Shown here: one piece after another, positions 1 to 64,000 of the stretch | Position numbering within the stretch: position 1 is the first letter of the stretch | How the letters are laid out: each line of letters opens with the position of its first letter | Assembly: GCA_050015175.1 (NCBI GenBank) | Contig: JBEKBX010000002.1 | Coordinates: forward strand, 118,614-182,613 | Direction: 5' to 3' | Origin: Acidimicrobiales bacterium | Lineage (GTDB): Bacteria > Actinomycetota > Acidimicrobiia > Acidimicrobiales > Bog-793 | Length of the DNA stretch: 64,000 bases | Program-made: the position numbers and the translations under genes | Notes under the pieces: generated by a model | Databases searched by the model: none | What the model was told of the DNA's origin: nothing | The model's input: the letters and a program-made list of their open reading frames with translations, nothing else

Positions 1-122
1 CGGAAAGTCGGCTCGTCATTGGCGTCGAGCGCCGCCACCAGCTTCTTGTCGAGCTCCTCCAGCGCGGCGACCTGGCTCTCCTGGAGCTCGTACTGGCCTT
101 CTCCGAGAATGCGCACGATCAT
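1..122 (-). CDS. PspA-associated small protein (PspAA-like), N-terminal part only; runs off the left edge
   Basis: Reverse-strand reading from the ATG at 122 gives MIVRILGEGQYELQESQVAALEELDKKLVAALDANDEPTF. This resembles the conserved N-terminus of the small protein that follows pspA in actinobacterial psp loci. Its ATG overlaps the pspA stop (ATGA at 119-122). It is absent from the ORF track because no stop lies inside the window. Confidence 0.5.
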   Translation of the reverse strand, partial: MIVRILGEGQYELQESQVAALEELDKKLVAALDANDEPTF

Positions 123-967
123 GACGCACTTCCCGCATCGTCGAGGGAGAACGGGTCGGCCGGTGCGGTGGGTGCTCCCGTGGCCGGCTCGTCGTGCACG
201 AGCTCGCCGTCGACCGGCTCGTCGGCGGCCGCGTTGCCGGTGCCGAGCTCGCCGCTCGGTGCGGCCGCCGGTGGATTGAGCTCGGACTTCATCTGAGCGA
301 GCTGAAGTTGCACGTCGCTCGAGGCGGCCGCCTTGTCGAGCTCAGCCTGGATCGGGTCCGAGGACCCGGACAGGTCCGTGAGCGTCCCGGAGGCGAGGAG
401 CTCGTCGACCGCGCCCGCCCGTGCCTGCATCTGCGCGATCTTGTCCTGGGCCCGTTGCATGGCGAGTCCCGTGTCGCTCATCGACTCCGAGATCCCCGAG
501 ACGGCTTCGCCGATGCGTGTCTGTGCCTGAGCCGCCGTGTAGGAGGCTTTCAGCGTCTCCTTCTGGGTGCGGAAGGCCTCGACGCGCGCCTGGAGCTGCT
601 GGGTGGTCGCCTCGAGGCGCTCCTGCTGTTGTGCCAACTGCTCGTGCTGGGTCTTCAGGCCCTCGAGCTGCGTGGCGATCCCGGACCGCCGGGTGAGAGC
701 CTGGGTGGCCAGGTCCTCGCGGTTTTGCGCCAGTGCCTGGCGGGCCTGGGCCTGCAGCTTGGCGGCGGCCTGCTGCAGTTGCTGGGCCTGCAGCTCGATG
801 CGCTTCTTGGCTGTCGCGACGTCGGCCAGGCCCCGCTTTACCTGTTGCAGCTGCTCGATCTGCTTCTCATAGGAGAGATCGAGCGTTTCGCGGGGATCTT
901 CCGCTTTGTCTAAGACCTTGTTTGCCTTGGCCTGGACGATGTTCGTCAGGCGCTTCATCACACCCAT
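119..967 (-). CDS. pspA: PspA/IM30 family membrane-stress protein
   Basis: Track ORF 119..1120 trimmed to the ATG at 967 (MGVMKRLTNIVQAKANKVLDKAEDPRETLDLSYEKQIEQLQ), a typical PspA N-terminus. It is followed by a long Q/A/L-rich coiled coil and an acidic P/A/G-rich tail. The upstream 51 codons are not protein-like. Confidence 0.85.
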   Translation of the reverse strand: MGVMKRLTNIVQAKANKVLDKAEDPRETLDLSYEKQIEQLQQVKRGLADVATAKKRIELQAQQLQQAAAKLQAQARQALAQNREDLATQALTRRSGIATQLEGLKTQHEQLAQQQERLEATTQQLQARVEAFRTQKETLKASYTAAQAQTRIGEAVSGISESMSDTGLAMQRAQDKIAQMQARAGAVDELLASGTLTDLSGSSDPIQAELDKAAASSDVQLQLAQMKSELNPPAAAPSGELGTGNAAADEPVDGELVHDEPATGAPTAPADPFSLDDAGSAS

Positions 968-1046
968 TTGCGCTCCCTTGACAGTCTTGTCCTCAGCATA
1001 GGCGGGTCGAAGGCTCCAGCTCGCCGCGCCACTAGGGTGGCCAGCC

Positions 1047-1916
1047 ATGGACGACCAGCTCTGCATCCTGAGCGTGCACGCGCATCCCGACGACGAGGCG
1101 TCCAAGGGCGCCGGGACCATCGCGAAGTATCACGCCGCAGGTGTTCACACGGTTCTTGTGACCTGCACGGGCGGTGAGGAAGGCGACATCCTCAACCCCA
1201 TCATGGACACCCCTGAGGTAAGAGCCGACATCGCCGGGGTCCGTCGCCGCGAGCTGGACCAGGCCGCCGAGATCATCGGCTACACCGAGGTCGTCCTGCT
1301 CGGCTACCGCGACTCGGGCATGCCGGGCTCGAAGGCGAACTCGGACCCGCGTGCCTTCGCCGCCCACCCGCTCGACGAGACCGTCGAGCGCCTCGTCGCC
1401 GAGATCCGCAGGGTACGCCCGCAGGTGATCATCACCTACGGCGACGACCGCGATCGCTACCCTCACCCCGACCACATCCGGGTGCACGAGATATCTGTGG
1501 CGGCCTTCGACGCCGCAGGCGACGAGGCGGCCTTCCCTGGCGCGGGGGAGCCGTATCAGCCTTTGAAGATGTACTTCACGGTCTGGTCCCACGCGCGGAT
1601 CGTGGCCACGCATGCCAAGTTCCTCGAGCTCGGCATGGAATCGCCCTTCGACGAGAGCTGGCTGGAACGCCCCAGTGACGACGACAAGATCACGACGTCG
1701 ATCGACCTGACGGGCTTCGAGGACGTCCGCCGGCTGGCGCTCTTGGCGCACGCTACACAGGTCGACCCGACTTCGAAGTACTGGTTCGGGCTACCTCCCG
1801 AGATAATGAGGACGATCCATCCCCAGGACGACTACATCCTGGCGCGCAGCCTCGTCGGCACGGACCTTCCCGAGGACGATCTGTTCGCAGGGGTGCGGCA
1901 CCCGGCGAGCCGGTAG
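1047..1916 (+). CDS. mca: Mycothiol S-conjugate amidase (LmbE/PIG-L deacetylase family)
   Basis: 289 aa with VHAHPDDEASKGAG, TGGEEGDILNP, YPHPDHIRVHE and AHATQVDP. It resembles mycobacterial Mca end to end. The Mca versus MshB call rests on length and the C-terminal region. Confidence 0.85.
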   Translation: MDDQLCILSVHAHPDDEASKGAGTIAKYHAAGVHTVLVTCTGGEEGDILNPIMDTPEVRADIAGVRRRELDQAAEIIGYTEVVLLGYRDSGMPGSKANSDPRAFAAHPLDETVERLVAEIRRVRPQVIITYGDDRDRYPHPDHIRVHEISVAAFDAAGDEAAFPGAGEPYQPLKMYFTVWSHARIVATHAKFLELGMESPFDESWLERPSDDDKITTSIDLTGFEDVRRLALLAHATQVDPTSKYWFGLPPEIMRTIHPQDDYILARSLVGTDLPEDDLFAGVRHPASR

Positions 1917-1989
1917 CATCCGCCCGCGGCAAGGATGTAAGCACACGCGGTGCCGGCGGAGACGCCACCGGCGTACTGAGGAGGATGAC

Positions 1990-2376
1990 ATGGCCAAGTG
2001 GCTGACCCAGGAGTGGCTCGACGAGGGAAAGAAGCTTGCCGAGGGCCAGCCGGAGCGCCCGGGGGCTTCCGCGAGACTGCAGTACGTCATCACCGGCGGA
2101 CCCGAAGGCGACATCCGCTACTACTGGGTGCTCGAGAACGGGAAGCTCCTCGAATCGCGCCTAGGCGAGCTGCCCGATGCCGAGGTGACCCTCACGGAGA
2201 GCTACGACGACGCCATGCGCATCCAGAAGAACGAGCTCGACGCGAACGCCGCGTTCATGCAGGGACGTGTGAAGGTCACAGGCAACATGGCGAAGCTCAT
2301 GGCGTTGCTGCCGATCACGAACTCGGCGGAGTACAAGCAGCTCCAGCTCGACACCTTGGAGATCACCGAGTTCTGA
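1990..2376 (+). CDS. SCP2 sterol-carrier-like domain protein
   Basis: 128 aa. The segment AAFMQGRVKVTGNMAKLMALLP matches the SCP2 C-terminal signature. Confidence 0.7.
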   Translation: MAKWLTQEWLDEGKKLAEGQPERPGASARLQYVITGGPEGDIRYYWVLENGKLLESRLGELPDAEVTLTESYDDAMRIQKNELDANAAFMQGRVKVTGNMAKLMALLPITNSAEYKQLQLDTLEITEF

Positions 2377-2427
2377 TCCCTCGTCCACGCTTGCGCCGCA
2401 GCGCGGCGTGCGTGCGGGCCGGCACGT

Positions 2428-3342
2428 TCAACGAACGCGCATCAGCTCCCTGAGCGCTCGGTAGCCGAGGAGCTTCACTCCGGTCGCGTCGACCGCTTCG
2501 GCCAGCGCCGCCTTGCTCGCTAGCAGCCCACGGTCGGCCGTGCGCTCCTGCCAGTCGGGCGCCGCGGCCCGGAGCTCGGGCGTGTCGAGTGCCGGCCGCA
2601 GGCAGACCTCGGTTACCCCGGGCTCGAGGGCGCCGAGCAGCCTTGCCAGTTGCGTCTTCAGGTTGGAGTCGTCGGCCTCGGGGACGCCGAAGGCCGGCCG
2701 TCCGGGCGCATGGCCGGCGGGCTCGCCGGTCAGGATGACACGATCGGGTGACACGACCCCGCGCTCGGCGGCCAGGGAGCGGAACGGGAATCCGGCAAGG
2801 CGCTGCGCGCCGGCGTCCGGCAGGCGCAGCGGCAGGCGGAAATCCTCGGCCAGGTCCAGGAAGACGTCGAAGAATTCAGGCTTGAGCTGGACGGCGTCCA
2901 GGTGGGCATCGAGATGGCTCACATCGAATCCCCAGTAGATGGCCCGCTCGAGCTGAGCCCGGCACTCCCGGCGCACCTCGTCGAGATCCGCGTGGTCCCA
3001 GAGGTCGGCCGGCGTCCGCGGGAAGCCTCCGTCTCCGTCGAGAAGGGACGGCGCGTGGGTGATCGGTCCCCAGCGGTACAGATCGTGCTCGGCGTTGAGC
3101 GTGAGACCCACGCCGACGTCTTCTCCCCGGTACTGTGCCGCAGCGCCTCGTGCCCAGGGTGCCGGGACCATCAGCGTCGCAGTCGTGGCGGTTCCGGTAC
3201 GCAGTGCTTCGTATGTGGCGACGTTCCCGGCGTGGAACACTCCCAGCTCGGCACACTTGAGCACGAGCACGCGGTCGTCGGGTCCGTAACCGAGTCGCTC
3301 AACGAGTGCAGTCACCGGATTGACGGTAGCCGCAGTGCGCAT
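2428..3342 (-). CDS. ChbG/YdjC-family carbohydrate deacetylase-like protein
   Basis: Track ORF 2428..3720 trimmed to the ATG at 3342 (305 aa). It shows a YdjC-like layout including FDVSHLDAHLDAVQ. The discarded N-terminal part overlaps the opposite-strand SPFH gene. Confidence 0.7.
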   Translation of the reverse strand: MRTAATVNPVTALVERLGYGPDDRVLVLKCAELGVFHAGNVATYEALRTGTATTATLMVPAPWARGAAAQYRGEDVGVGLTLNAEHDLYRWGPITHAPSLLDGDGGFPRTPADLWDHADLDEVRRECRAQLERAIYWGFDVSHLDAHLDAVQLKPEFFDVFLDLAEDFRLPLRLPDAGAQRLAGFPFRSLAAERGVVSPDRVILTGEPAGHAPGRPAFGVPEADDSNLKTQLARLLGALEPGVTEVCLRPALDTPELRAAAPDWQERTADRGLLASKAALAEAVDATGVKLLGYRALRELMRVR

Positions 3343-3436
3343 GTCAGCCGACAAATGCCAAGCTGAGTTCGCCGAGCCGGAGCGCACAGGACAGACCACC
3401 TGCTCGCACGGACGAGGAAAGTGGCACACTGACGCG

Positions 3437-4393
3437 ATGGTGTTCTCAGGCATTCTGGCCTCGGGCGACCTCGTTGGCGGGATCGTCGCAGGCGTGATCG
3501 TCCTGGCGATCGTGGTGATGATCGTCTCCCGTTCGTTCCTGACGGTGGTGACGGAGTACCAGCGGGCGGTGTTCTTCCGTTTCGGGCGAATCCGTGCGCA
3601 GGCCAAGGGCCCGGGCCTGATCTTCCGCATTCCCGCAGTCGACAGGGTCGTCAAGGTGAACCTCCGGGTCGAAGTCGTCGACATCCCCCCGCAGTCAGCG
3701 ATCACTGCCGACAACGTCACCTTGCAAGTCGATGCTGTCGTCTATTTCCGGGTCGACGACCCCGTCAGGGCCATCGTCGGAGTGGACAACTTCCGGCTTG
3801 CCAGCCAGCGCATCGCCATGACGAGCCTGCGTTCGATCATCGGCCGCCACGAGCTGGACAATCTCCTCGCCCACAGGGAGGACATCAACAACGAGCTCAA
3901 GGCCCAGATCGCGCTGTCGACCCAGGGTTTCGGCGTCGAGGTGCACGAGGTCCAGATCCGCGACATCTCCCTCCCAGGCGAGCTAGTGCGGGCGATGTCC
4001 CGGCAAGCTGAGGCGGAACGGGAGCGCCGGGCCAAGGTGATCGCCGCGACCGGCGAGCTCGAGGCTTCGAGAGAGCTGTCGGAGGCGGCGACGATGCTCG
4101 CTTCTTCCCCGGGTTCGATGCAGCTGCGGTCGCTGCAGACCCTTGCGGAGGTCGCGACCGAGCACAACTCCACGTTGATCTTCCCCATCCCGATCGAGCT
4201 GCTCGAGTTCATGAGGCGGCCCGGCGCGGTCGACGGCGTCAGCCCATTTGCCGTGCCCCCTCCGACTCCGGCCTCGCCGCCCGCGGCCGCAGGGCCCTCC
4301 TTCCCGGCAGCTGTCGCGCCCATTCCGGGTGCCGCCGCGGAGCTCGGTACTCCCGCGCCGGCTGAAGACAGGACGGGCAGCCCGTCGGCCTGA
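3437..4393 (+). CDS. SPFH/band-7 (stomatin-like) membrane protein
   Basis: Trimmed to the ATG at 3437. It has an N-terminal TM helix (GGIVAGVIVLAIVVMIV), an SPFH core (EYQRAVFFRFGR, GPGLIFRIP, RAMSRQAEAERERRAKVI) and a P/A-rich tail. Confidence 0.85.
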   Translation: MVFSGILASGDLVGGIVAGVIVLAIVVMIVSRSFLTVVTEYQRAVFFRFGRIRAQAKGPGLIFRIPAVDRVVKVNLRVEVVDIPPQSAITADNVTLQVDAVVYFRVDDPVRAIVGVDNFRLASQRIAMTSLRSIIGRHELDNLLAHREDINNELKAQIALSTQGFGVEVHEVQIRDISLPGELVRAMSRQAEAERERRAKVIAATGELEASRELSEAATMLASSPGSMQLRSLQTLAEVATEHNSTLIFPIPIELLEFMRRPGAVDGVSPFAVPPPTPASPPAAAGPSFPAAVAPIPGAAAELGTPAPAEDRTGSPSA

Positions 4394-4452
4394 GGCGGAC
4401 GGAGGCGATCGGGTACCGCCCTTTTTTGAGACGAGGTGGTTGGGCGCGGCCC

Positions 4453-5007
4453 TCACGTGCCCGATCGGCGGGCGGGCCTGCGGTCGAGGGGGACGATTCG
4501 CCTGCCCAATCGGCCGAGCGCCAAGCCGATCGCAACGCCCCCGACGACGTCGGAGGCGTGATGGATCTTCGTGTGGATACGGCTGAGTGCCACCACGGTC
4601 GCCAGTGCGTAGTAGGCCGGAGCCAACTTCTCGTCCTCCGCGAGCAGAGTCGCGGCGCAGAACGCGGCAGTGGCGTGGCCGGAAGGGAAGCTCGACGTGA
4701 TGGGCTGGCGGAACGGCAGCGGGTGAGCCTCCATGGGCCTGGGGCGTCGTCTTCGGAACAGGGATTTCACCCCGATATTGACCAGAACCGACTCGATTCC
4801 GGTCGCGACGATGGCGCGCAGTCCTGCACGGGTGTCGCCGGGACGGCCGCGAAGGATCCGCACAAGACCGAGCGCGGTCCAGAGCAGCCCGAAGTCGCCC
4901 AGTGCCGTGGCGGTGTAGAAGAGGCGATCCGCGATCCGGTTGCCGCGCAACTGGGCGAAGGCCTCGTCGACTCGCGCGTCGAGCGATTTGACGAACGGGC
5001 GAATCAA
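4453..5007 (-). CDS. PAP2-family phosphatase
   Basis: 184 aa with a TTG start. It carries the three PAP2 motifs KSLFRRRRP, PSGH and SRIHTKIHHASD. Its start overlaps the upstream gene's stop. Confidence 0.8.
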   Translation of the reverse strand: MIRPFVKSLDARVDEAFAQLRGNRIADRLFYTATALGDFGLLWTALGLVRILRGRPGDTRAGLRAIVATGIESVLVNIGVKSLFRRRRPRPMEAHPLPFRQPITSSFPSGHATAAFCAATLLAEDEKLAPAYYALATVVALSRIHTKIHHASDVVGGVAIGLALGRLGRRIVPLDRRPARRSGT

Positions 5008-5936
5008 GCTGACAAGCTTTCCGCCCCGAGGGTGGCGGCCTCCAACGCCGGAGAGCCGGGCTTCGTCAACGGGACCGCTGCGATTTCGGCTGTGCCCAGC
5101 TCTGACGCCGCCAGAGTTGGGTCACCTCCGAAGGAGGGGCAGTAAGCCTGGTAGGCGCAGAAACGACACAGGCTCGACGGGTTGGGCCGGAAATCGCACT
5201 CCCTGCACGCCCGTTCGATGGCTGACCACACGCCGAGAGCCCGCTGGCGCGTGCCGCGCATTGCCTGATCTGTCGGTGCCGCCGAGATGACGATCCGGTC
5301 ACGCAGGTAGAGGAGACGGACGACCGATGGCCGTCTTCCCAGTTCGGCCTCGCACATGAGGGCGTACATTTGCACCCCGCTCAAGCGTGACCTGGACTGC
5401 TCGGTGCGCGGAGCGCGTCCGGTCTTGTAGTCGACGACCGCCAGGCTGCCGTCTTCCAGCTCGTCGAGGCGGTCGATGATGCCCCGCACCGTGACACCGT
5501 CGAGCTCCGTGCTCAGGTTCAGCTCGAGCCCGATCGCGTTCACGCCGTCCGGGTCCTCGAGCTCGAGGTAGCGGTCCACGAGCACACGCGCGTCTACAAG
5601 GAAGGCGATTGTCTCGGCCTCGTCGAGCTTGAGTCCCGCGAGCTCGTCGCCGTCCTGCAGCTCCCGCCAGGCTGCATCCAGGGTCTGCTGCGCCGCGGCC
5701 CTGCTCCGCGAGCCACGGGGGCGCTCGGTGAAGAGCAGCTCTAGCGCACGATGGACGAGCGTGCCTTTGAGCGCCGCAGGTGACGGCGGCTCCGGCAGGC
5801 GCTCGACGACCGAGAACCGGAACGCGAGCGGGCAATTCGTGAAGGCCGTGATCTTCGACGGAGAAAGTGTGCTCGGAAGCGGTAAGTCGGTGACCGGAGA
5901 GACCATTGCTGCCAGGCTACGCCGGGGGTGGGTCAA
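5004..5936 (-). CDS. RecB-family PD-(D/E)XK nuclease with a Cas4-like Cys cluster
   Basis: 310 aa. GIIDRLDELEDGSLAVVDYKTG is a D..(D/E)xK nuclease core. It has an N-terminal Cys (FTNCPLAF) plus C-terminal CRFCAYQAYC (CxxCx5C). The start may instead be the ATG at 5906. Confidence 0.7.
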   Translation of the reverse strand: MTHPRRSLAAMVSPVTDLPLPSTLSPSKITAFTNCPLAFRFSVVERLPEPPSPAALKGTLVHRALELLFTERPRGSRSRAAAQQTLDAAWRELQDGDELAGLKLDEAETIAFLVDARVLVDRYLELEDPDGVNAIGLELNLSTELDGVTVRGIIDRLDELEDGSLAVVDYKTGRAPRTEQSRSRLSGVQMYALMCEAELGRRPSVVRLLYLRDRIVISAAPTDQAMRGTRQRALGVWSAIERACRECDFRPNPSSLCRFCAYQAYCPSFGGDPTLAASELGTAEIAAVPLTKPGSPALEAATLGAESLSA

Positions 5937-6765
5937 GAGTTCGGATCACCGAGCTGGCGACGACGGACGGCTGCTCGAGCGGTCCGAAATGCCCGAGCCC
6001 GGGGACGACCTCGAGGCGGGCATCCGCGAGACGTGCCTCAAGCGGCTTGAGGGCGGCCGGGCCGAAGCTGTTGGTCTCGGCGCCGCATGCGAGCACGACG
6101 GGGCAGCCGACCGCGGCGAGTCGGGAGAAGGCCGGATGGCGCAAGCCGTTCTCGTACATGAGCGCCTCGTTCTCGCGCCTGCACCGGAGCCGGACACAGC
6201 CGTCGGGCAGGTCTTCGAAGCCGAATTCAACGTAGGCGGCAAGCGCCTCGGGGTGAAGTACGTTGAGAGGGGGCTTCGACGCGTAGTTGGCATAGGCCTC
6301 CTCCCGGGAGGCAAAGACCTCCCGACGTTGCCTGGCTCCCCGCGCGAGCGCTTCGGACGCTTTCGATGCCAGCGGGTCGTCGGAGCCGAACACGACCGGC
6401 TCGAAGCAGTACAGGGCCGAGAAGGTACCGGGACGCGCCTCCTCGGCCAACAGGAGGGCGGTGCCGCCGCAGGAATGGCCGATGCCCAGGGGCCCCTCGA
6501 GCCCGAACGAGTCGACGGCGGTCAGGACGTCAGTCCCGAAACCGACCCAGTCGAAGTCCAGGTCCGGTGGCACTCCGGACTCGCCGTGGCCACGCAGATC
6601 CAGTGCAAGGCAGTGGAGACGGGCTCCGAGACCACGTGCCAGCGGGCCGAGCACGTGAGCGTGGAAGCCGGTCGCGTGTACGAGCAGGGCAGGCGGCCCG
6701 TCACCTCCGAGGTCGTGCAGGGCAACGGCTACGCCATCGGGGGTCGTGGCTCGGGCGGGCTGCAC
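5917..6765 (-). CDS. Alpha/beta hydrolase
   Basis: 282 aa with the oxyanion HATGFH region, LDLRGHGES, and the nucleophile elbow GIGHSCGG. Confidence 0.8.
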   Translation of the reverse strand: MQPARATTPDGVAVALHDLGGDGPPALLVHATGFHAHVLGPLARGLGARLHCLALDLRGHGESGVPPDLDFDWVGFGTDVLTAVDSFGLEGPLGIGHSCGGTALLLAEEARPGTFSALYCFEPVVFGSDDPLASKASEALARGARQRREVFASREEAYANYASKPPLNVLHPEALAAYVEFGFEDLPDGCVRLRCRRENEALMYENGLRHPAFSRLAAVGCPVVLACGAETNSFGPAALKPLEARLADARLEVVPGLGHFGPLEQPSVVASSVIRTLDPPPA

Positions 6766-6838
6766 TGGGCTGCAGGCTAACCACTGGCGCCTGGCGCGAT
6801 GGCGACCAAGGCGACGGAGCGGCTAGAAAGAGCGAACT

Positions 6839-7441
6839 GTGCAGCACCTTCTCTCGTCCTGGGGCTATCTCGCGCTCCTGCTTCTGACCTTCGCCGAAGC
6901 GGCCTGCGTGCCGATCCCCTCCGAGGTGACGCTTGGCTACGCCGGGTACCTGGCCTCGACCGGCAGGCTCGACGTCGCGGCGGTGATCGTTCTCGCCGTC
7001 TGCGGAGAGCTCCTCGGCTCGTTCGTGGGCTGGTCCATCGGCCGCTTCGGCGGGCGTCCCCTCGTGGAGAAGTTGGGCCGCTACGTCCTGCTCACGAGCT
7101 CCGACCTGGACCGGACGGAACTCTGGTTCCGCAAGCGCGGTGAGCCGGCGGTCTTCTTCGGGCGCATCCTGCCCGTGGTGCGCACCTTCATATCGATCCC
7201 CGCCGGGATCGCGGAGATGGGCCTCGTGCGTTTCGGCGCGGCCACGTTGTCGGGAAGCGCCATCTGGTGCACGGCGATCGCCCTGGTCGGCTACGAGCTG
7301 GGCGGGGAGTGGACCAGGATCACCAAGGGCTTCAGTGCCGCGGGTTACGCGCTCGTCGCCCTCGTGGTCGTCGTGATCGTCGCCTTCGTCCTGCACCGCT
7401 ACGCAGCTGTGCGCCGCGAACGTGCCACGACCCGCCACTAG
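6839..7441 (+). CDS. DedA/SNARE-associated family membrane protein
   Basis: 200 aa with FAEAACVPIPSEV, FFGRILPVVRTFISIPAG and multiple TM segments. Confidence 0.85.
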   Translation: MQHLLSSWGYLALLLLTFAEAACVPIPSEVTLGYAGYLASTGRLDVAAVIVLAVCGELLGSFVGWSIGRFGGRPLVEKLGRYVLLTSSDLDRTELWFRKRGEPAVFFGRILPVVRTFISIPAGIAEMGLVRFGAATLSGSAIWCTAIALVGYELGGEWTRITKGFSAAGYALVALVVVVIVAFVLHRYAAVRRERATTRH

Positions 7442-7471
7442 CTGCGGTCCGGCAGTCCGACCGGGCTGAGC

Positions 7472-8545
7472 TCAGGCCTTAGGGCAGCGAGCCGCCGAAG
7501 CCTGCCCGGAGTTGGGGCTGACCTCGAGGCACGACTCGTCGACCGCCACGAAGTCCTTCGCCGGGATCTGCTTCATCATGTCGATGAGGGTGATCGGCCA
7601 CTGCGGGAAGGCGCTTCCCTGGAAGTACCAGTTGCTGCCGTTGTCGGCGAGTATCAGTCCGTAGTGCTGCATGGCCGTGATGATCACCGCTAGTTGACCG
7701 CAGTACGGTGACCCGGCTTTGCAGATGTCGGAGGCGCTGAAGCTGGCGCTCAACCGGAAACGTGCCCCCATGGGGGGATAGTCCGCACCGCAGGACCCGG
7801 CCTCGTGGCGAGCCGGCCAGATGTAGGCGTCGTCGGTGCACTCGGCCGTGAAGCGGATCGCGTGGTCGACCTTGCCGGCGAGCACCTCCTGGTACTTGAT
7901 GAGACCGGGCAGGATCGGGAGGCCGGCCGCATCGGCCGAGGTCCAGCTCGGCGGGCGGAGGGCGTTCGAGTTCAGGTTCCAGATGGCGCCCGAGCCGGCC
8001 GTGGAGGCCGTCTTGGACACGTAGTGCGCGTCCCATAGTTCGTACAGGACGCAGGTCGTCGGGTCGACCATGATGGCGTGCCGGTCTCCCGAGGCGTTGA
8101 GGCCTCCCTCGATCGGCGTGGTCGGGCCGAACGGGTAGGGGCCCCTGTCGCTCTCGTCGGCGTACTCGAAGCTCAGGTGGATGAAGGCCTGCGTCTCGGG
8201 GTTGATGACCGTCCACGGGATCCCATATGGGTAGCCGCCTTCATCGGGACCGAAGTCGGGATGGAGGTTCGTCGTGGAGGCGGCCATGTTCGCCATCCAG
8301 GTCGCGCTGTTCTTATTGACCGGAAGCTTGGAGATGTCCGTGTTCCAGACGTTGTTCGCTGGGAACATCTGGCAGTTCGGCGCGCCGGGCACGGCCGGCC
8401 CCTTTGGCGAGGTCGCCCGCGGGACGGCCGCCGCTCTGGCCGAGGAGGGCGCGATCGGGGCGCTCGCGAGGATCACGGGGAGGCAGGCGATGACGGCCAC
8501 CTGTCCCAGGTGGGTGTGCAGGCGCGATCGACCGAAGTAGTCCAT
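7472..8545 (-). CDS. Secreted conserved protein of unknown function
   Basis: 357 aa with an N-terminal signal-like segment (VAVIACLPVILASAPIAPSSARAAA). The mature part is Cys-containing and W/Y/P-rich (NCQMFPANNVWNTDISKLP, GDRHAIMVDPTTCVLYELWDA). I recognise no family. Confidence 0.6.
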   Translation of the reverse strand: MDYFGRSRLHTHLGQVAVIACLPVILASAPIAPSSARAAAVPRATSPKGPAVPGAPNCQMFPANNVWNTDISKLPVNKNSATWMANMAASTTNLHPDFGPDEGGYPYGIPWTVINPETQAFIHLSFEYADESDRGPYPFGPTTPIEGGLNASGDRHAIMVDPTTCVLYELWDAHYVSKTASTAGSGAIWNLNSNALRPPSWTSADAAGLPILPGLIKYQEVLAGKVDHAIRFTAECTDDAYIWPARHEAGSCGADYPPMGARFRLSASFSASDICKAGSPYCGQLAVIITAMQHYGLILADNGSNWYFQGSAFPQWPITLIDMMKQIPAKDFVAVDESCLEVSPNSGQASAARCPKA

Positions 8546-8638
8546 CTTCGGAGTATCGGCCCTCCCGGTGTCGCCTTGAGCCCTTCTTGCGGGTTCGGCC
8601 GCAGAGCCCTACGGTCAGCCCGAAGGAGGGATCCGACG

Positions 8639-9442
8639 ATGGACGAATTCGAGAAACTGACCGAGCAGGGAGCCGGCCCCCTCGCTCACCTCCTGGAGGA
8701 GGCTGTCGGGCTGGCCCGCCAGGCCGGCGAGCTCACGCTCGGCTACTTCCACTCGGCCGCTCTCGACGTCGAGCAGAAGAGTGACGGGTCGCCCGTGACC
8801 CAGGCTGATCGCCAAGCCGAGCGGCTCATCCGCGAGGAGCTCCAGCGGCGGCACCCTGGCGACGGGATCCTCGGGGAGGAGGAGGACGAGAAGCCAAGCG
8901 AGACCGGACGTCGGTGGATCGTCGACCCGATCGACGGCACACTGGCTTTCACGCACGGCGTGGGCCTGTACTCGAACCTGCTGGCCCTCGAGGACGAGCA
9001 AGGCATCGCCGTGGGCGTGATCAACGTGCCCGCTCTCGGCGAGACCGTTTACGCGGCGCGAGGGCTGGGCTGTTATTGCAACGGCGTACCTGCCCGGGTG
9101 AGCGAGTGCGATGAGCTCGCTGAGAGCTACCTGACCACGAGCAGCTTCGGCGAGTGGGACGAGACCGTGCTGCTGCGGGTGAGACGATCCGGTCTCGCAC
9201 TTCGCACTTGGGGCGACGGCTACGGCTACGCCCTGGTCGCGACCGGGAGGCTGGACGCGATGGCCGACTCATGGGCGCAGCCTTACGACATCGCCGCGAT
9301 GCCCGTGATCATCTCGGAGGCGGGCGGGCGGTTCACGGACTGGAGTGGTGCGCCGGGGTTCGAGGGCGGCTCCGGGCTCGCGACCAACGGGCGCATCCAC
9401 GATGCGCTCTTGAAGCTCTTGGGCAGCTCTCCCGGGCGATGA
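8639..9442 (+). CDS. Inositol-monophosphatase family phosphatase (HisN-like)
   Basis: Track ORF 8078..9442 trimmed to the ATG at 8639, which sits behind GAAGGAGGG. It has the IMPase motifs GEEE and WIVDPIDGT plus a C-terminal WD..A region. Confidence 0.75.
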   Translation: MDEFEKLTEQGAGPLAHLLEEAVGLARQAGELTLGYFHSAALDVEQKSDGSPVTQADRQAERLIREELQRRHPGDGILGEEEDEKPSETGRRWIVDPIDGTLAFTHGVGLYSNLLALEDEQGIAVGVINVPALGETVYAARGLGCYCNGVPARVSECDELAESYLTTSSFGEWDETVLLRVRRSGLALRTWGDGYGYALVATGRLDAMADSWAQPYDIAAMPVIISEAGGRFTDWSGAPGFEGGSGLATNGRIHDALLKLLGSSPGR

Positions 9443-9482
9443 AGGAGACGTCCGAGGTGATTCGCGGCCGTGAGGCAGTGCG

Positions 9483-10664
9483 ATGAGGCCCCTTGTCGGA
9501 TCGCTGCTCGTCCGTGGCATCGGGGTGCTGGTCACCAACAAACCCGAGCTCGGATCAGGGCCGCTCGGCGTGATGCGCGATGTCGACCTCGTCGTCGAGG
9601 ACGGCACGGTGGTCTGGATCGGAAGCGCCGGGAGCCCACCGGCAGCCGACGAGGTGCTGGAGGCCGCCGGCCGGTGCGTGGTGCCCGGCTTCGTGGACTC
9701 GCACACGCATCTCGTCTTCGCCGGCGACCGGTCGGAGGAGTTCACGGCGAGGATGGCGGGAACCCGCTACAACGCCGGGGGGATAGCGGCCACCGTCGCA
9801 GCCACGCGGTCGGCCCCTTCGAGCCTGCTCACGGAGACGGCTGCCAGGCTCAAGCGGGAGGCCGAGACTCAGGGCACGACGACTCTCGAGACCAAGTCGG
9901 GTTACGGCCTGACGGTCTACGACGAGTCGCGATGTCTCGAAGTCGCCGGGACGGTCGCAGAGGAGGTCACCTACCTCGGCGCGCACGTCGTGGCACCTGA
10001 GTTCCGCGGGCGGGATGAGGACTACGTCGCACTCGTCACCGGCGCGATGCTCGACGCCTGCGCACCGAAGGCCCGGTGGTGCGACGTCTTCTGCGAGAAG
10101 GGGGCCTTCGGCCCCGAGGCCGCCCGGGAGATCCTGCAGGCCGGCCTTGACCGCGGGCTGGGCCTTCGCGTGCACGCGAACCAGCTGTCTCACGGTGCCG
10201 GCGTCCAGCTCGCCGTCGAGATGGGCGCGGCTTCGGCTGACCACTGCACTCATCTCGACGGGGCGGACGTCGACGCGCTTGCCGGATCAGACACTGTGGC
10301 GACCCTTCTTCCCGGGGCCGAGTTCTCCACGCGCTCGCCGTACCCCGACGCGCGCCGCCTGCTCGACTCCGGCGTGACGGTCGCGCTCGCGACCGACTGC
10401 AACCCAGGAACCAGCTACACGACGAGCATGCCGTTCGTCATCGCCCTCGCCGTGCGCGAGATGCACATGACGCCCGACGAGGCGTTGTTTGCCGCCACCG
10501 CCGGAGGTGCACGTGCCCTTCGGCGTGACGACCTCGGCGTCCTCGCTCCCGGGTTCCGCGGCGACCTCGTCGTGTTGGACGCCCCGAGCGCCGCCCATCT
10601 CGCCTACCGTCCCGGCGTCAACCTCGTCGCCGCCGTGGTCCGCGCGGGCCTGCTGTTGGGATAG
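9483..10664 (+). CDS. hutI: Imidazolonepropionase
   Basis: 393 aa with [27 protein letters not shown] and ATDCNPGTS, collinear with HutI. Confidence 0.9.
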
Positions 10665-10767
10665 GGGGCAAGCCCCGGTGCACAGCCGGAGGACGGGAGC
10701 GCCGGGCGGCGGGCACCTGCGACCCGATGGGGGGCCGGTGGTCCTCTCGGCTTAAGCTGCGCAGACT

Positions 10768-11370
10768 GTGATCGATGCGGACGAGTCGCGCGCGCCGGCG
10801 CCGCCGGCGGACACCACGGCGTCCGTGCACAAGCGGGGCTGGCGACGCCAGGCGCTCGAATGGGCTCTGGTCGTACTGGTCGCGGTGCTCGTCGCGGGGG
10901 GGCTACGGGCGTTCGTGGTGCAGTCGTTCTACGTGCCCACCGGCTCGATGTTGCCGACGCTTCAGATCGGGGACCGGATACTCGTCGCGAAGATCGGCTA
11001 CACGATCCATCGCGGTGACATCGTCGTGTTCCGTCGTCCGCCGGCAGACACCGACACCGCGGACGCCGATCTCGTGAAACGGGTCATCGGGTTGCCCGGG
11101 GAGACGATCTCGTCGGTTCGGGGCACGGTGCTCATCGACGGGAGGCCCCTTGCCGAGCCTTGGCTGCCGAAACTGGTCGGGTCGTGCGCGGAGACGGCGG
11201 AGAACATCGCGACGACCAGGATCCCTCCCGACCACTACTTCATGATGGGTGACTGCCGCGGGAACTCCCTCGACAGCCGGGCCTGGGGAACCTTGCCGGC
11301 CTCGTACATCGTCGGGAAGGTCGAGGTCATCATTTGGCGCTTCGGCCATCCCTACCTCCACTTCTTCTGA
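10768..11370 (+). CDS. lepB: Signal peptidase I
   Basis: 200 aa with a GTG start, a TM anchor, the catalytic Ser box PTGSMLPTL, KRVIGLPGE and GDCRGNSLDSR. Confidence 0.9.
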   Translation: MIDADESRAPAPPADTTASVHKRGWRRQALEWALVVLVAVLVAGGLRAFVVQSFYVPTGSMLPTLQIGDRILVAKIGYTIHRGDIVVFRRPPADTDTADADLVKRVIGLPGETISSVRGTVLIDGRPLAEPWLPKLVGSCAETAENIATTRIPPDHYFMMGDCRGNSLDSRAWGTLPASYIVGKVEVIIWRFGHPYLHFF

Positions 11371-11470
11371 GGCATTTCATCTCAAGGTCCGCGATCACCG
11401 GCCTCGTCCCGCAAAGCCCTTTCGCTCGGGTCGTCCTGGTCGTAGCGTGTGTGTCGGGTCCTCGGGTGTA

Positions 11471-11600
11471 AGCCCTTATCCAAGAGCCGGGCTCGAGGGT
11501 GAAAACCGGTCACGCTGGCAGGTCTTCAGACCGCAGGTGTCGTTCCCTCCCTGGGACGCTCCCGAGGGCCCGCTCAAGACAGTGACACCCCCGGAGGGCT
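11471..11600 (+). promoter_or_regulatory. Candidate c-di-AMP (ydaO/yuaA-class) riboswitch in the leader of the CHAP hydrolase gene
   Basis: A closing stem pairs AGCCCU (11471-11476) with AGGGCU (11595-11600). Inside, in the ydaO order, lie UAUCC, GAGCCGGG, GGGUGAAAAC, the hairpin GGUC-UUCA-GACC (11521-11532), and CCCGAGGGCCCG...GACAGUGAC...CCGGAGGGC. These resemble the conserved AAUCC, GGGGUGAAUC and CCCG..CCCGACAGCUAAC..CCGGAGGC blocks I recall. The comparison was by eye only. Confidence 0.45.
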
Positions 11601-11621
11601 ATGGCGCGCAAGAGTTGATGG

Positions 11622-12401
11622 GTGCCGGCGAGCCCCGACCTGCCGTGGCCGTCGGCCATTCGGGAGCAGGACGTGCCCGCGGCGCTGAGCCCGTCGGGCC
11701 AGCGGCGCGATCGTGTCGTCGCGATCGCCCGCCGGCGCCGGGCACGCGCGGCCGCGGTACGCAGGAGACGCCTCGTGCTCGCGCTCGTAGCAGTCGTCGC
11801 GCTTGTCACCGCGACGGTCCTTTTCACCGGCAAGGCCGGGTCGAAGCTGTCCCCGCAACGCGCCCTGATCGTCGCGCTCGCCACCAGCCAGCTCGGCTAC
11901 AAGACCGATCCGCCGGACACCTACTGCAACCGCTTCAGTGCCTACTGGCACGCCGGGGCCACCGATTGCCCCAGTTCGAACCGGGACGAGCAATGGTGCG
12001 CCGACTTTGCCGCGTGGGTCTGGCGACAGGCCGGTGTCCGCTTCGTCTACGGCCTTGGCCCGGACGACCTGAACGCCGCCTCGGTGAGCTTCTATGTGTG
12101 GGGGGTCGCGCACCACACCTGGCACCCGGTCGGTTCGGGGTATGTGCCCCAACCCGGGGACGTCGCGGTCTACGGGCTCGACACCCAGACCCTGCAGGCC
12201 CAGCACGTGGCTGTCGTCACCGGCTACTCACCGGGCGCGAGAGGCCCGGACGTCGTGAACGGTGACGGCGAGCGGACCGGCTTCAGCGTCGTCGAGTCGG
12301 GCAGCGACCAGTACAAGTCCGATATCACGGGCAACGGCGGACAGCTCGCGGGCTATGTCTCGCCTCCTCCCGTGCCCGTGTCCCATCGCCGCCGGGAATG
12401 A
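11622..12401 (+). CDS. Membrane-anchored CHAP-domain peptidoglycan amidase/peptidase
   Basis: 259 aa with a GTG start (position uncertain), an Arg-rich segment and a TM helix. The CHAP domain has the catalytic Cys context EQWCADFAAWVW and the His context QAQHVAVVTG. Confidence 0.7.
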   Translation: MPASPDLPWPSAIREQDVPAALSPSGQRRDRVVAIARRRRARAAAVRRRRLVLALVAVVALVTATVLFTGKAGSKLSPQRALIVALATSQLGYKTDPPDTYCNRFSAYWHAGATDCPSSNRDEQWCADFAAWVWRQAGVRFVYGLGPDDLNAASVSFYVWGVAHHTWHPVGSGYVPQPGDVAVYGLDTQTLQAQHVAVVTGYSPGARGPDVVNGDGERTGFSVVESGSDQYKSDITGNGGQLAGYVSPPPVPVSHRRRE

Positions 12402-12440
12402 GTCGCCCGACGGGTTGATAGGGATCGGACGGCACCGCGG

Positions 12441-14327
12441 TCAGAGAATCCGCTTGCCCGTCTCCGAGGTGTCGTGGCCGCCAAGAGCTCGTAGCGAAGC
12501 CCGGAAGTCTCTCGAGGACAGGAGCTCGAAGAACGGGGCGAGCAGTGGCTCCTCGAGCGAGGAGGCGTTGAGCACGAGATCGAACGGCTCACGCCTGACA
12601 GGGACAAAGCCGAGCCCGAACGCACGGGCGGCCGTGAGCACGCCGAGCGCGCAATCAGCGCGTCCCGCAGCAACCGAGGCGGCGACCGCCAGATGCGTCC
12701 GTCCCTCCCGTTGGTAGCCGAGGATCGACCCCGGCGCGATGCCCGAGCGAGCAAGCTCGTAGTCGAGAAGGGCGCGTGTGCCCGAGCCTGGCTGGCGGTT
12801 CACGTACCGGAGCCCGTCGCGCACCAGGTCCTCGACGCCGCGTAGGCCGAGCGGGTTGCCGGGCGCGACGATGAGGCCCTGTTCCCGAACGGCGAGGCGC
12901 ACAACGGCGATGTCGCGCCCCGGGAGCACCCGATCCAGGTAGGCAAGGGTGTACTCGCCCGACTCGGGGTCGAGCAGATGTGATCCGGCGAGATGGCAGA
13001 GCCCGTCGCGCAGCGCCATGAGACCATCCAGCGAGCCGACCTCGGTTAGCGCAAGTGTCAGCCGCGCGTCTCTGCTGCGCAGGCAGGAGGCCGCGAGGTC
13101 CAGCGCCGCGTCACCCGAGCCGACCACCACGATGGTGCTCTCGATTGCGGCAGCCTGTCTGAGGAGCCGGACCTCCACCTCGGCGCCCGCTTCAGGGCCC
13201 TCCTCACCCGCAGGTATCCGCAGGAGCCCGTCGGCTCTCACTAGCGAGGTGAGCACGCCCGCGCCGCGAGCAAGCGGTGTCGCCACGAGCCGGCCGCCGA
13301 CCCGGCCCAGACGGACCCGCACCCACTCGTCCACGTCCAGGGGTGAGGCGATCGTGCGGGCGACCCGCGCACCGGCAGTCGGACGCGCTCTTTCCACCGT
13401 GCCCTCGAGCCGCGCGAGCAATGGCGCCGCGAACAGCTCGAAACTCAGCGCTGCCGATACCGGATATCCGGGCGCTCCCAGCACCGGTGTGGAGCCGATC
13501 GCACCGAGGACGACAGGGTGCCCTGGCCTGACGGCCACACCGTGCACGGCGAGAAGACCAAGACGCTCGATCACCTCCACCGTGTAGTCGTCGCGACCAG
13601 CGCTCGCTCCGGCGATGACCACCAGCAGGTCGCACGCCCCCGCGGCCTCGAGAGCCGCACGGCCGATGCCGTCGGGGTCGTCGGGCTCGATCGGGAGCAC
13701 GATCGCCTCACAGCCGATCTCGTTTGCCAGTGCGGCGAGCATGAGCGAGTTCGTGTCGTAGAGCTGGCCCCCTGTGATGTCGGAGCCGATGGGTCGTATC
13801 TCGTCGCCGGTCGGCAGCACTGCCACGACAGGCTTGCGCCGCACCGGTACCTCGGTGACGCCGGCGGCGCCGCAGGCGGCGACGTCGGCGGCGCGCAATC
13901 GGTGACCCTCGAAAAGGAGGAGCTCACCCGCTACGACGTCCTCGCCGATCGACCTCACGTTCTCGTAGGGCATGACGGCGGCCCGGAGCTCGGCGCATCC
14001 ACCCGTGAACCCGACGTGCTCGCGCATCACCACGGCGTCGAAAGGGTCGGGAAGGGGATCCCCGGTGTCGACGACCTCGTAGGAGCCCGGGGGGATCAGA
14101 ACCGGTGCAGACTGACTGGCATCGGTCGTGTCCGATGCCAGCACGGCGATGCCGTCCATTGCCGAAGCCTCGAAGGGGGGCGACGACCGCAGGGCCCAGA
14201 CCGTTCGAGCCGTGACCCGGCCGACAGCCTCGGCAAGAGGAACCAGCACCTCTTCAACTCTTTCGGGGCACGACGCGTTCGCGCACACGCGCTGCCAGAC
14301 TTCGAGCGCTTCGGCTACTTGAGTCAT
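12441..14327 (-). CDS. moeA: Molybdopterin molybdotransferase MoeA fused to a periplasmic-binding-protein-like C-terminal domain
   Basis: Track ORF trimmed to the ATG at 14327 (628 aa). The MoeA core has SPPFEASAMDGIAV and TGDEIRP. The C-terminal ~200 aa are PBP/LysR-substrate-like. ATGA overlap with mobA (14324-14327). Confidence 0.85.
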   Translation of the reverse strand: MTQVAEALEVWQRVCANASCPERVEEVLVPLAEAVGRVTARTVWALRSSPPFEASAMDGIAVLASDTTDASQSAPVLIPPGSYEVVDTGDPLPDPFDAVVMREHVGFTGGCAELRAAVMPYENVRSIGEDVVAGELLLFEGHRLRAADVAACGAAGVTEVPVRRKPVVAVLPTGDEIRPIGSDITGGQLYDTNSLMLAALANEIGCEAIVLPIEPDDPDGIGRAALEAAGACDLLVVIAGASAGRDDYTVEVIERLGLLAVHGVAVRPGHPVVLGAIGSTPVLGAPGYPVSAALSFELFAAPLLARLEGTVERARPTAGARVARTIASPLDVDEWVRVRLGRVGGRLVATPLARGAGVLTSLVRADGLLRIPAGEEGPEAGAEVEVRLLRQAAAIESTIVVVGSGDAALDLAASCLRSRDARLTLALTEVGSLDGLMALRDGLCHLAGSHLLDPESGEYTLAYLDRVLPGRDIAVVRLAVREQGLIVAPGNPLGLRGVEDLVRDGLRYVNRQPGSGTRALLDYELARSGIAPGSILGYQREGRTHLAVAASVAAGRADCALGVLTAARAFGLGFVPVRREPFDLVLNASSLEEPLLAPFFELLSSRDFRASLRALGGHDTSETGKRIL

Positions 14328-15214
14328 GTGCGTTTCTCCGCGCCGAAAAACGAGACCACGTCCCCTTCGGCGAGGGGTTCCTCTGGGTCCTGGCTGACCC
14401 GGGCCCCGTTCAACGTCGCGACGAGATGAGAGCCGAGCGCCCCACCGATTGCCGCGGCGGCGGCTCCGAGCGTCGCCGCCCGGACCGTGACCGTCTCGGG
14501 AAGACCGGCACGGATGACGGTGCCGGACCCTGTCCAGGCACCCGGAATGGCCCCTCGTCCGGGCCACTCGACGCGGACCGCGGGAGCGGGGCGAACCACC
14601 GCGTCCTGGTACTCACGGCGATCGTTCAGGTTCGTCACCGACTCGAGTCCCGGGTCGAAACGTGCCAGGTCCCCGTCTGCGAGCAGGGCCGTCTCGTCGA
14701 GCTCGCTCCAGTGACACGCGTCGAGCAGGGACGAGACCGAGAGCCGATCGGAGTCCAAGAGGCTCCGGACGGCGGGCGCCAGGCTGACCCGATAAGCGGA
14801 CGAGAGCGGCTGACGGAACCCGCGGACGAAAGGGACGCACGCGTCGGCACCGTCGCCGAGCCCGCTCACGACGCGCCGGACGAAGGCCGGATGGAGAAAG
14901 GGAACGTCCGCCGACGACACGTACGCGATCTCGCCACGACCCGCCAGCGCCTCCAGACCGGTGCGGAGACCGCCGAGCGGACCTCGGCCTTCCTCGAGAT
15001 CGTCGAGCACCTCGAAGACGTCCGGCAGCGAGGGGAGCGACTGGCCCCGGGAACGGACGAGCACGACAGGACCCCCCACGCCACGGGCGACGATCCCCGC
15101 GATGCGACGCACGAGCGTGGAACCGTGCCACTCGAGGCTGGGCTTGGGAGATCCCATCCGCGACGAGCGACCCCCGACAAGGACGATTCCGGCACTGCGG
15201 TTCAGGTGAGACAA
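14324..15214 (-). CDS. mobA: Molybdenum cofactor guanylyltransferase MobA with a ~90-aa C-terminal beta-grasp-like extension
   Basis: 296 aa with N-terminal IVLVGGRSSRMGSPK (the LAGGxxxRMG type). The C-terminal part (TVTVRAATLG...LVATLNGARVSQDPEEPLAEGDVVSFFG) looks MoaD/ThiS-like but lacks a terminal Gly-Gly. Confidence 0.8.
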   Translation of the reverse strand: MSHLNRSAGIVLVGGRSSRMGSPKPSLEWHGSTLVRRIAGIVARGVGGPVVLVRSRGQSLPSLPDVFEVLDDLEEGRGPLGGLRTGLEALAGRGEIAYVSSADVPFLHPAFVRRVVSGLGDGADACVPFVRGFRQPLSSAYRVSLAPAVRSLLDSDRLSVSSLLDACHWSELDETALLADGDLARFDPGLESVTNLNDRREYQDAVVRPAPAVRVEWPGRGAIPGAWTGSGTVIRAGLPETVTVRAATLGAAAAAIGGALGSHLVATLNGARVSQDPEEPLAEGDVVSFFGAEKRT

Positions 15215-15262
15215 GGTCCCCTCGGGTCCAGCGCCGCCGCTTTGCCCTCAGCGGGTGCATGT

Positions 15263-15514
15263 TCAATCGGTGGCGTGCGTATCTCCTGGCTCCGTGAGCT
15301 CGTCGGCGAGGCGCCGGGCGATCGCGAGGGCGTCGAGTATCGAGACCCCCGAGCGCGCCGCGAGGTAGCAAGTGACGGGCGCCGCCTTACGCTCGGACGC
15401 GTGCGCACTGATTCCCGCGAGCGCGAGGAGGTTCTCGACGTCCTCGTCGGTGATGGGCGGCGCCCCCAACTCTGCTGCGTAACGATCCAACCAACCACGG
15501 GTGTCGAGTGCCAT
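15263..15514 (-). CDS. Small DUF6457-like protein commonly adjacent to mobA
   Basis: Track ORF 15263..15691 trimmed to the ATG at 15514 (83 aa; MALDTRGWLDRYAAELGAPPITDEDVENLLALAGISAH). The family call is from memory of mobA neighbourhoods. Confidence 0.5.
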   Translation of the reverse strand: MALDTRGWLDRYAAELGAPPITDEDVENLLALAGISAHASERKAAPVTCYLAARSGVSILDALAIARRLADELTEPGDTHATD

Positions 15515-17648
15515 GGGTGCCGAGCGTAGCGAGACCGCGCGCGTTCCGCCCTCGGCGCGGGTCGTGAGGGTGCCTCTCGCGATGGGCAAGAGCCCGAGCG
15601 CCGTCCTGCGGGCCGCTGGCGGCGATTCCCGGCCGTTCGCGCTCTTCGGCTCGTGGTCGGGCGGGCGTGCGCTGGTCGGCTCCGACCCCATCCTCGTCGT
15701 CGAGGACGCTCATGACCCCTTCGCCCTGCTCGACGTGCAACCCGAGATCGCCGCCGTCATGCCCGGCGCGACTGGGGGTGGTTGGGTCGGGTACCTCGGT
15801 TACGGCCTCGGACGACTCGTCGAACGGCTCCCCCCCCAGCCTCCGCGTCCCGTACCGGTGGCAAGCTCGATACTCGGCTTCTACGACCACTTGGTTGTGT
15901 GTGACGACTCGGGCAATTGGTGGTTCGAAGCCCTCTGGTCCGACGAGCAGTCGGAACGGCTTGAGTCACGCCTCAAGGAATGGCGACGCCGCGCCGGTGA
16001 GCCTGAGGCAGTGCCCGGCAGGCACGAATGCGGGACCTTTGCCTTGAGGCCAGTGGCTGAGAAACATCTTGTTTCGGTGTCGCGTGCGATCGAGCACATC
16101 CGTTCGGGCGACGTGTTCCAGGTCAACGTCTGTGCTCGGCTCGAGGCCGGGTTCTCCGGCGACCCGCTCGAGCTCTTCTGCACCGGTGCGGACCGTCTGG
16201 CACCCCGCTATGGCGCTTTCCTGGGGCACCCTTCGATCGCGGTTGCGAGCTTCTCGCCTGAGCTGTTTCTCGAGCGTACGGGCCGCGCAGTGCGCAGCTC
16301 GCCCATCAAGGGAACGGTCCGACGTCAGCCTTGGTCCGCGGGCGAGCGTGAGCAGTTGCTCGGCTCGGGCAAGGACAGGGCGGAGAACCTGATGATCGTC
16401 GATCTCGTGCGCAACGATTTCGGGCGCGTATGCCGCTACGGAAGCGTCGCAGTGCCAGAGCTGTGGAGGGCTGAGGAGCACCCGGGCGTATGGCATCTCG
16501 TTTCTGACGTGACAGGCGAGCTGTGCGACGGCGTGCCCGACTCGGAGCTGCTGCGGGCCACATTTCCTCCAGGTTCTGTCACGGGCGCGCCGAAGGTCCG
16601 GGCGATGGAGCTCATAAGCGTGCTGGAGGGAACCGCTCGCGAGGTCTATACCGGCGCGGTCGGGATCGCGAGCCCCCTGACAGGTCTCGAGCTGAACGTC
16701 GCGATCCGCACGTTCGAACTCTCAGGCGGGCAGGCCTGGCTCGGTATCGGGGGCGGCGTCGTGGCCGACTCGGACCCCGATCGCGAGTTAGAGGAATGCT
16801 TCGACAAGGCGCGGCCGTTGCTAGAGGCTGTCGGAGCTGATCTCGGGCCCGTCTGGCCGCGTGGTGCGACGAGTGCGCCGCCGGCCGTGTGGGCACAAGA
16901 GGCCCCGATTCATGTCGATCCCGCGGCGGGTGTTTTCGAGACGATTCTCGTCATCGACGGCAGGCCCGTGGAACTCGAGTCGCACCTCGGTCGGCTGGCC
17001 GCGAGCGTCTCGGGCCTTTACCGATCCCGGATCTCGACCCGCCTCGGCACACAGGTGACGGAGACCGCTCGCGGCAGGCCAGGTGCCCAGCGCCTCCGCG
17101 TCCGCGTATACCCCTCGTCGACAGGGGGTCTGGGCACCGAGATCTCCGTACTGGCGGCCCCGGAGGCGTTCTCCGGCTCGTGCGGATCTCTTGCTGCCCT
17201 GGTCCCGTCCGTCGTCGAGAACGGCCTCGGCGGGCACAAGTGGCACGATCGCAGCCTTCTGACGGGTCTACGCGAATCGCTCGGTCTCTCGCGGCACGAG
17301 CAGCTCCTCATCGTCGATGTGGACGGTGCCGTGCTCGAGACCGAGCGCGCCAACGTCTTCGCGGTCTTAGGGGGTGTCGTCCGAACGCCACCGGCCGACG
17401 GGCGCATCCTCGCGGGGACGACTCGTGAGGTTGTGATCCGCCTCGCGACGCTCGAGGGACTCGAGGTGTCGGACGACCCCATCGCGCTCGGCGAGCTCGA
17501 ATCGGCGGAGGAGGTCTTCGTGACCAGCTCGATCCGAGGCCTTTGCGGGGTCGACGAGCTGACCGGGAGCCGGTCCTTCGAGGCCGGCCCGATCGGTGCG
17601 CGGCTCGCGAAGGCCCTTTGGGCGTGGTGGAACGGCGTTGTCCACTAG
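15501..17648 (+). CDS. pabB: Aminodeoxychorismate synthase component I fused to aminodeoxychorismate lyase (PabB-PabC)
   Basis: 715 aa. The chorismate-binding core has SPELFL, PPGSVTGAPK and AIRT. The C-terminal ~250 aa are a class IV aminotransferase fold (GVFETILVIDGRPVELESHLGRL, ANVF). The start is uncertain: GTG 15501, ATG 15513 or ATG 15582. Confidence 0.85.
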   Translation: MSSAMGAERSETARVPPSARVVRVPLAMGKSPSAVLRAAGGDSRPFALFGSWSGGRALVGSDPILVVEDAHDPFALLDVQPEIAAVMPGATGGGWVGYLGYGLGRLVERLPPQPPRPVPVASSILGFYDHLVVCDDSGNWWFEALWSDEQSERLESRLKEWRRRAGEPEAVPGRHECGTFALRPVAEKHLVSVSRAIEHIRSGDVFQVNVCARLEAGFSGDPLELFCTGADRLAPRYGAFLGHPSIAVASFSPELFLERTGRAVRSSPIKGTVRRQPWSAGEREQLLGSGKDRAENLMIVDLVRNDFGRVCRYGSVAVPELWRAEEHPGVWHLVSDVTGELCDGVPDSELLRATFPPGSVTGAPKVRAMELISVLEGTAREVYTGAVGIASPLTGLELNVAIRTFELSGGQAWLGIGGGVVADSDPDRELEECFDKARPLLEAVGADLGPVWPRGATSAPPAVWAQEAPIHVDPAAGVFETILVIDGRPVELESHLGRLAASVSGLYRSRISTRLGTQVTETARGRPGAQRLRVRVYPSSTGGLGTEISVLAAPEAFSGSCGSLAALVPSVVENGLGGHKWHDRSLLTGLRESLGLSRHEQLLIVDVDGAVLETERANVFAVLGGVVRTPPADGRILAGTTREVVIRLATLEGLEVSDDPIALGELESAEEVFVTSSIRGLCGVDELTGSRSFEAGPIGARLAKALWAWWNGVVH

Positions 17649-17730
17649 CGCACGAGCATTTCTCCCGAGGTTGCGCGCGACCGTTGACGCCAGCTTGGCA
17701 GCGCCAACCACAGCGGTGTACAACTCTGCC

Positions 17731-19101
17731 ATGGCCATTTCATCGGTGTACCCGGCGACGGGCGAGACTCTCAAGACTTTCGAGCCTTACGACGAGGCGG
17801 AGGTGGAGCGAAGGCTCGCCCTTGCAGACAGCGCTTTTCGCGCCTACCGCCGGACTAGTTTCGACGAGCGCGCAAGGCTCGTGCGTGCGATGGCGGACGT
17901 GCTCGAGGCGGACCAGGCGACGATCGCCGAGATGATGACCCTCGAGATGGGAAAGCCCGTCGTCCAGGCCCGTAGCGAGGTGACCAAGTGTGTGGGCGTG
18001 CTGCGCTACTACGCCGAGCACGCCGCGGCCATGCTCGCCGACGAGCCCGTTGCCGGCACGGCGGCCAAGAGAGGCTCATACATCAAGTACCAGCCGGTCG
18101 GCCCGGTTCTGGCCGTGATGCCTTGGAACTTCCCGCTCTGGCAGGTCATCAGGTTCGCCGCCCCGGCGTTCATGGTGGGCAACGTCGCTTTGCTGAAGCA
18201 CGCCTCCAACGTGCCCCAGACGGCGCTCATCATCGAGGACGCGGCTCGTCGGGCGGGCTTCCCAGAAGGTGTCTTCCAGACCCTCCTCATCGGCGGTGAC
18301 CGTGTGCAGCCGATCTTGGAGGACGACCGGGTCGCCGCTGCCACTTTGACCGGCAGCGAGGGCGCCGGTCGCTCGGTCGCGTCCATCGCCGGCAACGTGA
18401 TCAAGAAGACGGTGCTCGAGCTCGGTGGCGCCGACCCGTTCATCGTGATGCCGTCGGCCGACCTGGACCGGGCGATCGAGGTCGGCGTGTGGGCTCGTGT
18501 CCAGAACAACGGTCAGAGCTGCATCGCGGCCAAGCGCTTCATCGTGCACGAGTCGATCGCCGATGAGTACTTCGAGCGTTACGCAGAGGCGATGTCCAAG
18601 CTCGTCGTAGGCGACCCCCTCGACGAGGCGACCCAGGTCGGTCCACTTGCCACCGCGCAAGGGCGCGACGAAGTGAACGAGCAGATCCAAGACGCGTTGT
18701 CCAAGGGTGCCAAGGCCATCTGCGGCGGTGGGACGACGGACGGCCCGGGATGGTTCGTCCAGCCGACGGCCCTTACCGAGCTCACGCCGGACATGCGTGT
18801 CTACCGCGACGAGGTCTTCGGGCCCGTGGCGTCGTTGTTCCGGGTGGGCGACATCGACGAGGCGATCGCGCTCGCCAACGACACGAGCTTCGGCCTCAGC
18901 TCGAGCGTCTGGACCGAGGACCCGGTCGAGCAGGCGCGTTTCGCCGAGGATCTCGAGTCGGGCATGGTCTACGTCAATGCCATGACGATCTCGTATTTCG
19001 ACCTCCCCTTCGGCGGTGTCAAGCGCTCCGGTTACGGCCGGGAGCTCTCACCAGCAGGCATCCGGGAGTTCACCAACATAAAGACCGTCTTCAGCGACTG
19101 A
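17731..19101 (+). CDS. NAD(P)-dependent succinate-semialdehyde dehydrogenase-like aldehyde dehydrogenase
   Basis: Track ORF trimmed to the ATG at 17731 (456 aa; MAISSVYPATGETLKTFEPY). It has the ALDH motifs PWNFP, ELGG and NNGQSCIAAKR. Confidence 0.8.
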   Translation: MAISSVYPATGETLKTFEPYDEAEVERRLALADSAFRAYRRTSFDERARLVRAMADVLEADQATIAEMMTLEMGKPVVQARSEVTKCVGVLRYYAEHAAAMLADEPVAGTAAKRGSYIKYQPVGPVLAVMPWNFPLWQVIRFAAPAFMVGNVALLKHASNVPQTALIIEDAARRAGFPEGVFQTLLIGGDRVQPILEDDRVAAATLTGSEGAGRSVASIAGNVIKKTVLELGGADPFIVMPSADLDRAIEVGVWARVQNNGQSCIAAKRFIVHESIADEYFERYAEAMSKLVVGDPLDEATQVGPLATAQGRDEVNEQIQDALSKGAKAICGGGTTDGPGWFVQPTALTELTPDMRVYRDEVFGPVASLFRVGDIDEAIALANDTSFGLSSSVWTEDPVEQARFAEDLESGMVYVNAMTISYFDLPFGGVKRSGYGRELSPAGIREFTNIKTVFSD

Positions 19102-19126
19102 GCTGCGACTCCGGCCGCCCGGCGCG

Positions 19127-19150
19127 GTGCCGGGCGCGCCCGGCACTTTT
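19127..19150 (+). terminator. Rho-independent terminator after the aldehyde dehydrogenase gene
   Basis: GTGCCGGGCG/CGCCCGGCAC GC-rich palindrome directly followed by TTTT, 26 nt after the stop. Confidence 0.6.
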
Positions 19151-19257
19151 CCTGGTATGCCCGAGCGGCTTCCGGTGCAGGCGGCGACGCGTCCGAAGCG
19201 CTCGTGGCTCTCGTCCCACCTGAAGCCGCCACAATCGCCCGGCTCACAGAGACGGCA

Positions 19258-19303
19258 ATCCCCACGCGGGATCGGCGTGCTGCGAGCCGCCCCGCGTGGG
19301 GAT
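19258..19303 (-). terminator. Hairpin downstream of the SBP gene (candidate terminator)
   Basis: 13-bp arms ATCCCCACGCGGG / CCCGCGTGGGGAT with a 20-nt loop, about 25 nt past the SBP stop. There is no clear U-tract. Confidence 0.35.
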
Positions 19304-19327
19304 CGTGCTGTCAGATCAGGGTTGGGT

Positions 19328-21049
19328 TCAGCCGACGGATGCGTTCCAGAGGAAGAACTGGCTGAGGGCCGTCGGGTAGACGCCCGTCACGTTCTTCCGG
19401 GTCGCAGCCAGGTAGTTGTAGAAGTAGGGGTAGATGATCGGCGTCTCGTCGAGCAGCAGGAGCTCTATCTGCTTGGCGACGCTCCTCTGGCTGGGAAGGT
19501 TGGTCGCAGCAACGTACTCCTGGGCCAGTTTGTCGTAGGCGGGGTCGTTGAAGCGGGCGGCGTTCCAGGCGCCGGCGCCTGTCGCTTTGTTGAAGGTCAT
19601 CAACGGTGCGTTGAGGAACAGGTTCGGCGTCGACCGGTTGCCGTAGTCCACCATGCTCATCTCGCCGTCGAGCCAGTCCGAGGTTCCGTACACGGCGGAG
19701 CCGTAGTACTTGTCCGGCTGCTCGATCGTGAGGCTGATGTCGACCCCGATCTCCTTGGCCCAGGTCTTGATGAACTGTGCCAGTTCCGGCATCTCCTGGC
19801 GCTGCTCGGTGATGAGCGGCGTGCTGAAGCCCCTGGCGTAGCCGGCCTTAGCGAGCAGCTGCTTGGCCATCGCGATGTTCTGGGCGCGCTGGGGAACCGC
19901 CGGCGGGCCGACCGTTGCCGGGAAGCAAGGGGCAAACGGGCTGTCGTTGCCGATGTCGGCGTAACCCTTGAACAGCGAGCTCACGAGCTGGGGACGGTTG
20001 AGCGTGAGAGCGATCGCCTGGCGGACCAGGTTGCTCTTGAACGGACCGGTGTCGCAACGCATCGAGAGCTCGCGGTGCCCCGAGCCCTTCAGCTTGATGA
20101 TGTTGTACGCGCCGGTCAACAGCTGTGGGCTCGTCGAGACGAAGAACTGGTCCAGACAGTCGATCTCGTTGGCCACGAGAGCGTTCGCCATCGGTTCCTC
20201 GGCGGCGTAGAAGGTCCACTGCACTTCGCTCGAAATCGCCGGTTTCCCCCAGTAGTACGGGTTGCGGACGAAGGTCGCTCCCACGTTCGTGGTGTAGCTC
20301 TGCATCATGTAATGCCCCGTACCGACCCACTGCGATGGGTAGTTGGAGTAGTCGAAGCCGTTCGGGACCACGATCATGTTGTAGTTGTCGGACGAGACTG
20401 CATCGAGGAAGGCTCCGTCGGCGGTCTCGAGGTGGAAGGCGATCGTGCCGTCGTCCACCTTCACCACGCCATCGGGAACCAAAAGCCCGCCGAACACCGA
20501 GAGAGCGCTTCCGCCGCTCTTCGGGTTGCACTGGGTCTTGAAGCTGTAGACGACGTCGTCGACGGTCATGTCGTTGCCGTTGTTGTACTTGACGCCCTGG
20601 CGGATCTTGAAGGTCCAGACGTCTGCCTTGGCGTTGGGGGTCCAGCTCGTGGCAAGCCATGGCAAGTAACCGAGCGCCTGGTCCGCTTCCACGAGGAACT
20701 CACCGACGTTGCCGAGGAGCTCGAGGCCGCCCTCGTCGGCGATCGTGAGCGGGTTGATGGCGCCGGCCGGCGTGATGATGCCCGCCCTTATCGTGCCGCC
20801 CGACGCAGCCCGCGCGCGGGAGACCGCAGACGCCCGTGGCCGCACACCCGGCAGGCCCTTGGCCTCGAGAATGCCACCGAGGAGCGGCAGCGAGAGGCCG
20901 AATGCCGTGCCTTTCTTGAGGAAGTCCCTCCGGGACAGCCTCCCGGCGACGAACTCGTCGATGATGTGCTCTTGGATCGGGCCCCGACCACGTCGGAGGT
21001 TGTCGAGCCGTTCGTGATTGACTTCTCTACCGTTGTCGTTGACGTCCAT
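19328..21049 (-). CDS. ABC transporter substrate-binding protein, family 5 (peptide/nickel/opine type), Tat signal
   Basis: 573 aa with the twin-arginine signal SRRDFLKKGTAFGLSLPLLGG. The body length and composition are DppA/OppA-like. Confidence 0.85.
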   Translation of the reverse strand: MDVNDNGREVNHERLDNLRRGRGPIQEHIIDEFVAGRLSRRDFLKKGTAFGLSLPLLGGILEAKGLPGVRPRASAVSRARAASGGTIRAGIITPAGAINPLTIADEGGLELLGNVGEFLVEADQALGYLPWLATSWTPNAKADVWTFKIRQGVKYNNGNDMTVDDVVYSFKTQCNPKSGGSALSVFGGLLVPDGVVKVDDGTIAFHLETADGAFLDAVSSDNYNMIVVPNGFDYSNYPSQWVGTGHYMMQSYTTNVGATFVRNPYYWGKPAISSEVQWTFYAAEEPMANALVANEIDCLDQFFVSTSPQLLTGAYNIIKLKGSGHRELSMRCDTGPFKSNLVRQAIALTLNRPQLVSSLFKGYADIGNDSPFAPCFPATVGPPAVPQRAQNIAMAKQLLAKAGYARGFSTPLITEQRQEMPELAQFIKTWAKEIGVDISLTIEQPDKYYGSAVYGTSDWLDGEMSMVDYGNRSTPNLFLNAPLMTFNKATGAGAWNAARFNDPAYDKLAQEYVAATNLPSQRSVAKQIELLLLDETPIIYPYFYNYLAATRKNVTGVYPTALSQFFLWNASVG

Positions 21050-21080
21050 GCGCCAACCCCCTTTGTCGTCCCTCGCGCAA

Positions 21081-21104
21081 GCGAGTCTTGTCTAACATAC
21101 TGGA
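21081..21104. promoter_or_regulatory. Candidate operator (copy 1 of the shared CGAGTCTTGT motif) in the SBP/iclR divergent region
   Basis: CGAGTCTTGT (21081-21090) followed by GGAC 10 nt later. The identical 10-mer recurs at 22073-22082. Confidence 0.25.
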
Positions 21105-21242
21105 CAGACGTTCAGCTACCTGCTTCTGGTACGATACTCAGCCAGACGAGCACGCGCCAGAGTCGAGCGGCGCACCCAGAGCGTAGGCACTTGCAGGTGA
21201 TCCGAGCGCCCTTCTGTGCAGATGCGAGGAGAGGAGGCATCA

Positions 21243-22058
21243 GTGGAGAAGCTCGACATCCGCACGCCGTCGACCGCTCCCGCGGTCGTGACGGCGATTC
21301 GGGCTCTCGATGCCCTCACGAGCCTTCAGGGCTCCGCGACGCTCGACGAGCTCACTCGGGCGCTCGACGAGCCTCGAAGCTCGGTGCACCGGATTCTCAA
21401 CACTCTTGTCGAGAACGAGCTCCTGCAAAGGCAGGGGCAGCGAGGCGGCTACCGGATGGGGCCGAAGGTAATGAAGTGGGGCTCGACCTTCTTGCGGGCC
21501 GTCAACCTCATCGACGAGTTCCGTGTCGTCGCATCACCCATCGTGGCCCGCGTCAACGAGACGATGCAGCTGGCAGTCCTCGATTGGCCCGACGTCGTGT
21601 TCGTGGCGTACCTGGACTCGAAGCGCCCCGTCAGGCTTGCCACCTATGTCGGCCGCCGACTCCCGGCGCACGCAACAGCCGCGGGCAAAGTGCTGCTCGC
21701 GTTCTCCGGTACCTGCGTTGTCGACCGGTATCGCGACTACGAGATGCAGAAGCTGACACCGAGGACGGTGACGTCGGTTGAAGAGTTCGAGCGTCAGCTC
21801 ATGAGGGTTCGGCGTCGAGGCTGGGCCGAGGCGAGCCAGGAAGCCTCGGAGAACCTGACGTGTCTCGCCGCTCCGGTTCACGGCCACGATGGCCGGGTCG
21901 TGGCTGCGATGACTTTCTGTGTGCCAGAACCCTCGCTGAAACTGGCATGTCGACAGGAGCTCTCGCGTGAGCTCCTTGACGGGTGCAGCGAGCTGTCCCG
22001 CCAGATCGGCGCGGACGACCCTTGCCGTTCCTCCGCAGTGGCTCAAAGCCGCGCGTGA
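21243..22058 (+). CDS. IclR-family transcriptional regulator
   Basis: Winged HTH (LDELTRALDEPRSSVHRILNTLVENELLQR) plus an IclR effector domain. GTG 21243 behind GGAGAGGAGG is preferred over ATG 21216. Confidence 0.85.
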   Translation: MEKLDIRTPSTAPAVVTAIRALDALTSLQGSATLDELTRALDEPRSSVHRILNTLVENELLQRQGQRGGYRMGPKVMKWGSTFLRAVNLIDEFRVVASPIVARVNETMQLAVLDWPDVVFVAYLDSKRPVRLATYVGRRLPAHATAAGKVLLAFSGTCVVDRYRDYEMQKLTPRTVTSVEEFERQLMRVRRRGWAEASQEASENLTCLAAPVHGHDGRVVAAMTFCVPEPSLKLACRQELSRELLDGCSELSRQIGADDPCRSSAVAQSRA

Positions 22059-22072
22059 CCAAGCCGCCGCGC

Positions 22073-22094
22073 CGAGTCTTGTTATGGTCGGGAC
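22073..22094. promoter_or_regulatory. Candidate operator (copy 2 of CGAGTCTTGT) upstream of the ADH gene
   Basis: CGAGTCTTGT at 22073-22082 followed by GGAC 8 nt later, within the 219-nt iclR-adh intergenic region. Confidence 0.25.
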
Positions 22095-22277
22095 TGTTCC
22101 GCGCAGCGCTCGGTGCCGACGCGACTGTCAGCCAAGTGACACCATTTATCGCCTCGCCGCAGCAGTGTTGTGTTGGGAAGCTGCGGATTCGACCGGTCAA
22201 GGGGTCGATGGTTACACTCCGCTAGAGAACCGTGTGGATAGACATCCAGCCGGTGAGACATCATGGAGGTGCCTTAC

Positions 22278-23405
22278 GTGAGCACTGCTATCGAGACACT
22301 CGCGGCTGTACTCGAAACGCCGGGCAAGGACTTCGTCGTTGAGAAGGTGCAGCTGGCGGCACCAGGTCCGACGGAGGTCCTGGTTCGCATAGAAGCGAGC
22401 GGTGTGTGTCACAGCGACTGGAACGCCGCGTCGGGCGCTTCGGCGACGCCGACCCCGGTGGTGCTCGGTCACGAGGGCGCCGGCGTGGTGGAAGCTGTCG
22501 GCGCCGCCGTCACGCGGCTATCCCTCGGTGACAAAGTCGTGCTGTCGTGGTTGCCGACCTGTGGGATTTGCCCCGCCTGCTTGAGGGGGGACCTCTCGTT
22601 GTGTGCCAGCGCCGGGAGCGAGATGAGCCGGGGATGCCTGCCGAGTGGCGAGACTCGCCTGTCGAGGAACTCCTCGCCCATCTACCACTACGCGTATCTG
22701 TCCACCTTCGCCCGTCACGCCGTCGTAGACGAACGGTCCTGCGTCGTGCTCCCCGTCGATGCCGATCTCGAGGCTGCCTGTCTCGTCGGTTGTGCCGTGA
22801 CGACCGGAGTCGGCGCCGTCTTCAACAAGGCGAAGATCGAGCCGGGTTCGTCCGTCATCGTCTTCGGATGTGGCGGAGTGGGCCTCTCTGCCCTCATGGC
22901 GGCCCGGTTCATGGGTGCCGGGACGATCATCGCCGTCGATCCGGTTGCCTCAAAACGCGACCTCGCCACCGAGCTCGGTGCAACGGCAACCCTCGACGGG
23001 AGGGACGCCAATCTCGTCGAGCAGCTGCGCGAGTTGTGCGGGGGAGGCGCCGATTACGCCTTCGAGGCGGCCGGGTTGCCATCGTTGGCCGCGATCGCTT
23101 TTGACGCCATACGCCCAGGCGGCATGGTCGTGCTGGTCGGCGTGCCCGCCGACGGCGAGCTGGTCTCCTTCCCCGGCAACGTGCTCGTGCGCTCGGAGAA
23201 GATCGTGACCGGAACGTTCTACGGTTCGGCGCGCCCCCCGCTCGACATGCCGTTGATCATGCGCCTGTACGCAGAAGGCAGGTTCCCGCTCGACCGTTTC
23301 ATCACCGAGCGGTACCCGCTCGAGCAGATAAACGAGGCCTTTGCCGCGATGCTCGAGGGCCGGGTCGTGCGTGCCGTTCTCAAGCCGTGGGAAGGAGGCG
23401 CTTGA
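22278..23405 (+). CDS. Zn-dependent alcohol dehydrogenase, class III-like
   Basis: GVCHSDW, VLGHEGAGVVE, the structural-Zn Cys cluster CGICPACLRGDLSLC, and the Rossmann motif VFGCGGVG. GTG 22278 behind GGAGG is preferred over ATG 22263. Confidence 0.85.
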   Translation: MSTAIETLAAVLETPGKDFVVEKVQLAAPGPTEVLVRIEASGVCHSDWNAASGASATPTPVVLGHEGAGVVEAVGAAVTRLSLGDKVVLSWLPTCGICPACLRGDLSLCASAGSEMSRGCLPSGETRLSRNSSPIYHYAYLSTFARHAVVDERSCVVLPVDADLEAACLVGCAVTTGVGAVFNKAKIEPGSSVIVFGCGGVGLSALMAARFMGAGTIIAVDPVASKRDLATELGATATLDGRDANLVEQLRELCGGGADYAFEAAGLPSLAAIAFDAIRPGGMVVLVGVPADGELVSFPGNVLVRSEKIVTGTFYGSARPPLDMPLIMRLYAEGRFPLDRFITERYPLEQINEAFAAMLEGRVVRAVLKPWEGGA

Positions 23406-23466
23406 TCATCGGGACGCGCCCTTCGTCGCGATCGCACAACCCGGCGTGCCGGCCGTGCCGCCCACG

Positions 23467-23778
23467 ATGTTCGTGAACAAGGCGGCGCTCACAGGGCCGG
23501 CACACGGGAACATGACGTGGGGCCCCGTCCAGGGAGTTGCGCAATGTGTCGGCGAGGCGCTCGAACGAGCGCTTATCGACAGCGGCGATGTCGACAACCT
23601 CGTCTTGACTGCGACTGTGTGGGTCAACTCGAATGCCGACGATGAAGCAGAGGTCTTCTGTAACAATCAGGTCGCCACGCTCGAAGCACTGCGCAAAGGT
23701 GCGCACGGGCTCCCCGCGGCGTCTGAGTGCGTCAGTGCCGCGCGATCACCGTTCAACCCCTTGTTCAGGCCGGCTTGA
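23467..23778 (+). CDS. Hypothetical small protein (weak call)
   Basis: 103 aa from the ATG at 23467. Third-codon positions are G/C-biased in this frame and the sequence looks protein-like (QCVGEALERALIDSGDVDNLVLTATVWVNSNADDEAEVF). I recognise no family, and a competing antisense ORF exists (23380..23706). Confidence 0.3.
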   Translation: MFVNKAALTGPAHGNMTWGPVQGVAQCVGEALERALIDSGDVDNLVLTATVWVNSNADDEAEVFCNNQVATLEALRKGAHGLPAASECVSAARSPFNPLFRPA

Positions 23779-23962
23779 GGGTCGCCCCGGCCGATCCCAG
23801 AGGCAGAGCGATGACCGGGCGGCCTGAGGGTCAGGAGTCCCCGACGGGTTGCGACTCCATTGAGGCAGCAGTCAACGGCCATCGTCGTCCGTGTGCGTCA
23901 AGCCGAGGGGAAAGCGACTCAGGCAGAACACAAGGAGTCAGGAAGGAACAGGCGGTAGCGAT

Positions 23963-24739
23963 ATGAAGATCAGCGAGTTCTCGATGGACTTGTTCTCACT
24001 GAAGGGCAGGACCGCCATCGTGACGGGAGGCAACACCGGCCTCGGTCAGGCCTTTGCACTGGCCCTCGCCAAGGCGGGAGCAAACGTCTTCATCCCGTCC
24101 GTCATGGACGACGGCGGTGAGACACGCCGGCTTGTCGAGGCCGAGGGGCAGAAGGCCGAGATCCTCACCATCGACATCACCGGGGACGGCGCTCCGAAGG
24201 CGGTCGTCGACGGCTGTGCTGCGAGCTTTGGAACCGTGGACATCGTGGTGAACTCCGCCGGAATCTGCAATATCGCATCGGTCGACAACTTCGGCCGCAG
24301 CGAGTGGGATCCGATGATCGCTCTCAATCTGACGGCTGCCTTCGAGCTCAGCTACGAGGCGTCCAAGCTCATGGTGGCGCAACGCTCGGGCAAGATCATC
24401 AACATCGCCTCGCTGTTCTCTTTTCTCGGTGGCCAGTGGTCGCCGGCCTATGCCGCCACCAAGCACGGGCTCGCTGGTTTCACCAAGGCGTACTGCGATG
24501 AGCTGGCCCAGTACAACGTGCAGGTGAACGCGATCGCGCCGGGCTACTACGCGACGGCAATCACCGAGACCACCCGGTCCAACCCGGAGACCAACCAGCG
24601 GGTGCTCGACCACATTCCAGCCGGCCGTTGGGGCGATGCAGCCGATCTGATGGGCGCCACGGTCTTCTTGGCAAGTCGGGCCTCTGACTACGTGAACGGT
24701 CACGTTCTGGTCGTCGACGGCGGCTACCTCGTCCGGTGA
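23963..24739 (+). CDS. Short-chain dehydrogenase, KduD (2-dehydro-3-deoxy-D-gluconate 5-dehydrogenase)-like
   Basis: Trimmed to the ATG at 23963 behind GGAAGGA. It has TGGNTGLGQ, NSAG, YAATKHG, IPAGRWG and ASDYVNGHVLVVDGGYLVR, collinear with E. coli KduD as I recall it. Confidence 0.85.
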   Translation: MKISEFSMDLFSLKGRTAIVTGGNTGLGQAFALALAKAGANVFIPSVMDDGGETRRLVEAEGQKAEILTIDITGDGAPKAVVDGCAASFGTVDIVVNSAGICNIASVDNFGRSEWDPMIALNLTAAFELSYEASKLMVAQRSGKIINIASLFSFLGGQWSPAYAATKHGLAGFTKAYCDELAQYNVQVNAIAPGYYATAITETTRSNPETNQRVLDHIPAGRWGDAADLMGATVFLASRASDYVNGHVLVVDGGYLVR

Positions 24740-24778
24740 CAGCACCGGGGACAACGTTCGACGGAGGAGAATAGGTTC

Positions 24779-26239
24779 ATGGTGCAATCACGTTCGGATC
24801 TGGATCGCGAGGCGATCCGGCAAGGGCTGACCGAGATCGTCGGCCAGGACCAGGTATGCGTCGACGAAGACAAGCTGAAGGCGTCGAGTGTCGACAGGTT
24901 CAAGAAATACACGGCTGTCAACGGGATCTTCACCGGTCCCATCCCGGCCGCCGTCGTGTCGGTGACCTCGACCGAAGAGGTTGCGAAGGTCCTTCGTTTC
25001 GCGAACGACCATCTGGTCAACGTGGTACCGCGCACCGGGATCACCTCGACCGAAGGTGGGCTCGAGACGATAGTGGAGGACACGATCGTCGTTGACGGCT
25101 CGCCGATGAACAAGATCGTCCATATCGACCCGGTGAACATGATGGCCACGGCCCAGTGTGGCGTGTGTCTCGAGGTGCTGGAGGACGCCGTCCGGTTGCA
25201 GGGCCTCACGACGGGCCACTCACCTCAATCGAAGCCCTTGGCGCAGATGGGAGGCCTCACCGCCACCCGCTCGACCGGGCAGTTGTCGACGCTGTACGGC
25301 GGGATAGAGGACATGGTCGTCGGGCTCGAGGCCGTCTTCCCGGACGGCACTGTCTGCCGGGTAAAGAACGTGCCACGCAGGGCGGTGGGGCCCGACATCA
25401 GGCACATCATCATCGGCAACGAAGGTGCCCTGTGCTTCATCACCGAGGTCACGCTGAGGCTGTACCGCTACAGGCCGGAGAACAACCAGTACAGGGGATT
25501 CCTGGTCGACAACATCGACGACGGGATATCGGCGATCCGTGAGGTCGTGACCGACGGGTTCCGCCCATCGGTGTGTCGCGTGTACTCCGAAGAGGACGCT
25601 CACCAGCATTTCGCCGACTTCCACCAGGACAAGTGCGTCTTGATCTTCATCTGCGAAGGCCCGGAGGCGATCGTCGCCGCCACCGTTGCGGAGATCGACC
25701 GCGTAGTTGCCGGATACCACCACGAGGTCGTGGACCCCGAGCGGATCGCGCAGTGGTTCAGCAATCTGAACTGGGGCATGGACAAGATCATCGCCGAACA
25801 GGAGTGGATGCTCCGGGAGCACAACCTCGGCTACACGACCGAGATCTCTGCCAATTGGTCAGACATTGGTGCCATCTACAAGGACGCGATGCGCCGTATC
25901 CGCACCGAGTATCCCTACGCAGGCGACCTCACGATGCTGGGGGCGCACTCGTCGCACAGCTACCAGACCGGCACCAACCTGTACTTCGTCTACGACTACA
26001 ACATCGACTGCGAACCGACCGAAGAGATCACGAAGTACCACATTCCGATCAACGCGATCATCGTGGAGGAGGCCCTCAGACACCGGGGCTCAATGGTCCA
26101 CCATCACGGAATCGGGAAGTACCGGACCGACTGGACCGAGCAAGAGCACGGCAGCGCCTACTACATGTTGCGCACGCTCAAGCAAGCCTTCGACCCGAAC
26201 GGCGTCATGAACAAGGGCACGATCTTCAAGGCCCAGTGA
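24779..26239 (+). CDS. FAD-binding PCMH-type oxidoreductase (GlcD / alkyl-DHAP-synthase-like)
   Basis: 486 aa. The FAD_binding_4 pattern is PAAVVSVTSTEEVAKVLRFANDHLVNVVPRTGITSTEGG, with a C-terminal FAD-oxidase_C-like half. Confidence 0.85.
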   Translation: MVQSRSDLDREAIRQGLTEIVGQDQVCVDEDKLKASSVDRFKKYTAVNGIFTGPIPAAVVSVTSTEEVAKVLRFANDHLVNVVPRTGITSTEGGLETIVEDTIVVDGSPMNKIVHIDPVNMMATAQCGVCLEVLEDAVRLQGLTTGHSPQSKPLAQMGGLTATRSTGQLSTLYGGIEDMVVGLEAVFPDGTVCRVKNVPRRAVGPDIRHIIIGNEGALCFITEVTLRLYRYRPENNQYRGFLVDNIDDGISAIREVVTDGFRPSVCRVYSEEDAHQHFADFHQDKCVLIFICEGPEAIVAATVAEIDRVVAGYHHEVVDPERIAQWFSNLNWGMDKIIAEQEWMLREHNLGYTTEISANWSDIGAIYKDAMRRIRTEYPYAGDLTMLGAHSSHSYQTGTNLYFVYDYNIDCEPTEEITKYHIPINAIIVEEALRHRGSMVHHHGIGKYRTDWTEQEHGSAYYMLRTLKQAFDPNGVMNKGTIFKAQ

Positions 26240-26267
26240 ACCTCGTCCGCGGCCTTTGGAGGCAGGA

Positions 26268-27695
26268 GTGAAGCGCTACCTGATCGGCATAGACAACGGG
26301 TCCCAGAGCACGAAGGTGTCTGTGTTCGACGAGCGTGGCACCGTGGTGTGCGAGGGGCGCCAGGCCCTCCGGCCAAATGACACGCCGCAGCCCGGCGTGG
26401 TGGAACACCCGGACGACGATCTCTGGTTCTCCATTGGCGAGGCGAGCCGCCAGGCCATGGCGGCGTTCCCGGGGGATGTCGCGGACATAGTCGGCGTGGG
26501 CCTGTGCACGATCCGTTTCTGCAGGGCGCTCCTCAAGGCCGACGGGACATTGGCCACTCCGGTGATGAGCTGGATGGACCGAAGAGTTTCCCGGCCCTAT
26601 GAGCACATCGACCCGAACGTGCGCTATGTGACGACGTCGTCGGGGTACATCAGCCACAGGATGACCGGTGAGTTCAAGGACACTGCCGCCAACTACGCGG
26701 GTGTGTGGCCGTTCAACGCGGACCGCTGGGAGTGGTTGCGCGACGACGAGGGCTTCTCGGACTACCAGGTGCCGCGCCAGATGCTCTTCGAGTTGCTGAT
26801 GCCGGGTGAGGTGCTGGGCTGCGTGACGCCCGAGGCGTCTCGTCACACCGGGATCCCGGCGGGGCTGCCAGTTGTCGCGACTTCCAACGACAAGGCCGTC
26901 GAGGCCCTCGGGTGCGGCCTGCGCTCGCCCGACACTCTCCTCGTCTCGTTGGGCACGTACACCGCGAGCATGACGACAGGAGAGCGCAACATACCGGACG
27001 CCAAGAGCTTCTGGTCCAATTTCGCCTCCATTCCGCATCAGTACCTGTACGAGAGCTACGGCATCCGCAGGGGCATGTGGACGGTCAGTTGGTGGCGGGA
27101 CCTGCTCGGCGAGGAGGCGAGGTCGGCAGCGGAGCGACAGGGACTGGGGGTCGAGCAGTATCTCGACCTCGAGGCAGAGAAGGTGCCACCCGGCTCGAAC
27201 GGCCTCATGGTGGTCCTCGACTGGCTCGCGCCGACGGAAGCCCCGTTCAAGAAAGGCTCGATCGTCGGCTTCGACGTCCGGCACGACCGGTTCCACATCT
27301 ACAGGGCCATACTCGAGGGAATCGCCCTGACGATCTACCGGTGTGGCACGGCGATGGGGGAAGAGACGGGGGAGATCTACAACCGGATAGTCGTCTCGGG
27401 CGGGGGATCGAACTCGGACGTGTTCATGCACATCTTCGCCGACGTCTTCGGGGTCCCGGCTGTTCGCAGCAAGATGAACAACGCCGCGGGGCTGGGCTCA
27501 GCGATCTGCGCCGCTGTCGGGCAGGGCGTTTACGGCTCGTGGGACGAAGCCATCGACAACATGGTGTCCTGGGAGCCGCCCTTCGCCCCGAACGCCAAGA
27601 ATCATGACCTGTACTTGCGGATGGCGGCTGTCTACGACGAGGTCCCGAGCCTCACGGACAAGATCTTCGAACGGTCCTACGAGATCTTCGGCTGA
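26268..27695 (+). CDS. FGGY-family carbohydrate kinase
   Basis: N-terminal YLIGIDNGSQSTKVSVFD plus FGGY N and C domains. GTG 26268 behind GGAGGCAGGA is preferred over TTG 26256. The 3-prime end overlaps the convergent ABC ATPase gene by 19 nt. Confidence 0.85.
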   Translation: MKRYLIGIDNGSQSTKVSVFDERGTVVCEGRQALRPNDTPQPGVVEHPDDDLWFSIGEASRQAMAAFPGDVADIVGVGLCTIRFCRALLKADGTLATPVMSWMDRRVSRPYEHIDPNVRYVTTSSGYISHRMTGEFKDTAANYAGVWPFNADRWEWLRDDEGFSDYQVPRQMLFELLMPGEVLGCVTPEASRHTGIPAGLPVVATSNDKAVEALGCGLRSPDTLLVSLGTYTASMTTGERNIPDAKSFWSNFASIPHQYLYESYGIRRGMWTVSWWRDLLGEEARSAAERQGLGVEQYLDLEAEKVPPGSNGLMVVLDWLAPTEAPFKKGSIVGFDVRHDRFHIYRAILEGIALTIYRCGTAMGEETGEIYNRIVVSGGGSNSDVFMHIFADVFGVPAVRSKMNNAAGLGSAICAAVGQGVYGSWDEAIDNMVSWEPPFAPNAKNHDLYLRMAAVYDEVPSLTDKIFERSYEIFG

Positions 27696-29761
27696 CCGGC
27701 TGTCTGGTCGGCGACCTCCGTTTGCGAGCTTCTCAGTTCGCCGATGGGGATGTGGCAACGCATCATGTGACCCGGCTCGACCTCGACGAGCGCGGGCTCG
27801 GTGGACTCGCACAACCCGTTCGCGAGGCGTCGCGGACAGCGCGTGTGGAACACGCACCCCGACGGCGAGTGCGCGGCGCTCGGGATCTCGCCCGTGAGCC
27901 GGATCCGCTCGCGGGACGTCCCGTCCAGGCTCGGCACCGCCGAGAGCAACGACTCGGTGTAAGGGTGATGGGGACCAGAGAAGACCGTCTCCGCCGACCC
28001 GTACTCCATCACGCGGCCCAGATAGAGCACCGCGATGCTGTCAGAGAGGTAGCGCACGACACCAAGATCGTGCGAGATGAAGACATAGGTGACTCGCTCA
28101 CGGCTTTGCAGGTCGGCGAGGAGATTGAGGATTGCCGCTTGCACAGAGACGTCGAGCGCCGAGGTCGGCTCGTCGCACACGAGGACCCGCGGAGACCCCG
28201 CGAAAGCGCGGGCGATGGCGACCCGTTGCTTGAGCCCCCCGGAGAGCTGGTAGGGGCGCAAGGGCAGGTGGCGCTCCTCCATGCGCACGGAGCGGACGAT
28301 CTCGAGAAGTCGTTGCTCGCACGCTTGGCCGGAGAGCCCGGCCAGCTTCTTGAGCGCCCTCGTGACGATGTGGCGCACGCTGTGGCGTCGGTTCAGCGCG
28401 GAGTCCGGGTTCTGGAAGATGATCTGCATCGCCTGCAACTGCTTGCGGTCGCGCTTGGTGCACTCGGGAGCGAGCGGCGAGCCTTCCAACTGGATGACGG
28501 ATCCCTCGTCGGGCACGCTCAGGCCGAGCAGCACGCGCGCGAGCGTCGTCTTGCCGGACCCCGACTCGCCGACGAGCCCGAGGGTCTCGCCTGGCTTGAG
28601 GTCGAGGTCGACACCCACGACGGCACGCACGTGCTCGCCGCGGACGTGGAACGTCTTCGACACGCCGCGCAAGCGGATCACCGGCTCTTCGCCCGGGTCG
28701 GGGATCTGCAGCTTGACGTCCTCCGGGGTTGCCCTGGGCAGCTCGGGCGCTCGTTCGTGGTAGTGACAGCGAGAGGTGCGTCCTGCGGCCACGTCGTACA
28801 TCGGCGGCGTCTCCTCGAGGCAACGCTGGTCCGCGATCGCACAACGCTTGGCGAAGATGCAGCCGACCTGGATCTCGCCCGGCCCGGGAAGGAAGCCCGG
28901 GATGGTGTCGAGGCGGCCGTGGTCCTTGCGCTGGCCGCGACGAGGCACGCAGCGCAGCAGCCCTACGGTGTAGGGGTGCCTGGGGTCGTCGAAGACCTCC
29001 CGTGCAGGACCCTGTTCTACGATCTCACCGGCGTACATGACCCCGACCCGGTCGCACATCTTCGCGATCACCGCGAGGTTGTGGCTGATGAAGAGCACTG
29101 AGGTCTGGAACTGTTGGCGCAGCGACGACACGAGGTCGAGGACCTCGGCCTCCACCGTGGCGTCGAGCGCGGTCGTGGGCTCGTCGAGTATGAGCAGCGA
29201 GGGCTCGGAGGCGAGCGCCATGGCGATCATGACTCGTTGCAGCATCCCGCCCGACAGCTGATGCGGGTAGGAGCGCAACACGCGCCCAGGATCCGCGATC
29301 TGCACGACGCGCAGCAGCTCCTCGGCGCGCGCCAAGGCTTCGGGCCTCCTTGTTCCGGCGATCTCGTACACCTCGGCCACCTGACGTCCCACCCGGAGCG
29401 ACGGGTTGAGGGCACGGCCGGGCTCTTGGTACACCATCGAGATCGTGCGAGCGCGGAACTTGCGCAGGGCGCGTTTGTCCATCTCGGAGGGGTCCTGCCC
29501 GTTGACCACGACCGTGCCCCCGCTGAGTCGACCGTTGCGCGGCAGGTAACGAGTGATGGCGAGGGCGGTGGTGGACTTGCCGCAGCCCGACTCGCCGACG
29601 AGCCCGAACGACTCCTGCCGTCCGATGCTGAACGAGACGTCGCGGAGAGCCAGTCGATCCTTGCCCCGCACTCGGTAGGCCACGTCGAGGTGGCTCACCT
29701 CGAGGGTCATGGGTGGTCTCTCCACCGTGGCGGCCTGGTCGGACGACGTTGTAAGGGTCAT
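27677..29761 (-). CDS. ABC transporter ATP-binding protein, fused double NBD (DppD-DppF type)
   Basis: Two Walker A sites ([18 protein letters not shown]) and two signatures ([16 protein letters not shown]). The ATG at 29761 overlaps the permease stop (ATGA); the ATG at 29710 is an alternative start. Confidence 0.9.
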
Positions 29762-30690
29762 TGGATCAGCACCGTCTCGATCGCGTCGCCGATGAGGTTT
29801 ATCGCGATGATGAGCGAAGCGATCGCGAGCGCCGGGAAGAGCGTCTCCCACCAGTAGCCGGCGGCGAGGTAATTGGAGTTGACGGCGATGTCGGCGCCCC
29901 AGTCCGGCGTGGGCAGCTGCACGCCGAAGCCGAGGAACGACAGCGTTGCGATCGTGAAGATGGCGTAGCCCAACCGGACGGTGAACTCAACGAGTATCGG
30001 GCCGAGCACGTTCGGGAGGATCTCGACGTACATGACGTGCAGGACGCTCTCGTCGCGTAACCGGGCCGCCGCGAGGTAGTCGAGCTCACGCTCCTGCAGG
30101 ACTGCGGTACGCACCGTCCTCGCGATGATCAGGGAGAAGACGAAGCCGATGACGACGATCAGAGTGAGCGTGCTGGGGCCGACTGCGACGACGAAGAGAA
30201 AGGCCACGATGACGATCGGAAGCGAAAGCGCCGCGTCCACGATCCTGCCGACGATCATGTCGAAGGCACCACGGAGGTAGCCCTGTGCAAGGCCGATCGT
30301 CGTTCCGACAACCGTGCCCAAGAGCGTGGCGAGAGGGGCGATCTCGAGGATGTCGCGGGCGCCGACGATCACACGGGACAACACGTCCTCGCCGACGTCG
30401 TTCGTCCCGAACCAGTGGGCGGCCGACGGCGCGAGCTGGGTGCTCAGAATGTTCGCCCCCGTCGCGTTGTAGGGAGCGAACGAGGGCCCGAAGATGGCGC
30501 AGACGATCCACCAGAGGAGGATGAGCGCGCCGATGATGAACGTCTTTGAGCGGACGAGCTGGTGAAGCTGCTCGCGGCGGACCTGCACGACGGACACATC
30601 GAGTGCGCCTGCGGCGCCGGCGGACGCGTCGGCCAGGGTTGCAGCCCCTCCGGCCACGGTAGGCGCGAGTGGGTCGATGGCCGCCGTCAT
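29758..30690 (-). CDS. ABC transporter permease (DppC-like)
   Basis: Track ORF trimmed to the ATG at 30690 (310 aa). It is polytopic with a BPD_transp_1-type layout. ATGA overlaps at both ends. Confidence 0.9.
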   Translation of the reverse strand: MTAAIDPLAPTVAGGAATLADASAGAAGALDVSVVQVRREQLHQLVRSKTFIIGALILLWWIVCAIFGPSFAPYNATGANILSTQLAPSAAHWFGTNDVGEDVLSRVIVGARDILEIAPLATLLGTVVGTTIGLAQGYLRGAFDMIVGRIVDAALSLPIVIVAFLFVVAVGPSTLTLIVVIGFVFSLIIARTVRTAVLQERELDYLAAARLRDESVLHVMYVEILPNVLGPILVEFTVRLGYAIFTIATLSFLGFGVQLPTPDWGADIAVNSNYLAAGYWWETLFPALAIASLIIAINLIGDAIETVLIQ

Positions 30691-31640
30691 TCCGCGTTCC
30701 CCAGCCTGATCCGCGGGTTCAACACCGTGTAGAGGATGTCGGCGATGAGCGTCGCGGCGAGGTAGACGATGCCGATGAAGAGAACTCCCGCTTCGAGAGT
30801 CGGGAAGTCCTTGTCGTTGGCGGCGTTGATGATCAAGGTGCCGATACCCGGGTAGACGAAGAGCTTCTCGACCACGACGAGCCCGCCGATGAGGTAACCG
30901 GTCTGTGTAGCGATGACCGTGATGGTTGGAAGCAACGAGTTGCGAAGCACGTGCCGCCGGATCACCACCCATCGGGGCAGCCCCTTCAAGGTGGCTGTGC
31001 GGACGTAATCGGAGTCGAGCGCCTCGATCGTGCCGGCCCGGGCCATTCGGGCTATGTAGCCGAAGAGGATGAACACGAGCGGGATGGCAGGCAGGATCAG
31101 GTACTTCAGCTGGACGAAGAACGACGAGCCGGGTGGAGCGTTGGCCGAGACCGGCAACAGCTTGAAGCCGAGGGCGAACACGACGATCAGAACGACGCCG
31201 GAGACGAACTCGGGCACCGTCGAGAGAGAGAGGCTCGTCGTGCTGATCAGACGGTCCACGAAGCTCCCTCGGTTGAGCGCCGCGATGATCCCGCCGAGGA
31301 TGCTGAGGGGTACGACTATGACGAAGGCGAAGGCCGCGAGCTTGAGGGAGCGACCGATGTACGGGAAGATGAAGGAGCTGACCGGTGCCTGTTGCTGGTA
31401 GGAGGTCCCGAGGTTGCCGTGCAGGATACCGGTGGCCCAGCTCCAGTACTGAACGAGGAGCGGCCGGTCGACTCCGAGCTTGTGGTCGAGCGTGATCACA
31501 GCCTGTTGCGAGGCGAAGGGTCCGAGGATGGCTCTGCCTGCGTTACCGGGGAGCACCTGACCGGCGAAGAAGATGATCATGCTCAAGAGCACGAGCGTGA
31601 TCAACGCCAAGCCGACACGCTTCAACACGTACAGCGGCAA
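30687..31640 (-). CDS. ABC transporter permease (DppB-like)
   Basis: 317 aa with a TTG start behind GGGAGGAGGG. The N-terminus MPLYVLKRVGLALITLVLLSMIIF is typical of DppB/OppB. Confidence 0.9.
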   Translation of the reverse strand: MPLYVLKRVGLALITLVLLSMIIFFAGQVLPGNAGRAILGPFASQQAVITLDHKLGVDRPLLVQYWSWATGILHGNLGTSYQQQAPVSSFIFPYIGRSLKLAAFAFVIVVPLSILGGIIAALNRGSFVDRLISTTSLSLSTVPEFVSGVVLIVVFALGFKLLPVSANAPPGSSFFVQLKYLILPAIPLVFILFGYIARMARAGTIEALDSDYVRTATLKGLPRWVVIRRHVLRNSLLPTITVIATQTGYLIGGLVVVEKLFVYPGIGTLIINAANDKDFPTLEAGVLFIGIVYLAATLIADILYTVLNPRIRLGNAE

Positions 31641-31702
31641 CTGTGCCCTCCTCCCGTATCACATCCCGGCCTGGGCCAACACGGTCAAGTCGAGACTGGA
31701 GG

Positions 31703-31717
31703 TTAACCGGAGGTTAA
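31703..31717. promoter_or_regulatory. TTAAC-N5-GTTAA palindrome (T-N11-A type) embedded in the direct repeat GGAGGTTAA-CC-GGAGGTTAA
   Basis: Perfect 5-bp inverted arms in an otherwise GC-rich divergent intergenic region (31641-31980). A third GGTTAAC lies at 31860-31866. Confidence 0.3.
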
Positions 31718-31980
31718 TCAGAGCCAGAAGCTAGCAGGGCAACCGTCTATTCGCCTTTCGCGTAGGGTTCAGCGCTTGTTGCCCGGTTTCGGGCGGCACG
31801 GATCGAAGGACAGGCCTGCGAATCCGAGGAGCCGAGTCTTGGGCGGCGAAGGCCTCGACGGTTAACATGGCGAGCCATGCGCGCGGCCCGACGTCGACAC
31901 GATGCCCGCGCTCACGCCAACCCCGGCGGCAGCTCAAGCACGCGTCGCCGAGAACGGCGGTCACCTCGGTTGGCCACGAG

Positions 31981-33354
31981 ATGCCCGCAGTAGACCTCTC
32001 CATCCTCGGGCGGGTCGTCAACGGCGTCAGCGCGCCGGTTCGCGGCGAGATCCGCGTTGCCGGGGGTCGCATCGTCGAGGTGCGCGAAGGCGAGCCTGCT
32101 TCCCTGTCGGCCACAAGGCTGATCGACGTCGGAACTGCCTATCTGCTCCCCGGCGGGATCGACTGCCACGTCCATTCGGGCAGCACCACGGCCGAGGGGA
32201 TCCGGGCTCTCACCGCGGCGGCGGCGGCCGGCGGCGTGACCACCGTGATCGACATGCCCTACGACGTGGCAGCACCGGTCGTGAGCCCGGAGATATTGGC
32301 CGCCAAACGCGCCAAGGTCCTGGCTGAAGCGCTTGTCGACGTGGCCCTCTTGGGCACGGTGCGCCCCGGGACCGGTGGCGTCGACGTCGGTCCGCTCGTC
32401 GAGGCCGGCGCGGTGGGCTTCAAACTCTCGCTGTTCGGCACTGACCCCCACCGGTTCCCGCGCATTCCAGACGACCAGTTCCTCGAAGTCCTCGCCGCGA
32501 TCCACGAGCACGGCAGCGTCGCGTGCGTGCACGCCGAGAACGAGGAGATAATCAAGCCCCTTCTGGCACGTGCCCGTGAATCGGGCGATGCCTCCCCGAT
32601 TGACCACTGCCGCTCGCGCCCGCCGGTGAGCGAGACCCAGGCGGTGCTGACGGCGCTCGAGTACGCCAGGGAGACAAAGGCTCCTCTCCACTTGTGCCAC
32701 CTGAGCCTCGCCCGCTCGGTGGACCTCGCCCGTTCGTATGCCGCAGAGGGCCTGCGGGTGAGCACGGAGACGTGCCCGCACTACCTGTGCTTCTCCGAGG
32801 ACGACATGGAGCGCCAACGTGGTCGCCTGAAGATAAACCCGCCCTTGCGCCCGGCCACCGAGGTGGCCCGGCTCTGGGAGCGTCTGTCGGGAGGGGGGAT
32901 CGACGTGGTTGCCTCGGACCATGCGCCCTGGCCACTGTCGGAAAAGACGCGACCGGCGATCTTCGACAATCACTCCGGGGCCCCGGGCACCGAGACACTT
33001 GTCACGGTGCTGGCTGCCGGGCTCCTCGACCGGGGCCAGGACCTCAACACGCTCCCGCACCTCGTTGCAGCGGCGCCCGCGCGTATCTTCGGGATCTCGC
33101 ACGTGAAAGGCTCTCTCATGCCCGGCATGGACGCCGACATCATGGCCTTCGACCCGGGCAGGCCATTCACCCTCGATGAGCGCCAACTGCACTCGAACGC
33201 GGGCTGGAGCCCTTATCACGGGATGGCTTTTCCCGGGCGGGTCATCCTAACGGTCTCGCGTGGAGAGGTGGTCTGGGACGGGTCGCAGCTCCACGGATCG
33301 CCGGGTCGCGGCCGTGTCGTGGAGCGTCCCCGGGGGGCACCACAAGGTGGCTGA
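31981..33354 (+). CDS. Cyclic amidohydrolase (hydantoinase/allantoinase/dihydroorotase family); candidate hydantoin-5-propionate hydrolase
   Basis: Trimmed to the ATG at 31981 (457 aa). It has LLPGGIDCHVH, GFKLSLFG, VHAENEE and VASDHAPW. Confidence 0.85.
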   Translation: MPAVDLSILGRVVNGVSAPVRGEIRVAGGRIVEVREGEPASLSATRLIDVGTAYLLPGGIDCHVHSGSTTAEGIRALTAAAAAGGVTTVIDMPYDVAAPVVSPEILAAKRAKVLAEALVDVALLGTVRPGTGGVDVGPLVEAGAVGFKLSLFGTDPHRFPRIPDDQFLEVLAAIHEHGSVACVHAENEEIIKPLLARARESGDASPIDHCRSRPPVSETQAVLTALEYARETKAPLHLCHLSLARSVDLARSYAAEGLRVSTETCPHYLCFSEDDMERQRGRLKINPPLRPATEVARLWERLSGGGIDVVASDHAPWPLSEKTRPAIFDNHSGAPGTETLVTVLAAGLLDRGQDLNTLPHLVAAAPARIFGISHVKGSLMPGMDADIMAFDPGRPFTLDERQLHSNAGWSPYHGMAFPGRVILTVSRGEVVWDGSQLHGSPGRGRVVERPRGAPQGG

Positions 33355-35005
33355 TCCGGACAGGCCCGCCGAGGTCACAGCTCAGCGCGGCCCTCTGCTC
33401 CGCTGCCGGGGGTGGCGCCAGGAGGGGCTTCTCCGGATGCTCGAGAACGTGCTGGAGATCGGCGAGCGTCCCGAAGACCTGGTCGTCTACGCGGCGCGTG
33501 GCAAGGCAGCCCGGGACTGGGAGTCGTACTCGAGGATCGTTCTGTCGCTCAAACGCCTCGGCGAGGACGAGACGCTCGTGGTGCAGTCCGGAAAGCCAGT
33601 CGCCGTCTTCCCCAGTTCGCCTGACGCCCCTCTCGTCGTGATGGCCTGCGGCAACGTGGTCGGCCACTACGCGACCGCGGAGTACTTCGACGAGTTGTGC
33701 GACCGCGGCCTCATCATGTGGGGCGGCCTGACTGCCGGAGACTGGCAGTACATCGGTTTCCAGGGCGTTCTCCAGGGCGTCTACGAACTCCTGCAGGCAG
33801 TTGCGAGGGACCATTTCGGCGGTTCGCTCGCCGGGAGGTTCGTCCTCACGGCCGGCCTCGGTGGCATGGGATCGGCGCAACCTCTCGCCATCTCGTTGGC
33901 GGGGGGCACTGGCATCGTGGTCGAGGTCGACCCGGACAAGTGCGCCCGCGCCCAGGCCCGCGGTCACCTCGCGTCGGTGACCGACGATGTGGAAGAGGCG
34001 CTCGCGTTTGCCGGCGACAGGGATGCGGGCAGGGTCATCGGACTCGTCGGCAACGCGGCGTCCGTCTACGAGGAGCTTTGCGACAGCGGCGTCGTGCCCG
34101 ACGTCGTCACCGACCTCACGGCCGCGCACGACGCGGTCTTCGGTTACTGCCCGGTCGACTACTCGCTCGAGGAGTGGAAAGCCGTTCGCGAGCTGGACCC
34201 GGCAGCCGTCGCAGACAGGGCGCGTCGTTCCATGGCCCTCCAGGTCCGGGCGATGCTGAAACTGAAGGCGCGCGGTGCCGTCGTTTTCGAGGACGGCAAC
34301 AACCTGCGCGTGCAGGCCGCCGCCGCCGGAGTCAGTGAAGCCTTCGAGATCGACGGGTTCGCGGAGAGGTACCTGAGGCCGCTGTTCTGCCGGGGAATCG
34401 GGCCGTTCCGCTGGTTGGCCCTGAGCGGTGAGCCCTCCGACCTCGCCGAGCTCGACAGCCTCGTGTGCGAGATGTCCTTCCGTCCCGAGGTGGAGTCCTG
34501 GATCTCACTCGCCCGGGAACACGTGGCGATGCAGGGACTGCCGGCACGGAGCTGCTGGCTCGGCCACGGGGAGCGTTCCAGGTTCGCCGTGGCCGTGAAC
34601 GGGCTTGTCCGGGACGGGCGGCTCGGCGGGCCGGTCGCCTTCACCCGGGACCACTTCGACTCGGGCGGGATGACCCATCCGCACATCGGGACCGAGGCGA
34701 TGGCGGACGGGTCGGATGCCATCTCCGACTGGCCGATACTCGACGCCCTCTTGTTAGCGGCCTCGGGCGCCGATCTCGTCGCAGTACACGCCGGAGGTGC
34801 AGGTTACGCGGGCTACATACAGTCGGCTGGCGTCACGATCGTCGCCGACGGCAGCGCGGGGGCGGGCGAGCGCCTCCGTCGCGGGCTCGACGCCGACAGC
34901 GGGCTCGGCGTTTTGCGCTATGCGGACGCCGGGTACGCCGATGCAGTGTCTGTGGCCGGCAGCGCCGGCCTCGGGCTCGGCCTTGAGCGGGAGGAGAAGA
35001 GATGA
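33347..35005 (+). CDS. Divergent urocanase-family hydratase; candidate thiourocanate hydratase
   Basis: GTG 33347 overlaps the upstream stop (GTGGCTGA). It is collinear with HutU (VQSGKPVAVF, GLGGMGSAQP, PLFCRGIGPFRW, GLPARSCWLG). It is altered at several blocks that are conserved in the canonical copy at 49264. Confidence 0.85.
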   Translation: MADPDRPAEVTAQRGPLLRCRGWRQEGLLRMLENVLEIGERPEDLVVYAARGKAARDWESYSRIVLSLKRLGEDETLVVQSGKPVAVFPSSPDAPLVVMACGNVVGHYATAEYFDELCDRGLIMWGGLTAGDWQYIGFQGVLQGVYELLQAVARDHFGGSLAGRFVLTAGLGGMGSAQPLAISLAGGTGIVVEVDPDKCARAQARGHLASVTDDVEEALAFAGDRDAGRVIGLVGNAASVYEELCDSGVVPDVVTDLTAAHDAVFGYCPVDYSLEEWKAVRELDPAAVADRARRSMALQVRAMLKLKARGAVVFEDGNNLRVQAAAAGVSEAFEIDGFAERYLRPLFCRGIGPFRWLALSGEPSDLAELDSLVCEMSFRPEVESWISLAREHVAMQGLPARSCWLGHGERSRFAVAVNGLVRDGRLGGPVAFTRDHFDSGGMTHPHIGTEAMADGSDAISDWPILDALLLAASGADLVAVHAGGAGYAGYIQSAGVTIVADGSAGAGERLRRGLDADSGLGVLRYADAGYADAVSVAGSAGLGLGLEREEKR

Positions 35006-36087
35006 CACGAGAGCTGACCGGAGACGACGCCCTCAACGCCGTGTGGGGCGGGTCGCTGCTGGCTTGCGGCGGAGGAGGATGGGTCGACCACGGCATGATG
35101 ATGGGCGAGCTCGCCACGCGGGTCGGCCGCCCTGTCCTCTGCTCGCCCGATGAGATAGCCGACTCTGATCTCGTCGTCACGGTCACCGCCATTGGCGCGC
35201 CGGCGTCGCCGAGCAGAGAGATCCGCCCGCTCGACTACGTGCGGGCGCTGCAGCTGGTGGCAGGTGAGACGGACCGCCCGGTCGTGGCAGTGATGACGGC
35301 CCAGAACGGCTCGTCGACAACGCTGAACGGCTGGATCCAGTCCGCCGTCCTCGGCGTGCGGGTGCTTGACGCCGCGGGAGACGTACGGGCGCATCCGACC
35401 GGCAAGCTCGGCGCGATGGGCCTTACCACCCGAGCCGGCTACGAGACCGTGCAGGCAGTCGCCGGCGGGAACCGTGAACTGAGCGGCGGCCTCGAGGTGG
35501 TCGTTCGTGGCCAGGTGATTGCGACCTCCGACGTCTTGCGCGATGTGTGCGTGCGCGCCGGCGGCTTCATCGCCGCGGCCCGTCATCCCGTGGAGGCGTC
35601 CTACGTGAAGCAACATGCCGCCCTCGGCGCCATCAGCTACGCCTTGTCGCTCGGGTCGGCCATGCGTGCCGCGCCTGACGCCGCGGCCGTCATCGACGCG
35701 GCGATCGCCGCGACCGGCGGAAGGGTCGTCGCAAGCGGTCCCGTCCGCGAGGTCGACCCGCTCCGGACCGCGGGCGGCTTCGACCACGGTTCGTTGTCGA
35801 TCGGCGGGTACGTCGTGCGATACCTGAACGAGTACATGACCGTGGACCTCGAGGGCTTGCGCGTCGCCACCTACCCCGACGTCATCGCCACCTTGTCGCT
35901 CGAGGACGGGCGGCCGATCTCAATTGCCGAGATGACCGAGGGCCGCGAGGCGGCGCTGTTCGTCGTTGACCAGTCCCTGTTGCCGCTCTCCTCCAGCACA
36001 CGCGACCGGTTCGCGCTCGAGGAGGTCGAGAAGATCATGGGTATCTCGCTGATCGGGCACGGGGTGCCCGCGACTCGGCCGTCGTGA
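35002..36087 (+). CDS. DUF917-family protein; candidate thiohydantoin desulfurase
   Basis: 361 aa with ATGA overlap to the upstream gene. N-terminal LNAVWGGSLLACGGGGW plus a two-domain DUF917-like layout. The family call is from memory. Confidence 0.75.
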   Translation: MTRELTGDDALNAVWGGSLLACGGGGWVDHGMMMGELATRVGRPVLCSPDEIADSDLVVTVTAIGAPASPSREIRPLDYVRALQLVAGETDRPVVAVMTAQNGSSTTLNGWIQSAVLGVRVLDAAGDVRAHPTGKLGAMGLTTRAGYETVQAVAGGNRELSGGLEVVVRGQVIATSDVLRDVCVRAGGFIAAARHPVEASYVKQHAALGAISYALSLGSAMRAAPDAAAVIDAAIAATGGRVVASGPVREVDPLRTAGGFDHGSLSIGGYVVRYLNEYMTVDLEGLRVATYPDVIATLSLEDGRPISIAEMTEGREAALFVVDQSLLPLSSSTRDRFALEEVEKIMGISLIGHGVPATRPS

Positions 36088-37355
36088 GCCGACTGCCGTC
36101 GCCTCACCTCGGGCGAGTCTCGGACGACTTCGAGACCCTCGCATCATACCGGGACCCGGAGGCCCCGGGCTGGACGCGTCGTGTCTTCTCCGGCTTCGAC
36201 AGTGCCGGGAGAGCCTGGGTCGCCGGGAGGATGGAGGAGGCGGGCCTGACAGTCGAGACCGACGCGGCGGCCAACCTCATCGGGAGATTGCCCGGCACCG
36301 CTTCGTTGCCCGGCGCGATCGTGACCGGTTCGCACACCGACACCGTGCACGGAGGGGGCCGTTTCGACGGCATCGTCGGGGTGCTCGGCGCCCTCGAGGC
36401 GGTCCGCTGCCTGCGCGAGGCACGGACCGAGCTCGAGCACGACCTCATCGTGGTCGACTTTCTCGGTGAGGAGCCGAACGACTTCGGCTTGAGCTGCGTG
36501 GGAAGCCGCGCGATATCCGGCGCGCTCGACGAGGGTCACCTCGCTCTTGTGGGCCCGGAGGGGCTCAGTCTCGCCGAGGCGCTCGCGGCCTGCGGCGGGC
36601 GACCGTCCGCGCTCGAAGGCGCGCGCTGGCCGAACGGCCTGCACTGCTACGTCGAGCTGCACATAGAGCAGGGCCCGGTGCTCGAAGCCGCACGGGGCCC
36701 GATAGGAGTGGTGACAGGCATCGTCGGCATCCACCGGCTCCTTGCGAGCATCGTCGGGCAGCCGGATCATGCCGGCACAACCCCGATGAGCCTCCGCCGG
36801 GATGCGCTCCTGGGAGCGGCAGAGGCTGCGCTCGCCATAGAGAGGCTCGCCGAGGGAGGTGTGGCGACGACGGGCCGTCTCGAGATCCGGCCCGGCGCCC
36901 ACAACGTGGTACCCGGAGAGGCCGACCTGTGGGCCGAGGCGCGAAGTGCCGACGAGGAATGGCTGGACGACTTCGGGCGCAGGGTCACCGAAGAGATCAG
37001 TGCCATCGGCGCCCGGCGGCACCTCGGCACGACCCTCAGCTGGATCTCGCGCGAGCGTCCAGTGACGGTCACGGACTGGGTGGCGGCCGCCATCGGGGAG
37101 GCGGCACGGTCTTTCGGGATCGAGCCCCTCAACATTCCGAGCGGCGCCGGTCACGACGCGTCCCACATGGCGCGTCTTGGTCCGATGGGCATGGTTTTCG
37201 TGCCGTCCCGGGCCGGGCGGAGCCACTGCCCGGAGGAGTGGACGGACCTGGAGGATATCGGTCGTGGCATCGCCGTCCTAGCGGAGACGTTGGTAATTTG
37301 TGATCACCGAGAGGAGGCGCGCCAGGGGAGGCGGCGCCGCGGGTCAGATGACTGA
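36084..37355 (+). CDS. M20-family N-carbamoyl-L-amino-acid / allantoate amidohydrolase
   Basis: 423 aa with GTGA overlap to the upstream gene. It has TGSHTDTVHGGGRFDGIVGV, ELHIEQGPVLE, PDHAGTTPM and SGAGHDA. Confidence 0.85.
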   Translation: MSRLPSPHLGRVSDDFETLASYRDPEAPGWTRRVFSGFDSAGRAWVAGRMEEAGLTVETDAAANLIGRLPGTASLPGAIVTGSHTDTVHGGGRFDGIVGVLGALEAVRCLREARTELEHDLIVVDFLGEEPNDFGLSCVGSRAISGALDEGHLALVGPEGLSLAEALAACGGRPSALEGARWPNGLHCYVELHIEQGPVLEAARGPIGVVTGIVGIHRLLASIVGQPDHAGTTPMSLRRDALLGAAEAALAIERLAEGGVATTGRLEIRPGAHNVVPGEADLWAEARSADEEWLDDFGRRVTEEISAIGARRHLGTTLSWISRERPVTVTDWVAAAIGEAARSFGIEPLNIPSGAGHDASHMARLGPMGMVFVPSRAGRSHCPEEWTDLEDIGRGIAVLAETLVICDHREEARQGRRRRGSDD

Positions 37356-38931
37356 GCGACTTGTCGAGCTGACCGGAGACGACCTGAGCGTGCAGGATGT
37401 CGTCGCGGTTGCACGCGGTCGGACCCGGGTCGCTCTTTCCGCCGAAGCGCTCCGGCGGATGCGCCAGGCTCGCGATGTCGTCGACGCGATACTCGCGAGC
37501 GGCGAGCCGGTGTACGGCCTCAATACCGGGCTCGGCTCGTTCGCCCGTTTCCGGATTCCGATCGAGCAGATCAAGCGCTTCTCGTTTGACACCGTGGCCG
37601 ACCTGAGCTCGTCCTACGGCCGGCCGCTGCCCGCTGACGTCGTGCGGGCGATGATGGTGGCCCGGGCGAACGGCATGGCCAAAGCCGGCGTCGGCGTGAG
37701 GTGTGAGCTGGCGCAACTGCTCGTCGAGCTCTTGAACCGGGACGTCGATCCGGTGGTGAGGGAGATCGGCTCGGTCGGCCAGGGCGACCTGTCGGAGATG
37801 TCCGACATCGGCAAGGTGCTGATCGGCATCGGGCACGCCGAGGTCGGCGGCGAGGTGATGAGCGGGCGGGCGGCATTGGCACGAGTCGGGCTGGAGCCGA
37901 TCGAGCTCGCCCCGAAGGAGGCGCTCGCGCTGATCAGCGCCAACGGAGTCACCCTCGGACGGGGCGCCCTCGTGCTGCACGACGTCGCGGACCTCGTCGA
38001 CCTGCTGCAGGCGGCGGCCGCATTGTCGCTCGAGGGCTTCGCAGGCAATCTCTCGATCATCCATCCCGGCACGAGCGAGCTCCAGCCTCAGGTCGGGCCC
38101 AGTACGGCCGCCGACCGGCTGCGCCACATGCTCGAGGGCTCCTACCTGTGGGAACCGGGCGCGGCGCGCAACCTGCAAGATCCGCTTTCGTTCCGCTGCG
38201 TGCCCCGCAGCCACGGTGCGCTCTACGACGCTCTCCACTACTCGCGCTTCAACCTCGAGAGCGAGTTGAACGCGGCCAATGACAATCCGCTCGTGCTCGT
38301 CGGCGAGGGAGTGATCGTCTCGGGCGGCAGCTTCGACGTGGTGGGGCTCGCCATGGCCTTCGACCTGTTGCGCCTCGCCATAGCGAACGCCGTCAAGGGC
38401 ACCAACGAGCGCGTGCAGAAGCTGCTGTGGAACCACTTCAGCGGCCTGCCGAGCGCGCTTGCCTTCGACCAGGGACCCACCAACGGCCTCAAGCCGATGG
38501 GCCGCTGGTGTGCGGCGCTCGCAGCCGAGGCGCGCTCGCTCGCCGGACCCGTGACACTCGACTACGCAGGGCAGGTAGCCGAGGGTGTCGAGGACGACGC
38601 CAGCATGGCCCCGCTCTCGGTGCGCCGGACCCACGAGCTCGTCTCGCTCGTCCACCGCACTGTGGTCTACGAGCTCATAGTGGCCGCCCAGGCGGTCGAC
38701 ATGCGGGAGCGGTGGCCAATTGGGCGCGGGACCACCGTCGTGTACCGGGCCGTGCGCGACCACGTGCCGATGCTGCGCGACGTCCGTGGTTGGGACCCGG
38801 ACATCGAGGGTCTCGTCGAAGCCGTCGCCCAGGGCGAGCTCGGCGCCCGGATAGCCGCCGCGATCGGCGGACGTAAGCAGGAGCCGCGAGTACTGATGGG
38901 GGTGCGCACACCGGACGCGCCCGAGCACTAG
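37348..38931 (+). CDS. HAL/PAL-family ammonia-lyase homologue lacking the MIO-forming Ala-Ser-Gly; candidate ergothionase-type betaine lyase
   Basis: ATG 37348 overlaps the upstream stop (ATGACTGA). It has YGLNTGLGSFA, NDNPLV and QDPLSFRC. The MIO position reads GSVGQGDLSEM instead of GSVGASGDLAPL. Confidence 0.85.
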   Translation: MTERLVELTGDDLSVQDVVAVARGRTRVALSAEALRRMRQARDVVDAILASGEPVYGLNTGLGSFARFRIPIEQIKRFSFDTVADLSSSYGRPLPADVVRAMMVARANGMAKAGVGVRCELAQLLVELLNRDVDPVVREIGSVGQGDLSEMSDIGKVLIGIGHAEVGGEVMSGRAALARVGLEPIELAPKEALALISANGVTLGRGALVLHDVADLVDLLQAAAALSLEGFAGNLSIIHPGTSELQPQVGPSTAADRLRHMLEGSYLWEPGAARNLQDPLSFRCVPRSHGALYDALHYSRFNLESELNAANDNPLVLVGEGVIVSGGSFDVVGLAMAFDLLRLAIANAVKGTNERVQKLLWNHFSGLPSALAFDQGPTNGLKPMGRWCAALAAEARSLAGPVTLDYAGQVAEGVEDDASMAPLSVRRTHELVSLVHRTVVYELIVAAQAVDMRERWPIGRGTTVVYRAVRDHVPMLRDVRGWDPDIEGLVEAVAQGELGARIAAAIGGRKQEPRVLMGVRTPDAPEH

Positions 38932-39004
38932 GGCGCGAGAGAAGGAGGCTCCGGGGCCCCCTTACTCGGGGTCCGCTAGCACCGGGTCGTGGCCGCTCCG
39001 GGCT

Positions 39005-40279
39005 TCAGGTATGCCCGATCTGGACGCCCGGCTCCGGCACCCGGACGTGAAAGGCGAGCCAGCCGATCGCCAGCCCGGTGCCCAGTACGACTTGAGCAAT
39101 GGCGAAGGTCGCGCGCGCACCGAGCGGACCGACGACGGCACCGGCGAGAAGCGGGCTGACGACCGTCGAAAAGGCCCACACGAGGTTGAGCATGCCCATC
39201 ACGACACCGAGTCCCACTCCGGCTCGGTTGGCCCCGGAGGCACCGAGTGGGTACCCGACAGACCACAGGACGGACCGGGCCGCAGCCGTCGCACAGAGCA
39301 TCACGACGACGAAAAGTGGCGCCGCGCTCGCGGTCGCGGGCGACATCACGAGTGCGAGAACGACGCCTGCGCCGAGGATGGTCCGCAGACGCACAGCGCG
39401 CAGACCAGCTCTCTTGGTAACCGCGCTGCCGAGGATGAACACCGCCGCGGCGGCCGAGAACACGATTCCGATCGAGCCCTCGGAGGCGCCGGACTCGTGC
39501 AGCTCGAGTGGCCCGAGCAACGTCACGAGAGCCGCCGAAGCACCGGCAATGCTCACAGCCATCGTCGCTCCCAGGATCCTGAGATCGGATGCAGCCGTGC
39601 GGATGCTGGAGACGACGCCCGTGTGCTCCAACGGGCAGGTGCCTTCAAGGTCGATCGAGGTCAACATCACCGTCACCACGACCATCAGGACGGTGGCGAC
39701 GACGAAAGGTGCCGCGAGACCGAAGTACTGGGCGACGAACCCGGCGAAGGCCGGTCCCGCGATGGAACCGAACCCCGATGCCGTGACGGTTCCGGCGAGT
39801 GACGAATCGTCGCCCGAGGCCCTCGCCAGCCACGTGAGCGCCGCCGTCCACACGATGCCGTAGCCGAGGCCGAAAACGAGGCGGGAAGCGAGCAGCAATG
39901 CGTACGAGGGGGCGAAGGCCTGGCCGAGGGTTGCGAGCACGATGAGCCAACCGGACCACAAGGTCAGCACGCGTGCTCCGAAGTGATCGGAGAGGGCACC
40001 GGCCGGCAGCGAGATGACGAGTGCCGCGACGCCGGTCGCGGCGAGCAACCCTGCCGTTTCCACGCCACCCAGCTGGAAGCGGTGAGCGTAGGAGGGCAAC
40101 AGCGGCGCGATCGCGGACTGGAGCAGCGAGCTGAGTAGGGCGAGGGCGTAGACGAGGCGACGCAGACGGCGAATCCTCGGATCGATCACCCCTGTCTCGT
40201 CAAGTACCGGCGGCCCGGCCGGGTGGCGGTGCCTCCTGGTCATCTGTCGTTGTCCCGCAATGTTCAGGGCCGCCACCAC
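39005..40279 (-). CDS. MFS transporter
   Basis: 424 aa with about 12 predicted TM segments and the MFS loop motif GALSDHFGAR. The start may be the ATG at 40243. Confidence 0.85.
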   Translation of the reverse strand: MVAALNIAGQRQMTRRHRHPAGPPVLDETGVIDPRIRRLRRLVYALALLSSLLQSAIAPLLPSYAHRFQLGGVETAGLLAATGVAALVISLPAGALSDHFGARVLTLWSGWLIVLATLGQAFAPSYALLLASRLVFGLGYGIVWTAALTWLARASGDDSSLAGTVTASGFGSIAGPAFAGFVAQYFGLAAPFVVATVLMVVVTVMLTSIDLEGTCPLEHTGVVSSIRTAASDLRILGATMAVSIAGASAALVTLLGPLELHESGASEGSIGIVFSAAAAVFILGSAVTKRAGLRAVRLRTILGAGVVLALVMSPATASAAPLFVVVMLCATAAARSVLWSVGYPLGASGANRAGVGLGVVMGMLNLVWAFSTVVSPLLAGAVVGPLGARATFAIAQVVLGTGLAIGWLAFHVRVPEPGVQIGHT

Positions 40280-40356
40280 TTACCTATCGGAAGCTGGACA
40301 CTTCATCCTTATATTCATTTTACGACAAGATTGTTCGCAGATAACCTGAATCATTA

Positions 40357-41286
40357 GTGCCAGAACGATCGATTTGGTCGATTGATAAAAGAGTCGACCT
40401 GCGCGAGCTGAGAGCGCTCATCGCCATCGCCGACCTCGGCTCGTTCCGCCGTGCTGCCTCAGAGCTCGGATACACGCAATCGTCGATCTCGCACCAGATC
40501 GCTTCGCTGGAAACTGTGCTCGGCACAGAACTGTTCACCCGGCCTGGGGGCCGTGGTGCGGTGAAGCTCACCGCGAGCGGTGCGGCCGCCTACAGAAGGG
40601 CTCGACGTGCCCTCGGGGAGGTGGAGGCCATCGGTGCCGATGTCGACTCGGCCCGGCGCGGCGAGCGGGCACGGATCCGCGTGGGCGTGTCGCAGACAGC
40701 TGCTGCCGAGCTGATGCCGGTTGCGCTCAGATCGTTTCGCGAGACCCATCCCGACATTGAGGTGGTCCTGAGCGAGGTCGAGGAGATCCAGGCCATCATG
40801 AGCGGGCTGGGGCGCGGACGGTTCGACTTGGCATTCGCCCTCAACCCCGAGCCTGATGAGCGGGCCGAGGCCATTCCACTCCTGGAGGACCCGTGGGTCA
40901 TCCTCACCCGCCGCGACAGCGAGATCGGCGACGTGGAGCACCTCAGTTTCGACCTCATCGACGGAATGGACCTGGTCGCCTGGACTCGCCGCTGGAACAG
41001 CCAGATCGAGCTGGAGGAAGCGTGGCGCCGGCGCGGCATCGCACCGCGCATCGTCTATCGGACCGACGACAACCTTGCCCTCCAGCGCCTCGTCGCCGCC
41101 GGCCTCGGGCACGCTTGCATCGGCCGGCTCGCCGCTCGGCGGGCCATAGACCCGTCACTCACATGGCTCGCTCCGCGCGAACGCCTCACGACGCGCCAGA
41201 TCGCGTTGTGCTACCCGCGGCACCGGGAGATCACCGGCGCCGTGTCCGCGCTGATCTCAGCGATTCGGGCCCACCCGACCGGCTGA
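40357..41286 (+). CDS. LysR-family transcriptional regulator
   Basis: 309 aa with a GTG start, the HTH LRALIAIADLGSFRRAASELGYTQSSISHQIASLE, and a LysR substrate-binding domain. It is divergent from the MFS gene across a 77-nt AT-rich spacer. Confidence 0.9.
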   Translation: MPERSIWSIDKRVDLRELRALIAIADLGSFRRAASELGYTQSSISHQIASLETVLGTELFTRPGGRGAVKLTASGAAAYRRARRALGEVEAIGADVDSARRGERARIRVGVSQTAAAELMPVALRSFRETHPDIEVVLSEVEEIQAIMSGLGRGRFDLAFALNPEPDERAEAIPLLEDPWVILTRRDSEIGDVEHLSFDLIDGMDLVAWTRRWNSQIELEEAWRRRGIAPRIVYRTDDNLALQRLVAAGLGHACIGRLAARRAIDPSLTWLAPRERLTTRQIALCYPRHREITGAVSALISAIRAHPTG

Positions 41287-41296
41287 ACCGGGCCGC

Positions 41297-42517
41297 TCAA
41301 GTGAAGACGTAAGCGTCCGGCTCTTCGAGCTCGGTGTCCAAGCCCGCGAGCTCGATCGCGTCCGGTACCCGGACGGATTCGAACTTGTCCAGGATCTTGA
41401 GGATGACCCAGGTGAGGATGAACGCGTAGGCAGCCACGAGCAGGCCGGCAGCCACCTGCTTGCCGAAGAGCGAGGGATTGCCCTGGACGAGGCCGTTGTG
41501 GCCGGCCAGGTTGACCGATTCGTAGGCGAAGACGCCCACCAGCATCGAACCGAGGAGCCCGCCGATGCCGTGCGCAGCCCAAACATCGAGTGCGTCGTCC
41601 CACTTCATGTGGCGCACCAAGGCGACGGCCGCGTAGCAGATGGATCCGGCGAGCAGACCGATCGCGAAAGACGCCCATGTGGGCACGAAACCGGCGCACG
41701 GCGTCACACAGGCGAGGCCTGCCACCGCTCCCGTGAAGGCTCCCACGATGCTGGGCTTTCCCGTCCTCCACCAGGAGATGGCCAACCACGTGCACATCGC
41801 GACCGACGCGGCGATGTCGGTGTTGACGAAGGCCTGCGCCGCCACGGCGTCGGCCGCGAGCGCCGAGCCGCCGTTGAAGCCGAACCAGCCGAACCAGAGC
41901 AATCCGGTCCCGAGTCCGACGAAGGCCACATTGTGCGGGACCTTCTTCTCGCCCGGTGCGAACTTCCTGGACCCGACGACGAACACCGACGCCAGGGCCG
42001 CAAACCCCGCACTCGTGTGGACGACCATTCCACCGGCGAAGTCCTCGACACCCCAGTGCTGGAGGAACCCGCCACCCCAGATCCAGTGCACTATCGGCAC
42101 GTAGACGAGCAGGCTCCAGACGACCAGGAACTTGAGGTAGCTCTTGAACGCGATCCGGTCGGCGAAGGCACCGGTGATGAGCGCCGGGGTGATGATGGCG
42201 AACATCTCCTGGAAGATGAAGTGTGCCAGAGCGGGGATATGGGGGGCATACGGGCCCGGCGACGCGCCTACTCCTCGCAGTCCTGCCCACGAGAGGTTGC
42301 CTATGACACCTCCGAGGTTGCCGGAGAAGGCGAGGGAGTACCCGACGAGCACCCAGAGCACGGTGACTACTCCCATCGAGATGAAGCTCTGCAGCATTAT
42401 TGTGAGAAAATTCTTTCTTCTCACAAGGCCGCCATAGAAAAACGCCAGGCCTGGTGTCATCACCATGACAAGTGCGGCGCTGATCAGAACAAACCCGGTG
42501 TCACCGTCGTTGATCAC
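41297..42517 (-). CDS. amt: Ammonium transporter
   Basis: 406 aa with a GTG start behind AAAGGAGG. It has TPGLAFFYGGLVR, VEDFAGGMVVHTSAGFAAL and AAHGIGG. Confidence 0.95.
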   Translation of the reverse strand: MINDGDTGFVLISAALVMVMTPGLAFFYGGLVRRKNFLTIMLQSFISMGVVTVLWVLVGYSLAFSGNLGGVIGNLSWAGLRGVGASPGPYAPHIPALAHFIFQEMFAIITPALITGAFADRIAFKSYLKFLVVWSLLVYVPIVHWIWGGGFLQHWGVEDFAGGMVVHTSAGFAALASVFVVGSRKFAPGEKKVPHNVAFVGLGTGLLWFGWFGFNGGSALAADAVAAQAFVNTDIAASVAMCTWLAISWWRTGKPSIVGAFTGAVAGLACVTPCAGFVPTWASFAIGLLAGSICYAAVALVRHMKWDDALDVWAAHGIGGLLGSMLVGVFAYESVNLAGHNGLVQGNPSLFGKQVAAGLLVAAYAFILTWVILKILDKFESVRVPDAIELAGLDTELEEPDAYVFT

Positions 42518-42604
42518 CCAGGCCTCCTTTGGCCGATTCTGCGAACTTCACCGTGCGGTCACATGTTTCGCCATTATGTCGCCCACTTCGCGGCGGTGGC
42601 CAAC

Positions 42605-43087
42605 TTACCTTGTCCGCATCCGCTTGGCCTGCGACCGTGCACTGTGAACAGGACCGCGACGAGCGGCACTGCGACGGGCGGCGCTGCGATGAGCGGCAAT
42701 GCGGTGTGCAGGTTGGCCGCCGGCGCCGCCCGCGATCGGCTTACCGGTGGCGGGGTCGACGCCGTTGCGCCGGCACCATGTTCCGAAGGCTTTATAGCGG
42801 TACGGCGGTGCGTTACGCCAGGAGACCTTGAAGCCGAAACGCTCGCTCAGGGCTCTGTACATGAGGTGCATGCTGATCGTCGCGAATGCGAGGCAGGCGA
42901 AGCCGAACCCGGCCACCGCATAGGCGCATACCCTGGACCAACCCTGGCCGATCAGGAAGAGGACCAGCCACACCGGAGCGGACCAGATGCCGATGGTCGT
43001 GGTCGGCCCCGTAAGAAGGTGAAGGCGTGCGGCCCTGTGCCCGATCCGAGGCGACCACCTCGCAAGGAAGGGGGCTCTTGAGGGCAT
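42605..43087 (-). CDS. Hypothetical small membrane protein with an Arg/Ala-rich repeat tail
   Basis: 160 aa with two hydrophobic segments (VWLVLFLIGQGW, AVAGFGFACLAFATI). It sits directly upstream of amt on the same strand. I recognise no family. Confidence 0.4.
   Translation of the reverse strand: MPSRAPFLARWSPRIGHRAARLHLLTGPTTTIGIWSAPVWLVLFLIGQGWSRVCAYAVAGFGFACLAFATISMHLMYRALSERFGFKVSWRNAPPYRYKAFGTWCRRNGVDPATGKPIAGGAGGQPAHRIAAHRSAARRSAARRGPVHSARSQAKRMRTR
42656..42700. repeat. Imperfect 15-bp tandem repeat x3
   Basis: The units are GCGACGAGCGGCACT, GCGACGGGCGGCGCT and GCGATGAGCGGCAAT. On the minus strand they encode the in-frame AAHRSAARRSAARR tail of the hypothetical protein. Confidence 0.7.
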
Positions 43088-43445
43088 TCGTCTACTTCCT
43101 AAGAGGACCTCGGACCGAGAACGGCGGCGTGGCGACTCTCCAAATCACCCCGCGTCAGTGAAGCACAGCATCATTCTGCCCTGTCGGGCAAGACGTGCTC
43201 GCAATGGTCCGGCTCGTTGCCGGCTCCAGCGGGTGCGGGGCTTCTTGCCCGGCCGGGAGGCGGGCTATGGGCGTTCAGATCCGTGACGCTAGAGTGAAAC
43301 CGACGTCGCGCTACACGACCCCGAGGAGCCTGTTGGTACCTGCTCAAGAGTGATCGAGCGTGCGGGCCATATCGCTTCGACGCCTTCTGGGCGCGGGCCG
43401 CTGGTTCAACACCGAAGTCGATGGTTACCGAAAAGGAGATCTGAC

Positions 43446-45143
43446 ATGGCCATGCCGAGCGACCTTGAGATCGCGCGCCAGGCTCACCTCAAGCCGATTG
43501 CCGAAATCGCGAAGGGTATGGGAATCGAACCGCGGATGCTCGAGCACTACGGCGAGAATGTTGCGAAGATCAAGCTGGACGCTATCGCCGAACTCGCCGA
43601 CCGCCCCAAGGCCAAGTACGTGGTCGTCTCCGCGATCACGCCGACGCCGCTCGGCGAGGGGAAGACGACGACGATCGTGGGGCTCGGCCAAGCCATGCAC
43701 CACATCGGCAAGAGCGCGACGATCTCGATTCGTCAGCCCTCTATGGGTCCCACGTTCGGCATCAAGGGTGGCGCTGCCGGTGGTGGCTACAGCCAGGCCG
43801 TCCCGATGGAATCCTTCAACCTCCACCTGACAGGGGACATGCACGCGGTGACGGCCGCGCACAACATGCTGTCGGCCATGGTCGACAACCACTTGCAAAA
43901 GGGCAACGAGCTCAAGATCGACCTGCACAACATCACTTGGAGACGCGTGCTTGACGTGAACGACCGAGCGCTCCGCAACATCGTGATAGGGCTCGGGACC
44001 AAACAGGACGGCGTCCCGCGCCAGACCGGCTTCGACATCACCGCCGCGTCTGAGGTGATGGCCATCCTCGCGCTGTCGGCGTCCTTAAAGGACATGCGGG
44101 CCCGCCTGGGAAGGATCGTCGTGGGTTACACCGATGACGGCGAGCCGGTGACCTCGGAGGACTTGAAGGGCGCAGGGGCGATGACCGTGATCATGCGCGA
44201 GGCCATCAAGCCGAACCTGCTCCAGACGATCGAGAACACCCCGGTGATAGTGCACGCTGGACCGTTCGGCAACATCGCCCACGGCAACTCGTCGATCGTC
44301 GGTGACTTGATCGGTATCCACACCGGCGACTTTCTCCTCACCGAGGCGGGCTTCGGCGCCGACATGGGAGCAGAGCGCTTCTTCGACATCAAGTGCCGCA
44401 CCTCGGGCCTCAAGCCCGATGCCGCCGTGGTCGTCGCCACGGTGCGCGCACTGAAGGTGCATTCCGGGCGGCACAAGGTCGCAGCCGGGCGCCCGCTGCC
44501 TCCCGCCATCTTGGAGGAGAACCCTGAAGAGGTTCATCTAGGCGGGGCGAACCTGCGCAAGCAGATCGAGAACATCCAGGTCTTCGGCGTCTCGCCTGTC
44601 GTCGCGATCAACGCATTCCCCGGCGACTTCCCCTCTGAGCACGAGGCGGTCCGTGAGATCGCGGCCTCGATGGGAGTCCGAGCGGCGGTGTGCACCAATT
44701 TCGCCGAGGGCGGCAAGGGAGCCACCGAGCTCGCGCAGGCGGTGGTCGAAGCGGCGGACGAACCGAGCGACTTCCGTTTGCTCTACCCGAACGAGGCGAC
44801 GTTGCGCGAGAAGATCGAGACGGTGGCCTCGAAGATCTACGGCGCCGCCGGCGTCGACTACCTGCCGGTCGCGAACCGCCAGATCGACTCCTACGAGAAG
44901 AACGGCTATGGGAACCTTCCGGTCATCATCGCCAAGACGCACCTGTCCTTGTCGTCGGACCCCTCGCTGAAGGGTGCGCCCACTGGGTGGCGCATGCCGG
45001 TGCGAGAGGCGCGTGCCTCGATCGGTGCGGGTTTCGTGTACCTCATCTGTGGCGACATGAGCACGATGCCGGGGTTGTCGACGCACCCGGCGGCCGAGAT
45101 CATCGACATCGACGAGAACGGCGAGATTGTCGGGCTCAGCTGA
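43446..45143 (+). CDS. fhs: Formate--tetrahydrofolate ligase
   Basis: Trimmed to the ATG at 43446 behind AAAGGAGA (565 aa). It has SDLEIARQA, TPTPLGEGKTTT and end-to-end Fhs collinearity. Confidence 0.95.
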   Translation: MAMPSDLEIARQAHLKPIAEIAKGMGIEPRMLEHYGENVAKIKLDAIAELADRPKAKYVVVSAITPTPLGEGKTTTIVGLGQAMHHIGKSATISIRQPSMGPTFGIKGGAAGGGYSQAVPMESFNLHLTGDMHAVTAAHNMLSAMVDNHLQKGNELKIDLHNITWRRVLDVNDRALRNIVIGLGTKQDGVPRQTGFDITAASEVMAILALSASLKDMRARLGRIVVGYTDDGEPVTSEDLKGAGAMTVIMREAIKPNLLQTIENTPVIVHAGPFGNIAHGNSSIVGDLIGIHTGDFLLTEAGFGADMGAERFFDIKCRTSGLKPDAAVVVATVRALKVHSGRHKVAAGRPLPPAILEENPEEVHLGGANLRKQIENIQVFGVSPVVAINAFPGDFPSEHEAVREIAASMGVRAAVCTNFAEGGKGATELAQAVVEAADEPSDFRLLYPNEATLREKIETVASKIYGAAGVDYLPVANRQIDSYEKNGYGNLPVIIAKTHLSLSSDPSLKGAPTGWRMPVREARASIGAGFVYLICGDMSTMPGLSTHPAAEIIDIDENGEIVGLS

Positions 45144-45741
45144 CGCGCCGGCATATCTCGAGGTCGGTCTCGGGAGCTTCCTCGAGCTCGTCTCCGCGGC
45201 CGAGCCGGCGCCTGGCGGCGGGTCGGCCGCAGCCGTAGCCGTCGGGCTGGCCGCGGGACTCTGCGTGATGGCGGCGCGTTTGTCCACGCGGCAGCTGCCG
45301 GACGCGCCGGACCTAGCACTCGCTGCCGCGCGGCTGCGCGATCGTGCCGCTGCACTCTGCCAGGCAGACGCAGAGGCCTACGGACTGGTCGTGTCGGCAT
45401 CCCACGAACCTTGTGGGCCTGACCCCGAGGGTCGCCGGCGCCGGATAGCCGCGGCCCTCTTGGTGGCGACCGACGTTCCATTGCAGGTCGTGGAGACGGG
45501 GGCCGGCGTCGCCGGTCTGGCCGCCAGGATCGCCGAGTACGGGAACCCGAATCTGCTGGGTGACGCCGTCACCGCGGCGTTGCTGGCGGAGTCCGGAGCG
45601 AGGGCGGCGGCCGCTCTCGCGCTGATCAACCTCAAAGGACTGCAGGACGACGACAGGCGGAACCGGATCGCCAAGCTGATCGAGGAGGCCGCAGACAGTG
45701 CCTCCATCGCGCGGCGCCTGTCGGACCAACTCTCGTCCTGA
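45127..45741 (+). CDS. Cyclodeaminase/cyclohydrolase-family protein (FTCD C-terminal domain type)
   Basis: 204 aa. It has PAPGGGSAAAVAVGLAAGLCVMAARL and NLLGDAVTAALLAESGARAA. The TTG start overlaps the fhs end; the start is uncertain. Confidence 0.7.
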   Translation: MSGSADAPAYLEVGLGSFLELVSAAEPAPGGGSAAAVAVGLAAGLCVMAARLSTRQLPDAPDLALAAARLRDRAAALCQADAEAYGLVVSASHEPCGPDPEGRRRRIAAALLVATDVPLQVVETGAGVAGLAARIAEYGNPNLLGDAVTAALLAESGARAAAALALINLKGLQDDDRRNRIAKLIEEAADSASIARRLSDQLSS

Positions 45742-46015
45742 CCGTCTCCTCGACGTCGTCCGTCCAGATGATCTGCCCGACACGGCGACGACCCAACGCC
45801 GCCTCTTTCTCTCGTGCCAAGATGGGATTGTGACCAGGAGAACCACCGCATGAGCCCTGACAACGGGCTCATCCGCGGAGTTGCGCGGCGCCACACAGCG
45901 CTCCGGGCTGCCCGGCGACGGGGTCATCGACGAAGGACCGCGGTTCCTCGCAGTCGACGAGGACGCCCGCCTTGTTTCGCCGCTGTCGGGGTAGCGGCGC
46001 GTTCTGGAGGTCCGA

Positions 46016-47464
46016 ATGAGCTGGTTTGAATGCGTACCCAACTTCTCAGAAGGCCGGGACCAGGCCAAGATCGCCCGCATCGTGGCCGAGGCGCAGAACA
46101 GACCGGGGGTGTCGCTGCTCGATGTCGAGCAGAATGCCGACCACAACCGTTGTGTGGTCACCCTCGTCGGTGAGGGGCCGCCGCTTGTGGAGGCGGTGCT
46201 GCGCATGATGCGGGTGGCGACGACCGTCATCGACCTTACGAGCCACCGGGGCGAGCATCCACGGATGGGCGCCACCGACGTGGTCCCATTCGTGCCGCTC
46301 GGCGAAGCCACCACCGAGCAGGCGATCGACCTCGCCGTCAGCCTGGGCACCCGCGTGTGGGAGGAGCTGCACATTCCGGTTTACCTGTACGGCCAGGCCG
46401 CTCGGCTGCCTGAGCGCCAGGATCTCGCGAAGGTGCGTGCCGGACAGTTCGAGGCCATCCGCGACACGATCGGGACGGACCCTGCCCGGCGCCCGGACAT
46501 CGGCGAGGCACGGGTGCATCCGACGGCGGGCGCGGTGGCGATCGGCGCCCGGCCGGTGCTCATCGCGTACAACGCCTACCTGACTACCCCTGACGTCGCT
46601 GTGGCCAAGCGGGTGGCACGCGCCGTGCGCGCTCGTGACGGAGGCCTGGCGGAGGTCAAGGCGCTGGGCTTCGAGATCCACGAGCGCCAGCGCGCGCAGG
46701 TATCCATGAACCTGACCGACTACCGACGAACGCCGATCCACCGCGCCGTCGAAGCTGTGCGGCGGGAAGCAGCCCGTTTTGGCGTGGGCGTGGAGGAAAC
46801 CGAGGTCGTGGGCCTCGTGCCCGAGGACGCCCTGTTCGACGCGGCTGAGTATTACCTGCAGCTCAACAGCTTCGACCGGGGCACCGTCCTCGAGCGCAAG
46901 GTGCGTGGCGTGCAGCCATCCGGGGAGTCCCTCTCTGATTTCGCCGCCCGGCTCGCCGCGCGGACACCCACCCCCGGAGGTGGGAGCGCGGCCGCCGCGG
47001 CCGGCGCCATGGGGGCCGCCCTCGGGGAGATGGTTGCCGCCTACTCTGCCGGCAAGGACGACGTGACGCTGGACGAGTTTCGGGAGCGGTTCGCCGCCGC
47101 CCGCAGTCGCTTTCTGGGCCTGGTCGAACAGGACGCCCAGGCCTACGCGGACACGGTCACAGCGCGTCGGGCGACCAAGTCCCAGCCCGGGCCCGAGGCG
47201 GAGCAGGCCTGGACGGCCGCCATCCGGCACGCCGCGGATGTCCCGCTCGAAACCGCGCGCCTCGCCTGGAGCTGCGCAGCCGAGCTCCGCGAGCTCGGCG
47301 ACCGGGTACGGCCTGTGATGAAGAGCGACTGGACCACGGCGCTGGCGCTGTTGGATGCGGCGCGGGAGGGCGCTGTTGCCAATGTGGTCATAAACGTCGA
47401 CGACCTGCGGGAGCGGGCGGTCGACATCACTGATCTGGAAGCCGCCATCCGCGAGCTCGTCTAG
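46016..47464 (+). CDS. ftcD: Bifunctional glutamate formimidoyltransferase / formimidoyltetrahydrofolate cyclodeaminase
   Basis: 482 aa. N-terminal ECVPNFSEGRD, HNRCVVTL and HPRMGATDVVPFVP. The C-terminal ~170 aa repeat the cyclodeaminase pattern (PTPGGGSAAAAAGAMGAALGEMV). Confidence 0.9.
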   Translation: MSWFECVPNFSEGRDQAKIARIVAEAQNRPGVSLLDVEQNADHNRCVVTLVGEGPPLVEAVLRMMRVATTVIDLTSHRGEHPRMGATDVVPFVPLGEATTEQAIDLAVSLGTRVWEELHIPVYLYGQAARLPERQDLAKVRAGQFEAIRDTIGTDPARRPDIGEARVHPTAGAVAIGARPVLIAYNAYLTTPDVAVAKRVARAVRARDGGLAEVKALGFEIHERQRAQVSMNLTDYRRTPIHRAVEAVRREAARFGVGVEETEVVGLVPEDALFDAAEYYLQLNSFDRGTVLERKVRGVQPSGESLSDFAARLAARTPTPGGGSAAAAAGAMGAALGEMVAAYSAGKDDVTLDEFRERFAAARSRFLGLVEQDAQAYADTVTARRATKSQPGPEAEQAWTAAIRHAADVPLETARLAWSCAAELRELGDRVRPVMKSDWTTALALLDAAREGAVANVVINVDDLRERAVDITDLEAAIRELV

Positions 47465-47822
47465 CTCGAGCGATGCGACGGAAGAGACAGTTTCGAGAAG
47501 CCTGGGTTGGGCGAGCCGGTTCGTAGGTACAGGCCGTTCCCTTGGAGCCAAACAGCGGCAAAGGTATTCAGTGCTTCGTCACGCCCTGAGTGCCTGCGTT
47601 TGCTTGTGGTCGCGGCCACGATCTGATACAACGAACTCAGCACGCGTGAATTCGTTGGAATCAGTCATATAGCGGCGAAGGTTCCTCGTTCCCAGTAGAG
47701 GTGAGGTGCAGGGGACGCGCCGGACCTTTGACTCCTCACCGGGTGTGGGCACGCGGGCGAAAAGTTGCTTGTCACCGTCTTGCCTATCCGCGTCCAGCGT
47801 CGACGACAGGAGGCGGTGTGTA

Positions 47823-49259
47823 ATGAGCACTCAGCAGACCTACACCAGTAGCTTGCAGATCGAGCACCGCTCGATCGACTATATCCCCGCCTCGGAGAGG
47901 CATGGCACACCGAACCGCCTTTTCTTCATCTGGTTCGGGGCCAACATGCAGATAACTGCGGCTGCGGCGGGGGCGGTCGCTGTGCTGATAGGGCTGTCCT
48001 TGCCCTGGGCGCTGCTCGCCCTGCTGATCGGCAATCTCTTCGGCGTCACGTTCATGGCGGCTCACTCGGCGCAAGGGCCGACATTGGGCATCCCTCAGAT
48101 GATCCAGAGCAGGGCCCAGTTCGGCTTCTACGGCGCGATCGTCCCTCTCGTTCTCGTCTTGTTGATGTACGTCGGATACTTCGCCGCCAGCGCGATCCTC
48201 GGCGGCGCCGCCCTGGCCGCCTGGTGGGGCATCAACACCAAGCTGGCCACTGTCATCGTCTCGCTCATCTGCGCGGTGCTCGCCGTCTACGGCTACCGCA
48301 TGATCCACCAGTACGAGCGATGGGTGAGCCTGGTGAGCGGCCTCGGCTTTGTGTACCTCACGATCCGGCTGCTGACCCTGCACCACATCAGCACGGTCTG
48401 GCACTCCGGGAGCGTGCCCTACGGCACCTTCCTGCTCGCCATCACCGTGGCGGCCACCTGGCAGATCACCTACGCCCCGTACGTCGCCGACTACAGCCGC
48501 TATCTGCCTGAGGACACCAGCAAGGCGGCGACCTTCTGGTGGACAGCGTCGGGTTCGGTGATCGCCTCGTTCTGGCTGATGGGCTTCGGCGCCGTCGGGC
48601 TCGCCGTCGCCCCGAAGCTGTTCAACAACGGGAGCGTGACCTTCTTCACGGGACTCGGCAACAACCACACGGGCTGGCTGATCGCGCTGATCATCATCGG
48701 GGGCATCGTGGCAGCCAACGTGCTGAACCTCTACGGGATGTTCATGTCCGCCACCACGACCATCACAGCGTTGCGCCGGATGCAGGTGCACCGCGGGGCC
48801 CGGACGGTTTTCGTGCTCGTCGCCGCGGTTATCGGCACCGTGATCGCGATCGCGGCGACCTCGAGCTTCCTCACGAACTTCGAGAACTTCATCCTCTTCC
48901 TGGCCTACTTCCTGATCCCGTGGACGGCGATCAACCTGACCGACTTCTACTTCGTGCGCAAGGAGCAGTACGACATCGACTCGATCTTCAGGCCGGACGG
49001 GATCTACGGGCGGGTCGACTGGCGGACGATGGCGGCATACCTGATCGCCATCGGAGTAGAGGTTCCGTTCATGAACACGACCTTCTACGCCGGACCGATG
49101 GTCTCGCACCTCGGGGGCGGAGACATCTCCTGGATCCTCGGACTGATCGTGGCCAGTGGCCTCTATTACGTGCTGCATATCGGTGTGGACGTGATGCCTC
49201 ACGCCAAGTCGGTGGCCCCTTCGCAGCCGGCCGAGGCTGTCGAGTCGGCGGATCGGTGA
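47823..49259 (+). CDS. NCS1-family (purine-cytosine/hydantoin-type) permease
   Basis: Trimmed to the ATG at 47823 behind AGGAGG (478 aa). It has [41 protein letters not shown] and 12 TM segments. Confidence 0.85.
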
Positions 49260-49263
49260 CGCG

Positions 49264-50943
49264 ATGACCAGCGGACCACGCACTGTACGCGCGCCGCACG
49301 GCAGCCAGCTCACATGCAAGGGCTGGCCGCAGGAAGCGGCGATGCGCATGTTGATGAACAACCTCGACCCCGACATCGCCGAGCACCCCGATCAGTTGAT
49401 CGTCTACGGGGGCGGAGGAAAGGCAGCTCGCAACTGGGCCGCCTACGACGCAATCGTGGCGAGCCTGCGGGAGCTCGGGCCCGAGGAGACCCTGCTCGTC
49501 CAGTCCGGCAAGCCGGTGGGCGTCTTCCGGACCCACGAGTGGGCGCCGCGAGTCCTGATCGCGAACGCGAACCTTGTGCCGCAGTGGGCGACCTGGGAGG
49601 AGTTCCGCCGCTTGGACGCCCTCGGGCTGACGATGTTCGGACAGATGACCGCCGGGTCGTGGATATACATAGGGACCCAGGGGATCCTGCAGGGAACCTA
49701 CGAGACCTTCGCCGCAGTTGCAACCAAACGCCACGGCGGCAGTCTCGCCGGCACAATCACCCTCACCGCCGGGCTCGGCGGGATGGGTGGCGCCCAGCCG
49801 ATGGCGGTCACGATGAACGGCGGCGTCGCGTTGTGCGTCGAGGTGGACCCGTCACGGATCCAGCGTCGCTTGGACACCGGCTACCTCGACGTCCTCGCCG
49901 ACGGGGTCGACGACGCGCTCAGCCGGGCCATGGAGGCGAAACGCAACCGGCAGGCGCTGTCGATAGGCATCCTGGGCAACGCCGCCGACGTCGTGCCCCA
50001 CCTGCTCGCGATCGGGGCGGAGATCGACGTAGTGACCGACCAGACCTCGGCGCACGACCCGTTGATGTACGTCCCGAGCGGCGTGAGCGTGGACGAGATG
50101 CCTGACCTCAGGGCCAAGGACCCCGAAGGGCTCACCAAGATGGCACGCGAGTCGATGGTCCGCCACGTCGAGGCGATGATCGGCTTCCTGGACGGAGGGG
50201 CCGAGGTGTTCGACTACGGCAACTCGATCCGCGCCGAGGCGAGGACGGGTGGCTGCGAACGCGCCTTCGACTTCCCCGGTTTCGTTCCCGCGTACGTGCG
50301 ACCGCTCTTTTGTCAGGGCAAGGGCCCGTTCCGGTGGGTCGCGCTGTCCGGCGATCCGCGCGACATCGCCGCTACGGACGAGGCGGTACTCGCCGAGTTC
50401 CCGGACAACGAGTCCCTCGGCCGGTGGATCAAGATGGCAGGCGAACGGGTGCAATTCCAAGGGCTGCCGGCGCGGATCTGCTGGCTCGGGTACGGGGAGC
50501 GCGACCGGCTCGGCTTGCGTTTCAACGACATGGTCGCCCGCGGCACGCTCAAGGCGCCCATCGTCATCGGACGCGACCACCTCGACTGTGGGTCTGTCGC
50601 CTCGCCTTATCGGGAGACCGAGGGCATGTGCGACGGGTCGGACGCGATCGCCGACTGGCCGCTCCTGAACGCCTTGCTGAACACGGCTTCCGGCGCCTCG
50701 TGGGTGTCGATCCACCACGGCGGGGGAGTCGGGATCGGCCGTTCCATTCACGCAGGGCAGGTGACGGTCGCAGACGGTACGGCGCTCGCCGCCGAGAAGC
50801 TGGAACGGGTGCTCACCAACGACCCTGGCAGCGGTGTCATCCGGCACGTCGACGCCGGTTATGTCGAGGCGGAGCAAGTGGCCGCGGCCCATGGGTTGCG
50901 GGTTCCGATGCGCGATCACGGCGAGAAGACGGTGGCGACATGA
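49264..50943 (+). CDS. hutU: Urocanate hydratase (canonical)
   Basis: 559 aa with [62 protein letters not shown] and HHGGGVGIG. It closely matches Pseudomonas HutU as I recall it. Confidence 0.95.
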
Positions 50944-52154
50944 AGCTCACCGATCGGGACACGGAGATGCTTGACGGGGTCGACGGCGAAGGCGTGGCGC
51001 TCGCCATGCAAGTTCTCGTCGCGATCGGCCGGGCGTTCGACGCCGAGCAGATGTGCGACATCTCCCGGGCGCACGTCGCGTTGAGCAACCAGGACGCGGA
51101 CATCTGGTTCGCAGAGCGGCTGGTAGCAGGGGGAGCGGTGTGCCGGATCCCACCTACGGTCAATCCGGGCTTCTGCCTCGAGTTCTTCCGGCACGTCCCC
51201 GGCCTGACGCCTGAGGACATGGAGCCCATGGAGCGCACCGAGGCCGCCTACCGGGCGCTCGGCGCGCAGCTGACCTACGACTGCACGCCTTATCTGCAGG
51301 GCAACGTTCCGCGTTTCGGCGAGGTCACCGCTTACTCGGAGTCGAGCGCCACCCCCTACATGAACTCGGTCTATGGGGCACGCACGAACCGTGAGTCGGC
51401 CCAGTCCGCCTTGTGCGCCGCGGTGACCGGCCGGGTTCCGATCTACGGCCTTCTCCTCGACGAGAACCGCAAGGGACAAGTGCACGTGCACGTCGAGCCG
51501 ATGCTCACCGACGAGTTCGACTATCACCTGCTGGGCTACGCGGTGCCTCGAAAGGCCGGCCTGCAGACCGCCTTCATCCCCGTGTTCACGGGCATCCCTG
51601 CGAACGTGAGCCCGGAGGCGCTCATGAACTTGGGAGCCGAGTTGAACACGGGTGGCAACGTGCCGATGTACCACATCGTCGGGGTCACCCCCGAGGCACC
51701 CACGCTCGAGGCCGCGTTCCACGGCGAGCCTCCCGGCGAGCCCATCGTCATCACCGCCGACGATCTCGCCGAGGAGCAGCAGATGCTTTCCGCGGAGGGC
51801 GGCCCCATCGACTTCGCGCTCCTCGGCTGCCCGCACCTGTCGCTCGGCCAGCTCCGGGCGATAGCCGATCGGATCGGTGGTCGCCAGTTCAAGGTTGAGT
51901 TCTGGGTCATGACGTCGTTCTACGCGAAGGAGCTCGCCGTCCGCATGGGCATTGCCGAGGTGATCGAAAAGGCCGGGGGCCAGCTGGTCCCCGACACTTG
52001 CATCGACCAGGTCGCCTGGAAGCATCTGGCGGGCAAGAAAGGTGTCACCGACTCGCTGAAGGGCGCGTACTACACACAGCGGCGTGACATGGAGTTCGTG
52101 CTGCGCAGCGTGGGTGACTGCGTCGAGGCCGCTATCAAAGGAGATGCGTCATGA
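50940..52154 (+). CDS. Aconitase X catalytic (large) subunit, DUF521
   Basis: Track ORF 50310..52154 trimmed to the ATG at 50940, which overlaps the hutU stop (ATGA). [46 protein letters not shown] is a typical DUF521 N-terminus. Candidate Fe-S Cys residues lie in LLGCPHLS and PDTCID. Confidence 0.85.
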
Positions 52155-52564
52155 CCGCCCGGGAAGTAACCGTCATCGGTTGCCGGGGCGCGGCGCCGGG
52201 CAAGGCGACCGGCCCGGCCGTCGTGTCAACCGACGCCATCTGCTTCTATCTGGTGGACCCACCCACGGGAACCGTCATCGAGTCCGGTCACGCCATCGAG
52301 GGCAGGAGAATCGCCGGGACCGTCCTCGTCTGTCCTGGAGGAAAGGGGAGCTCGGTGGTCCAGGCCGACGGTCTCTACCAGCTTGCCAAGGCCGGCACGG
52401 CACCGGTCGCCGTCGTCGTCGCGGAGTTCGACACCGTGCTCGTGGCGAGCGCCGTGGTCGTCGGCGTTCCACTCGTGCGCTGCGCCCCCGAGGACTTCGC
52501 ACGCATCAGCGACGGTGACGTGCTGGACGTGGACTCCGACCGGGAAGTCGTCACGATCCGGTGA
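52151..52564 (+). CDS. Aconitase X swivel (small) subunit, DUF126
   Basis: 137 aa with ATGA overlap to the upstream gene. It shows the DUF126 pattern GKATGPAVVS, VLVCPGGKGSSVV, GTAPVAVVVAE and GVPLV. Confidence 0.85.
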   Translation: MTAREVTVIGCRGAAPGKATGPAVVSTDAICFYLVDPPTGTVIESGHAIEGRRIAGTVLVCPGGKGSSVVQADGLYQLAKAGTAPVAVVVAEFDTVLVASAVVVGVPLVRCAPEDFARISDGDVLDVDSDREVVTIR

Positions 52565-53862
52565 TCGCCCCCCCGGTCGTACGCTCGCTGCGACGCGGCG
52601 AGGTGGAACTGCCGCGGGTGCGCCTGGTCAGGCAGCTCTTCACCGTGCCACCGCCTGTCGACGTGGCCGCGCGGGTGGTCAGCGAGTGGCACCGGCTCGC
52701 ACCCCGGATCAACCCGACTGCGGGTGCGCAGATCGCGGTGGCCGTCGGCAGCCGGGGCATCGACGGCTTGGCGCCCGCAGTGCGGGCCCTCGTCGCAGAG
52801 TTGCGCTCTGCCGGCTGCGAACCATTCATCGTGCCCGCCATGGGCTCCCACGGAGGTGCGACCGCGTCCGGCCAAACCAAGGTTCTCGCAGGTCTGGGCA
52901 TCACCCCAGAGACGGTAGGGGCCGAAGTCCGAGCGACAATGGACGTGGTGAGCGTCGGCGTTGTGGGCGACGCCCCACTGTGCCTAGACCGGCTCGCCGC
53001 CGAGTCCGACGGCATCGTGGTCGTCAACCGGGTCAAGCCACACACGGACTTCGCCGGGCCGATGGGAAGTGGCTTGTTGAAGATGCTCTGCATAGGGCTG
53101 GGCAACCAGGAGGGCGCCGACCGGCTGCACAGGATGGGCGTGGCCCGGGACCTGGGTGAGGTCGTGCGCGAGGCGGGTGTCGCGATCGTGCAGCGAGTGC
53201 CCGTCCTGTTCGGCGTGGCGATCCTCGAGAATCAGCAGCACCGTGCCTGCGACGTGCGGCTCGTGCCCGGTCCCGACATCGAGTCGGTGGAGCTGGCCCT
53301 CCAAGACGTCGCACGAGAGCTCCTCCCCGGTCTCCCCCTCGACGACATCGACCTCCTGATCATCGACGAGATGGGCAAGGACATTAGCGGCGCGGGACTG
53401 GACCCGAACGTCATCGGCCGTTCTCTCGGGCCCTGGCAGGTCAAGAGGGATCGGCCCCGCATCACGCGGATCTTCGTGCGCGACCTGACCCCTGCCTCGG
53501 AGGGCAACGCCTGCGGTCTCGGCTTCATCGACGTCACGACTCCACAACTCATCGAGAAGGTCGACCTCGAGGTGACCGCCGTGAACGCCATCACGGCATG
53601 TTTCCCGGAGGACATGCGGCTGCCGCTGACCCTGCCGACCGACCGTGACGCGATCGGCGCCATGCTCGACACACTCCGGCCGTTCACGGCAGAGGATCTG
53701 CGCCTGGTGCACATCAAAAGCACACTCGAGGTCGAGCATCTCGTCGTGTCCGAAGGTTGCCTGCCCGCTCTTCAGGGCCGGTCCGACGTGATCATCGAGG
53801 AGGAACCACGATTTTTCGGGTTCGACGAAGACGCCCGACTGGTTTCGCCGCTGCCGGGATAG
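52561..53862 (+). CDS. LarA-like (DUF2088, lactate-racemase N-terminal domain family) protein
   Basis: 433 aa with GTGA overlap to the upstream gene. The layout IAVAVGSRG...FIVPAMGSHGG...VKPHTDFAGPMGSGLLK resembles the LarA_N pattern, but with altered motif residues. Confidence 0.55.
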   Translation: MIAPPVVRSLRRGEVELPRVRLVRQLFTVPPPVDVAARVVSEWHRLAPRINPTAGAQIAVAVGSRGIDGLAPAVRALVAELRSAGCEPFIVPAMGSHGGATASGQTKVLAGLGITPETVGAEVRATMDVVSVGVVGDAPLCLDRLAAESDGIVVVNRVKPHTDFAGPMGSGLLKMLCIGLGNQEGADRLHRMGVARDLGEVVREAGVAIVQRVPVLFGVAILENQQHRACDVRLVPGPDIESVELALQDVARELLPGLPLDDIDLLIIDEMGKDISGAGLDPNVIGRSLGPWQVKRDRPRITRIFVRDLTPASEGNACGLGFIDVTTPQLIEKVDLEVTAVNAITACFPEDMRLPLTLPTDRDAIGAMLDTLRPFTAEDLRLVHIKSTLEVEHLVVSEGCLPALQGRSDVIIEEEPRFFGFDEDARLVSPLPG

Positions 53863-53969
53863 CAGCGTCCTCGGCAGGCTTCCCGAGCGGTTTGCGCGCA
53901 GCGCGCCAGACACTTCTCGAAGCTCTCGACGCCGTGCTCAGGCCGCCCACTGGCACCTCGAGAAGCTAG

Positions 53970-54686
53970 TCAAATGGTGTCCAGGACTTTCCTGAGCGCG
54001 GCGACGACCTTCGCGGGTTCAGGATCCTCCACGACGTAGCGACCGAACACCAAGCCATCAACGGCGGAGCCAAGCTGGCGGACCCGGGCGAGCATGTCGT
54101 CGAGGCCGCCGCGTCTCGCACCGCCCAAGAGCAGCACCGGTATCGACGCGTATTCGGTGACTTCCGGCAGTGTTCCTTCGCTGGGAGGCGGGATCTTGGC
54201 AAGATCGGCACCGGCTTCTGCCGCCCGGCGGATCGACTGGCGGAGGTTGGACGCCGTGTGAACCGCGACTTGCTCGAATCCCCCGGGAACCACCTCAGCC
54301 ATGACAGGCAGGTTCCAGCGATCAGCGTGGACCGCCAAGGCTTCCAGGCAGCGCATCGTGGTAACTTCGAGGTCGGAATACGGGTAGACCTCATATTTCA
54401 AAGCGGATGCGCCGAAAGCGACAGCCTGCTCGACGACCTGCTGCGGCTCTTGGTGATCCTGGCTGACGCTGATCACGACGGCCCGACCGGTGAGGTGGTT
54501 CTCGAAGTGTCGGGCGGTGGACTGCGTCAGCAGGTACGCGTCGACGTCGGCGGACTGCAGGCTGTTCAGGACTCGGCCAGGGTCGGCCAGTGCCGCGACA
54601 TGTATCGCGCGTGGTTGGTCCATCGCGACGATCAACGCCTTTCTCCCCGGCGGGAGCAGGCGATGCAACCTAAGGAGACGGCCCAT
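53970..54686 (-). CDS. Class I aldolase-like protein (DhnA/FbaB/LsrF family)
   Basis: Track ORF trimmed to the ATG at 54686 (238 aa). MGRLLRLHRLLPPGRKALIVAMDQ is a typical family N-terminus, and a candidate Schiff-base Lys lies in GADLAKIPPP. The start is uncertain (alternative ATG at 54719; no clear RBS). Confidence 0.7.
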   Translation of the reverse strand: MGRLLRLHRLLPPGRKALIVAMDQPRAIHVAALADPGRVLNSLQSADVDAYLLTQSTARHFENHLTGRAVVISVSQDHQEPQQVVEQAVAFGASALKYEVYPYSDLEVTTMRCLEALAVHADRWNLPVMAEVVPGGFEQVAVHTASNLRQSIRRAAEAGADLAKIPPPSEGTLPEVTEYASIPVLLLGGARRGGLDDMLARVRQLGSAVDGLVFGRYVVEDPEPAKVVAALRKVLDTI

Positions 54687-55124
54687 GCGCGCTGTGTTAG
54701 CACACCAGCGGCGCCTCATGCTGCATGCCAGCTCGAACGGCCCCGGCCCCGCCAGGTGTCTGCCAGCGTCGTGAACGACCGGCAGCGCCCCTCGAGTCGA
54801 GGAAGGTCCCATCATCCGCTGCAGCCAATTCGGCGACCACCCCGCGCGCGCACCGAAGCCGAGAAGCGACCGGTGCTGCGCGGTAGGAAGCGGTGTCACA
54901 TGATGCAACAGCCGACACCCTCGCGTCGCGGAGATCGGCGATCGACCGTTGCGCGATGGCAGGGACTTCACACGTCGGACCGTTGTTTCCGACTCGCACC
55001 AGATTGGCGGGCGGTACCCCGGGCGTAACGATTATGGGCGCGGCTTGTGGCGACGTGGACAATGCGGGCCGACAGTCACGGGCGTTTTGCCAAGACCCGA
55101 TGTGCCCGCGCCTTGCTATGAGTC

Positions 55125-55159
55125 AAACGCCCGGCCGGTGTGCACCGGCCGGGCGTTTT
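55125..55159. terminator. Bidirectional rho-independent terminator
   Basis: Perfect 16-nt arms AAACGCCCGGCCGGTG / CACCGGCCGGGCGTTT flanked by T/A runs, 21 nt past the SBP stop on the minus strand. Confidence 0.7.
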
Positions 55160-55179
55160 GAGGCAGATCTCTTTAGCTC

Positions 55180-56193
55180 TTAAGCGGAGGTCTTGTAGTA
55201 GTACGCCGAGATCATGGGGTTGCTGGCGTTGGCGGTCGTTGCCACGACGTTCGGCAGGAACACCGACTTCTTGATCAAGGACTTGTGTCCCGTTAGGTAG
55301 TCGTAGGCGTACTGCACGGCCAAAGACCCTTCCTCGGCAGGGTTTTGGATGACCAGGATGTTGATGACGCCCTGCTTGAGCAGGGTGACCTCGGCGGGCT
55401 CGGCGTCGTAGCCGGCCACGAAGACCTTGCCCTTCATCCCGGCGGCGTCGACGCCCTTAGCGGCGCCCTCGGCCGAGTACAGATTGGTGCCGAAGATACC
55501 CACGAGGCCCGGGTGCGAAAGGATGAGGCCCCTCGCCAGAGTTTCTGCAGTGGTCGGGCTGTCCTGGTCGTAGTCCGCGGCTACCACCTTCATGTTGGTG
55601 TACTTCTTCATCTCGAAGAGGAAGCCGGACTGGCGCAGGTCGGTGGTGGACACGCCCTTTTCGACGTTGATGATCGCCACCTGGCCCTTGTCGTGGGAGA
55701 GCTTGGCGATCGCGTCAGCAGCAGCCTCGCCGCCCTGGTAGTTGTCCGAGCTGATGGCCGAGGTCAATATCGAGGTGTCCTTGAGGGTCGTGTCCACCGC
55801 GATCACCGGGATCCCGGCCTTCACATACGAGTCGATCGGGTTGAACAGGGCCACGTCATCGGTCGGTGCGATCAGCAGGGCATCGGGTTTGCTCGCGAGG
55901 ACCGACTTCACCACTGGGATCTGGAGCTCCAGGTTCCAGGTCGTGGCGCCTGCCCAGTTGAGGGTTACCCCAAGCTTCTTGGCCTCTTGGATCGCACCGT
56001 AGTGCATGGTGATGTAGAAGGGGTCAGTGGTGAGACCAGGGATGAGGGTGATCGTGTACTTGCTGGCGGCACCGGCCGCCGTCGCCCCTGTACCCGCCGT
56101 GACGGCGAGCGTCGTGCTCGCCACGAGGCCGAGCACTGCTACCCCGATTGCGGCACGCGACCGCAGGCCACTGAACCAGCGTCTATGGGTCAT
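55180..56193 (-). CDS. Sugar ABC transporter substrate-binding protein (RbsB/PBP type I)
   Basis: 337 aa with a signal/lipoprotein-like N-terminus and Peripla_BP_4-like motifs (DPFYITMHYGAIQEA, GIPVIAVD, SDNYQGG). Confidence 0.9.
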   Translation of the reverse strand: MTHRRWFSGLRSRAAIGVAVLGLVASTTLAVTAGTGATAAGAASKYTITLIPGLTTDPFYITMHYGAIQEAKKLGVTLNWAGATTWNLELQIPVVKSVLASKPDALLIAPTDDVALFNPIDSYVKAGIPVIAVDTTLKDTSILTSAISSDNYQGGEAAADAIAKLSHDKGQVAIINVEKGVSTTDLRQSGFLFEMKKYTNMKVVAADYDQDSPTTAETLARGLILSHPGLVGIFGTNLYSAEGAAKGVDAAGMKGKVFVAGYDAEPAEVTLLKQGVINILVIQNPAEEGSLAVQYAYDYLTGHKSLIKKSVFLPNVVATTANASNPMISAYYYKTSA

Positions 56194-56246
56194 GTGTTTC
56201 CTCCTCTTTCTTTCTCTAGGTATGGGATCAGTCGGGACGTCATGGC

Positions 56247-57314
56247 TCAGCGCTCCGCCAGGCGCAGGCGCACCTGGTCACCCGCAACAGCGGCGACCAC
56301 GATGACGCCGGTGGCCACCTCTTGCCAGCTGCCGCTGACGCCGATCAGCACGAGGCCTGTGACCAACAGGGCGATGATGAAAGTCCCCACCACCGTGCCG
56401 AGCATGTGGCCCCGTCCTCCGAAAAGGCTGGCGCCCCCGATGACGACCGCGGCGATGGCGTTGAGCTCATCGTTCTGACCGGCCAACGGTGAGGCGTCGG
56501 TGAAGTTGGCCATCACCATCATCCCTGCCAGGCCGGCCAGGAGCCCGGATATCGTGTAGACCTTCACAAGGTGGTTGTCGACCCCGATGCCGGCGCGTCG
56601 CGCGCCCATGCCGTTGCTGCCTATCGCGTAGGTGCGCAACCCGAAACGGGTGCGGTGCAGGAGTAGTCCCATGAACGCGCAGCTCAACCCTGCCACCAGC
56701 ACCGGGACGTAGATCCAGCCGCCGATCAAGGTCTGGCCGATGGTGCCGATCTGGGAGGGGAGGTTGATGACCTCGTTGCCACCGTTGATCAACGGGGTCG
56801 CCCCGGCCCCAATGGCGGTCAGGCTACCCAGCGTGACGATGAAGGGGGGCAGCTTTAGCCGGGTGATGAGGTAGCCGTTCACGAAGCCGATGAGCGCCCC
56901 CAACGCCAGGGCGGTCGCGAAACCGGCCACGGTCGTGAGCGTGACGTTCGCGTGCGCGTTGAGAAGACCCTGCATGACCACTCCCGAGACCATGCCCGTG
57001 AAACCGAGCACGGCTCCGTCGGAGAGGTCGATGCCACCGGTGATGATCACGAAGGTCTGGCCGATGGCAAGCAGCAGGAACTCAACTGCATACTGGGAGA
57101 TGTTCAGCCAGCTGGCTCGAGTGAACAGGTCGTGGGAAGGCGAGAGGAACCCGAATACCAGGACCATGATGACGAAGACGCCCAGCATCCAGTAGTCCCC
57201 GAAGCGGTCCACGGCATTGAGCAAGCCTGACCGTTGACTCTCCTCGCCCTCTGGACCAGAACCGTTGGTCGCCGTCCCTGCTGGGGTGAACGCGGAGGGC
57301 AACCTAATCGACAT
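56247..57314 (-). CDS. Sugar ABC transporter permease (RbsC type)
   Basis: 355 aa, polytopic, with a BPD_transp_2-type pattern (TGGIDLSDGA, FGGRG). Confidence 0.9.
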   Translation of the reverse strand: MSIRLPSAFTPAGTATNGSGPEGEESQRSGLLNAVDRFGDYWMLGVFVIMVLVFGFLSPSHDLFTRASWLNISQYAVEFLLLAIGQTFVIITGGIDLSDGAVLGFTGMVSGVVMQGLLNAHANVTLTTVAGFATALALGALIGFVNGYLITRLKLPPFIVTLGSLTAIGAGATPLINGGNEVINLPSQIGTIGQTLIGGWIYVPVLVAGLSCAFMGLLLHRTRFGLRTYAIGSNGMGARRAGIGVDNHLVKVYTISGLLAGLAGMMVMANFTDASPLAGQNDELNAIAAVVIGGASLFGGRGHMLGTVVGTFIIALLVTGLVLIGVSGSWQEVATGVIVVAAVAGDQVRLRLAER

Positions 57315-57343
57315 GAGCCTGTCCCCGCCCCCGACCCAGCGGC

Positions 57344-58162
57344 CTATTCACCCGCATGGCGTTCCGTTCCCAGCGCAGCGCCGGTGATCCAGCTGACCAT
57401 GTCGTCTACGGTCACTTCCGAGCAGCGAAGATCGGCCACGACATGCCCGTGGAACAACACGGCCACCCTGTCAGCGAGCTTGTGCACCTGGGGCAGGTTG
57501 TGGGTGATCAGGAGGATGGGAACGCCGTGCGCTGACACCGAGCGGATCAGCTCTCCCACAGTCTCCTGCTGCTCGACGCCGAGGGCGGCCGTGGGCTCGT
57601 CCATGAGGAGGACTCGCGAGCCCCAGGACACAGCCCGCCCCACCGCGATCGCCTGGCGCTGGCCGCCGGAGAGTCTCCCTGCCAGGGAGTTCACCGAAGC
57701 TATACGGATGTGGGTCCGATCGAGGTCCGCCTCTGCCTCACGGGCCATTCCGCGGCGATCGAGCCAGCCCATTAGGCGGAGAGGTCCTTTCACAGTCTTC
57801 TCGCGGCCGAGGAAGATGTTCTGCCATACGCTCAAGTCGGGTGCGAGTGAGAGATCCTGGTAGACGGTCTCGATACCCGCGCGGCGCGCCTCCAGGGAAG
57901 AGGCGAACGTCACCGGATGGCCGTCCAGCAGGATCGTGCCTGCGTTCGGCTGCAAAGCCCCTGAAAGGATGTTCACAAGGGTCGACTTGCCGGCGCCGTT
58001 GTCGCCTATCAGCCCGACCACTTCACCTTTGTGAACGTCCAGGTCGACACTGCGCAGCGCTTGTATGCTGCCGAAGTGCTTGGCGATGCCCCTGACCGCG
58101 ATGACCGGCGGCCCCGCGTCGGAAGCGACGCTCTCCGGGACCACGCCAGTGGTAAAGCTCAT
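57344..58162 (-). CDS. Sugar ABC transporter ATP-binding protein, single NBD
   Basis: 272 aa with Walker A GDNGAGKST, signature LSGGQRQ and Walker B LLMDEPT. Confidence 0.9.
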   Translation of the reverse strand: MSFTTGVVPESVASDAGPPVIAVRGIAKHFGSIQALRSVDLDVHKGEVVGLIGDNGAGKSTLVNILSGALQPNAGTILLDGHPVTFASSLEARRAGIETVYQDLSLAPDLSVWQNIFLGREKTVKGPLRLMGWLDRRGMAREAEADLDRTHIRIASVNSLAGRLSGGQRQAIAVGRAVSWGSRVLLMDEPTAALGVEQQETVGELIRSVSAHGVPILLITHNLPQVHKLADRVAVLFHGHVVADLRCSEVTVDDMVSWITGAALGTERHAGE

Positions 58163-58214
58163 GCACTCTTCTCCCGTGCGTAAATCTTTCGCAACATTGC
58201 AGGTTTAGGCAACG

Positions 58215-59570
58215 ATGTCAAGGGCCTTTCCCGAGTTGCTGATCGGGATCGACGTCGGAACGACGATGATCAAGGCCGCCGTGGTTGGCCCGGATGGCAG
58301 GGAGATCTCCTGGGGTAATGCGCCCACCCCGTGGCGGCCGGTTCCCACCGGTGCGGAGGTCGATCCAGGCGACCTCTTCGACGCTGCCATGCGGGCGGCG
58401 GGCGAGGCGCTGGACACGGCGCCGGAGGGACGGATCGTTGGAATGGGCATCACCAGCATGGCTGAGACGGTGGTTCTTCTCGGCCAGGACGGTCTCCCGG
58501 CGACCGCGTCGATTGCCTGGCACGACACCCGTGGCTCCGAAGAGGCAGAGCAGCTTGCCGGCGAGCTCGGTCGCGACGCCTTCACCGAGTTCACCGGCCT
58601 GCCCATGTCCGCCATGTGCACTCTTGCCAAGCTGGCCTGGCTTCGCCGCCACGGTGCCCCCCAGATGTACCGGGCGCTCAACGTCGCCGACTGGGTGCTC
58701 CACCGGCTCGGCGCCGAACAGGTCGCCGAAGCCTCCCTCGCCTCACGAACCGGCGCTCTTTGCCTCGTCGGACGAAGCTGGTGGGTGGAGGCCCTGCAGT
58801 CGGCAGGAGCCCCAGAAGGGCTGTTCCCGCCAGTCGTGAGCGCGGGGCAGCTGGTGGGAAGAGCTGAAGGCGTAGTGCCCGCACGGTTGCGGGGAGCGGC
58901 TCTGGCCTCTGCGGGCCACGATCACCTCTGTGTGGCAGCCGGCTCGGGAGCGACCCGGCCCGGGCAGTTGCTCGATTCTTGTGGCACGGCCGAGGCGGTG
59001 GTCAGAGCGGTGGAGCCTCTTCCGGCCCCAGCTCTCCGCCGAGTTGTCGACGCCGGCTTCAGTGCCGGCTGGCACACACTGCCAGGAAAGTACGCCCTCC
59101 TCGGCGGCCAAACACTCGGGCTCACACTGGACCGGGTGCTCGCCTTGCTCGGAGTGGACGGCGGCGAGCCTCTTGCCACCTTGGACCGCCAGGCTCGGGG
59201 AGTACCCGCCGGGTCTCTCCGTCTGGTGCAGGAACACCCGTACTCGGATCCGTCCATCGTGGGCATCGGACCGGGCGCGTCTCCTGCCGCCTTGTGGAGC
59301 GCTGCTCTTGATGCTGTCACCGAAGGAGCTGGACGCCTGGCACAGAACATGGACTCGATCGCCGGGCCCACCGAGGAAGTGATCCTCACCGGAGGTTGGG
59401 TCCGCTGCGCGGGCCTGCGGAGGCGCAAGAGGCAGATGTTTCGCCAGGTGACCTGGCCGGCGTTGGCCGAAGCCGGCGCTCGCGGCGCCGCCCTTTTCGG
59501 CGGGGTCGCCGCAGGCGTGTTCGACGCTCCGGAGGCCTTCCCCCGGCCGGAGGATCGAAAGGAGGACTAG
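58215..59570 (+). CDS. FGGY-family carbohydrate kinase
   Basis: 451 aa with LLIGIDVGTTMIKAAV, WHDTRG and a C-terminal GGW..../ARGAALFGG. It is divergent from the ABC operon across 52 nt. Confidence 0.8.
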   Translation: MSRAFPELLIGIDVGTTMIKAAVVGPDGREISWGNAPTPWRPVPTGAEVDPGDLFDAAMRAAGEALDTAPEGRIVGMGITSMAETVVLLGQDGLPATASIAWHDTRGSEEAEQLAGELGRDAFTEFTGLPMSAMCTLAKLAWLRRHGAPQMYRALNVADWVLHRLGAEQVAEASLASRTGALCLVGRSWWVEALQSAGAPEGLFPPVVSAGQLVGRAEGVVPARLRGAALASAGHDHLCVAAGSGATRPGQLLDSCGTAEAVVRAVEPLPAPALRRVVDAGFSAGWHTLPGKYALLGGQTLGLTLDRVLALLGVDGGEPLATLDRQARGVPAGSLRLVQEHPYSDPSIVGIGPGASPAALWSAALDAVTEGAGRLAQNMDSIAGPTEEVILTGGWVRCAGLRRRKRQMFRQVTWPALAEAGARGAALFGGVAAGVFDAPEAFPRPEDRKED

Positions 59571-59574
59571 ACCG

Positions 59575-60612
59575 GTGCCCATGCAGAAGATCATCAACGA
59601 CCCGAATGCCTTCGTGGACGAGATGCTCGAGGGCGTACTACTGGCACACCCGGACGAGCTGCGGCGAGCGGGGGATACCCGTGTAATCGTCCGGGCCGAC
59701 GCACCCAGGCAAGGCAAGGTGGGGATCGTGACAGGCGGGGGCTCGGGTCACCTCCCGGTCTTCCTGGGCTACGTGGGTTTCGGATTGGCGGACGGAGTGG
59801 CCGTGGGCAATGTCTTCGCCTCACCGTCCTCCGAGCAGATCCTCGAGGCGACCAGGGAGGTCAACGGCAATGCGGGCGTGGTCTATCTCTACGGCAACTA
59901 CTCAGGCGACGTGATGAACTTCGACCTCGCGGGCGAGTTGGCCGAATCCGAGGGGATCGAAATCGCCACGGTGCTAGCTGCAGACGACGTGGCGTCCGCC
60001 CCGAAGGGATCGGAGTCACGTCGTCGGGGCATTGCCGGCATCGCTTTCCTGTACAAGGTGGCAGGGGCACGGGCGGAGGAGGGGGCGACACTTGTCGAGG
60101 TGGTAGCCGCCGCTAACGCGGCCGCTGCCGGGTTGCGTTCCATGGGTGTGGCTTTGTCCTCCTGCGTGCTGCCGGCAGCGGGACAGCCCACATTCAGCCT
60201 TCCCGAAGGGGAGATGGAGATCGGCATGGGTATCCACGGCGAGCCAGGCGTGCGGCGGGGAGTGCTCGAGCCCGCTGAGCGGATCGCCGAGCAGCTTCTC
60301 GGCCACATCGTCGACGACTTGCCTTACCGCCGTGGCGACGAGGTGGCGGTGCTGGTCAACGGGCTCGGGGCAACCCCCAGGGAGGAGCTCTACATACTCT
60401 TCCGATCGGTCAGGGAGATCCTTGGCTCCTGCGGGATCGCCGTGCGTCGGACGTGGGTGGGCGAGTACGCCACCTCGCTGGAGATGGCGGGCGCATCTGT
60501 GTCGTTGCTGCGCCTGGACGACGAGCTGGCCAGACTCCTCGACGCTCCATGCGAGTCCCCCTTCATCGTGAGAAGAGGTGGTGGGCCTTCGCACGATGGA
60601 GGCGGCAGATGA
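59575..60612 (+). CDS. dhaK: Dihydroxyacetone-kinase family, DhaK (substrate-binding) subunit
   Basis: 345 aa with KIINDPNAFVDEMLEG, VTGGGSGHLP, YGNYSGD and GMGIHGEPG. The start is GTG 59575 or ATG 59581. Confidence 0.9.
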   Translation: MPMQKIINDPNAFVDEMLEGVLLAHPDELRRAGDTRVIVRADAPRQGKVGIVTGGGSGHLPVFLGYVGFGLADGVAVGNVFASPSSEQILEATREVNGNAGVVYLYGNYSGDVMNFDLAGELAESEGIEIATVLAADDVASAPKGSESRRRGIAGIAFLYKVAGARAEEGATLVEVVAAANAAAAGLRSMGVALSSCVLPAAGQPTFSLPEGEMEIGMGIHGEPGVRRGVLEPAERIAEQLLGHIVDDLPYRRGDEVAVLVNGLGATPREELYILFRSVREILGSCGIAVRRTWVGEYATSLEMAGASVSLLRLDDELARLLDAPCESPFIVRRGGGPSHDGGGR

Positions 60613-61241
60613 ACCCTGGGAGCCCTGGGTTAGCAGGGTTGCTGGCGGTGGCGGCTGATGCCGTCGCGTCCTCGGCTGCCGAGCTGAACCGCCTGGACGG
60701 CTTTGCCGGCGACGGGGATCTCGGGATCACCATGTCGGCGGCCGCTCGGGCGCTCAGGGGAGTGCTCGGAGGCAACGAGGAGGCGGAGCCCGACAAGCTG
60801 CTTGCCGCCTGTGGCGCCGCGATAGCGCGCGACGCCCCGTCGACCAGCGGCACATTGGTGGCCACCGGGTTCCTGCGCGCCGCCAAGGTGGTGGGGGAAC
60901 CAGGAGGAGATGCCGTCAAGATCCTGGCCAGCGCTTTCGAGGCAGCTAAGGAGGGCATCCAGGCCCGGGGCAAGGCGGCTGTAGGGGATCGGACCATAGT
61001 GGACGGTCTGCAAGCCATCTGTGCCAGTCTGCGGGCTTCCGCTTTCGCGGACCTGAACCTTGTGGAAGCTCTGGGTGCTGCCGCAGAAGCGGCTTCCGCC
61101 GCAGCCGATGCCACCGCCGCGATGGAGCCCAAGATCGGGAGGGCGAGCTGGGTGCCCGACCGCGCCAAAGGGCATCCCGACGCCGGCTGCGCCATGCTCG
61201 CCATCGCTCTGCGAGGGGTGGCGGAGCGCGTCGGCGGCTAG
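60609..61241 (+). CDS. dhaL: Dihydroxyacetone-kinase family, DhaL (nucleotide-binding) subunit
   Basis: Track ORF trimmed to the ATG at 60609, which overlaps the dhaK stop (ATGA). 210 aa with LNRLDGFAGDGDLGITM, PSTSGTL and GDRTIVD. Confidence 0.85.
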   Translation: MNPGSPGLAGLLAVAADAVASSAAELNRLDGFAGDGDLGITMSAAARALRGVLGGNEEAEPDKLLAACGAAIARDAPSTSGTLVATGFLRAAKVVGEPGGDAVKILASAFEAAKEGIQARGKAAVGDRTIVDGLQAICASLRASAFADLNLVEALGAAAEAASAAADATAAMEPKIGRASWVPDRAKGHPDAGCAMLAIALRGVAERVGG

Positions 61242-61246
61242 CGCCC

Positions 61247-61280
61247 CCGCCTGCGGACGCGTGTGCACGCGTCCCGGCGG
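61247..61280. terminator. GC-rich hairpin between the convergent dhaL and URO-D-like genes
   Basis: CCGCC..GGACGCGTG-TG-CACGCGTCC..GGCGG, starting 6 nt after the dhaL stop. There is no strong U-tract. Confidence 0.5.
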
Positions 61281-61334
61281 GTCCAACGTCGGAGACGAAC
61301 CACCAAGACTTTCCGATGCACCAGGGCCGAGCAC

Positions 61335-62396
61335 TCACTCACCTATCTGAACGCTTGTGGCGGGGGATGGCCCGGGTTGGTGCTGAGTCGCGTACCGGAT
61401 CAATGCCCGAAGGTTCTCCGGCGGAGTTCGCGGCGAGACCTCGCAACCTGCACCCACGATGTGGAACGAGCCGCAAGTTTCGTGGCATCTGGCGGCCGCG
61501 GCCTCAACGGCCTCGGGCGTCCCCTCGAGCAGATCTGTGACCGTCGAGACGTTCCCGAGGATCACGCGGTCCGGGCCGAGGCCGGCTCTCGCTGCATCCA
61601 GGTTGGTCGGGAAGTCAAGTTCGTAGATATCGACCGGCAGGGTGGCCATATCAGGGATGAGGCGTGCCACGTTCCCGCACATGTGCTGACGAATGATCAC
61701 CTCGGGGTGAGCGTCGCGGATCGATTGCAGGATACGGCGTTGCCAGGGGAGGACGAGGTCGCGGTAGTGCCGGGGACCGATCATGCTGGCGGCTGCATCG
61801 CTCATGCCGATCGTGTCCGCGCCGGCTTCGATCTGCGCCGCGGCATACGCGATCGCCACTTCCGAGGTGAAGTCCATCAAGTCGTGGACGAAGCTCGGGT
61901 CGTCCACGATGTCGGTCATGATCCTGTTGAGCCCTCGCAGCTCTTGTGCGAGAGCTAGCGGCCCTTCAACCCAACCGACGATCGACGTCTCGCCGCCCAG
62001 CTCTCGAAGGCAGATCTCGATCGAGTGGATCCGGTCTTGCATGCGGCCTTTTCGGTGAGGGTCCGGCACGGTGAACTTGTTCAGCCGAGCCTTGTCCACA
62101 AGCGCCGCCTGTTGTTCGAGGATCGCAGGGCCCTGGTCCTCGAACCACTTGACGCTGCCGTCGCCGGCGATGTCGATCACTTCGCGCGCTGGGTCCGAGC
62201 ACATCAAGACGCAGTCGATGCCGAAGTCCCTGACGACCTTGAGCTGGGCTTCCGCCAGTGTCCCGCCATCTCTGGTGTATTCGATATACGGGACCCCAGC
62301 ATGCCTTGCGGCGAACGTCATGACCATCGGCTGAGCCGGCAGGTGGTCGACTGGCTTTCCCGCAATGACGCCTCGGACTCGGTCGAGTGGACGCAT
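61335..62396 (-). CDS. Uroporphyrinogen-decarboxylase (URO-D) superfamily protein, MtaA/MtbA-like rather than HemE-like
   Basis: 353 aa. The URO-D fold layout is GKPVDHLPAQP...SDP...GADTIGMSDAAASMIGP...HMCGN. It lacks the HemE N-terminal PVWFMRQAGR-type motif. Confidence 0.75.
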   Translation of the reverse strand: MRPLDRVRGVIAGKPVDHLPAQPMVMTFAARHAGVPYIEYTRDGGTLAEAQLKVVRDFGIDCVLMCSDPAREVIDIAGDGSVKWFEDQGPAILEQQAALVDKARLNKFTVPDPHRKGRMQDRIHSIEICLRELGGETSIVGWVEGPLALAQELRGLNRIMTDIVDDPSFVHDLMDFTSEVAIAYAAAQIEAGADTIGMSDAAASMIGPRHYRDLVLPWQRRILQSIRDAHPEVIIRQHMCGNVARLIPDMATLPVDIYELDFPTNLDAARAGLGPDRVILGNVSTVTDLLEGTPEAVEAAAARCHETCGSFHIVGAGCEVSPRTPPENLRALIRYATQHQPGPSPATSVQIGE

Positions 62397-62780
62397 CTTG
62401 AGTCTCCGTTCCTTTTGGCATGCCGCCGTAGAGCATGTCCCCGCTCATCGTCGGAGTCGAGCCGGTCTTGATCCCTCGCAGTCGTAGGCGCTTGCGGAGG
62501 GCCTGCCCGCCTCGATGGTTGCACCGGAAGGTGCCCGTTGCCCTGCCCAGCGCGTTGTCCGGATCACAGTGGGAGCAAGGCGCCACCGCGCACGAGACCG
62601 CTTCGAGGGAGGCTCGATGCTTGGCTTGCCGCGCCGGGGTCTCCCGCAGGCGAGGAGGCAAGCTGGCCACGCTGGTGCACCTCGCGCGCCCGAGCACACC
62701 GGTTGGGCGTGGTCGGTATGGTGCCTTGGGCACGACCGGGACCTCCGAGGGGTTGTCCCGATCGCGTTGGCATGTCGGCG

Positions 62781-62820
62781 CTCACCTTGCCGGCGAGGCC
62801 GCCCACGCCGGCAAGGTGAG
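62781..62820 (-). terminator. Perfect 15-bp-stem hairpin downstream of the second SBP gene
   Basis: CTCACCTTGCCGGCG (62781-62795) / CGCCGGCAAGGTGAG (62806-62820) with a 10-nt loop, 13 nt past the SBP2 stop. There is no clear U-tract on the minus strand. Confidence 0.45.
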
Positions 62821-62833
62821 CCTCTTTGAGTCC

Positions 62834-63847
62834 CTAGATGGAGCTCTTGTAGAAGTACTGGGCAATCTTGGGGTTGCTGGCGTTGGTGGTCGTCGCCACC
62901 ACGTTCGGCAGGTACACCTGCTTGTTGATGAGGGACTTGTGTCCCGTGAGGTAGTCGTAGGCATACTGCACGCCCAAGGCACCTTCCTTGGCGGGATTCT
63001 GGATCACCAGGATGTTGATGACGCCCTGCTTGAGCAGGCTCACCTGGGCGGGTTCGGCGTCGTAACCGGCCACGAAGACCTTGCCCTTCAGCCCGGCGGC
63101 GTCGACACCCTTACCGACGCCTTCGACCGAGTATCCGTTAGTGCCGAAGATCCCTACCAGGTCCGGGTGCGCAAGGATGATGCTTCTCGTCTGCGTCTCT
63201 GCAGTCGTCGCGTTGTCCATGTCGTAGTCCAGGGCTACCAACTTCATGTTGGGGTACTTCTTCATCTCGAAGGCGAATCCGGACTGGCGCAGATCTGTGG
63301 TGGACACGCCTTGTTCGACGCTGACGATCGCCACCTGCCCCTTGTCGTGAGCAAGCTTGGCGAGCGCATCAGCGGCAGCCTCGCCGCCCTGGTAGTTGTC
63401 CGAACTGATCGCCGAGGTCAGTATCGAAGTGTTCTTGAGGGTGTTGTCCACCGCGATAACCGGGATCCCGGCCTTCACGAACTCGTCGATCGGGTTGAAC
63501 AGGGCCACCACGTCGGTCGGGCAAATGACCAAGGCATCGGGCTTGCTTGCGAGCACCGACTTGACCAGAGGGATCTGGACTGAGGGCTCCCACTGGGTGG
63601 CACCAACCCACTTGAGCGTTACCCCAAGCTTCCTGGCCTCCTGGATAGCGCCGTAGTGCATGGTGATGTAGAAGGGATCGACGGTGTTCCCGGGGATCAA
63701 CACGATCGTGTACCTGGTGGCGGTGCCAGCTGTCGCCGCCCCTATACCTGCCGTGACGGCGAGAGTCGTGCTGGCAATGAGGCCGAGCACCACTACCGCG
63801 ATCGCGGCGCGCGTCCGCCCGCCTTTGAGCCAATGTCTATGGATCAT
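62834..63847 (-). CDS. Sugar ABC transporter substrate-binding protein, close paralogue of 55180..56193
   Basis: Track ORF trimmed to the ATG at 63847 (337 aa, the same length as the first SBP). It is collinear with the first SBP, and most residues are identical by visual alignment. Confidence 0.9.
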   Translation of the reverse strand: MIHRHWLKGGRTRAAIAVVVLGLIASTTLAVTAGIGAATAGTATRYTIVLIPGNTVDPFYITMHYGAIQEARKLGVTLKWVGATQWEPSVQIPLVKSVLASKPDALVICPTDVVALFNPIDEFVKAGIPVIAVDNTLKNTSILTSAISSDNYQGGEAAADALAKLAHDKGQVAIVSVEQGVSTTDLRQSGFAFEMKKYPNMKLVALDYDMDNATTAETQTRSIILAHPDLVGIFGTNGYSVEGVGKGVDAAGLKGKVFVAGYDAEPAQVSLLKQGVINILVIQNPAKEGALGVQYAYDYLTGHKSLINKQVYLPNVVATTTNASNPKIAQYFYKSSI

Positions 63848-64000
63848 TCTTCCTCGCAATTTCCCTTTATTGATGCACGGGATGAGTTGGGACGTCATGG
63901 CTTGGGGCTCTGCCAACCGCAATCGCGTTTGGCTGCCCGCCACGGCACTGATAACGATAACGCTGATGTCGAGCTATTGCCAGCGGGACTGACATCGGGA

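Follow-up and report, generated by a model that had tools for sequence, protein, structure and literature searches.

What might a Dpp-type ABC importer be supplying, when its genes are divided around a regulator, a set of oxidoreductases, and an FGGY kinase? This arrangement is found in a 64,000-nt stretch of an Acidimicrobiales genome (here, the window), where an earlier note had described a single regulon importing something other than ordinary peptides to feed the enzymes. An ORF and domain check of positions 19328-31640 confirmed 10 of the 10 genes described at their positions (Table 1). The gene set and strands, the Tat-type solute-binding protein (SBP; motif SRRDFLK), the divergence of its gene from iclR, and the 19-nt overlap between the 3′ ends of the convergent FGGY kinase and dppDF genes (27677-27695) were all as that note had them. 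Of its labels, class III-like Zn-ADH (together with NDMA-dependent ADH) and KduD-like SDR correspond to the nearest models, with all matches below cut-off. The ADH scores 322 against 440 for TIGR03989 and 284 against 544 for TIGR02818 (both NCBIfam); the SDR scores 335.8 bits against 369 for KduD, with gluconate 5-dehydrogenase also among its nearest models.

Gene content and transcription units

Table 1. Features of the island and its right-hand neighbor (positions in the window)
Feature	Position	Strand	Basis and remarks
Aldehyde dehydrogenase (AldDH), NADP-succinate-semialdehyde-dehydrogenase (SSADH) type	17731..19101	+	PF00171; 456-aa start
Family-5 SBP, Tat signal SRRDFLK	19328..21049	-	PF00496 (SBP_bac_5)
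Candidate operator/promoter element, imperfect dyad GTCTTGTCTAACATACTGGACAGAC	21085..21109	.	SBP-iclR divergent region
IclR-family regulator, 271 aa	21243..22058	+	PF09339+PF01614
Candidate repressor site, perfect palindrome TGGATAGACATCCA	22235..22248	.	30 nt upstream of ADH start
Zn-dependent ADH, NDMA-dependent/class III-like	22278..23405	+	PF08240+PF00107; likely start GTG 22278
Fae-like pseudogene (formaldehyde-activating enzyme family)	23402..23778	+	PF08714; 115-nt internal deletion at 23413|23414
SDR, YgcW orthologue	23963..24739	+	72% identity over 256 aa to E. coli YgcW; start ATG 23963
FAD-linked enzyme (FADox), YgcU orthologue	24779..26239	+	PF01565+PF02913; 60% identity to E. coli YgcU
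FGGY kinase, YgcE orthologue	26268..27695	+	50% identity over 476 aa to E. coli YgcE; likely start GTG 26268
Fused DppD/DppF-type double ATPase	27677..29761	-	Two ABC_tran and two oligo_HPY domains; start overlaps dppC stop
DppC-type permease, 310 aa	29758..30690	-	PF12911+PF00528; ATG 30690 overlaps dppB stop
DppB-type permease	30687..31640	-	PF19300+PF00528
Five-gene ergothioneine-utilisation-like cluster	31867..38931	+	Pfam and NCBIfam; divergent from dppB

The gene order of the window is repeated in six GTDB species representatives and several metagenome contigs, and a second order of the same families was also found (FGGY> AldDH< DppBCDF> ADH< Fae< SBP> SDR> FADox>; loci L016, L094, and L095). 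The ADH of this rearranged type is only 52% identical to that of the window, and L016 and L094 are missing the IclR gene. Chance does not account for the arrangement, since the window order recurs in relatives and the same families also occur in a second order. The AldDH (NF006915 score 732.7, cut-off 730) adjoins the cluster in both orders; although outside the coordinates first considered, it is probably part of the island, whose better limits are then probably 17731-31640.

The dppDF/dppC and dppC/dppB junctions are 4-nt overlaps. For iclR, a ribosome-binding site and a 271-aa orthologue favor a GTG start at 21243 rather than 21216; the protein reached none of the equivalog models. The idea of one regulon is not supported: the genes fall into at least three transcription units, and no operator shared among the upstream regions of SBP/iclR, ADH, and dppB was found, the conserved candidates differing in sequence. 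The dyad between the SBP gene and iclR is nearly invariant in 6 relatives, in an intergenic region with a mean identity of 78%. The palindrome that precedes the ADH gene sits downstream of a conserved promoter-like block, occurs in exact form nowhere else in the 64 kb, and is kept in 6/6 aligned relatives.

What had been noted as a possible small ORF is the remnant of a Fae homologue that is, judging from the DNA alignment, inactivated in this genome: after the deletion and a frameshift, the native TTG start (23402) is now out of frame. The PF08714 match spans only profile positions 42-153, the orthologues having 164 aa; a full-length orthologue can be aligned with Fae 1Y5Y over its whole length. 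An identical truncation is found in P0001 (from 3 contigs), and the gene is also a pseudogene in L012; its loss in both L012 and the window suggests that Fae is dispensable. In intact orthologues the ADH stop overlaps the Fae start. The Fae-SDR spacer is poorly conserved, consistent with transcriptional read-through.

The importer and its wider family

The twin-arginine motif occupies SBP residues 39-45, following a conserved 38-residue N-terminal extension, with R40 and R41 invariant in 35 homologues. None of the peptide, nickel, or opine equivalog models was reached: DppA scores 61.5 (cut-off 1005), and OppA 72.5 (cut-off 947). Ordinary peptide import thus appears unlikely, as the earlier note had proposed. 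PDB matches include AccA and AgaA (E about 1e-18 to 1e-19); the predicted structure model (pLDDT 57) is too poor for use. The DppC orthologue length is 311 aa, one residue more than in the window.

In a neighbor-joining tree of 90 SBPs, those linked to the SDR-FADox-FGGY genes (the trio) form a single clade. That one such clade has two gene orders, in which importer and enzyme genes are independently interleaved, argues for a functional coupling of importer and enzymes, and the proposal of non-peptide import feeding the enzymes is partly supported; against it stands the linkage of the wider importer family to histidine-ammonia-lyase (HAL)-like lyases. SBP homologues with 54-68% identity are encoded on more than 40 soil contigs in DppB>DppC>DppDF>SBP>HAL-like-lyase operons without the trio, often adjoining urocanase-like and M20 genes. 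Among such lyase-linked loci (L092, L093, L096, and about 40 from metagenomes), the importer proteins share 65-80% identity with those of the window (76-79% for the L093 transporter proteins). Like the window, they have HAL-like lyase and urocanase-like genes beside the importer, and some have an ADH-Fae pair (64-68% identity); unlike it, they have no trio, the SBP gene directly follows dppDF, and their SBPs lie outside the trio-linked clade. Set against the dppBCDF-SBP operon of the L093 type, the window order looks as though the enzyme block had been placed into such an operon, separating dppDF from the SBP gene.

The cluster beside dppB in the window encodes an ErtD-like amidohydrolase, a (thio)urocanate hydratase, a thiohydantoin-desulfurase-like protein, ErtE, and a HAL-like lyase. 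The ErtE (530, cut-off 520) and hutU (651, cut-off 375) models were passed, while thiourocanate hydratase (748, cut-off 930), thiohydantoin desulfurase (385, cut-off 440), and ErtD (421, cut-off 600) fell short. This neighbor, and the family's link to HAL-like lyases, suggest that the importer may serve that pathway instead or as well; the importer may thus have the cluster as its second client, or the two may be separate units. Lyase, urocanase, and ert genes are absent within 10 kb of the cluster in L094 and L016.

The SDR-FADox-FGGY trio and its flavoenzyme

Of the 84 loci examined, almost all were found to carry the trio, in the order SDR-FADox-FGGY in the window and about 80 others, with a range covering Actinomycetota, one Acidobacteria contig, and E. 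coli; no literature was found on what any of the ygc genes does. Its neighbors fall into three kinds: an MFS transporter with a GlpP-like antiterminator (about 22 loci and E. coli); a YehZ/OpuAC-type ABC importer with Fae, a HIBADH-like enzyme, and AldDH (about 30 loci); and, in Acidimicrobiales only among the loci examined, a Dpp-type importer. The enzyme block is a conserved catabolic module that in other lineages stands beside an MFS or YehZ/OpuAC-type importer of its own, which makes it plausible that the Dpp-type importer takes that place here.

The best PDB matches of the FAD enzyme, by sequence and by fold, are to alkyldihydroxyacetonephosphate synthase (AGPS), which accounts for the top 35 fold matches (TM 0.72-0.81); D-lactate dehydrogenases are nearly as close (TM 0.74-0.76). 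Residues R267, Y402, and H441-443 align with AGPS R419, Y578, and HHH615-617, and this Arg/Tyr/HHH set is invariant in 84/84 YgcU-like sequences, where E. coli GlcD has Glu, Phe-His, and Gly-Glu-His. The AGPS mutants Tyr578Phe and Arg419His have deposited PDB structures.

A flavoenzyme of this type suggests a substituted DHAP/glycerol C3 unit. Several recurrent neighbors also suggest that the substrate is nitrogenous: OpuAC-type and BCCT transporters near trio loci, a HAL-like lyase beside the cluster in L095, an ammonium transporter beside it in L016 and L094, and Fae, the ADH-Fae pair being found with lyase-type loci as well. By these indications, a nitrogenous substrate with a glycerol-like C3 unit fits the island better than a sugar would. 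Among the three substrate guesses made earlier, "opine-like" comes closest, while "sugar-like" was too loose, given the AGPS-type flavoenzyme and the nitrogen-linked neighbors.

Possible pathways and comparison with known systems

The explanation we prefer for the whole, tentatively and at somewhat under an even chance with its mechanism included, is a catabolic island of peat and soil Acidimicrobiales for an imported non-peptide, probably N-containing, small molecule. The importer branch would have been recruited from a family serving HAL-like pathways, and would now supply the enzyme block. In the cell, a C3 unit resembling glycerol would be phosphorylated by the kinase at a free primary hydroxyl; oxidation of the adjoining secondary alcohol by the SDR would follow and produce a 1-substituted dihydroxyacetone phosphate; and the AGPS-like flavoenzyme would work at C1, displacing or cleaving the substituent to yield DHAP. 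The freed moiety might be oxidised by the ADH and AldDH, an intact Fae taking care of a formaldehyde-type aldehyde, and IclR may repress the enzyme operon via the palindrome that precedes the ADH gene. Several observations weigh against this scheme: the lyase linkage of the wider importer family, the ergothioneine-utilisation-like neighbor of dppB, the insertion-like look of the window order, the different candidate operators of the three upstream regions, the ETF- and ETF-QO-like genes of the E. coli cluster, the dispensability of Fae, and the missing IclR gene of L016 and L094. A peptide-type importer joined to counterparts of the uncharacterised ygcW, ygcU, and ygcE, together with the AGPS signature, gives a testable idea for the role of a widespread pathway.

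Another possibility, which we consider rather unlikely, is that the importer serves the neighboring lyase and ergothioneine-utilisation-like genes, bringing in a histidine-derived betaine or similar amino-acid derivative, and that IclR-ADH-Fae-SDR-FADox-FGGY is an independent, self-regulated insert between dppDF and the SBP gene without a dedicated importer. The lyase operons of the soil contigs, the similarity of the L093 transporter, and the ErtD-, thiourocanate-hydratase-, thiohydantoin-desulfurase-, and HAL-like genes and ErtE divergent from dppB would all suit this, as would the enzyme block's own regulator and conserved promoter and palindrome; in other taxa, too, no transporter was recognised in the vicinity of several trio loci. 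It agrees less well with L094 and L016, which interleave the same importer clade with ADH, Fae, SDR, FADox, FGGY, and AldDH genes in a different order and, as said, have none of the lyase, urocanase, or ert genes within 10 kb. The trio-linked SBPs are monophyletic, their linkage to the enzymes has outlived rearrangement and the divergence of the ADH, and most other lineages have an importer adjacent to the trio.

It is also conceivable, if improbable, that a neutral polyol, keto-sugar, or glycoside is catabolised, kinase and flavoenzyme acting like GlpK/GlpD or Brucella EryA/EryB (phosphorylation, then FAD dehydrogenation feeding ETF or quinone), with the SDR adjusting a second hydroxyl and the importer co-opted for a sugar-like ligand. 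FGGY kinases mostly use ketoses, glycerol, and polyols; of the XylB, LsrK, and GlpK models, none of which comes near its cut-off here, XylB and LsrK are the best. The nearest SDR models, the closeness in fold of D-lactate dehydrogenases, and the sugar-porter-type MFS (YgcS-like) and GlpP-like glycerol-3-phosphate antiterminator homologue of the E. coli and Saccharopolyspora clusters point the same way; the ETF- and ETF-QO-like genes of the E. coli cluster suit a dehydrogenase, and suggest that YgcU is a true one rather than an AGPS-like non-redox enzyme. However, the YgcU family retains the AGPS-specific residues where GlcD differs, and the trio has no recurrent isomerase, aldolase, or glycosidase neighbor in the loci examined. 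The ABC importer most often found with the trio is a betaine-type one (OpuAC/YehZ), its Dpp partner comes from the lyase-linked family, and Fae, AldDH, ADH, and lyases would be odd companions for a plain sugar. An ordinary di- or oligopeptide importer beside unrelated oxidoreductase and kinase genes would match the Dpp/Opp domain architecture and the JGI label, "peptide/nickel transport system." With every peptide equivalog score far below cut-off, enzyme synteny kept in two orders across many genomes, and importer relatives operonic with lyases rather than peptidases, it seems very improbable.

Parts of the preferred scheme, non-peptide import with C3-unit catabolism, can be compared with known systems. 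Agrobacterium AccA/AgaA (family-5, cluster C; opine/agrocinopine) belong to a Dpp/Opp-class importer for a non-peptide conjugate, as proposed here, but the SBP is no more similar to them than to peptide/nickel binders in the same PDB list, and opine-catabolic enzymes (Moc, Acc) are absent. Paracoccus Gfa and class III ADH carry out glutathione-dependent formaldehyde activation and oxidation; by analogy, the intact orthologues of the island have translational coupling between a class-III-like Zn-ADH gene and one for an aldehyde-activating protein, but Fae is unrelated to Gfa, and its gene is the one inactivated in the window genome.

AGPS (EC 2.5.1.26) is an ether-lipid flavoenzyme, to which the FAD enzyme is only about 24-26% identical; at 486 aa against 658, it lacks the N-terminal ~190 AGPS residues, and has no sign of the lipid tunnel. 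Its context also differs, being a soluble catabolic cluster with importers and regulators, and the ETF genes in E. coli suggest net redox chemistry. The alkyl-DHAP reductase step belongs to ether-lipid synthesis; by this biochemistry, the companion SDR and kinase would represent that step reversed and a glycerol-kinase-type step.

The E. coli K-12 cluster (ygcNO, ygcP, ygcQR, ygcS, ygcU, ygcW, yqcE, ygcE; b2766-b2776), of uncharacterised function, has the orthologous trio. The window lacks its GlpP-like antiterminator, MFS transporters, ETF, and ETF-QO, and has in their place the Dpp-type importer, IclR, Zn-ADH, Fae remnant, and SSADH-type AldDH. The actinobacterial "type B" cluster, e.g., in Microbacterium phyllosphaerae (L067), is a single-strand ten-gene operon (IclR< YehYXWZ-like ABC> Fae> HIBADH-like> AldDH> SDR> FADox> FGGY>); it differs in its OpuAC/OsmF-class importer, in an AldDH of another subfamily (36-38% identity), and in having a HIBADH-like gene and usually no ADH. 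Features shared with the window are the trio, an AldDH, an ABC importer with a divergently oriented IclR-family regulator gene, and a Fae that belongs to the same subtype, being 55-61% identical to P0004, the intact orthologue.

The enzyme trio and its importers

The adjacent SDR, FAD-linked enzyme (FADox), and FGGY kinase genes of the island are full-length orthologues of E. coli YgcW (72% identity), YgcU (60%), and YgcE (50%). FADox homologues with about 70% identity occur in Streptomyces, Saccharopolyspora, Lentzea, Actinomycetaceae, and one Acidobacteria contig, and all four homologue loci inspected have the order SDR-FADox-FGGY. The module, at 50-80% identity, occurs in enterobacteria and in many Actinomycetota, as well as on one Acidobacteria contig. 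A scan with one genome per GTDB species gave 80 loci around YgcU-like genes, which were typed by a tblastn matrix and all-against-all ORF clustering into three main packages. Type A comprises the E. coli cluster and about 22 loci of Streptomyces, Saccharopolyspora, Curtobacterium, and Brachybacterium, with a GlpP-like antiterminator, a YqcE-like MFS transporter, and then the trio; in one Actinomycetaceae locus a BCCT transporter gene is beside the GlpP gene. In type B, represented by about 30 loci of Microbacteriaceae, Lentzea, and Leucobacter, an IclR-family gene is divergent from a ten-gene operon encoding permease, ATPase, permease, an OsmF/YehZ-like OpuAC-type binding protein, a Fae (formaldehyde-activating-enzyme family) protein, a HIBADH-like dehydrogenase, an SSADH-like aldehyde dehydrogenase (AldDH), and the trio. 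The window's own type, D, with a Dpp-type importer, is found in Acidimicrobiales only. Loci of other taxa with the trio alone have no recurrent neighbors that could name a substrate.

In the window, every gene named in the earlier note is present by ORF listing and Pfam and NCBIfam scans, as is the 19-nt tail-to-tail overlap it described between the kinase and ATPase genes; gene starts were refined by orthologue comparison and inspection of ribosome-binding sites (RBS). G+C content is about 67% in the window and dips slightly, to 62.6-65%, over the enzyme part of the island. Both fusion genes upstream of the island, one MoeA with PBP_like and the other an aminodeoxychorismate synthase with a PabC-like domain, are syntenic in relatives.

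Coordinates of features in and around the island (nt of the window)
Feature	Position	Strand	Basis
MoeA + PBP_like fusion gene	12441-14567	-	
Chorismate_bind + Aminotran_4 fusion gene	15501-17648	+	
SBP gene (family-5 solute-binding)	19328-21049	-	ORF, Pfam/NCBIfam
9-mer CGAGTCTTG, three copies	21082, 22073, 31833	+	
25-nt imperfect dyad	21085-21109		
iclR (divergent from SBP)	likely start 21243	+	RBS, orthologues
Palindrome TGGATAGACATCCA	22235-22248		
ADH gene	likely start 22278		RBS, orthologues
Fae remnant ORF	23341/23401-23778	+	
Native Fae TTG start	23402		
SDR gene	likely start 23963		RBS, orthologues
Trio	23963-27695		
Kinase gene	likely start 26268		RBS, orthologues
Kinase/ATPase gene overlap	27677-27695		
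dppDF	likely start 29761	-	RBS, orthologues
dppC	likely start 30690	-	RBS, orthologues
11-nt tandem duplication	31698-31717		
ert-like cluster, five genes	31867-38931	+	
MFS gene	39005-40279	-	

The importer has the domain architecture of DppABCDF and OppABCDF: a SBP_bac_5 binding protein (SBP), two permeases with BPD_transp_1 domains, and a fused DppD/F ATPase with oligo_HPY tails. The SBP has a canonical twin-arginine motif (SRRDFLK). The dppB, dppC, and dppDF genes, all on the minus strand, overlap by 4 nt each, and so form a single translationally coupled operon. The SBP falls short of the peptide equivalogs (61.5 against 1005 for DppA, 72.5 against 947 for OppA). In a MAFFT alignment its N471 (Ala in most homologues) is in the column of the Asp that we take to bind the peptide N-terminus (DppA Asp408, OppA Asp419), with a near-invariant D468 three residues upstream, beside a three-residue gap; the AlphaFold model of the SBP (pLDDT 57) is too poor to place an Asp with this role. 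An annotation as “peptide/nickel ABC transporter” probably misleads here. Before the Tat signal there is a 38-residue extension, conserved in 35 homologues down to 64% identity, with H12, L18, R19, G21, G23, H28, I30, D31, and E32 invariant. Such conservation is unusual for the n-region of a signal peptide, and the extension might be a chaperone-binding or regulatory segment.

Among specific names for island proteins, KduD, XylB, LsrK, GlpK, GlcD, DppA, OppA, NikA, and CntA all scored under curated cut-offs and were rejected. The SDR did not reach the KduD equivalog, though this is its nearest model (335.8 against a cut-off of 369; 274.8 against 338.85). The closest models to the Zn-dependent alcohol dehydrogenase (ADH), NDMA-dependent and class III alcohol dehydrogenase, were both below cut-off. 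The IclR protein, with HTH_IclR and an IclR_C effector domain, reached no equivalog; the BhcR, PcaR, and KdgR models were below cut-off.

Divergent from dppB is a cluster of five genes that score best against ergothioneine-utilization models, encoding an ErtD-like amidohydrolase, a (thio)urocanate hydratase, a DUF917/thiohydantoin-desulfurase-like protein, an ErtE carbamoylase, and a HAL-like lyase. The ErtE model passes (530, cut-off 520), as does the hutU model; thiourocanate hydratase (748, cut-off 930), thiohydantoin desulfurase (385, cut-off 440), ErtD (421, cut-off 600), and, for the lyase, hutH (359, cut-off 539) are below. The MFS transporter encoded after this cluster is 50% identical to the one heading an MFS-ADH-Fae operon in L093, a comparison locus with the order MFS>ADH>Fae>MR_MLE>HAL-like lyase>CDO_I+rhodanese.

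The interpretation in the earlier note is partly supported. Our best reading of the island, held tentatively, is that the importer takes up something other than peptides and has a functional tie to the conserved enzyme module. The main argument is that three unrelated importer classes are joined to the same enzymes, which suggests that the adjacent importer is there to feed them. The strongest rival, serious though in our view rather unlikely, is that the importer serves the adjacent lyase/ergothioneine-like pathway, with the enzyme block as a lodger. SBP homologues are plentiful in soil and peat metagenomes. In L092, L093, and L096 (SBP 65-67% identical to the window's), the order is DppB>DppC>DppDF>SBP>HAL-like lyase, with urocanase-like, M20, and amidohydrolase genes alongside and no trio; between L093 and the window, the permeases and ATPase share 76-79% identity. 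In a metagenome scan of 80 more loci, all those with SBP identity of 68% or less lack the trio, and most of these with enough flank carry HAL-like lyases. Compared with an L093-type operon, the window order looks as though dppDF and the SBP gene had been parted by insertion of an IclR-to-kinase block in the opposite orientation, and the ert-like cluster adjoins dppB. However, L016, L094, and L095 (SBPs 69-71% identical to the window's) have the importer interleaved with the enzyme genes in a second order, FGGY> AldDH< DppB> DppC> DppDF> ADH< Fae< SBP> (LysR<) SDR> FADox>. Fae comes before ADH in this order, and identity to the window ADH is only 52%; L094 has no lyase, urocanase, or ert genes within 10 kb. 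In a neighbor-joining tree of 90 SBPs, moreover, those linked to the trio form one clade nested among lyase-linked clades, indicating that the linkage arose once and survived rearrangement. Nor does any other importer adjoin the trio in genomes with trio and Dpp-type importer, while most other lineages have one adjacent.

The two sets of enzymes may also act on one compound or on related compounds. A HAL-type lyase gene 1 kb downstream of the FAD enzyme gene in L095 would fit this, as would the presence of the ADH-Fae pair, at 64-68% identity, in lyase-type loci.

Upstream elements and the Fae remnant

The earlier note treated the island as one regulon, which its upstream regions do not support. 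Between SBP and iclR, the intergenic sequence is 78% conserved in six relatives and holds an imperfect dyad of 25 nt that hardly varies. The ADH gene is preceded by a conserved promoter-like block and by a perfect palindrome, TGGATAGACATCCA, which occurs once in the window and is kept in each of the six relatives aligned. Conservation is low (58%) in the Fae-SDR spacer, as would fit read-through from the ADH promoter. The region upstream of dppB has conserved blocks of its own, with neither the dyad nor the palindrome. These separate elements imply at least three transcription units.

A 9-mer, CGAGTCTTG, has exactly three copies in the 64 kb, all intergenic within the island. Only the SBP-iclR copy is conserved in relatives, and it was therefore dropped as a regulon signal. 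The promoter regions on the iclR side and the dppB side resemble each other loosely (CCTGC..TTCTGG), which is no more than suggestive. A generic dyad, TGTC-N6-10-GACA, was not above chance; a sigma-70 consensus scan gave no matches, terminator-like sites were fewer than expected, and Rfam gave no matches from 17000 to 40500. The tandem duplication upstream of dppB (GGAGGTTAACC/GGAGGTTAATC) is single copy in the six relatives, and sits within a conserved block, ..GGAGGCTAATCAGAGCC.GAAGCTAGCAGG...

The possible small ORF listed in the earlier note is indeed an ORF, and turns out to be what is left of an inactivated Fae gene. It matches only positions 42-153 of the PF08714 Fae profile. Its closest relatives (76-79% identity) are 164-aa proteins from Acidimicrobiales MAGs, beginning MLIGESF...GDGxNAAH, of which P0002, P0004, and P0005 are full-length orthologues, aligning end to end with the Fae structure 1Y5Y (residues 8-166). 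Aligned at the DNA level with three orthologous loci, the window copy has a clean 5′ deletion of 115 nt. Against full-length Fae proteins (about 160-170 aa, with an N-terminal GDGxxxAH), it is frameshifted and short by about 38 codons; the native TTG start, which overlaps the ADH stop codon, is out of frame after the deletion. A 98%-identical truncated protein is found on three other contigs, so the deletion is real rather than an assembly error. In the comparison locus L012 (about 8950-9020) the 3′ part of Fae is lost, leaving only an N-terminal GVNAAHVNV segment; decay is thus independent in the two genomes, and Fae is evidently dispensable within the window's clade. Elsewhere, Zn-ADH and Fae genes recur beside lyase-type Dpp importers without the trio (L093 14365-21121; L092 1-157; L116, L131, L153, and L171), so that the pair links two otherwise different gene sets.

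The flavoenzyme and a possible chemistry

The best solved relatives of the FAD enzyme are alkyldihydroxyacetonephosphate synthases (AGPS; phmmer E=1.7e-45), with glycolate oxidase and D-lactate dehydrogenases far behind. Its AlphaFold model (pLDDT 79) has the VAO/PCMH two-domain fold, and the top 35 Foldseek matches are all AGPS (TM 0.72-0.81), the deposited Tyr578Phe and Arg419His mutants among them (PDB AGPS mutant entries 4BCA and 4BC7). In an HMMER alignment, R267 corresponds to AGPS Arg419, Y402 to Tyr578, and H441-H443 to the His615-617 “HHH” loop, which from the AGPS structural papers we take to be catalytic; these five residues are invariant in 84 of 84 YgcU-like sequences. As judged from its sequence, the enzyme is best filed as AGPS-like and not as AGPS, since at 486 aa it aligns only from about AGPS residue 200, without the N-terminal 190 or so residues, and identity is only about 25%. 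AGPS itself also has a hydrophobic substrate tunnel and exchanges acyl-DHAP for alkyl-DHAP.

At the sites of Arg, Tyr, and HHH in YgcU-like proteins, E. coli GlcD instead carries Glu, Phe-His, and Gly-Glu-His (F-H...GEH, against Y-F...HHH in the window enzyme). These divergent positions form the metal site (His/His/Glu, in the C-terminal domain) of 2-hydroxy-acid dehydrogenases. GlcD, D-lactate, and D-2-hydroxyglutarate dehydrogenase were rejected as identities on these residues and on the TIGR00387 score (129, cut-off 568). The AGPS signature, unlike that of the 2-hydroxy-acid dehydrogenases, narrows the chemistry to a substituted DHAP or glycerol unit.

The AGPS substrate is a DHAP skeleton substituted at C1, and in ether-lipid synthesis an SDR-type alkyl-DHAP reductase acts after AGPS. 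In the catabolic chemistry tentatively proposed here, the FGGY kinase, of the glycerol-kinase family, would convert a 1-substituted glycerol (X-CH2-CHOH-CH2OH) to its phosphate; the SDR would oxidize this at C2 to X-CH2-CO-CH2-OP; and the AGPS-like enzyme would remove the substituent, giving DHAP and X-H or X-OH. Decidedly a long shot is the further reading that the trio is a previously unrecognized catabolic use of AGPS-type flavin chemistry, the ether-lipid pathway in reverse. The differing importers (MFS, OpuAC-type, and Dpp-type) and accessory genes (ADH, AldDH, HIBADH-like, Fae, and lyases) would then mirror different substituents, and ADH, AldDH, and HIBADH-like enzymes could dispose of the released moiety. 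GlpP responds to glycerol-3-phosphate, and the GlpP-like antiterminator of type A fits the proposed steps; it is also consistent that no aldolase or isomerase recurs near the trio in the neighborhood survey. Plain polyol catabolism is a serious alternative chemistry, though an improbable one.

Nitrogenous substrates typical of soil and peat are suggested by recurrent neighbors, namely Fae, HAL-like lyases, importers of the betaine type, and an ammonium transporter. In L016 (12045-13277) and L094 (14687-15919), which have the rearranged order, the gene for this transporter, Amt, converges on the cluster at its FAD-enzyme end and hints further at such a substrate. On the long-shot reading, the substrate of the betaine-type and Acidimicrobiales clusters could be an amino-acid betaine in glyceryl ether or amine form, for example the head group of the betaine lipid DGTS (glyceryl-trimethylhomoserine) after deacylation. 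This lipid is plentiful in mosses, algae, and fungi, and peat, bog, or palsa labels are attached to many of the related contigs. Literature searches on AGPS with FGGY, Fae with mycothiol, and DGTS head-group catabolism gave no functional study, and full-text searches found none of ygcU, ygcE, ygcW, yqcE, ygcS, or ygcP. If the long-shot reading is true, it would give a function to this E. coli y-gene block and define a new way in which glycerol ether or amine conjugates are cleaved. For work on the module, there are handles in the AGPS-like active site and in two binding proteins of different kinds (YehZ/OpuAC-type and Dpp-type), which suit ligand screening.

The E. coli cluster also includes ETF- and ETF-QO-like genes (ygcQR, ygcNO), which argue against a purely non-redox role for YgcU; they were found at none of the 88 non-E. 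coli loci searched. Where E. coli has the GlpP-like YgcP and a YqcE/YgcS-type MFS transporter, neither of which has a tblastn match at window-type loci, the window has IclR and a Dpp-type ABC importer. The island is a variant of the already known ygc-type module, with a Dpp-type importer.

Follow-up and report, generated by a model that had tools for sequence, protein, structure and literature searches.

We analysed a stretch of 64,000 nucleotides from an Acidimicrobiales bacterium (hereafter the window), in which five plus-strand open reading frames occupy positions 31981-38931. A first-pass annotation had described these frames as coupled through four start/stop overlaps, and both the coordinates and the junction strings proved exact: GTGGCTGA at 33347-33354 (ORF1/ORF2), ATGA at 35002-35005 (ORF2/ORF3), GTGA at 36084-36087 (ORF3/ORF4) and ATGACTGA at 37348-37355 (ORF4/ORF5). 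Short overlaps of this kind are frequent between operonic genes of high-GC actinobacteria; they indicate an operon and are unremarkable alone. Profile searches returned exactly the five Pfam families that had been named for these proteins, which are, from ORF1 to ORF5, Amidohydro_1, Urocanase N/Rossmann/C, S-Me-THD_N/C (formerly DUF917), Peptidase_M20 and Lyase_aromatic. The genes and their surroundings are listed in Table 1.

Table 1. Features of the operon and its surroundings (window coordinates).
Feature	Position	Strand	Length	Assignment	Basis
ORF1	31981..33354	+	457 aa	cyclic amidohydrolase, ErtD-like; predicted step 4
ORF2	33347..35005	+	552 aa	NAD-dependent urocanase paralogue; predicted thiourocanate hydratase, step 2
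ORF3	35002..36087	+	361 aa	DUF917 / S-Me-THD; predicted thiohydantoin desulfurase, step 3
ORF4	36084..37355	+	423 aa	M20 amidohydrolase; predicted N-carbamoyl-L-glutamate amidohydrolase ErtE, step 5
ORF5	37348..38931	+	527 aa	MIO-less HAL-fold lyase; predicted ergothioneine trimethylamine-lyase (ergothionase), step 1
ABC transporter	27677..31640	-		Opp/Dpp-type, divergent	Pfam + gene calls
ABC permease	30687-31640	-
ABC permease	29758-30690	-
ABC ATPase	27677-29710	-		fused double ATPase
Solute-binding protein	19328..21049	-		family 5	PF00496
MFS transporter	39005-40279	-			Pfam
LysR regulator	40357-41286	+			Pfam
hutU	49264-50943			true hutU, 10 kb downstream of operon	TIGR01228, 902 bits
Divergent intergenic region	31641..31980			two conserved non-coding blocks	10-locus alignment
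Conserved block 1	31695-31740			within 31641..31980
Conserved block 2	31857-31908			holds palindrome CATGGC-GA-GCCATG

On three metagenome contigs, independently made gene calls gave identical starts for ORFs 1, 3, 4 and 5, and placed the start of ORF2 at 33437, 90 nt later. We prefer 33347 for ORF2, because the later start would remove residues 9-30, a conserved N-terminal segment that aligns to residues 3-24 of PDB 7NED, and because the RTGNNTGA overlap is retained in 10 related loci, with either ATG or GTG as start codon. For ORF1, the ATG at 31981 is invariant in the 10-locus alignment and the upstream indels are not multiples of three, which favours this start over the in-frame ATG at 31867.

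We compared 78 related genome loci, almost all from Actinomycetota and Dormibacterota. The hydratase and DUF917 genes are adjacent in 75 of them, i.e., wherever the contig holds both (of the remaining three, each is a poor assembly or a fragment at a contig end), and ErtD-like and ErtE-like genes flank this pair in most loci. Judged by this synteny, the five-gene arrangement is not due to chance. Moreover, the gene order is constant over 19 Acidimicrobiia-type loci, and the hydratase-DUF917 core pair is conserved across phyla. The first-pass annotation could not match the gene order to any characterised locus. However, D-B-C-E-A is the normal actinobacterial arrangement; Streptomyces shows it too, interrupted by an IclR and an MFS gene, and in the Deinococcus cluster the hydrolases likewise come first and the lyase comes last. 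Public records call these genes generically allantoinase, urocanate hydratase, DUF917 and histidine ammonia-lyase.

The lyase ORF5 matches PF00221 at 429 bits, while the HAL models miss their cut-off (TIGR01225, HutH: 359 bits vs 539). Its best PDB match, over the full length, is the ergothionase of Treponema denticola (6S7J, E = 1.4e-69; Maurer et al. 2019), a sequence match (E ~1e-69) from which we regard the fold as fixed, even if the two proteins are only ~30% identical. As proposed at first pass, the MIO triad Ala-Ser-Gly is absent: ORF5 reads GSVGQGDL instead of GSVGASGDL, a loop one residue shorter, as in 6S7J. Tyr56, Gln277, Arg283 and Asp416 are kept and invariant in a nine-sequence lyase alignment, and Glu415, next to Asp416, changes in a single sequence (Asp in Deinococcus); equivalents of the catalytic Tyr and the carboxylate/imidazole ligands of HAL (Tyr53, Gln277, Arg283 and Glu414) are all retained. 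ORF5 also shares with the T. denticola enzyme the Glu-Asp imidazole ligand and the QDPLSFRC motif, whose Leu stands where HAL has Tyr280. ORF5 carries no signal peptide.

Lys384 (T. denticola numbering) is proposed to bind the thiolate and has been reported to be essential in the T. denticola ergothionase. This column holds Lys in the Burkholderia and T. denticola enzymes, Val or Tyr in HALs, Asn or Gln in non-thio betaine lyases, and Arg386 in ORF5, so that the charge is retained and the residue is different. Among the 120 closest homologues of ORF5, MIO is absent in 119 and the Arg motif is kept in at least 108, and three remoter lyases of the clade (63–66% identity) all adjoin ErtD-hydratase-DUF917 genes. 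Further actinobacterial clusters encode equivalent downstream enzymes together with MIO-less lyases in which position 384 is Thr, Gln or His; this residue is therefore an unreliable predictor family-wide, and substrates may differ by clade. In a neighbour-joining (NJ) tree, ORF5 falls in a separate clade, and the T. denticola enzyme groups with that of Burkholderia. A dependence of hydratase and desulfurase similarity on lyase clade, which would hint at different substrates, was considered and rejected, as those proteins group by taxon.

ORF2, which the first-pass annotation had taken for a divergent urocanase paralogue, indeed carries three urocanase domains. Its best NCBIfam model is thiourocanate hydratase (NF058530, thiouroc_hyd; 748 bits), ahead of the S-methyl variant (701) and hutU (651); this score is short of the NF058530 cut-off (930), whereas the hutU score is above its own (375). 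The best PDB match is 7NED (648 bits, compared with at most 559 for canonical urocanases), whose sequence itself passes NF058530. At 42 discriminating positions, ORF2 is of the thio type at 28 and canonical at 5, and urocanase Arg455 and 27 other canonical-specific residues are missing. An NJ tree places ORF2 outside the canonical urocanases, whose clade has 99% bootstrap; the split between actinobacterial and S-methyl-type hydratases reaches just 45%. Given that a true hutU, for which the model ranking is reversed, lies 10 kb downstream, the operon hydratase is a specialised copy. The two paralogues are 48% identical and differ at substrate-site positions. Since hutI and ftcD are also found elsewhere in the window, histidine has its own pathway, of which the first two enzymes (HutH and HutU of HutH-HutU-HutI) are homologous to the operon lyase and hydratase; the downstream steps differ, with desulfurase, hydantoinase and carbamoylase in the operon, and HutI and HutG/FtcD in the Hut pathway.

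ORF3 (PF06032 and PF20906) belongs, as had been suggested, to the DUF917/thiohydantoin desulfurase family: NF058529 matches residues 3-352 of 361 at 385 bits (cut-off 440), compared with 265 for the S-methyl variant. A phmmer search of ORF3 against PDB found no match, and a profile search found the single remote DUF917 structure 2O3I. The two hydrolase families had also been named correctly. The best NCBIfam models of ORF1 are those for ErtD (NF058538, 421 bits; NF058539, 413 bits), with allantoinase at 321 and both ErtD cut-offs (600 and 650) above its scores. ORF4 matches ErtE (NF058540) at 530 bits, over the curated cut-off of 520, and also matches allantoate amidohydrolase models. Thus, each of four curated ergothioneine-pathway models is the best match of its ORF, and ErtE alone reaches its cut-off. 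The same pattern occurs in other lineages: for hydratase, desulfurase, ErtD and ErtE, the window scores 748/385/421/530 and the Streptomyces clusters 721/349/405/531, and the Deinococcus cluster, with three proteins scored, gives a similar sub-threshold profile (767/395/563). We therefore take the low window scores to reflect lineage distance; the curated equivalog models appear tuned to Proteobacteria and Firmicutes.

Taken together, these results support the earlier proposal of an ergothioneine catabolism module. Ergothioneine is the trimethylbetaine of 2-thio-histidine, and we consider it likely that the operon encodes a cytoplasmic five-step pathway from ergothioneine to L-glutamate in this soil or peat Acidimicrobiales bacterium. 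ORF5 would eliminate trimethylamine to yield thiourocanate, with Tyr56 as the base and Arg386 holding the thiolate; trimethylamine being a good leaving group, no MIO cofactor would be needed. ORF2, with bound NAD+, would then hydrate thiourocanate to 3-(5-oxo-2-thioxoimidazolidin-4-yl)propionate, and ORF3 would exchange sulfur for oxygen, releasing H2S and forming hydantoin-5-propionate. Ring opening by ORF1 may give N-carbamoyl-L-glutamate, which ORF4 would convert to glutamate, CO2 and NH3. Uptake would most likely occur through the divergent ABC transporter.

Such a five-step pathway has reportedly been described for Burkholderia (ErtA-E) and Paenibacillus, by Muramatsu and colleagues and, in 2021, by Beliaeva, Leisinger and Seebeck. 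The pathway is already known and curated, and the operon very probably extends it to a new lineage, in an uncharacterised actinobacterial version. As Burkholderia reference we used Burkholderia sp. JSH-S8 plasmid CP110394 (locus L082), together with PDB 7NED. This cluster matches the window operon in its five enzyme families and in predicted chemistry, and passes all four curated cut-offs, whereas the window falls below three. ORF2 is 54–56% identical to the L082 hydratase and 7NED, and ORF5 ~32% identical to the lyase, which has Lys instead of Arg at position 384. The two systems also differ in host (an Acidimicrobiales MAG in our case) and in layout, with one overlapping D-B-C-E-A operon in the window and E<-D / R-> C-B-MFS-A in Burkholderia.

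Several observations count against ergothioneine as substrate: three of the four equivalog cut-offs are missed, Arg occupies the Lys384 column, residue 384 is variable in other clusters, the separation from S-methyl hydratases has 45% bootstrap, and the EgtUV importer and the conserved cluster MFS are absent. The same chemistry could instead serve another 2-substituted histidine betaine, i.e., selenoneine, S-methyl-ergothioneine, ergothioneine sulfinate/sulfonate or a new analogue, which we regard as unlikely. Such a substrate would fit the missed cut-offs, the unusual transporter type and the replacement of the Lys that defines characterised ergothionases. The Shewanella periplasmic betaine trimethylamine-lyases (SO_3057, SO_3299 and Swoo_3913), MIO-less HAL homologues that also release trimethylamine, switch substrate by small changes at position 384 (Asn correlates with hercynine, Gln with N-pi-methyl-hercynine). 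Those lyases, however, are exported enzymes that work with flavocytochrome reductases in respiration, whereas ORF5 lacks a signal peptide and is part of a predicted hydrolytic assimilatory pathway. Against such a substrate, Arg retains the positive charge needed for the thiolate, and the grouping of the downstream enzymes does not follow the lyase clades. On the S-methyl models, the window proteins score clearly below their values on the ergothioneine models (701 vs 748 and 265 vs 385) and far short of the cut-offs (NF058531 / NF058532; 880 / 450), while a true S-methyl-ergothioneine cluster, that of Agrobacterium tumefaciens pAt (L084), passes them at 976 and 555. The L084 hydratase and DUF917 desulfurase are homologues of those in the window, and an M20 hydrolase plus an amidohydrolase are encoded alongside; L084 further carries GST and molybdopterin S/N-oxide reductase genes that are absent from the window operon. 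The sulfonate route is not known to need a DUF917 desulfurase. Selenoneine cannot be told from ergothioneine by sequence.

A sulfur-independent route, with histidine or hercynine as the lyase substrate, a second Hut-like or a hydantoin/allantoin-type nitrogen scavenging pathway and another role for DUF917, seems highly improbable. ORF2 does exceed the hutU cut-off, the allantoinase and allantoate amidohydrolase models do match ORF1 and ORF4, and the public names point the same way. Nevertheless, ammonia elimination from histidine is not expected where the MIO triad is absent, and the HAL equivalog cut-off is missed. The loss of Arg455 and the further canonical-specific residues from ORF2, the tight coupling of DUF917 to the hydratase and the presence of canonical hutU, hutI and ftcD in the same window also argue against it.

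The divergent Opp-type ABC transporter, a better transporter candidate than the MFS protein, had escaped the first-pass annotation. Permeases 57–95% identical to those of the window adjoin the cluster in Acidimicrobiia and Dormibacterota/Chloroflexi loci, and full SBP_5-permease-permease-ATPase sets lie next to it in L086, L088 and L021. This Opp/Nik-type transporter is the candidate importer of the substrate; its class (family-5 ABC transporters) is not known to carry ergothioneine. The family-5 solute-binding protein, separated from the transporter by four plus-strand genes, is possibly its cognate binding protein: it is 47% identical to the in-cluster protein of L086, ~40% to those of Dormibacterota, and 61–66% to solute-binding proteins that L012, L014 and L015 encode no more than 9 kb from the cluster. 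Neither an EgtUV-type importer (ProU/OpuC-like, known for ergothioneine) nor the conserved cluster MFS is found here.

Nor could the first-pass annotation match the MFS/LysR neighbourhood to a characterised locus. The Burkholderia reference cluster does have LysR and MFS genes, but the proteins differ: the window LysR is 25% identical to its Burkholderia counterpart, and the window MFS has no significant similarity to the MFS proteins of the Burkholderia and Streptomyces clusters, which are 50–52% identical to each other. We therefore rejected the window MFS as the conserved ergothioneine-cluster transporter. Two close relatives (L003 and L005) lack the MFS-LysR pair, and both genes are probably lineage-specific neighbours outside the core.

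Actinobacteria and fungi synthesise ergothioneine, which plants and animals take up as a micronutrient; its turnover in the environment is poorly charted. The window and the 78 related loci indicate that complete or partial clusters for the predicted pathway are common in Actinomycetota and Dormibacterota under generic names. Tentatively, the Arg-type MIO-less lyases and their partners may represent a large unannotated actinobacterial/Dormibacterota branch with a distinct substrate preference, or with ergothioneine uptake of the Opp/Nik family-5 type. If so, soil and peat Acidimicrobiia would be major unrecognised ergothioneine sinks and sources of trimethylamine and H2S, and the differently equipped clusters of Streptomyces, Rothia and Propionibacteriaceae would be sinks too. 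The operon represents neither new chemistry nor a new kind of system. It does offer a candidate new transporter, the Opp-type one, and in ORF5 a natural Lys-to-Arg variant for probing the proposed thiolate-binding role. Annotation rules could also be improved, as the equivalog cut-offs miss the actinobacterial branch. A 2026 review counts only a handful of bacteria with a definitively known ergothionase, and notes that BLAST yields nothing beyond generic HAL annotations (PMC13405746).

Scans for sigma-70 promoters and intrinsic terminators (31500-32100 and 38800-40500) gave no excess over shuffled controls, an inverted-repeat search of three intergenic regions found none, and Rfam (gathering threshold) and ARAGORN had no match in the whole window. 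The absence of a promoter, terminator or operator from these scans would suit five genes that are adjacent by chance or not co-expressed, an idea to which the four overlaps, the constant order in Acidimicrobiia-type loci and the core pair shared across phyla leave almost no credence. The two conserved blocks upstream of ORF1 are candidates for an operator or leader. Only close relatives have the block-1 core motif GAAGCTAGCAG, each once and in the equivalent syntenic place, and within the window the full block-1 pattern has a single copy. This block could pair an anti-Shine-Dalgarno stretch with the ribosome-binding site of the ABC permease; we do not claim an RNA leader at this position, as the RNAalifold covariation is just -1.23 kcal/mol (nine close relatives) and the motif is lineage-restricted. 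Finally, the mca gene placed at 1047 by the first-pass annotation was recovered by TIGR03446 at 304 bits, above the cut-off of 277.

The assignment of the operon ORF1–ORF5 to ergothioneine catabolism, made by the first-pass annotation, is supported by the best-matching models, a lyase lacking the MIO (Ala-Ser-Gly) triad, a hydratase paralogue and synteny. Pfam returned all five families that had been named, while the labels of the five proteins in public records are generic. Four of the five catabolic steps are covered by curated NCBIfam models, and for ORF1 to ORF4 the best match is in each case the corresponding ergothioneine-pathway model (see table). ORF2 scored 701 bits on the S-methyl-ergothioneine variant and 651 bits on hutU; ORF3 scored 265 bits on its S-methyl variant.

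Given that the same sub-threshold profile was found in a Streptomyces cluster and a Deinococcus cluster (three proteins scored in the latter), while the controls passed, the shortfall of the window proteins appears to reflect lineage distance from the seed sequences and not a different family. These controls were L082, a locus on a Burkholderia sp. plasmid (scores of 695, 1043, 603 and 645, above all four cut-offs), PDB entry 7NED (1008 on the thiourocanate hydratase model) and the Agrobacterium pAt locus (976 and 555 on the two S-methyl models). The lyase ORF5 matches HAL-type models only, all under their cut-offs, and so does the reference lyase of L082; NCBIfam therefore lacks an ergothionase model. 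We file the locus as a divergent orthologous cluster that would work like the five-step Ert pathway, which is already known in its chemistry and enzyme families and is even covered by curated HMMs. Compared with characterised Ert systems, it shows two modest variations: its lyase has Arg where theirs have Lys, and an ABC transporter takes the place of the cluster MFS. The 2021 reconstitution paper is said to emphasise firmicutes and proteobacteria.

Features of the window and of the loci compared with it
Feature	Coordinates	Model or reference	Score (bits)	Cut-off	Remark
Mca (mycothiol conjugate amidase)	1047-1916				above equivalog cut-off
hutI	9483-10664		363		above cut-off
Family-5 binding protein	19328-21049				40-47% identical to the in-cluster binding proteins of L021, L086 and L088
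Divergent Opp/Dpp-type ABC transporter	27677-31640				adjoins the cluster in Acidimicrobiia, conserved
Conserved non-coding blocks 1 and 2	31695-31740, 31857-31908				between ABC operon and ert-like operon
ORF1-ORF5	31981-38931 (+)				five ORFs
ORF1		ErtD, NF058538 / NF058539	421 / 413	600 / 650	
ORF2		thiourocanate hydratase, NF058530	748	930	
ORF3		thiohydantoin desulfurase, NF058529	385	440	
ORF4		ErtE, NF058540	530	520	passed
FtcD, FTCD_C cyclodeaminase, formate-THF ligase, NCS1 permease	43350-47464, 47706-49259				histidine-utilisation type
hutU	49264-50943	TIGR01228 / urocanase 1X87	902 / 831		
AcnX large and small subunits; nickel-pincer-cofactor-dependent isomerase	50940-53862	NF052515 (isomerase)	460		
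In-cluster MFS, L082	11697-13019				locus coordinates
In-cluster MFS, L033	12394-13740				locus coordinates
In-cluster MFS, L027	12356-13741				locus coordinates
Lyase, L082	13037-14671				locus coordinates
L084, Agrobacterium tumefaciens Ach5 pAt	401214-422176				locus coordinates

The four gene junctions quoted in the first-pass annotation were each recovered at their exact coordinates, namely GTGGCTGA at 33347 (ORF1/ORF2), ATGA at 35002 (ORF2/ORF3), GTGA at 36084 (ORF3/ORF4) and ATGACTGA at 37348 (ORF4/ORF5), in a window of 66.7% G+C. Independent gene calls on three metagenome contigs encoding identical proteins place the starts of ORFs 1, 3, 4 and 5 at the same positions and that of ORF2 90 nt later. 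Since the later start would cut residues aligning with the conserved N-terminus of 7NED, and since an RTGNNTGA overlap is retained at this junction in ten related loci with the start codon alternating between ATG and GTG, we accept 33347. For ORF1, the ATG at 31981 is invariant among related loci and the indels upstream of it are not multiples of three, which favours this start over the in-frame ATG at 31867 as the probable one. The mca call is also correct: the protein passes its equivalog cut-off, which confirms that the host uses mycothiol.

The best solved relative of ORF5 is the Treponema denticola ergothionase (6S7J; E = 1.4e-69, full length). As had been proposed, the MIO triad is missing: the loop reads GSVGQGDL against GSVGASGDL in HAL, one residue shorter, as in 6S7J. 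Tyr56, Gln277 and Arg283 are kept, as is a Glu-Asp pair across the lyase alignment with one exception (Glu to Asp in Deinococcus), and where HAL has Tyr280, ORF5 and the Treponema enzyme both have Leu. Of the 120 database homologues closest to ORF5, 119 are without MIO, and the G-R motif is present in at least 108. From these features, ORF5 is a predicted member of the MIO-less trimethylamine-lyase group. The column of Treponema Lys384 holds Arg386 in ORF5, Lys in Burkholderia and Treponema, Tyr in a MIO-containing HAL and, presumably, Val in P. putida HAL. Taken literally, ORF5 thus lacks one of the features that define characterised ergothionases, with the positive charge kept, and a neighbour-joining (NJ) tree places its clade apart from the Lys clade. 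According to two recent preprints, Lys384 of the Treponema enzyme binds the thiolate and is essential, and enzymes with Asn or Gln in this column are specific for hercynine or N-pi-methyl-hercynine. An alternative substrate for the five enzymes, for which the first reading had allowed, seems rather unlikely to us.

The hydratase ORF2 had been described as a divergent member of the urocanase family, and the window indeed encodes a true hutU, to which ORF2 is only 48% identical. Together with hutI and ftcD, this hutU provides a separate route for histidine; no second HAL-family gene, hence no canonical hutH, was found in the 64-kb window. Comparing five canonical urocanases with two proteins passing the thiourocanate hydratase model (7NED and Burkholderia), we found 42 positions fixed differently between the groups. 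ORF2 matches the thio group at 28 of these and the canonical group at 5, the thio-type changes including Arg455 to Ile, Gln131 to Gly, Met132 to Leu, Ile138 to Gln and Gly53-Gly54 to Ala-Ala (P. putida numbering). In an NJ tree, canonical urocanases form a clade (99% bootstrap) and ORF2 falls in the non-canonical group (78%), the split between thio and S-methyl hydratases receiving only 45% support. ORF2 is, by its sequence, a specialised paralogue of urocanase. Further histidine-utilisation-type genes occur across the window, and both subunits of AcnX as well as a nickel-pincer-cofactor-dependent isomerase are encoded downstream of hutU.

The gene order (D-B-C-E-A) had not been matched to any characterised locus in the first-pass annotation. 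A DUF917 profile scan with one genome per species returned 78 loci, nearly all from Actinomycetota (Acidimicrobiia, Pseudonocardia, Streptomyces, Amycolatopsis, Rothia, Pseudoclavibacter, Leucobacter, Propionibacteriaceae, Gaiellales and Solirubrobacterales), the remainder being Dormibacterota or Chloroflexi. The hydratase adjoins the DUF917 gene in 75/78, i.e., wherever the retrieved contig includes both; the remaining three are poorly assembled or are fragments at a contig end. In most loci this pair is flanked by ErtD-like and ErtE-like genes, and three more ORF5-type lyases (63–66% identity), looked up independently, all adjoin ErtD-hydratase-DUF917; D-B-C-E-A is thus the order usual in actinobacteria. 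Cultured carriers of related clusters include Streptomyces sp. NBC_01618, Pseudonocardia acaciae DSM 45401 and Pseudoclavibacter helvolus DSM 20419, in which the lyase belongs to a clade other than the Arg type or no lyase lies within 10 kb. The Streptomyces order is D-IclR-B-C-E-MFS-lyase, and L082 is arranged as MFS<-ErtE<-ErtD / LysR->DUF917->hydratase->MFS->lyase. Ergothionases of the pathway are described as cytoplasmic; the L082 lyase has a signal-peptide-like N-terminus, MQRFITRSAAALALLAALPAFA.

MIO is absent from every surveyed lyase alignable across the loop. These lyases split into several clades, whose residue at position 384 is Arg, Thr, Gln or His; hydratase and desulfurase similarity tracks taxonomy and not lyase clade. 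This pattern fits a shared downstream intermediate, and residue 384 is thus no universal substrate predictor. Moreover, eight loci (L014, L015, L017, L021, L023, L055, L087 and L088) each surround one hydratase-desulfurase cassette with two or three distinct lyase genes of the HAL family, most of them MIO-less (e.g., those of the GSVGASDL type, in which residue 384 is His or Tyr), hinting that several betaines feed one downstream pathway. The contigs of L021 and L023 are binned as 'Candidatus Nitrosopolaris' (an archaeon) and 'Candidatus Sulfotelmatobacter'; they are probably mis-binned, because their gene content, order and lyase motifs are identical to those of Dormibacterota/Chloroflexi loci, with near-identical similarity to the window proteins.

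Nine loci (L032, L035, L036, L040, L045, L046, L059, L070 and L076) belong to MAGs or genomes of Rothia, Propionibacteriaceae and [Pseudopropionibacterium] massiliense, genera with host-associated members. They combine the hydratase-DUF917 pair with a lyase that lacks MIO (GSMGTGDLQP), has Thr in the Lys384 column and is ~23% identical to the Treponema ergothionase; neither ErtD nor ErtE was detected within 10 kb. Such loci could encode a shortened pathway from which trimethylamine and H2S are still released. In the cluster of L085 (Microvirga ossetica plasmid), DUF917 is accompanied by genes resembling ErtD and ErtE and by a flavin reductase, an Asp/Glu racemase and an FAD oxidoreductase; urocanase and lyase are both missing, and the cluster may represent a different (thio)hydantoin pathway.

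As for transport, the MFS inside the Burkholderia cluster is 50–52% identical to its in-cluster Streptomyces and Pseudonocardia counterparts, and these proteins are a strong candidate for an apparently unnamed ergothioneine permease. This cluster MFS is absent from the window, whose own MFS is not significantly similar to it; the window LysR shares only 25% identity with its Burkholderia counterpart, and two close relatives lack the MFS-LysR pair. Permeases 57–62% identical to those of the window adjoin Dormibacterota clusters, and complete SBP_5-permease-permease-ATPase sets lie beside the cluster in L021, L086 and L088. From this recurrence beside clusters, we infer that the Opp/Dpp-type system is the importer.

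No promoter, terminator or palindrome passed simple scans. Of the two conserved non-coding blocks in the divergent intergenic region, block 1 reads CCTGCTAGCTTC...CCTCC on the minus strand and could base-pair with GGGAGGAGGG, the Shine-Dalgarno of the permease; block 2 holds the palindrome CATGGC-GA-GCCATG. Both are confined to close Acidimicrobiia relatives, with weak covariation.

The Agrobacterium locus L084 differs in its arrangement (IclR-DUF917-GST-M20-hydratase-molybdopterin S/N-oxide reductase-amidohydrolase, then a betaine ABC transporter), and both its hydratase and its desulfurase score above the cut-offs of the S-methyl-ergothioneine models. The presence of the reductase and GST in this cluster suggests that it handles an oxidised, sulfoxide-type substrate.

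Follow-up and report, generated by a model that had tools for sequence, protein, structure and literature searches.

The window, by which we mean the whole 64,000-nucleotide stretch of DNA that was analysed, from an Acidimicrobiales metagenome-assembled genome, encodes two proteins of the urocanase family. One is canonical and the other divergent, as the first-pass annotation had recognised; both reading frames exist as it described them, and the two proteins are 47.4% identical and score 902 and 651 bits, respectively, against the hutU model TIGR01228. The divergent gene is the second member of a five-gene, translationally coupled operon on the + strand (about 31981–38931), which runs in the order ErtD-like amidohydrolase, hydratase, DUF917 desulfurase homologue, ErtE and MIO-less lyase. 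The features of the operon and its surroundings are as follows, with the supporting matches in brackets.

19328..21049, − strand: SBP_bac_5 solute-binding protein (Pfam SBP_bac_5)
27677..31640, − strand: Opp/Dpp-type ABC importer genes, divergent from the operon, candidate for substrate uptake (Pfam BPD_transp_1, OppC_N, two ABC_tran, oligo_HPY)
27677–29851, − strand: fused OppDF ATPase, Opp/Dpp-type importer component
29758–30972, − strand: OppC, Opp/Dpp-type importer component
30687–31640, − strand: OppB, Opp/Dpp-type importer component
31867..33354, + strand: ErtD-like cyclic amidohydrolase, predicted hydantoin-5-propionate amidohydrolase (Pfam Amidohydro_1; NCBIfam)
33347..35005, + strand: divergent urocanase-family gene, predicted thiourocanate hydratase (ErtB-like), 552 aa (Pfam, NCBIfam, PDB match, tree, signature residues)
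35002..36087, + strand: DUF917/S-Me-THD-family protein, predicted thiohydantoin desulfurase (ErtC-like) (Pfam S-Me-THD_N, S-Me-THD_C; NCBIfam)
36084..37355, + strand: M20 amidohydrolase, N-carbamoyl-L-glutamate amidohydrolase ErtE (NCBIfam NF058540; Pfam Peptidase_M20)
37348..38931, + strand: MIO-less aromatic-amino-acid-lyase family protein, predicted ergothionase (ergothioneine trimethylammonia-lyase) (Pfam Lyase_aromatic; PDB 6S7J)
39005..40279, − strand: MFS transporter, convergent with the operon (Pfam MFS_1)
40357..41286, + strand: LysR-family regulator, candidate pathway regulator (Pfam HTH_1, LysR_substrate)
49264..50943, + strand: canonical urocanate hydratase HutU, 559 aa, outside the ergothioneine operon (TIGR01228 902 bits; PDB 1X87; tree)

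The open reading frame of the divergent copy spans 33260–35005 (+), with the start at the GTG at 33347, and its product is identical to a database protein (P0001). Four consecutive junctions in the operon overlap by 4–8 nt (GTGGCTGA, ATGA, GTGA and ATGACTGA): the GTG start of the hydratase gene overlaps the stop codon of the upstream ErtD-like gene, the DUF917 gene overlaps the hydratase gene by ATGA, the ErtE gene overlaps the DUF917 gene by GTGA, and the ATG start of the lyase gene overlaps the ErtE stop codon. The true start of the ErtD-like gene is likely the ATG at 31981.

The divergent copy comprises the Pfam domains Urocanase_N (PF17391), Urocanase (PF01175) and Urocanase_C (PF17392) in that order, at 142.5, 218.7 and 229.4 bits (cutoffs ∼23). 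All three domains are present in each of the window's two copies with domain E-values of 8e-42 to 1e-93, which rules out a chance resemblance. Of the three NCBIfam models for the urocanase family, thiourocanate hydratase (NF058530) matches the divergent copy best, at 748 bits (cutoff 930), followed by S-Me-thiourocanate hydratase (NF058531) at 701 bits (cutoff 880) and hutU (TIGR01228), where its 651 bits pass the equivalog cutoff of 375. This last cutoff is also cleared by verified thiourocanate hydratases and by S-methyl thiourocanate hydratases, and is therefore not discriminating. On NF058530, the clade relatives of the divergent copy score 735–789 bits, and 7NED and the proteobacterial and Lactococcus proteins 977–1027 bits. 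The best PDB match is 7NED (648 bits, 56% identity), which itself scores 1008 bits on the thiourocanate hydratase model against the cutoff of 930, so its identity as a thiourocanate hydratase was checked. The canonical copy finds its closest PDB relative in 1X87 (831 bits).

To place both copies, we used a tree with 200 bootstraps, in which the HutU clade holds 48 sequences including the canonical copy of the window (100% bootstrap). Placement among ordinary HutU sequences had been set beforehand as the outcome that would speak against a changed specificity; the divergent copy instead falls outside the HutU clade with 100% bootstrap. It belongs to a clade of its own (100%) that is sister, at 73%, to the clade of the characterised thiourocanate hydratase 7NED, and a wider ‘thio-type’ clade that includes the S-methyl type is also recovered at 100%. 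The S-methyl thiourocanate hydratase 8Q9U and the protein of locus L041 lie outside the clade uniting the divergent family with the thiourocanate hydratases.

Compared with HutU (EC 4.2.1.49; TIGR01228; P. putida 1UWK/1UWL), the divergent copy shares the superfamily, the domain order, the catalytic residues and, we infer, hydration with NAD+ as electrophile. It differs in its identity of 46–50%, its position outside the clade, its lack of a hut-gene context, and at 41 positions where conservation among HutUs reaches 90% or more; in a smaller alignment, it departs at 77 columns that do not vary between five reference HutUs and the canonical copy of the window. The GLGGMG NAD loop is invariant, as are E44, Y52, T133, R362, C411 and D443 (P. 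putida numbering), which we take to be the catalytic residues; in the numbering of the family and the canonical copy these are E40, Y48, T129, R355, C403 and D435, invariant across both. The proposal that NAD-dependent hydratase chemistry is retained thus agrees with the catalytic and NAD-binding residues, and such chemistry is probably conserved.

Among the positions at least 90% conserved in the 48 HutUs, 18, most of them invariant there, switch to the same residue in the divergent clade and in the thiourocanate hydratases; the divergent copy has all 18 of these signatures. Among them are G53A, Y129W, Q131G, M132L, I138Q, V450M, R455I, W485L, V494G, G495Y, H501S and H533Y, and the HutU residues G53, Q131, M132, I138, V450, R455, V494, G495, H501 and H533 are all substituted in the divergent copy itself. 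Arg455, a residue that had been targeted by mutagenesis in the P. putida enzyme (1W1U compared with 1UWL), is lost in all three thio-type groups. Private positions, at which a residue at least 90% conserved in HutU is kept in at least 80% of thiourocanate hydratases, number ten in the divergent clade, within which the replacements are invariant: W112Y, F153L, R202K, Q264L, S266A, D322E, P343D, I373L, I410S and L445F. Q264L and S266A fall in the TDQTSAHD motif, converting it to TDLTAAHD, and I410S adjoins Cys411; none of the other 63 sequences examined departs from Gln264. The divergent clade also carries E456G, where thiourocanate hydratases have Met. These private changes could reflect a shifted specificity.

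The sequence blocks quoted in the first-pass annotation for the divergent copy (VYAARGKAARDW, LTAGDWQYIGFQG, TDLTAAHDAV, TRDHFDSGGMTHPHIGTE, VHAGGAGYAGY and GLGGMGSAQP) occur verbatim in the translation, as do those quoted for the canonical copy. One of them, TDLTAAHD, is a change private to the divergent clade and is no feature of thiourocanate hydratases. The broader suggestion of changed substrate recognition, for example towards thiourocanate, gains support from four independent lines, namely the gene context, the phylogeny, NF058530 as the best curated model and the 18 residue switches, which together point to thiourocanate as a probable substrate.

Thiourocanate hydratase (ErtB; NF058530; 7NED), reportedly an enzyme of a bacterial ergothioneine catabolic pathway, is the nearest known system. 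Like it, the divergent copy belongs to the three-domain urocanase fold family with the NAD loop and catalytic residues, shows the 18 common departures from HutU (including VYAA, WQYIG, MTHP, R455I and GGxGYAGY) and has thiohydantoin desulfurase, ErtD and ErtE homologues as genomic neighbours. Unlike it, the divergent copy lies in a separate sister clade at 56% identity to 7NED, scores 748 bits against the cutoff of 930, has the ten private changes and Gly for Met at 456, and has a partner lyase with Arg rather than Lys384. The gene order also differs, being ErtD, hydratase, desulfurase, ErtE, lyase here and ErtD, ErtE, desulfurase, hydratase in proteobacterial loci.

For each of the four neighbours in the operon, the top match among curated models or solved structures is an enzyme of the ergothioneine pathway. 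The ErtD-like protein matches the two ErtD models of NCBIfam best, at 421 and 413 bits (cutoffs 600 and 650), compared with 321 bits for allantoinase. The DUF917 protein scores 385 bits as a thiohydantoin desulfurase (cutoff 440) against 265 bits as an S-methyl thiohydantoin desulfurase, and a search by sequence for a solved relative of it found none. ErtE passes its model (NF058540, 530 bits, cutoff 520), whereas the hydratase (748 versus 930), the desulfurase (385 versus 440) and ErtD (421 versus 600) fall below their equivalog cutoffs.

NCBIfam holds no ergothionase model with which the lyase could be compared; its score against the hutH model is 359 bits, under the cutoff of 539, and its best PDB match is the ergothionase of T. 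denticola, Td_ETL (6S7J, 1.5e-69). Like Td_ETL, to which it is ∼30% identical, the lyase of the window belongs to the aromatic amino acid lyase family, is MIO-less and keeps the catalytic Tyr54 (VYGLN here). In place of the Ala-Ser-Gly MIO triad of HAL, it has GQ-GD (GSVGQ-GDL), with Gln-Gly where Td_ETL has Glu-Gly, and it has Arg at the position of Lys384. This Arg is invariant in all 17 lyases of the same type from related loci; the lyase of a second subclade has His, and at locus L038, next to a bona fide thiourocanate hydratase, the lyase is MIO-less and retains the Lys. Next to HutU genes, the lyases carry the MIO triad in the form GASGD, with Val or Tyr at this position. Lys384 is reported to be essential for ergothionase activity as a thiolate ligand, and characterised lyases for sulfur-free betaines have a neutral Asn or Gln there (bioRxiv 10.1101/2025.08.13.670108; 10.64898/2026.04.22.720169). 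Judged by sequence, the change from Lys384 to Arg is conservative and keeps the predicted ligand cationic, in contrast to hercynine-type lyases with their Asn or Gln.

The arrangement is conserved. Loci with at least 67% identity to the hydratase (n = 29, all metagenome-assembled genomes, MAGs) come from Acidimicrobiales, Actinomycetes, Chloroflexota and Dormibacterota, and wherever the contig extends, each of the 29 shows one or more pathway neighbours in unchanged order, most having all of them. At 53–56% identity, a DUF917 homologue adjoins the hydratase in 13 of 13 loci, from which three hydratases and two DUF917 partners were scored as representatives and passed the NCBIfam cutoffs. We looked for ErtD, ErtE and desulfurase neighbours at 44 HutU-type loci (50–54% identity) and found them at none. 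Around the divergent gene, the hut context (MIO-containing HutH, and HutI with HutG or FtcD) is absent, the neighbours being ErtD-like, DUF917, ErtE and MIO-less lyase genes. HutU, HutI and FtcD are all encoded in the window, in which a search for HutH found none. The HutU at 49264 is the ordinary enzyme of histidine catabolism, and the two paralogues would serve parallel, non-redundant pathways.

Taken together, the gene at 33347–35005 most probably encodes a thiourocanate hydratase, which would act second among the five enzymes of a complete operon for ergothioneine breakdown in this Acidimicrobiales bacterium. We took the order of steps from the published pathway and assigned the genes to them by inference. 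Ergothioneine would be taken up, possibly via the adjacent Opp-type ABC system or the MFS protein, and the MIO-less lyase (37348–38931) would eliminate trimethylamine from it to give thiourocanate. The urocanase-like hydratase, with tightly bound NAD+ as the electrophile as in urocanase, would then add water to form 3-(5-oxo-2-thioxoimidazolidin-4-yl)propionate, from which the DUF917 enzyme would strip the sulfur as H2S to leave hydantoin-5-propionate. Ring opening by the ErtD-like amidohydrolase would yield N-carbamoyl-glutamate, and ErtE would convert this to glutamate, NH3 and CO2.

Three other readings were weighed against thiourocanate hydration. The clade could form a separate specificity class for another 2-substituted or modified urocanate, such as selenourocanate from selenoneine or the product of another histidine betaine, which we consider unlikely. 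The same five enzyme types and pathway logic are present, the DUF917 partner clearly resembles the thiohydantoin desulfurase more than its S-methyl counterpart (385 versus 265 bits), the thiolate-binding position of the lyase is still cationic, and 18 signature residues are held in common with thiourocanate hydratases. A separate class would fit the monophyly of the divergent clade (100%) apart from the characterised clade, the ten private substitutions (including Q264L) with E456G, the scores below equivalog cutoffs of the operon enzymes other than ErtE, and the lyase's Arg for Lys384 (His in the second subclade); this divergence may, though, only mirror the distance of Actinomycetota and Chloroflexota from Proteobacteria and Firmicutes. 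Were such a class real, TDLTAAHD, I410S, L445F, E456G and the lyase Arg would mark a pathway for a histidine betaine other than ergothioneine.

Catabolism of S-methyl-ergothioneine, with the divergent copy as an S-methyl thiourocanate hydratase (NF058531; 8Q9U/8Q9V), appears very improbable. The NF058531 score of 701 bits lies just 47 below that for thiourocanate hydratase but is short of the cutoff of 880, and the Pfam family of the neighbouring gene is named S-Me-THD, yet that neighbour scores 385 bits as a thiohydantoin desulfurase and 265 as the S-methyl type. With 8Q9U (49% identity) the divergent copy shares a DUF917 partner, WQYIG, I138Q, Q131G, the loss of Arg455, W485L, H501S and H533Y; it lacks the 8Q9U hallmarks, namely a four-residue deletion in the GGxGxxG(Y/S) loop, TDQCM-VD and YMNA. 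The L041 cluster, which comes from an Acidimicrobiaceae MAG and is genuinely S-methyl-like, differs in appearance, and its hydratase, like 8Q9U, falls outside the clade that holds the divergent family and the thiourocanate hydratases. We give least credence to a redundant or specialised second urocanase acting on urocanate, for example urocanate freed from hercynine by the MIO-less lyase. Such lyases exist, no HutH lies within the window, the permissive hutU cutoff is passed (651 versus 375), and ‘urocanate hydratase’ is the name in all naming sources. Against this, the tree places the divergent copy outside the HutU clade at 100% bootstrap, and it has lost R455, Q131, G53, V494 and G495, all invariant in 48 HutUs; a sulfur-free pathway would have no use for the invariably linked desulfurase homologue, the later steps fall to a hydantoinase and a carbamoylase rather than to HutI with HutG or FtcD, a canonical HutU, HutI and FtcD are already present in the window, and the lyase is cationic where hercynine lyases carry Asn or Gln.

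Ergothioneine is a widespread sulfur antioxidant produced by fungi and actinobacteria, and little of its turnover in soil and peat has been charted. The five-step bacterial pathway is already known, and there is no new kind of chemistry here. Read as a thiourocanate hydratase, the divergent copy would extend this pathway to abundant uncultured Acidimicrobiia, Chloroflexota and Dormibacterota, many of them bog or peat MAGs; its clade was found only in uncultured Acidimicrobiia, other Actinomycetota, Chloroflexota and Dormibacterota. Because the clade clears the permissive hutU threshold and not the strict one for thiourocanate hydratase, its members are named ‘urocanate hydratase’ in every source that gives a name, and metagenome surveys miss the pathway. 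This exposes a systematic annotation gap for the soil-bacterial branch of thiourocanate hydratase-like proteins, for which the 18 common switches and ten private changes provide a residue set for specificity studies.

The flanking genes add a candidate Opp-type uptake system, distinct from the known EgtUV transporter. In the Acidimicrobiales loci nearest to the window, the Opp genes likewise flank the cluster in synteny (12 loci, OppB 83–95% identical), and in the second subclade an OppB homologue at ∼60% adjoins the cluster. The MFS transporter is 71–85% identical and in the same relative position in Acidimicrobiales loci L006, L009–L013, L022, L028 and L081, and the LysR regulator, which may control the pathway, is 69–93% identical and in syntenic position in 11 Acidimicrobiales loci. 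The SBP_bac_5 protein is 41% identical to a solute-binding protein directly adjoining the cluster in locus L004. We tentatively suggest that it is the binding component of the Opp-type importer, the link being tentative because 6.6 kb separate the two. The SBP_bac_5 gene is paired with a divergent IclR regulator at 21216–22058.

The window, with a GC content of ~67%, encodes two urocanase-family proteins. One is canonical and one divergent, a distinction already drawn in the first-pass annotation and borne out here by the open reading frames, domains, identities and hutU scores; all 11 peptide blocks quoted there were found verbatim in the two proteins. The divergent protein (552 residues) is encoded on the + strand in an open reading frame at 33260-35005, starting from GTG at 33347, and is identical to a database protein of an Acidimicrobiales MAG; a homologue (P0003) is 87% identical to it. 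The canonical protein (559 residues) is encoded at 49264-50943. Both contain the Urocanase_N, Urocanase and Urocanase_C domains (E-values 8e-42 to 1e-93), and they share 47.4% identity. On the TIGR01228 hutU model the canonical copy reaches 902 bits, and its identity to solved HutUs is 60-67%, compared with 651 bits and 46-50% for the divergent copy.

The divergent gene is the second of five genes on the + strand:

31867 or 31981 to 33354, +, cyclic amidohydrolase (two models of ErtD, the hydantoin-5-propionate amidohydrolase, 421 and 413 bits; cutoffs 600 and 650)
33347-35005, +, urocanase-like protein (thiourocanate hydratase NF058530, 748 bits; cutoff 930)
35002-36087, +, DUF917 / S-Me-THD family protein (thiohydantoin desulfurase, 385 bits; cutoff 440)
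36084-37355, +, M20 hydrolase (ErtE, the N-carbamoyl-L-glutamate amidohydrolase, 530 bits; cutoff of 520 passed)
37348-38931, +, aromatic-amino-acid-lyase family protein (best match Treponema denticola ergothionase 6S7J, 1.5e-69)

All gene junctions overlap (GTGGCTGA, ATGA, GTGA and ATGACTGA), making the five genes a single operon with translational coupling. The set of activities assigned to them coincides with that of the bacterial pathway for ergothioneine catabolism, reportedly described by Beliaeva, Leisinger and Seebeck in 2021; the reaction order assumed here draws in part on the NCBIfam model names. A sequence search of the DUF917 protein against the PDB returned no match, and a promoter and terminator scan of 31400-40500 gave only chance-level results. 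We consider the divergent copy likely to be a thiourocanate hydratase within a complete ergothioneine catabolic operon, which would run parallel to ordinary histidine catabolism.

The lyase at 37348-38931 lacks the Ala-Ser-Gly triad that is the source of the MIO cofactor, therefore implying a trimethylammonium leaving group. Its former MIO site reads GSVGQ-GDL, compared with GSVGASGDL in HAL and SSIGE-GDI in ergothionase; the catalytic Tyr54 is kept. In the T. denticola enzyme, Lys384 has been described as the ligand of the substrate thiolate and as indispensable, with Asn (Swoo_3913) or Gln (SO_3299) at this position in lyases of sulfur-free betaines (bioRxiv 10.1101/2025.08.13.670108, 10.64898/2026.04.22.720169). 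The window lyase has Arg here, within a KPMGRW motif, as do 17 of 17 lyases of the same type in related loci. HutU-adjacent lyases in the fetched loci, serving as an internal control, read GASGD and have Val or Tyr at position 384, while in Lactococcus nasutitermitis the neighbour of a bona fide thiourocanate hydratase is a MIO-less lyase with Lys at that position. For the window lyase, a cationic residue here is compatible with a thiolate substrate. Its match to ergothionase (6S7J) is not exact.

A scan of species-representative genomes gave 80 loci, and to place the divergent copy a neighbour-joining tree was built from 91 proteins (200 bootstraps). The reference structures 7NED and 8Q9U are labelled just ‘urocanate hydratase’ in the PDB; on NCBIfam, 7NED reaches 1008 bits as a thiourocanate hydratase (cutoff 930), and 8Q9U 970 bits as an S-methyl thiourocanate hydratase (cutoff 880). 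The HutU clade comprises 48 sequences, including the canonical copy and four solved HutUs (bootstrap 100%). The divergent copy falls outside it, in a clade of 28 sequences (100%) with two subclades (100% each), one of an Acidimicrobiia/Actinomycetota type and one of a Chloroflexota/Dormibacterota type. 7NED groups with 12 proteobacterial and Lactococcus proteins (100%). These last two clades are sisters with a bootstrap of 73%, and all thio-type sequences, including 8Q9U and a hydratase from an Acidimicrobiaceae MAG (locus L041), group together at 100%. Three 7NED-clade hydratases pass the NCBIfam cutoff (977-1027 bits), as do two of their DUF917 partners (585-587 bits); hydratases of the divergent copy's clade score 735-789 bits on the thiourocanate hydratase model, below its cutoff of 930.

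Gene order was compared by tblastn of the window proteins against all loci. Where the contig extends, the hydratase in each of the 29 loci with at least 67% identity is adjoined, in the window order, by one or more of the ErtD-like, DUF917 and M20 genes; most of these loci have all three plus a lyase. At 53-56% identity, a DUF917 homologue adjoins the hydratase in 13 of 13 loci, with the full ErtD, ErtE, DUF917, hydratase arrangement in 10. By the same tblastn search, ErtD-like, DUF917 and M20 neighbours are absent from all 44 loci at 50-54% identity, several of which have a MIO-containing HAL instead. Three homologues looked up independently showed a matching gene arrangement.

Residues E44, Y52, T133, R362, C411 and D443 of the Pseudomonas putida enzyme, which we take to be catalytic or substrate-binding, are invariant across the clade and in the canonical copy; the NAD loop GLGGMG is equally invariant. 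This argues that NAD-dependent hydration chemistry is probably retained, as previously suggested from the sequence. We defined switch positions as those at least 90% conserved in the 48 HutUs and fixed to another residue in the divergent copy's clade. There are 41, of which 18 switch to the residue of the thiourocanate hydratase clade, namely N37V, loss of two residues at 39-40, A43G, G53A, Y129W, Q131G, M132L, I138Q, I145V, I440F, V450M, R455I, W485L, V494G, G495Y, H501S and H533Y. In P. putida urocanase, Arg455 has been targeted by mutagenesis (1W1U versus 1UWL), and the three thio-type groups have Ile, Ile and Ala there. At position 456, HutUs have Glu, thiourocanate hydratases Met and the divergent copy's clade Gly. 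Ten further changes (W112Y, F153L, R202K, Q264L, S266A, D322E, P343D, I373L, I410S and L445F) are private to this clade, with the thiourocanate hydratases retaining the HutU residue. Positions 264, 266, 410, 445, 455 and 456 of the P. putida enzyme correspond to residues 257, 259, 402, 437, 447 and 448 of the divergent copy. The five blocks that the first-pass annotation took as signs of altered substrate recognition thus divide: VYAA, WQYIG, MTHP and GYAGY are traits of thiourocanate hydratases, whereas TDLTAAHD and DHF are clade-private. An AlphaFold2 model of the divergent copy (23-sequence alignment) is poor overall (mean pLDDT 62.9, pTM 0.47) and unreliable exactly in the segments with substituted motifs, with pLDDT below 50 at residues 1-58, 98-140, 338-352 and 435-495.

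A shifted substrate, for example selenourocanate or another modified urocanate, is improbable in our estimate, the private changes standing beside the larger set shared with thiourocanate hydratases. An S-methyl thiourocanate hydratase is more doubtful still; the DUF917 protein of the operon scores 265 bits on the S-methyl model against 385 on the thiohydantoin desulfurase model. Least probable, by a little, is a second true urocanase. Every source-named homologue of the divergent copy is called ‘urocanate hydratase’, plausibly because all pass the permissive hutU cutoff of 375, which 7NED-clade and window-clade hydratases pass alike; the tree places the divergent copy apart from the HutUs.

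Three other candidates were rejected. An N-methylurocanate hydratase is disfavoured by the desulfurase as an obligate partner and by the MIO-less lyase, with its cationic residue at 384, both of which point to a thio-betaine. A pseudogene or inactive paralogue is at odds with the invariant catalytic residues and the conservation of the clade across phyla, and recent horizontal acquisition with a GC content (0.69-0.70) that fits the rest of the window.

As pathway and enzyme family were known before and curated models cover them, the proposed thiourocanate hydratase operon adds no new kind of system. The novelty lies in a sister clade with good support, known only from MAGs, scoring below curated thresholds and named urocanase wherever source names are given, with its own invariant substitutions, different gene order, Arg-type lyase and linked Opp-type importer.

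The following genes lie on either side of the operon:

19328-21049, −, SBP_bac_5 protein, candidate importer partner (41% identical to the cluster-adjacent binding protein of L004, a Chloroflexota/Dormibacterota-type locus)
27677-31640, −, Opp/Dpp-type ABC importer (OppB, OppC, fused OppDF), divergent from the operon
39005-40279, MFS gene, 3′ of the operon and convergent with it
40357-41286, LysR gene, 3′ of the operon after the MFS gene

The importer may serve to take up ergothioneine, as a system unrelated to EgtUV, the known transporter. In the Acidimicrobiales loci nearest to the window its genes occupy a syntenic position next to the cluster, and OppB/OppC homologues adjoin the cluster in the second subclade. 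The SBP_bac_5 gene lies 6.6 kb from the importer, beside an IclR regulator (21216-22058, +), with an ADH, SDR, FAD-oxidase and FGGY-kinase block between.

Ordinary histidine-catabolism genes are scattered within the window, and no MIO-containing HutH was found in its 64,000 nt:

9483-10664, HutI
46016-47464, FtcD
49264-50943, +, HutU

The canonical hutU neighbourhood (43350-53862) is unusual, running FTHFS, FtcD, NCS1-family permease, HutU, AcnX large and swivel subunits (cis-3-hydroxy-L-proline-dehydratase-like, 231 bits, cutoff 700) and a LarA-like nickel-pincer isomerase (group 22), with HutI lying 40 kb from this hutU. Elsewhere, 12441-14567 (−) and 15501-17648 (+) encode two fusion proteins, one of MoeA (molybdopterin molybdenumtransferase) with a PBP_like domain, the other of a chorismate-binding (PabB-like) enzyme with a class IV aminotransferase (PabC-like).

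Clusters in related loci vary. In the Actinomycetota relative L001 (and L002), a SoxBDAG-like heterotetrameric oxidase and FTHFS precede the cluster (1-6563) and three tandem PF00221 lyase genes follow it (12072-16757). The second and third L001 lyases (484 and 506 residues) are highly divergent, lack the usual YGLN catalytic-Tyr loop and might act on the methylamine or betaine moiety of the substrate. Chloroflexota/Dormibacterota-type clusters (L003, L004, L019-L024 and L027) have an IclR gene between amidohydrolase and hydratase, and most have a pair of MIO-less lyases that each read GAS-D, with His at the Lys384 position in one and Tyr in the other. L003 and L004 add an amidohydrolase and a pyridine-nucleotide-disulfide oxidoreductase downstream. 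L041 (5312-10834) carries a different, S-methyl-type cluster, whose hydratase scores highest on the S-methyl thiourocanate hydratase model, at 792 bits (cutoff 880), and whose DUF917 partner does so on S-methyl thiohydantoin desulfurase, at 294 bits (cutoff 450); with both scores below threshold, it represents a second under-annotated lineage. The L019 and L021 contigs, which one SMAG data set places in bins of the archaeon ‘Candidatus Nitrosopolaris’ and of ‘Candidatus Sulfotelmatobacter’, carry near-identical Chloroflexota/Dormibacterota-type clusters, and mis-binning is the likely cause of these assignments.
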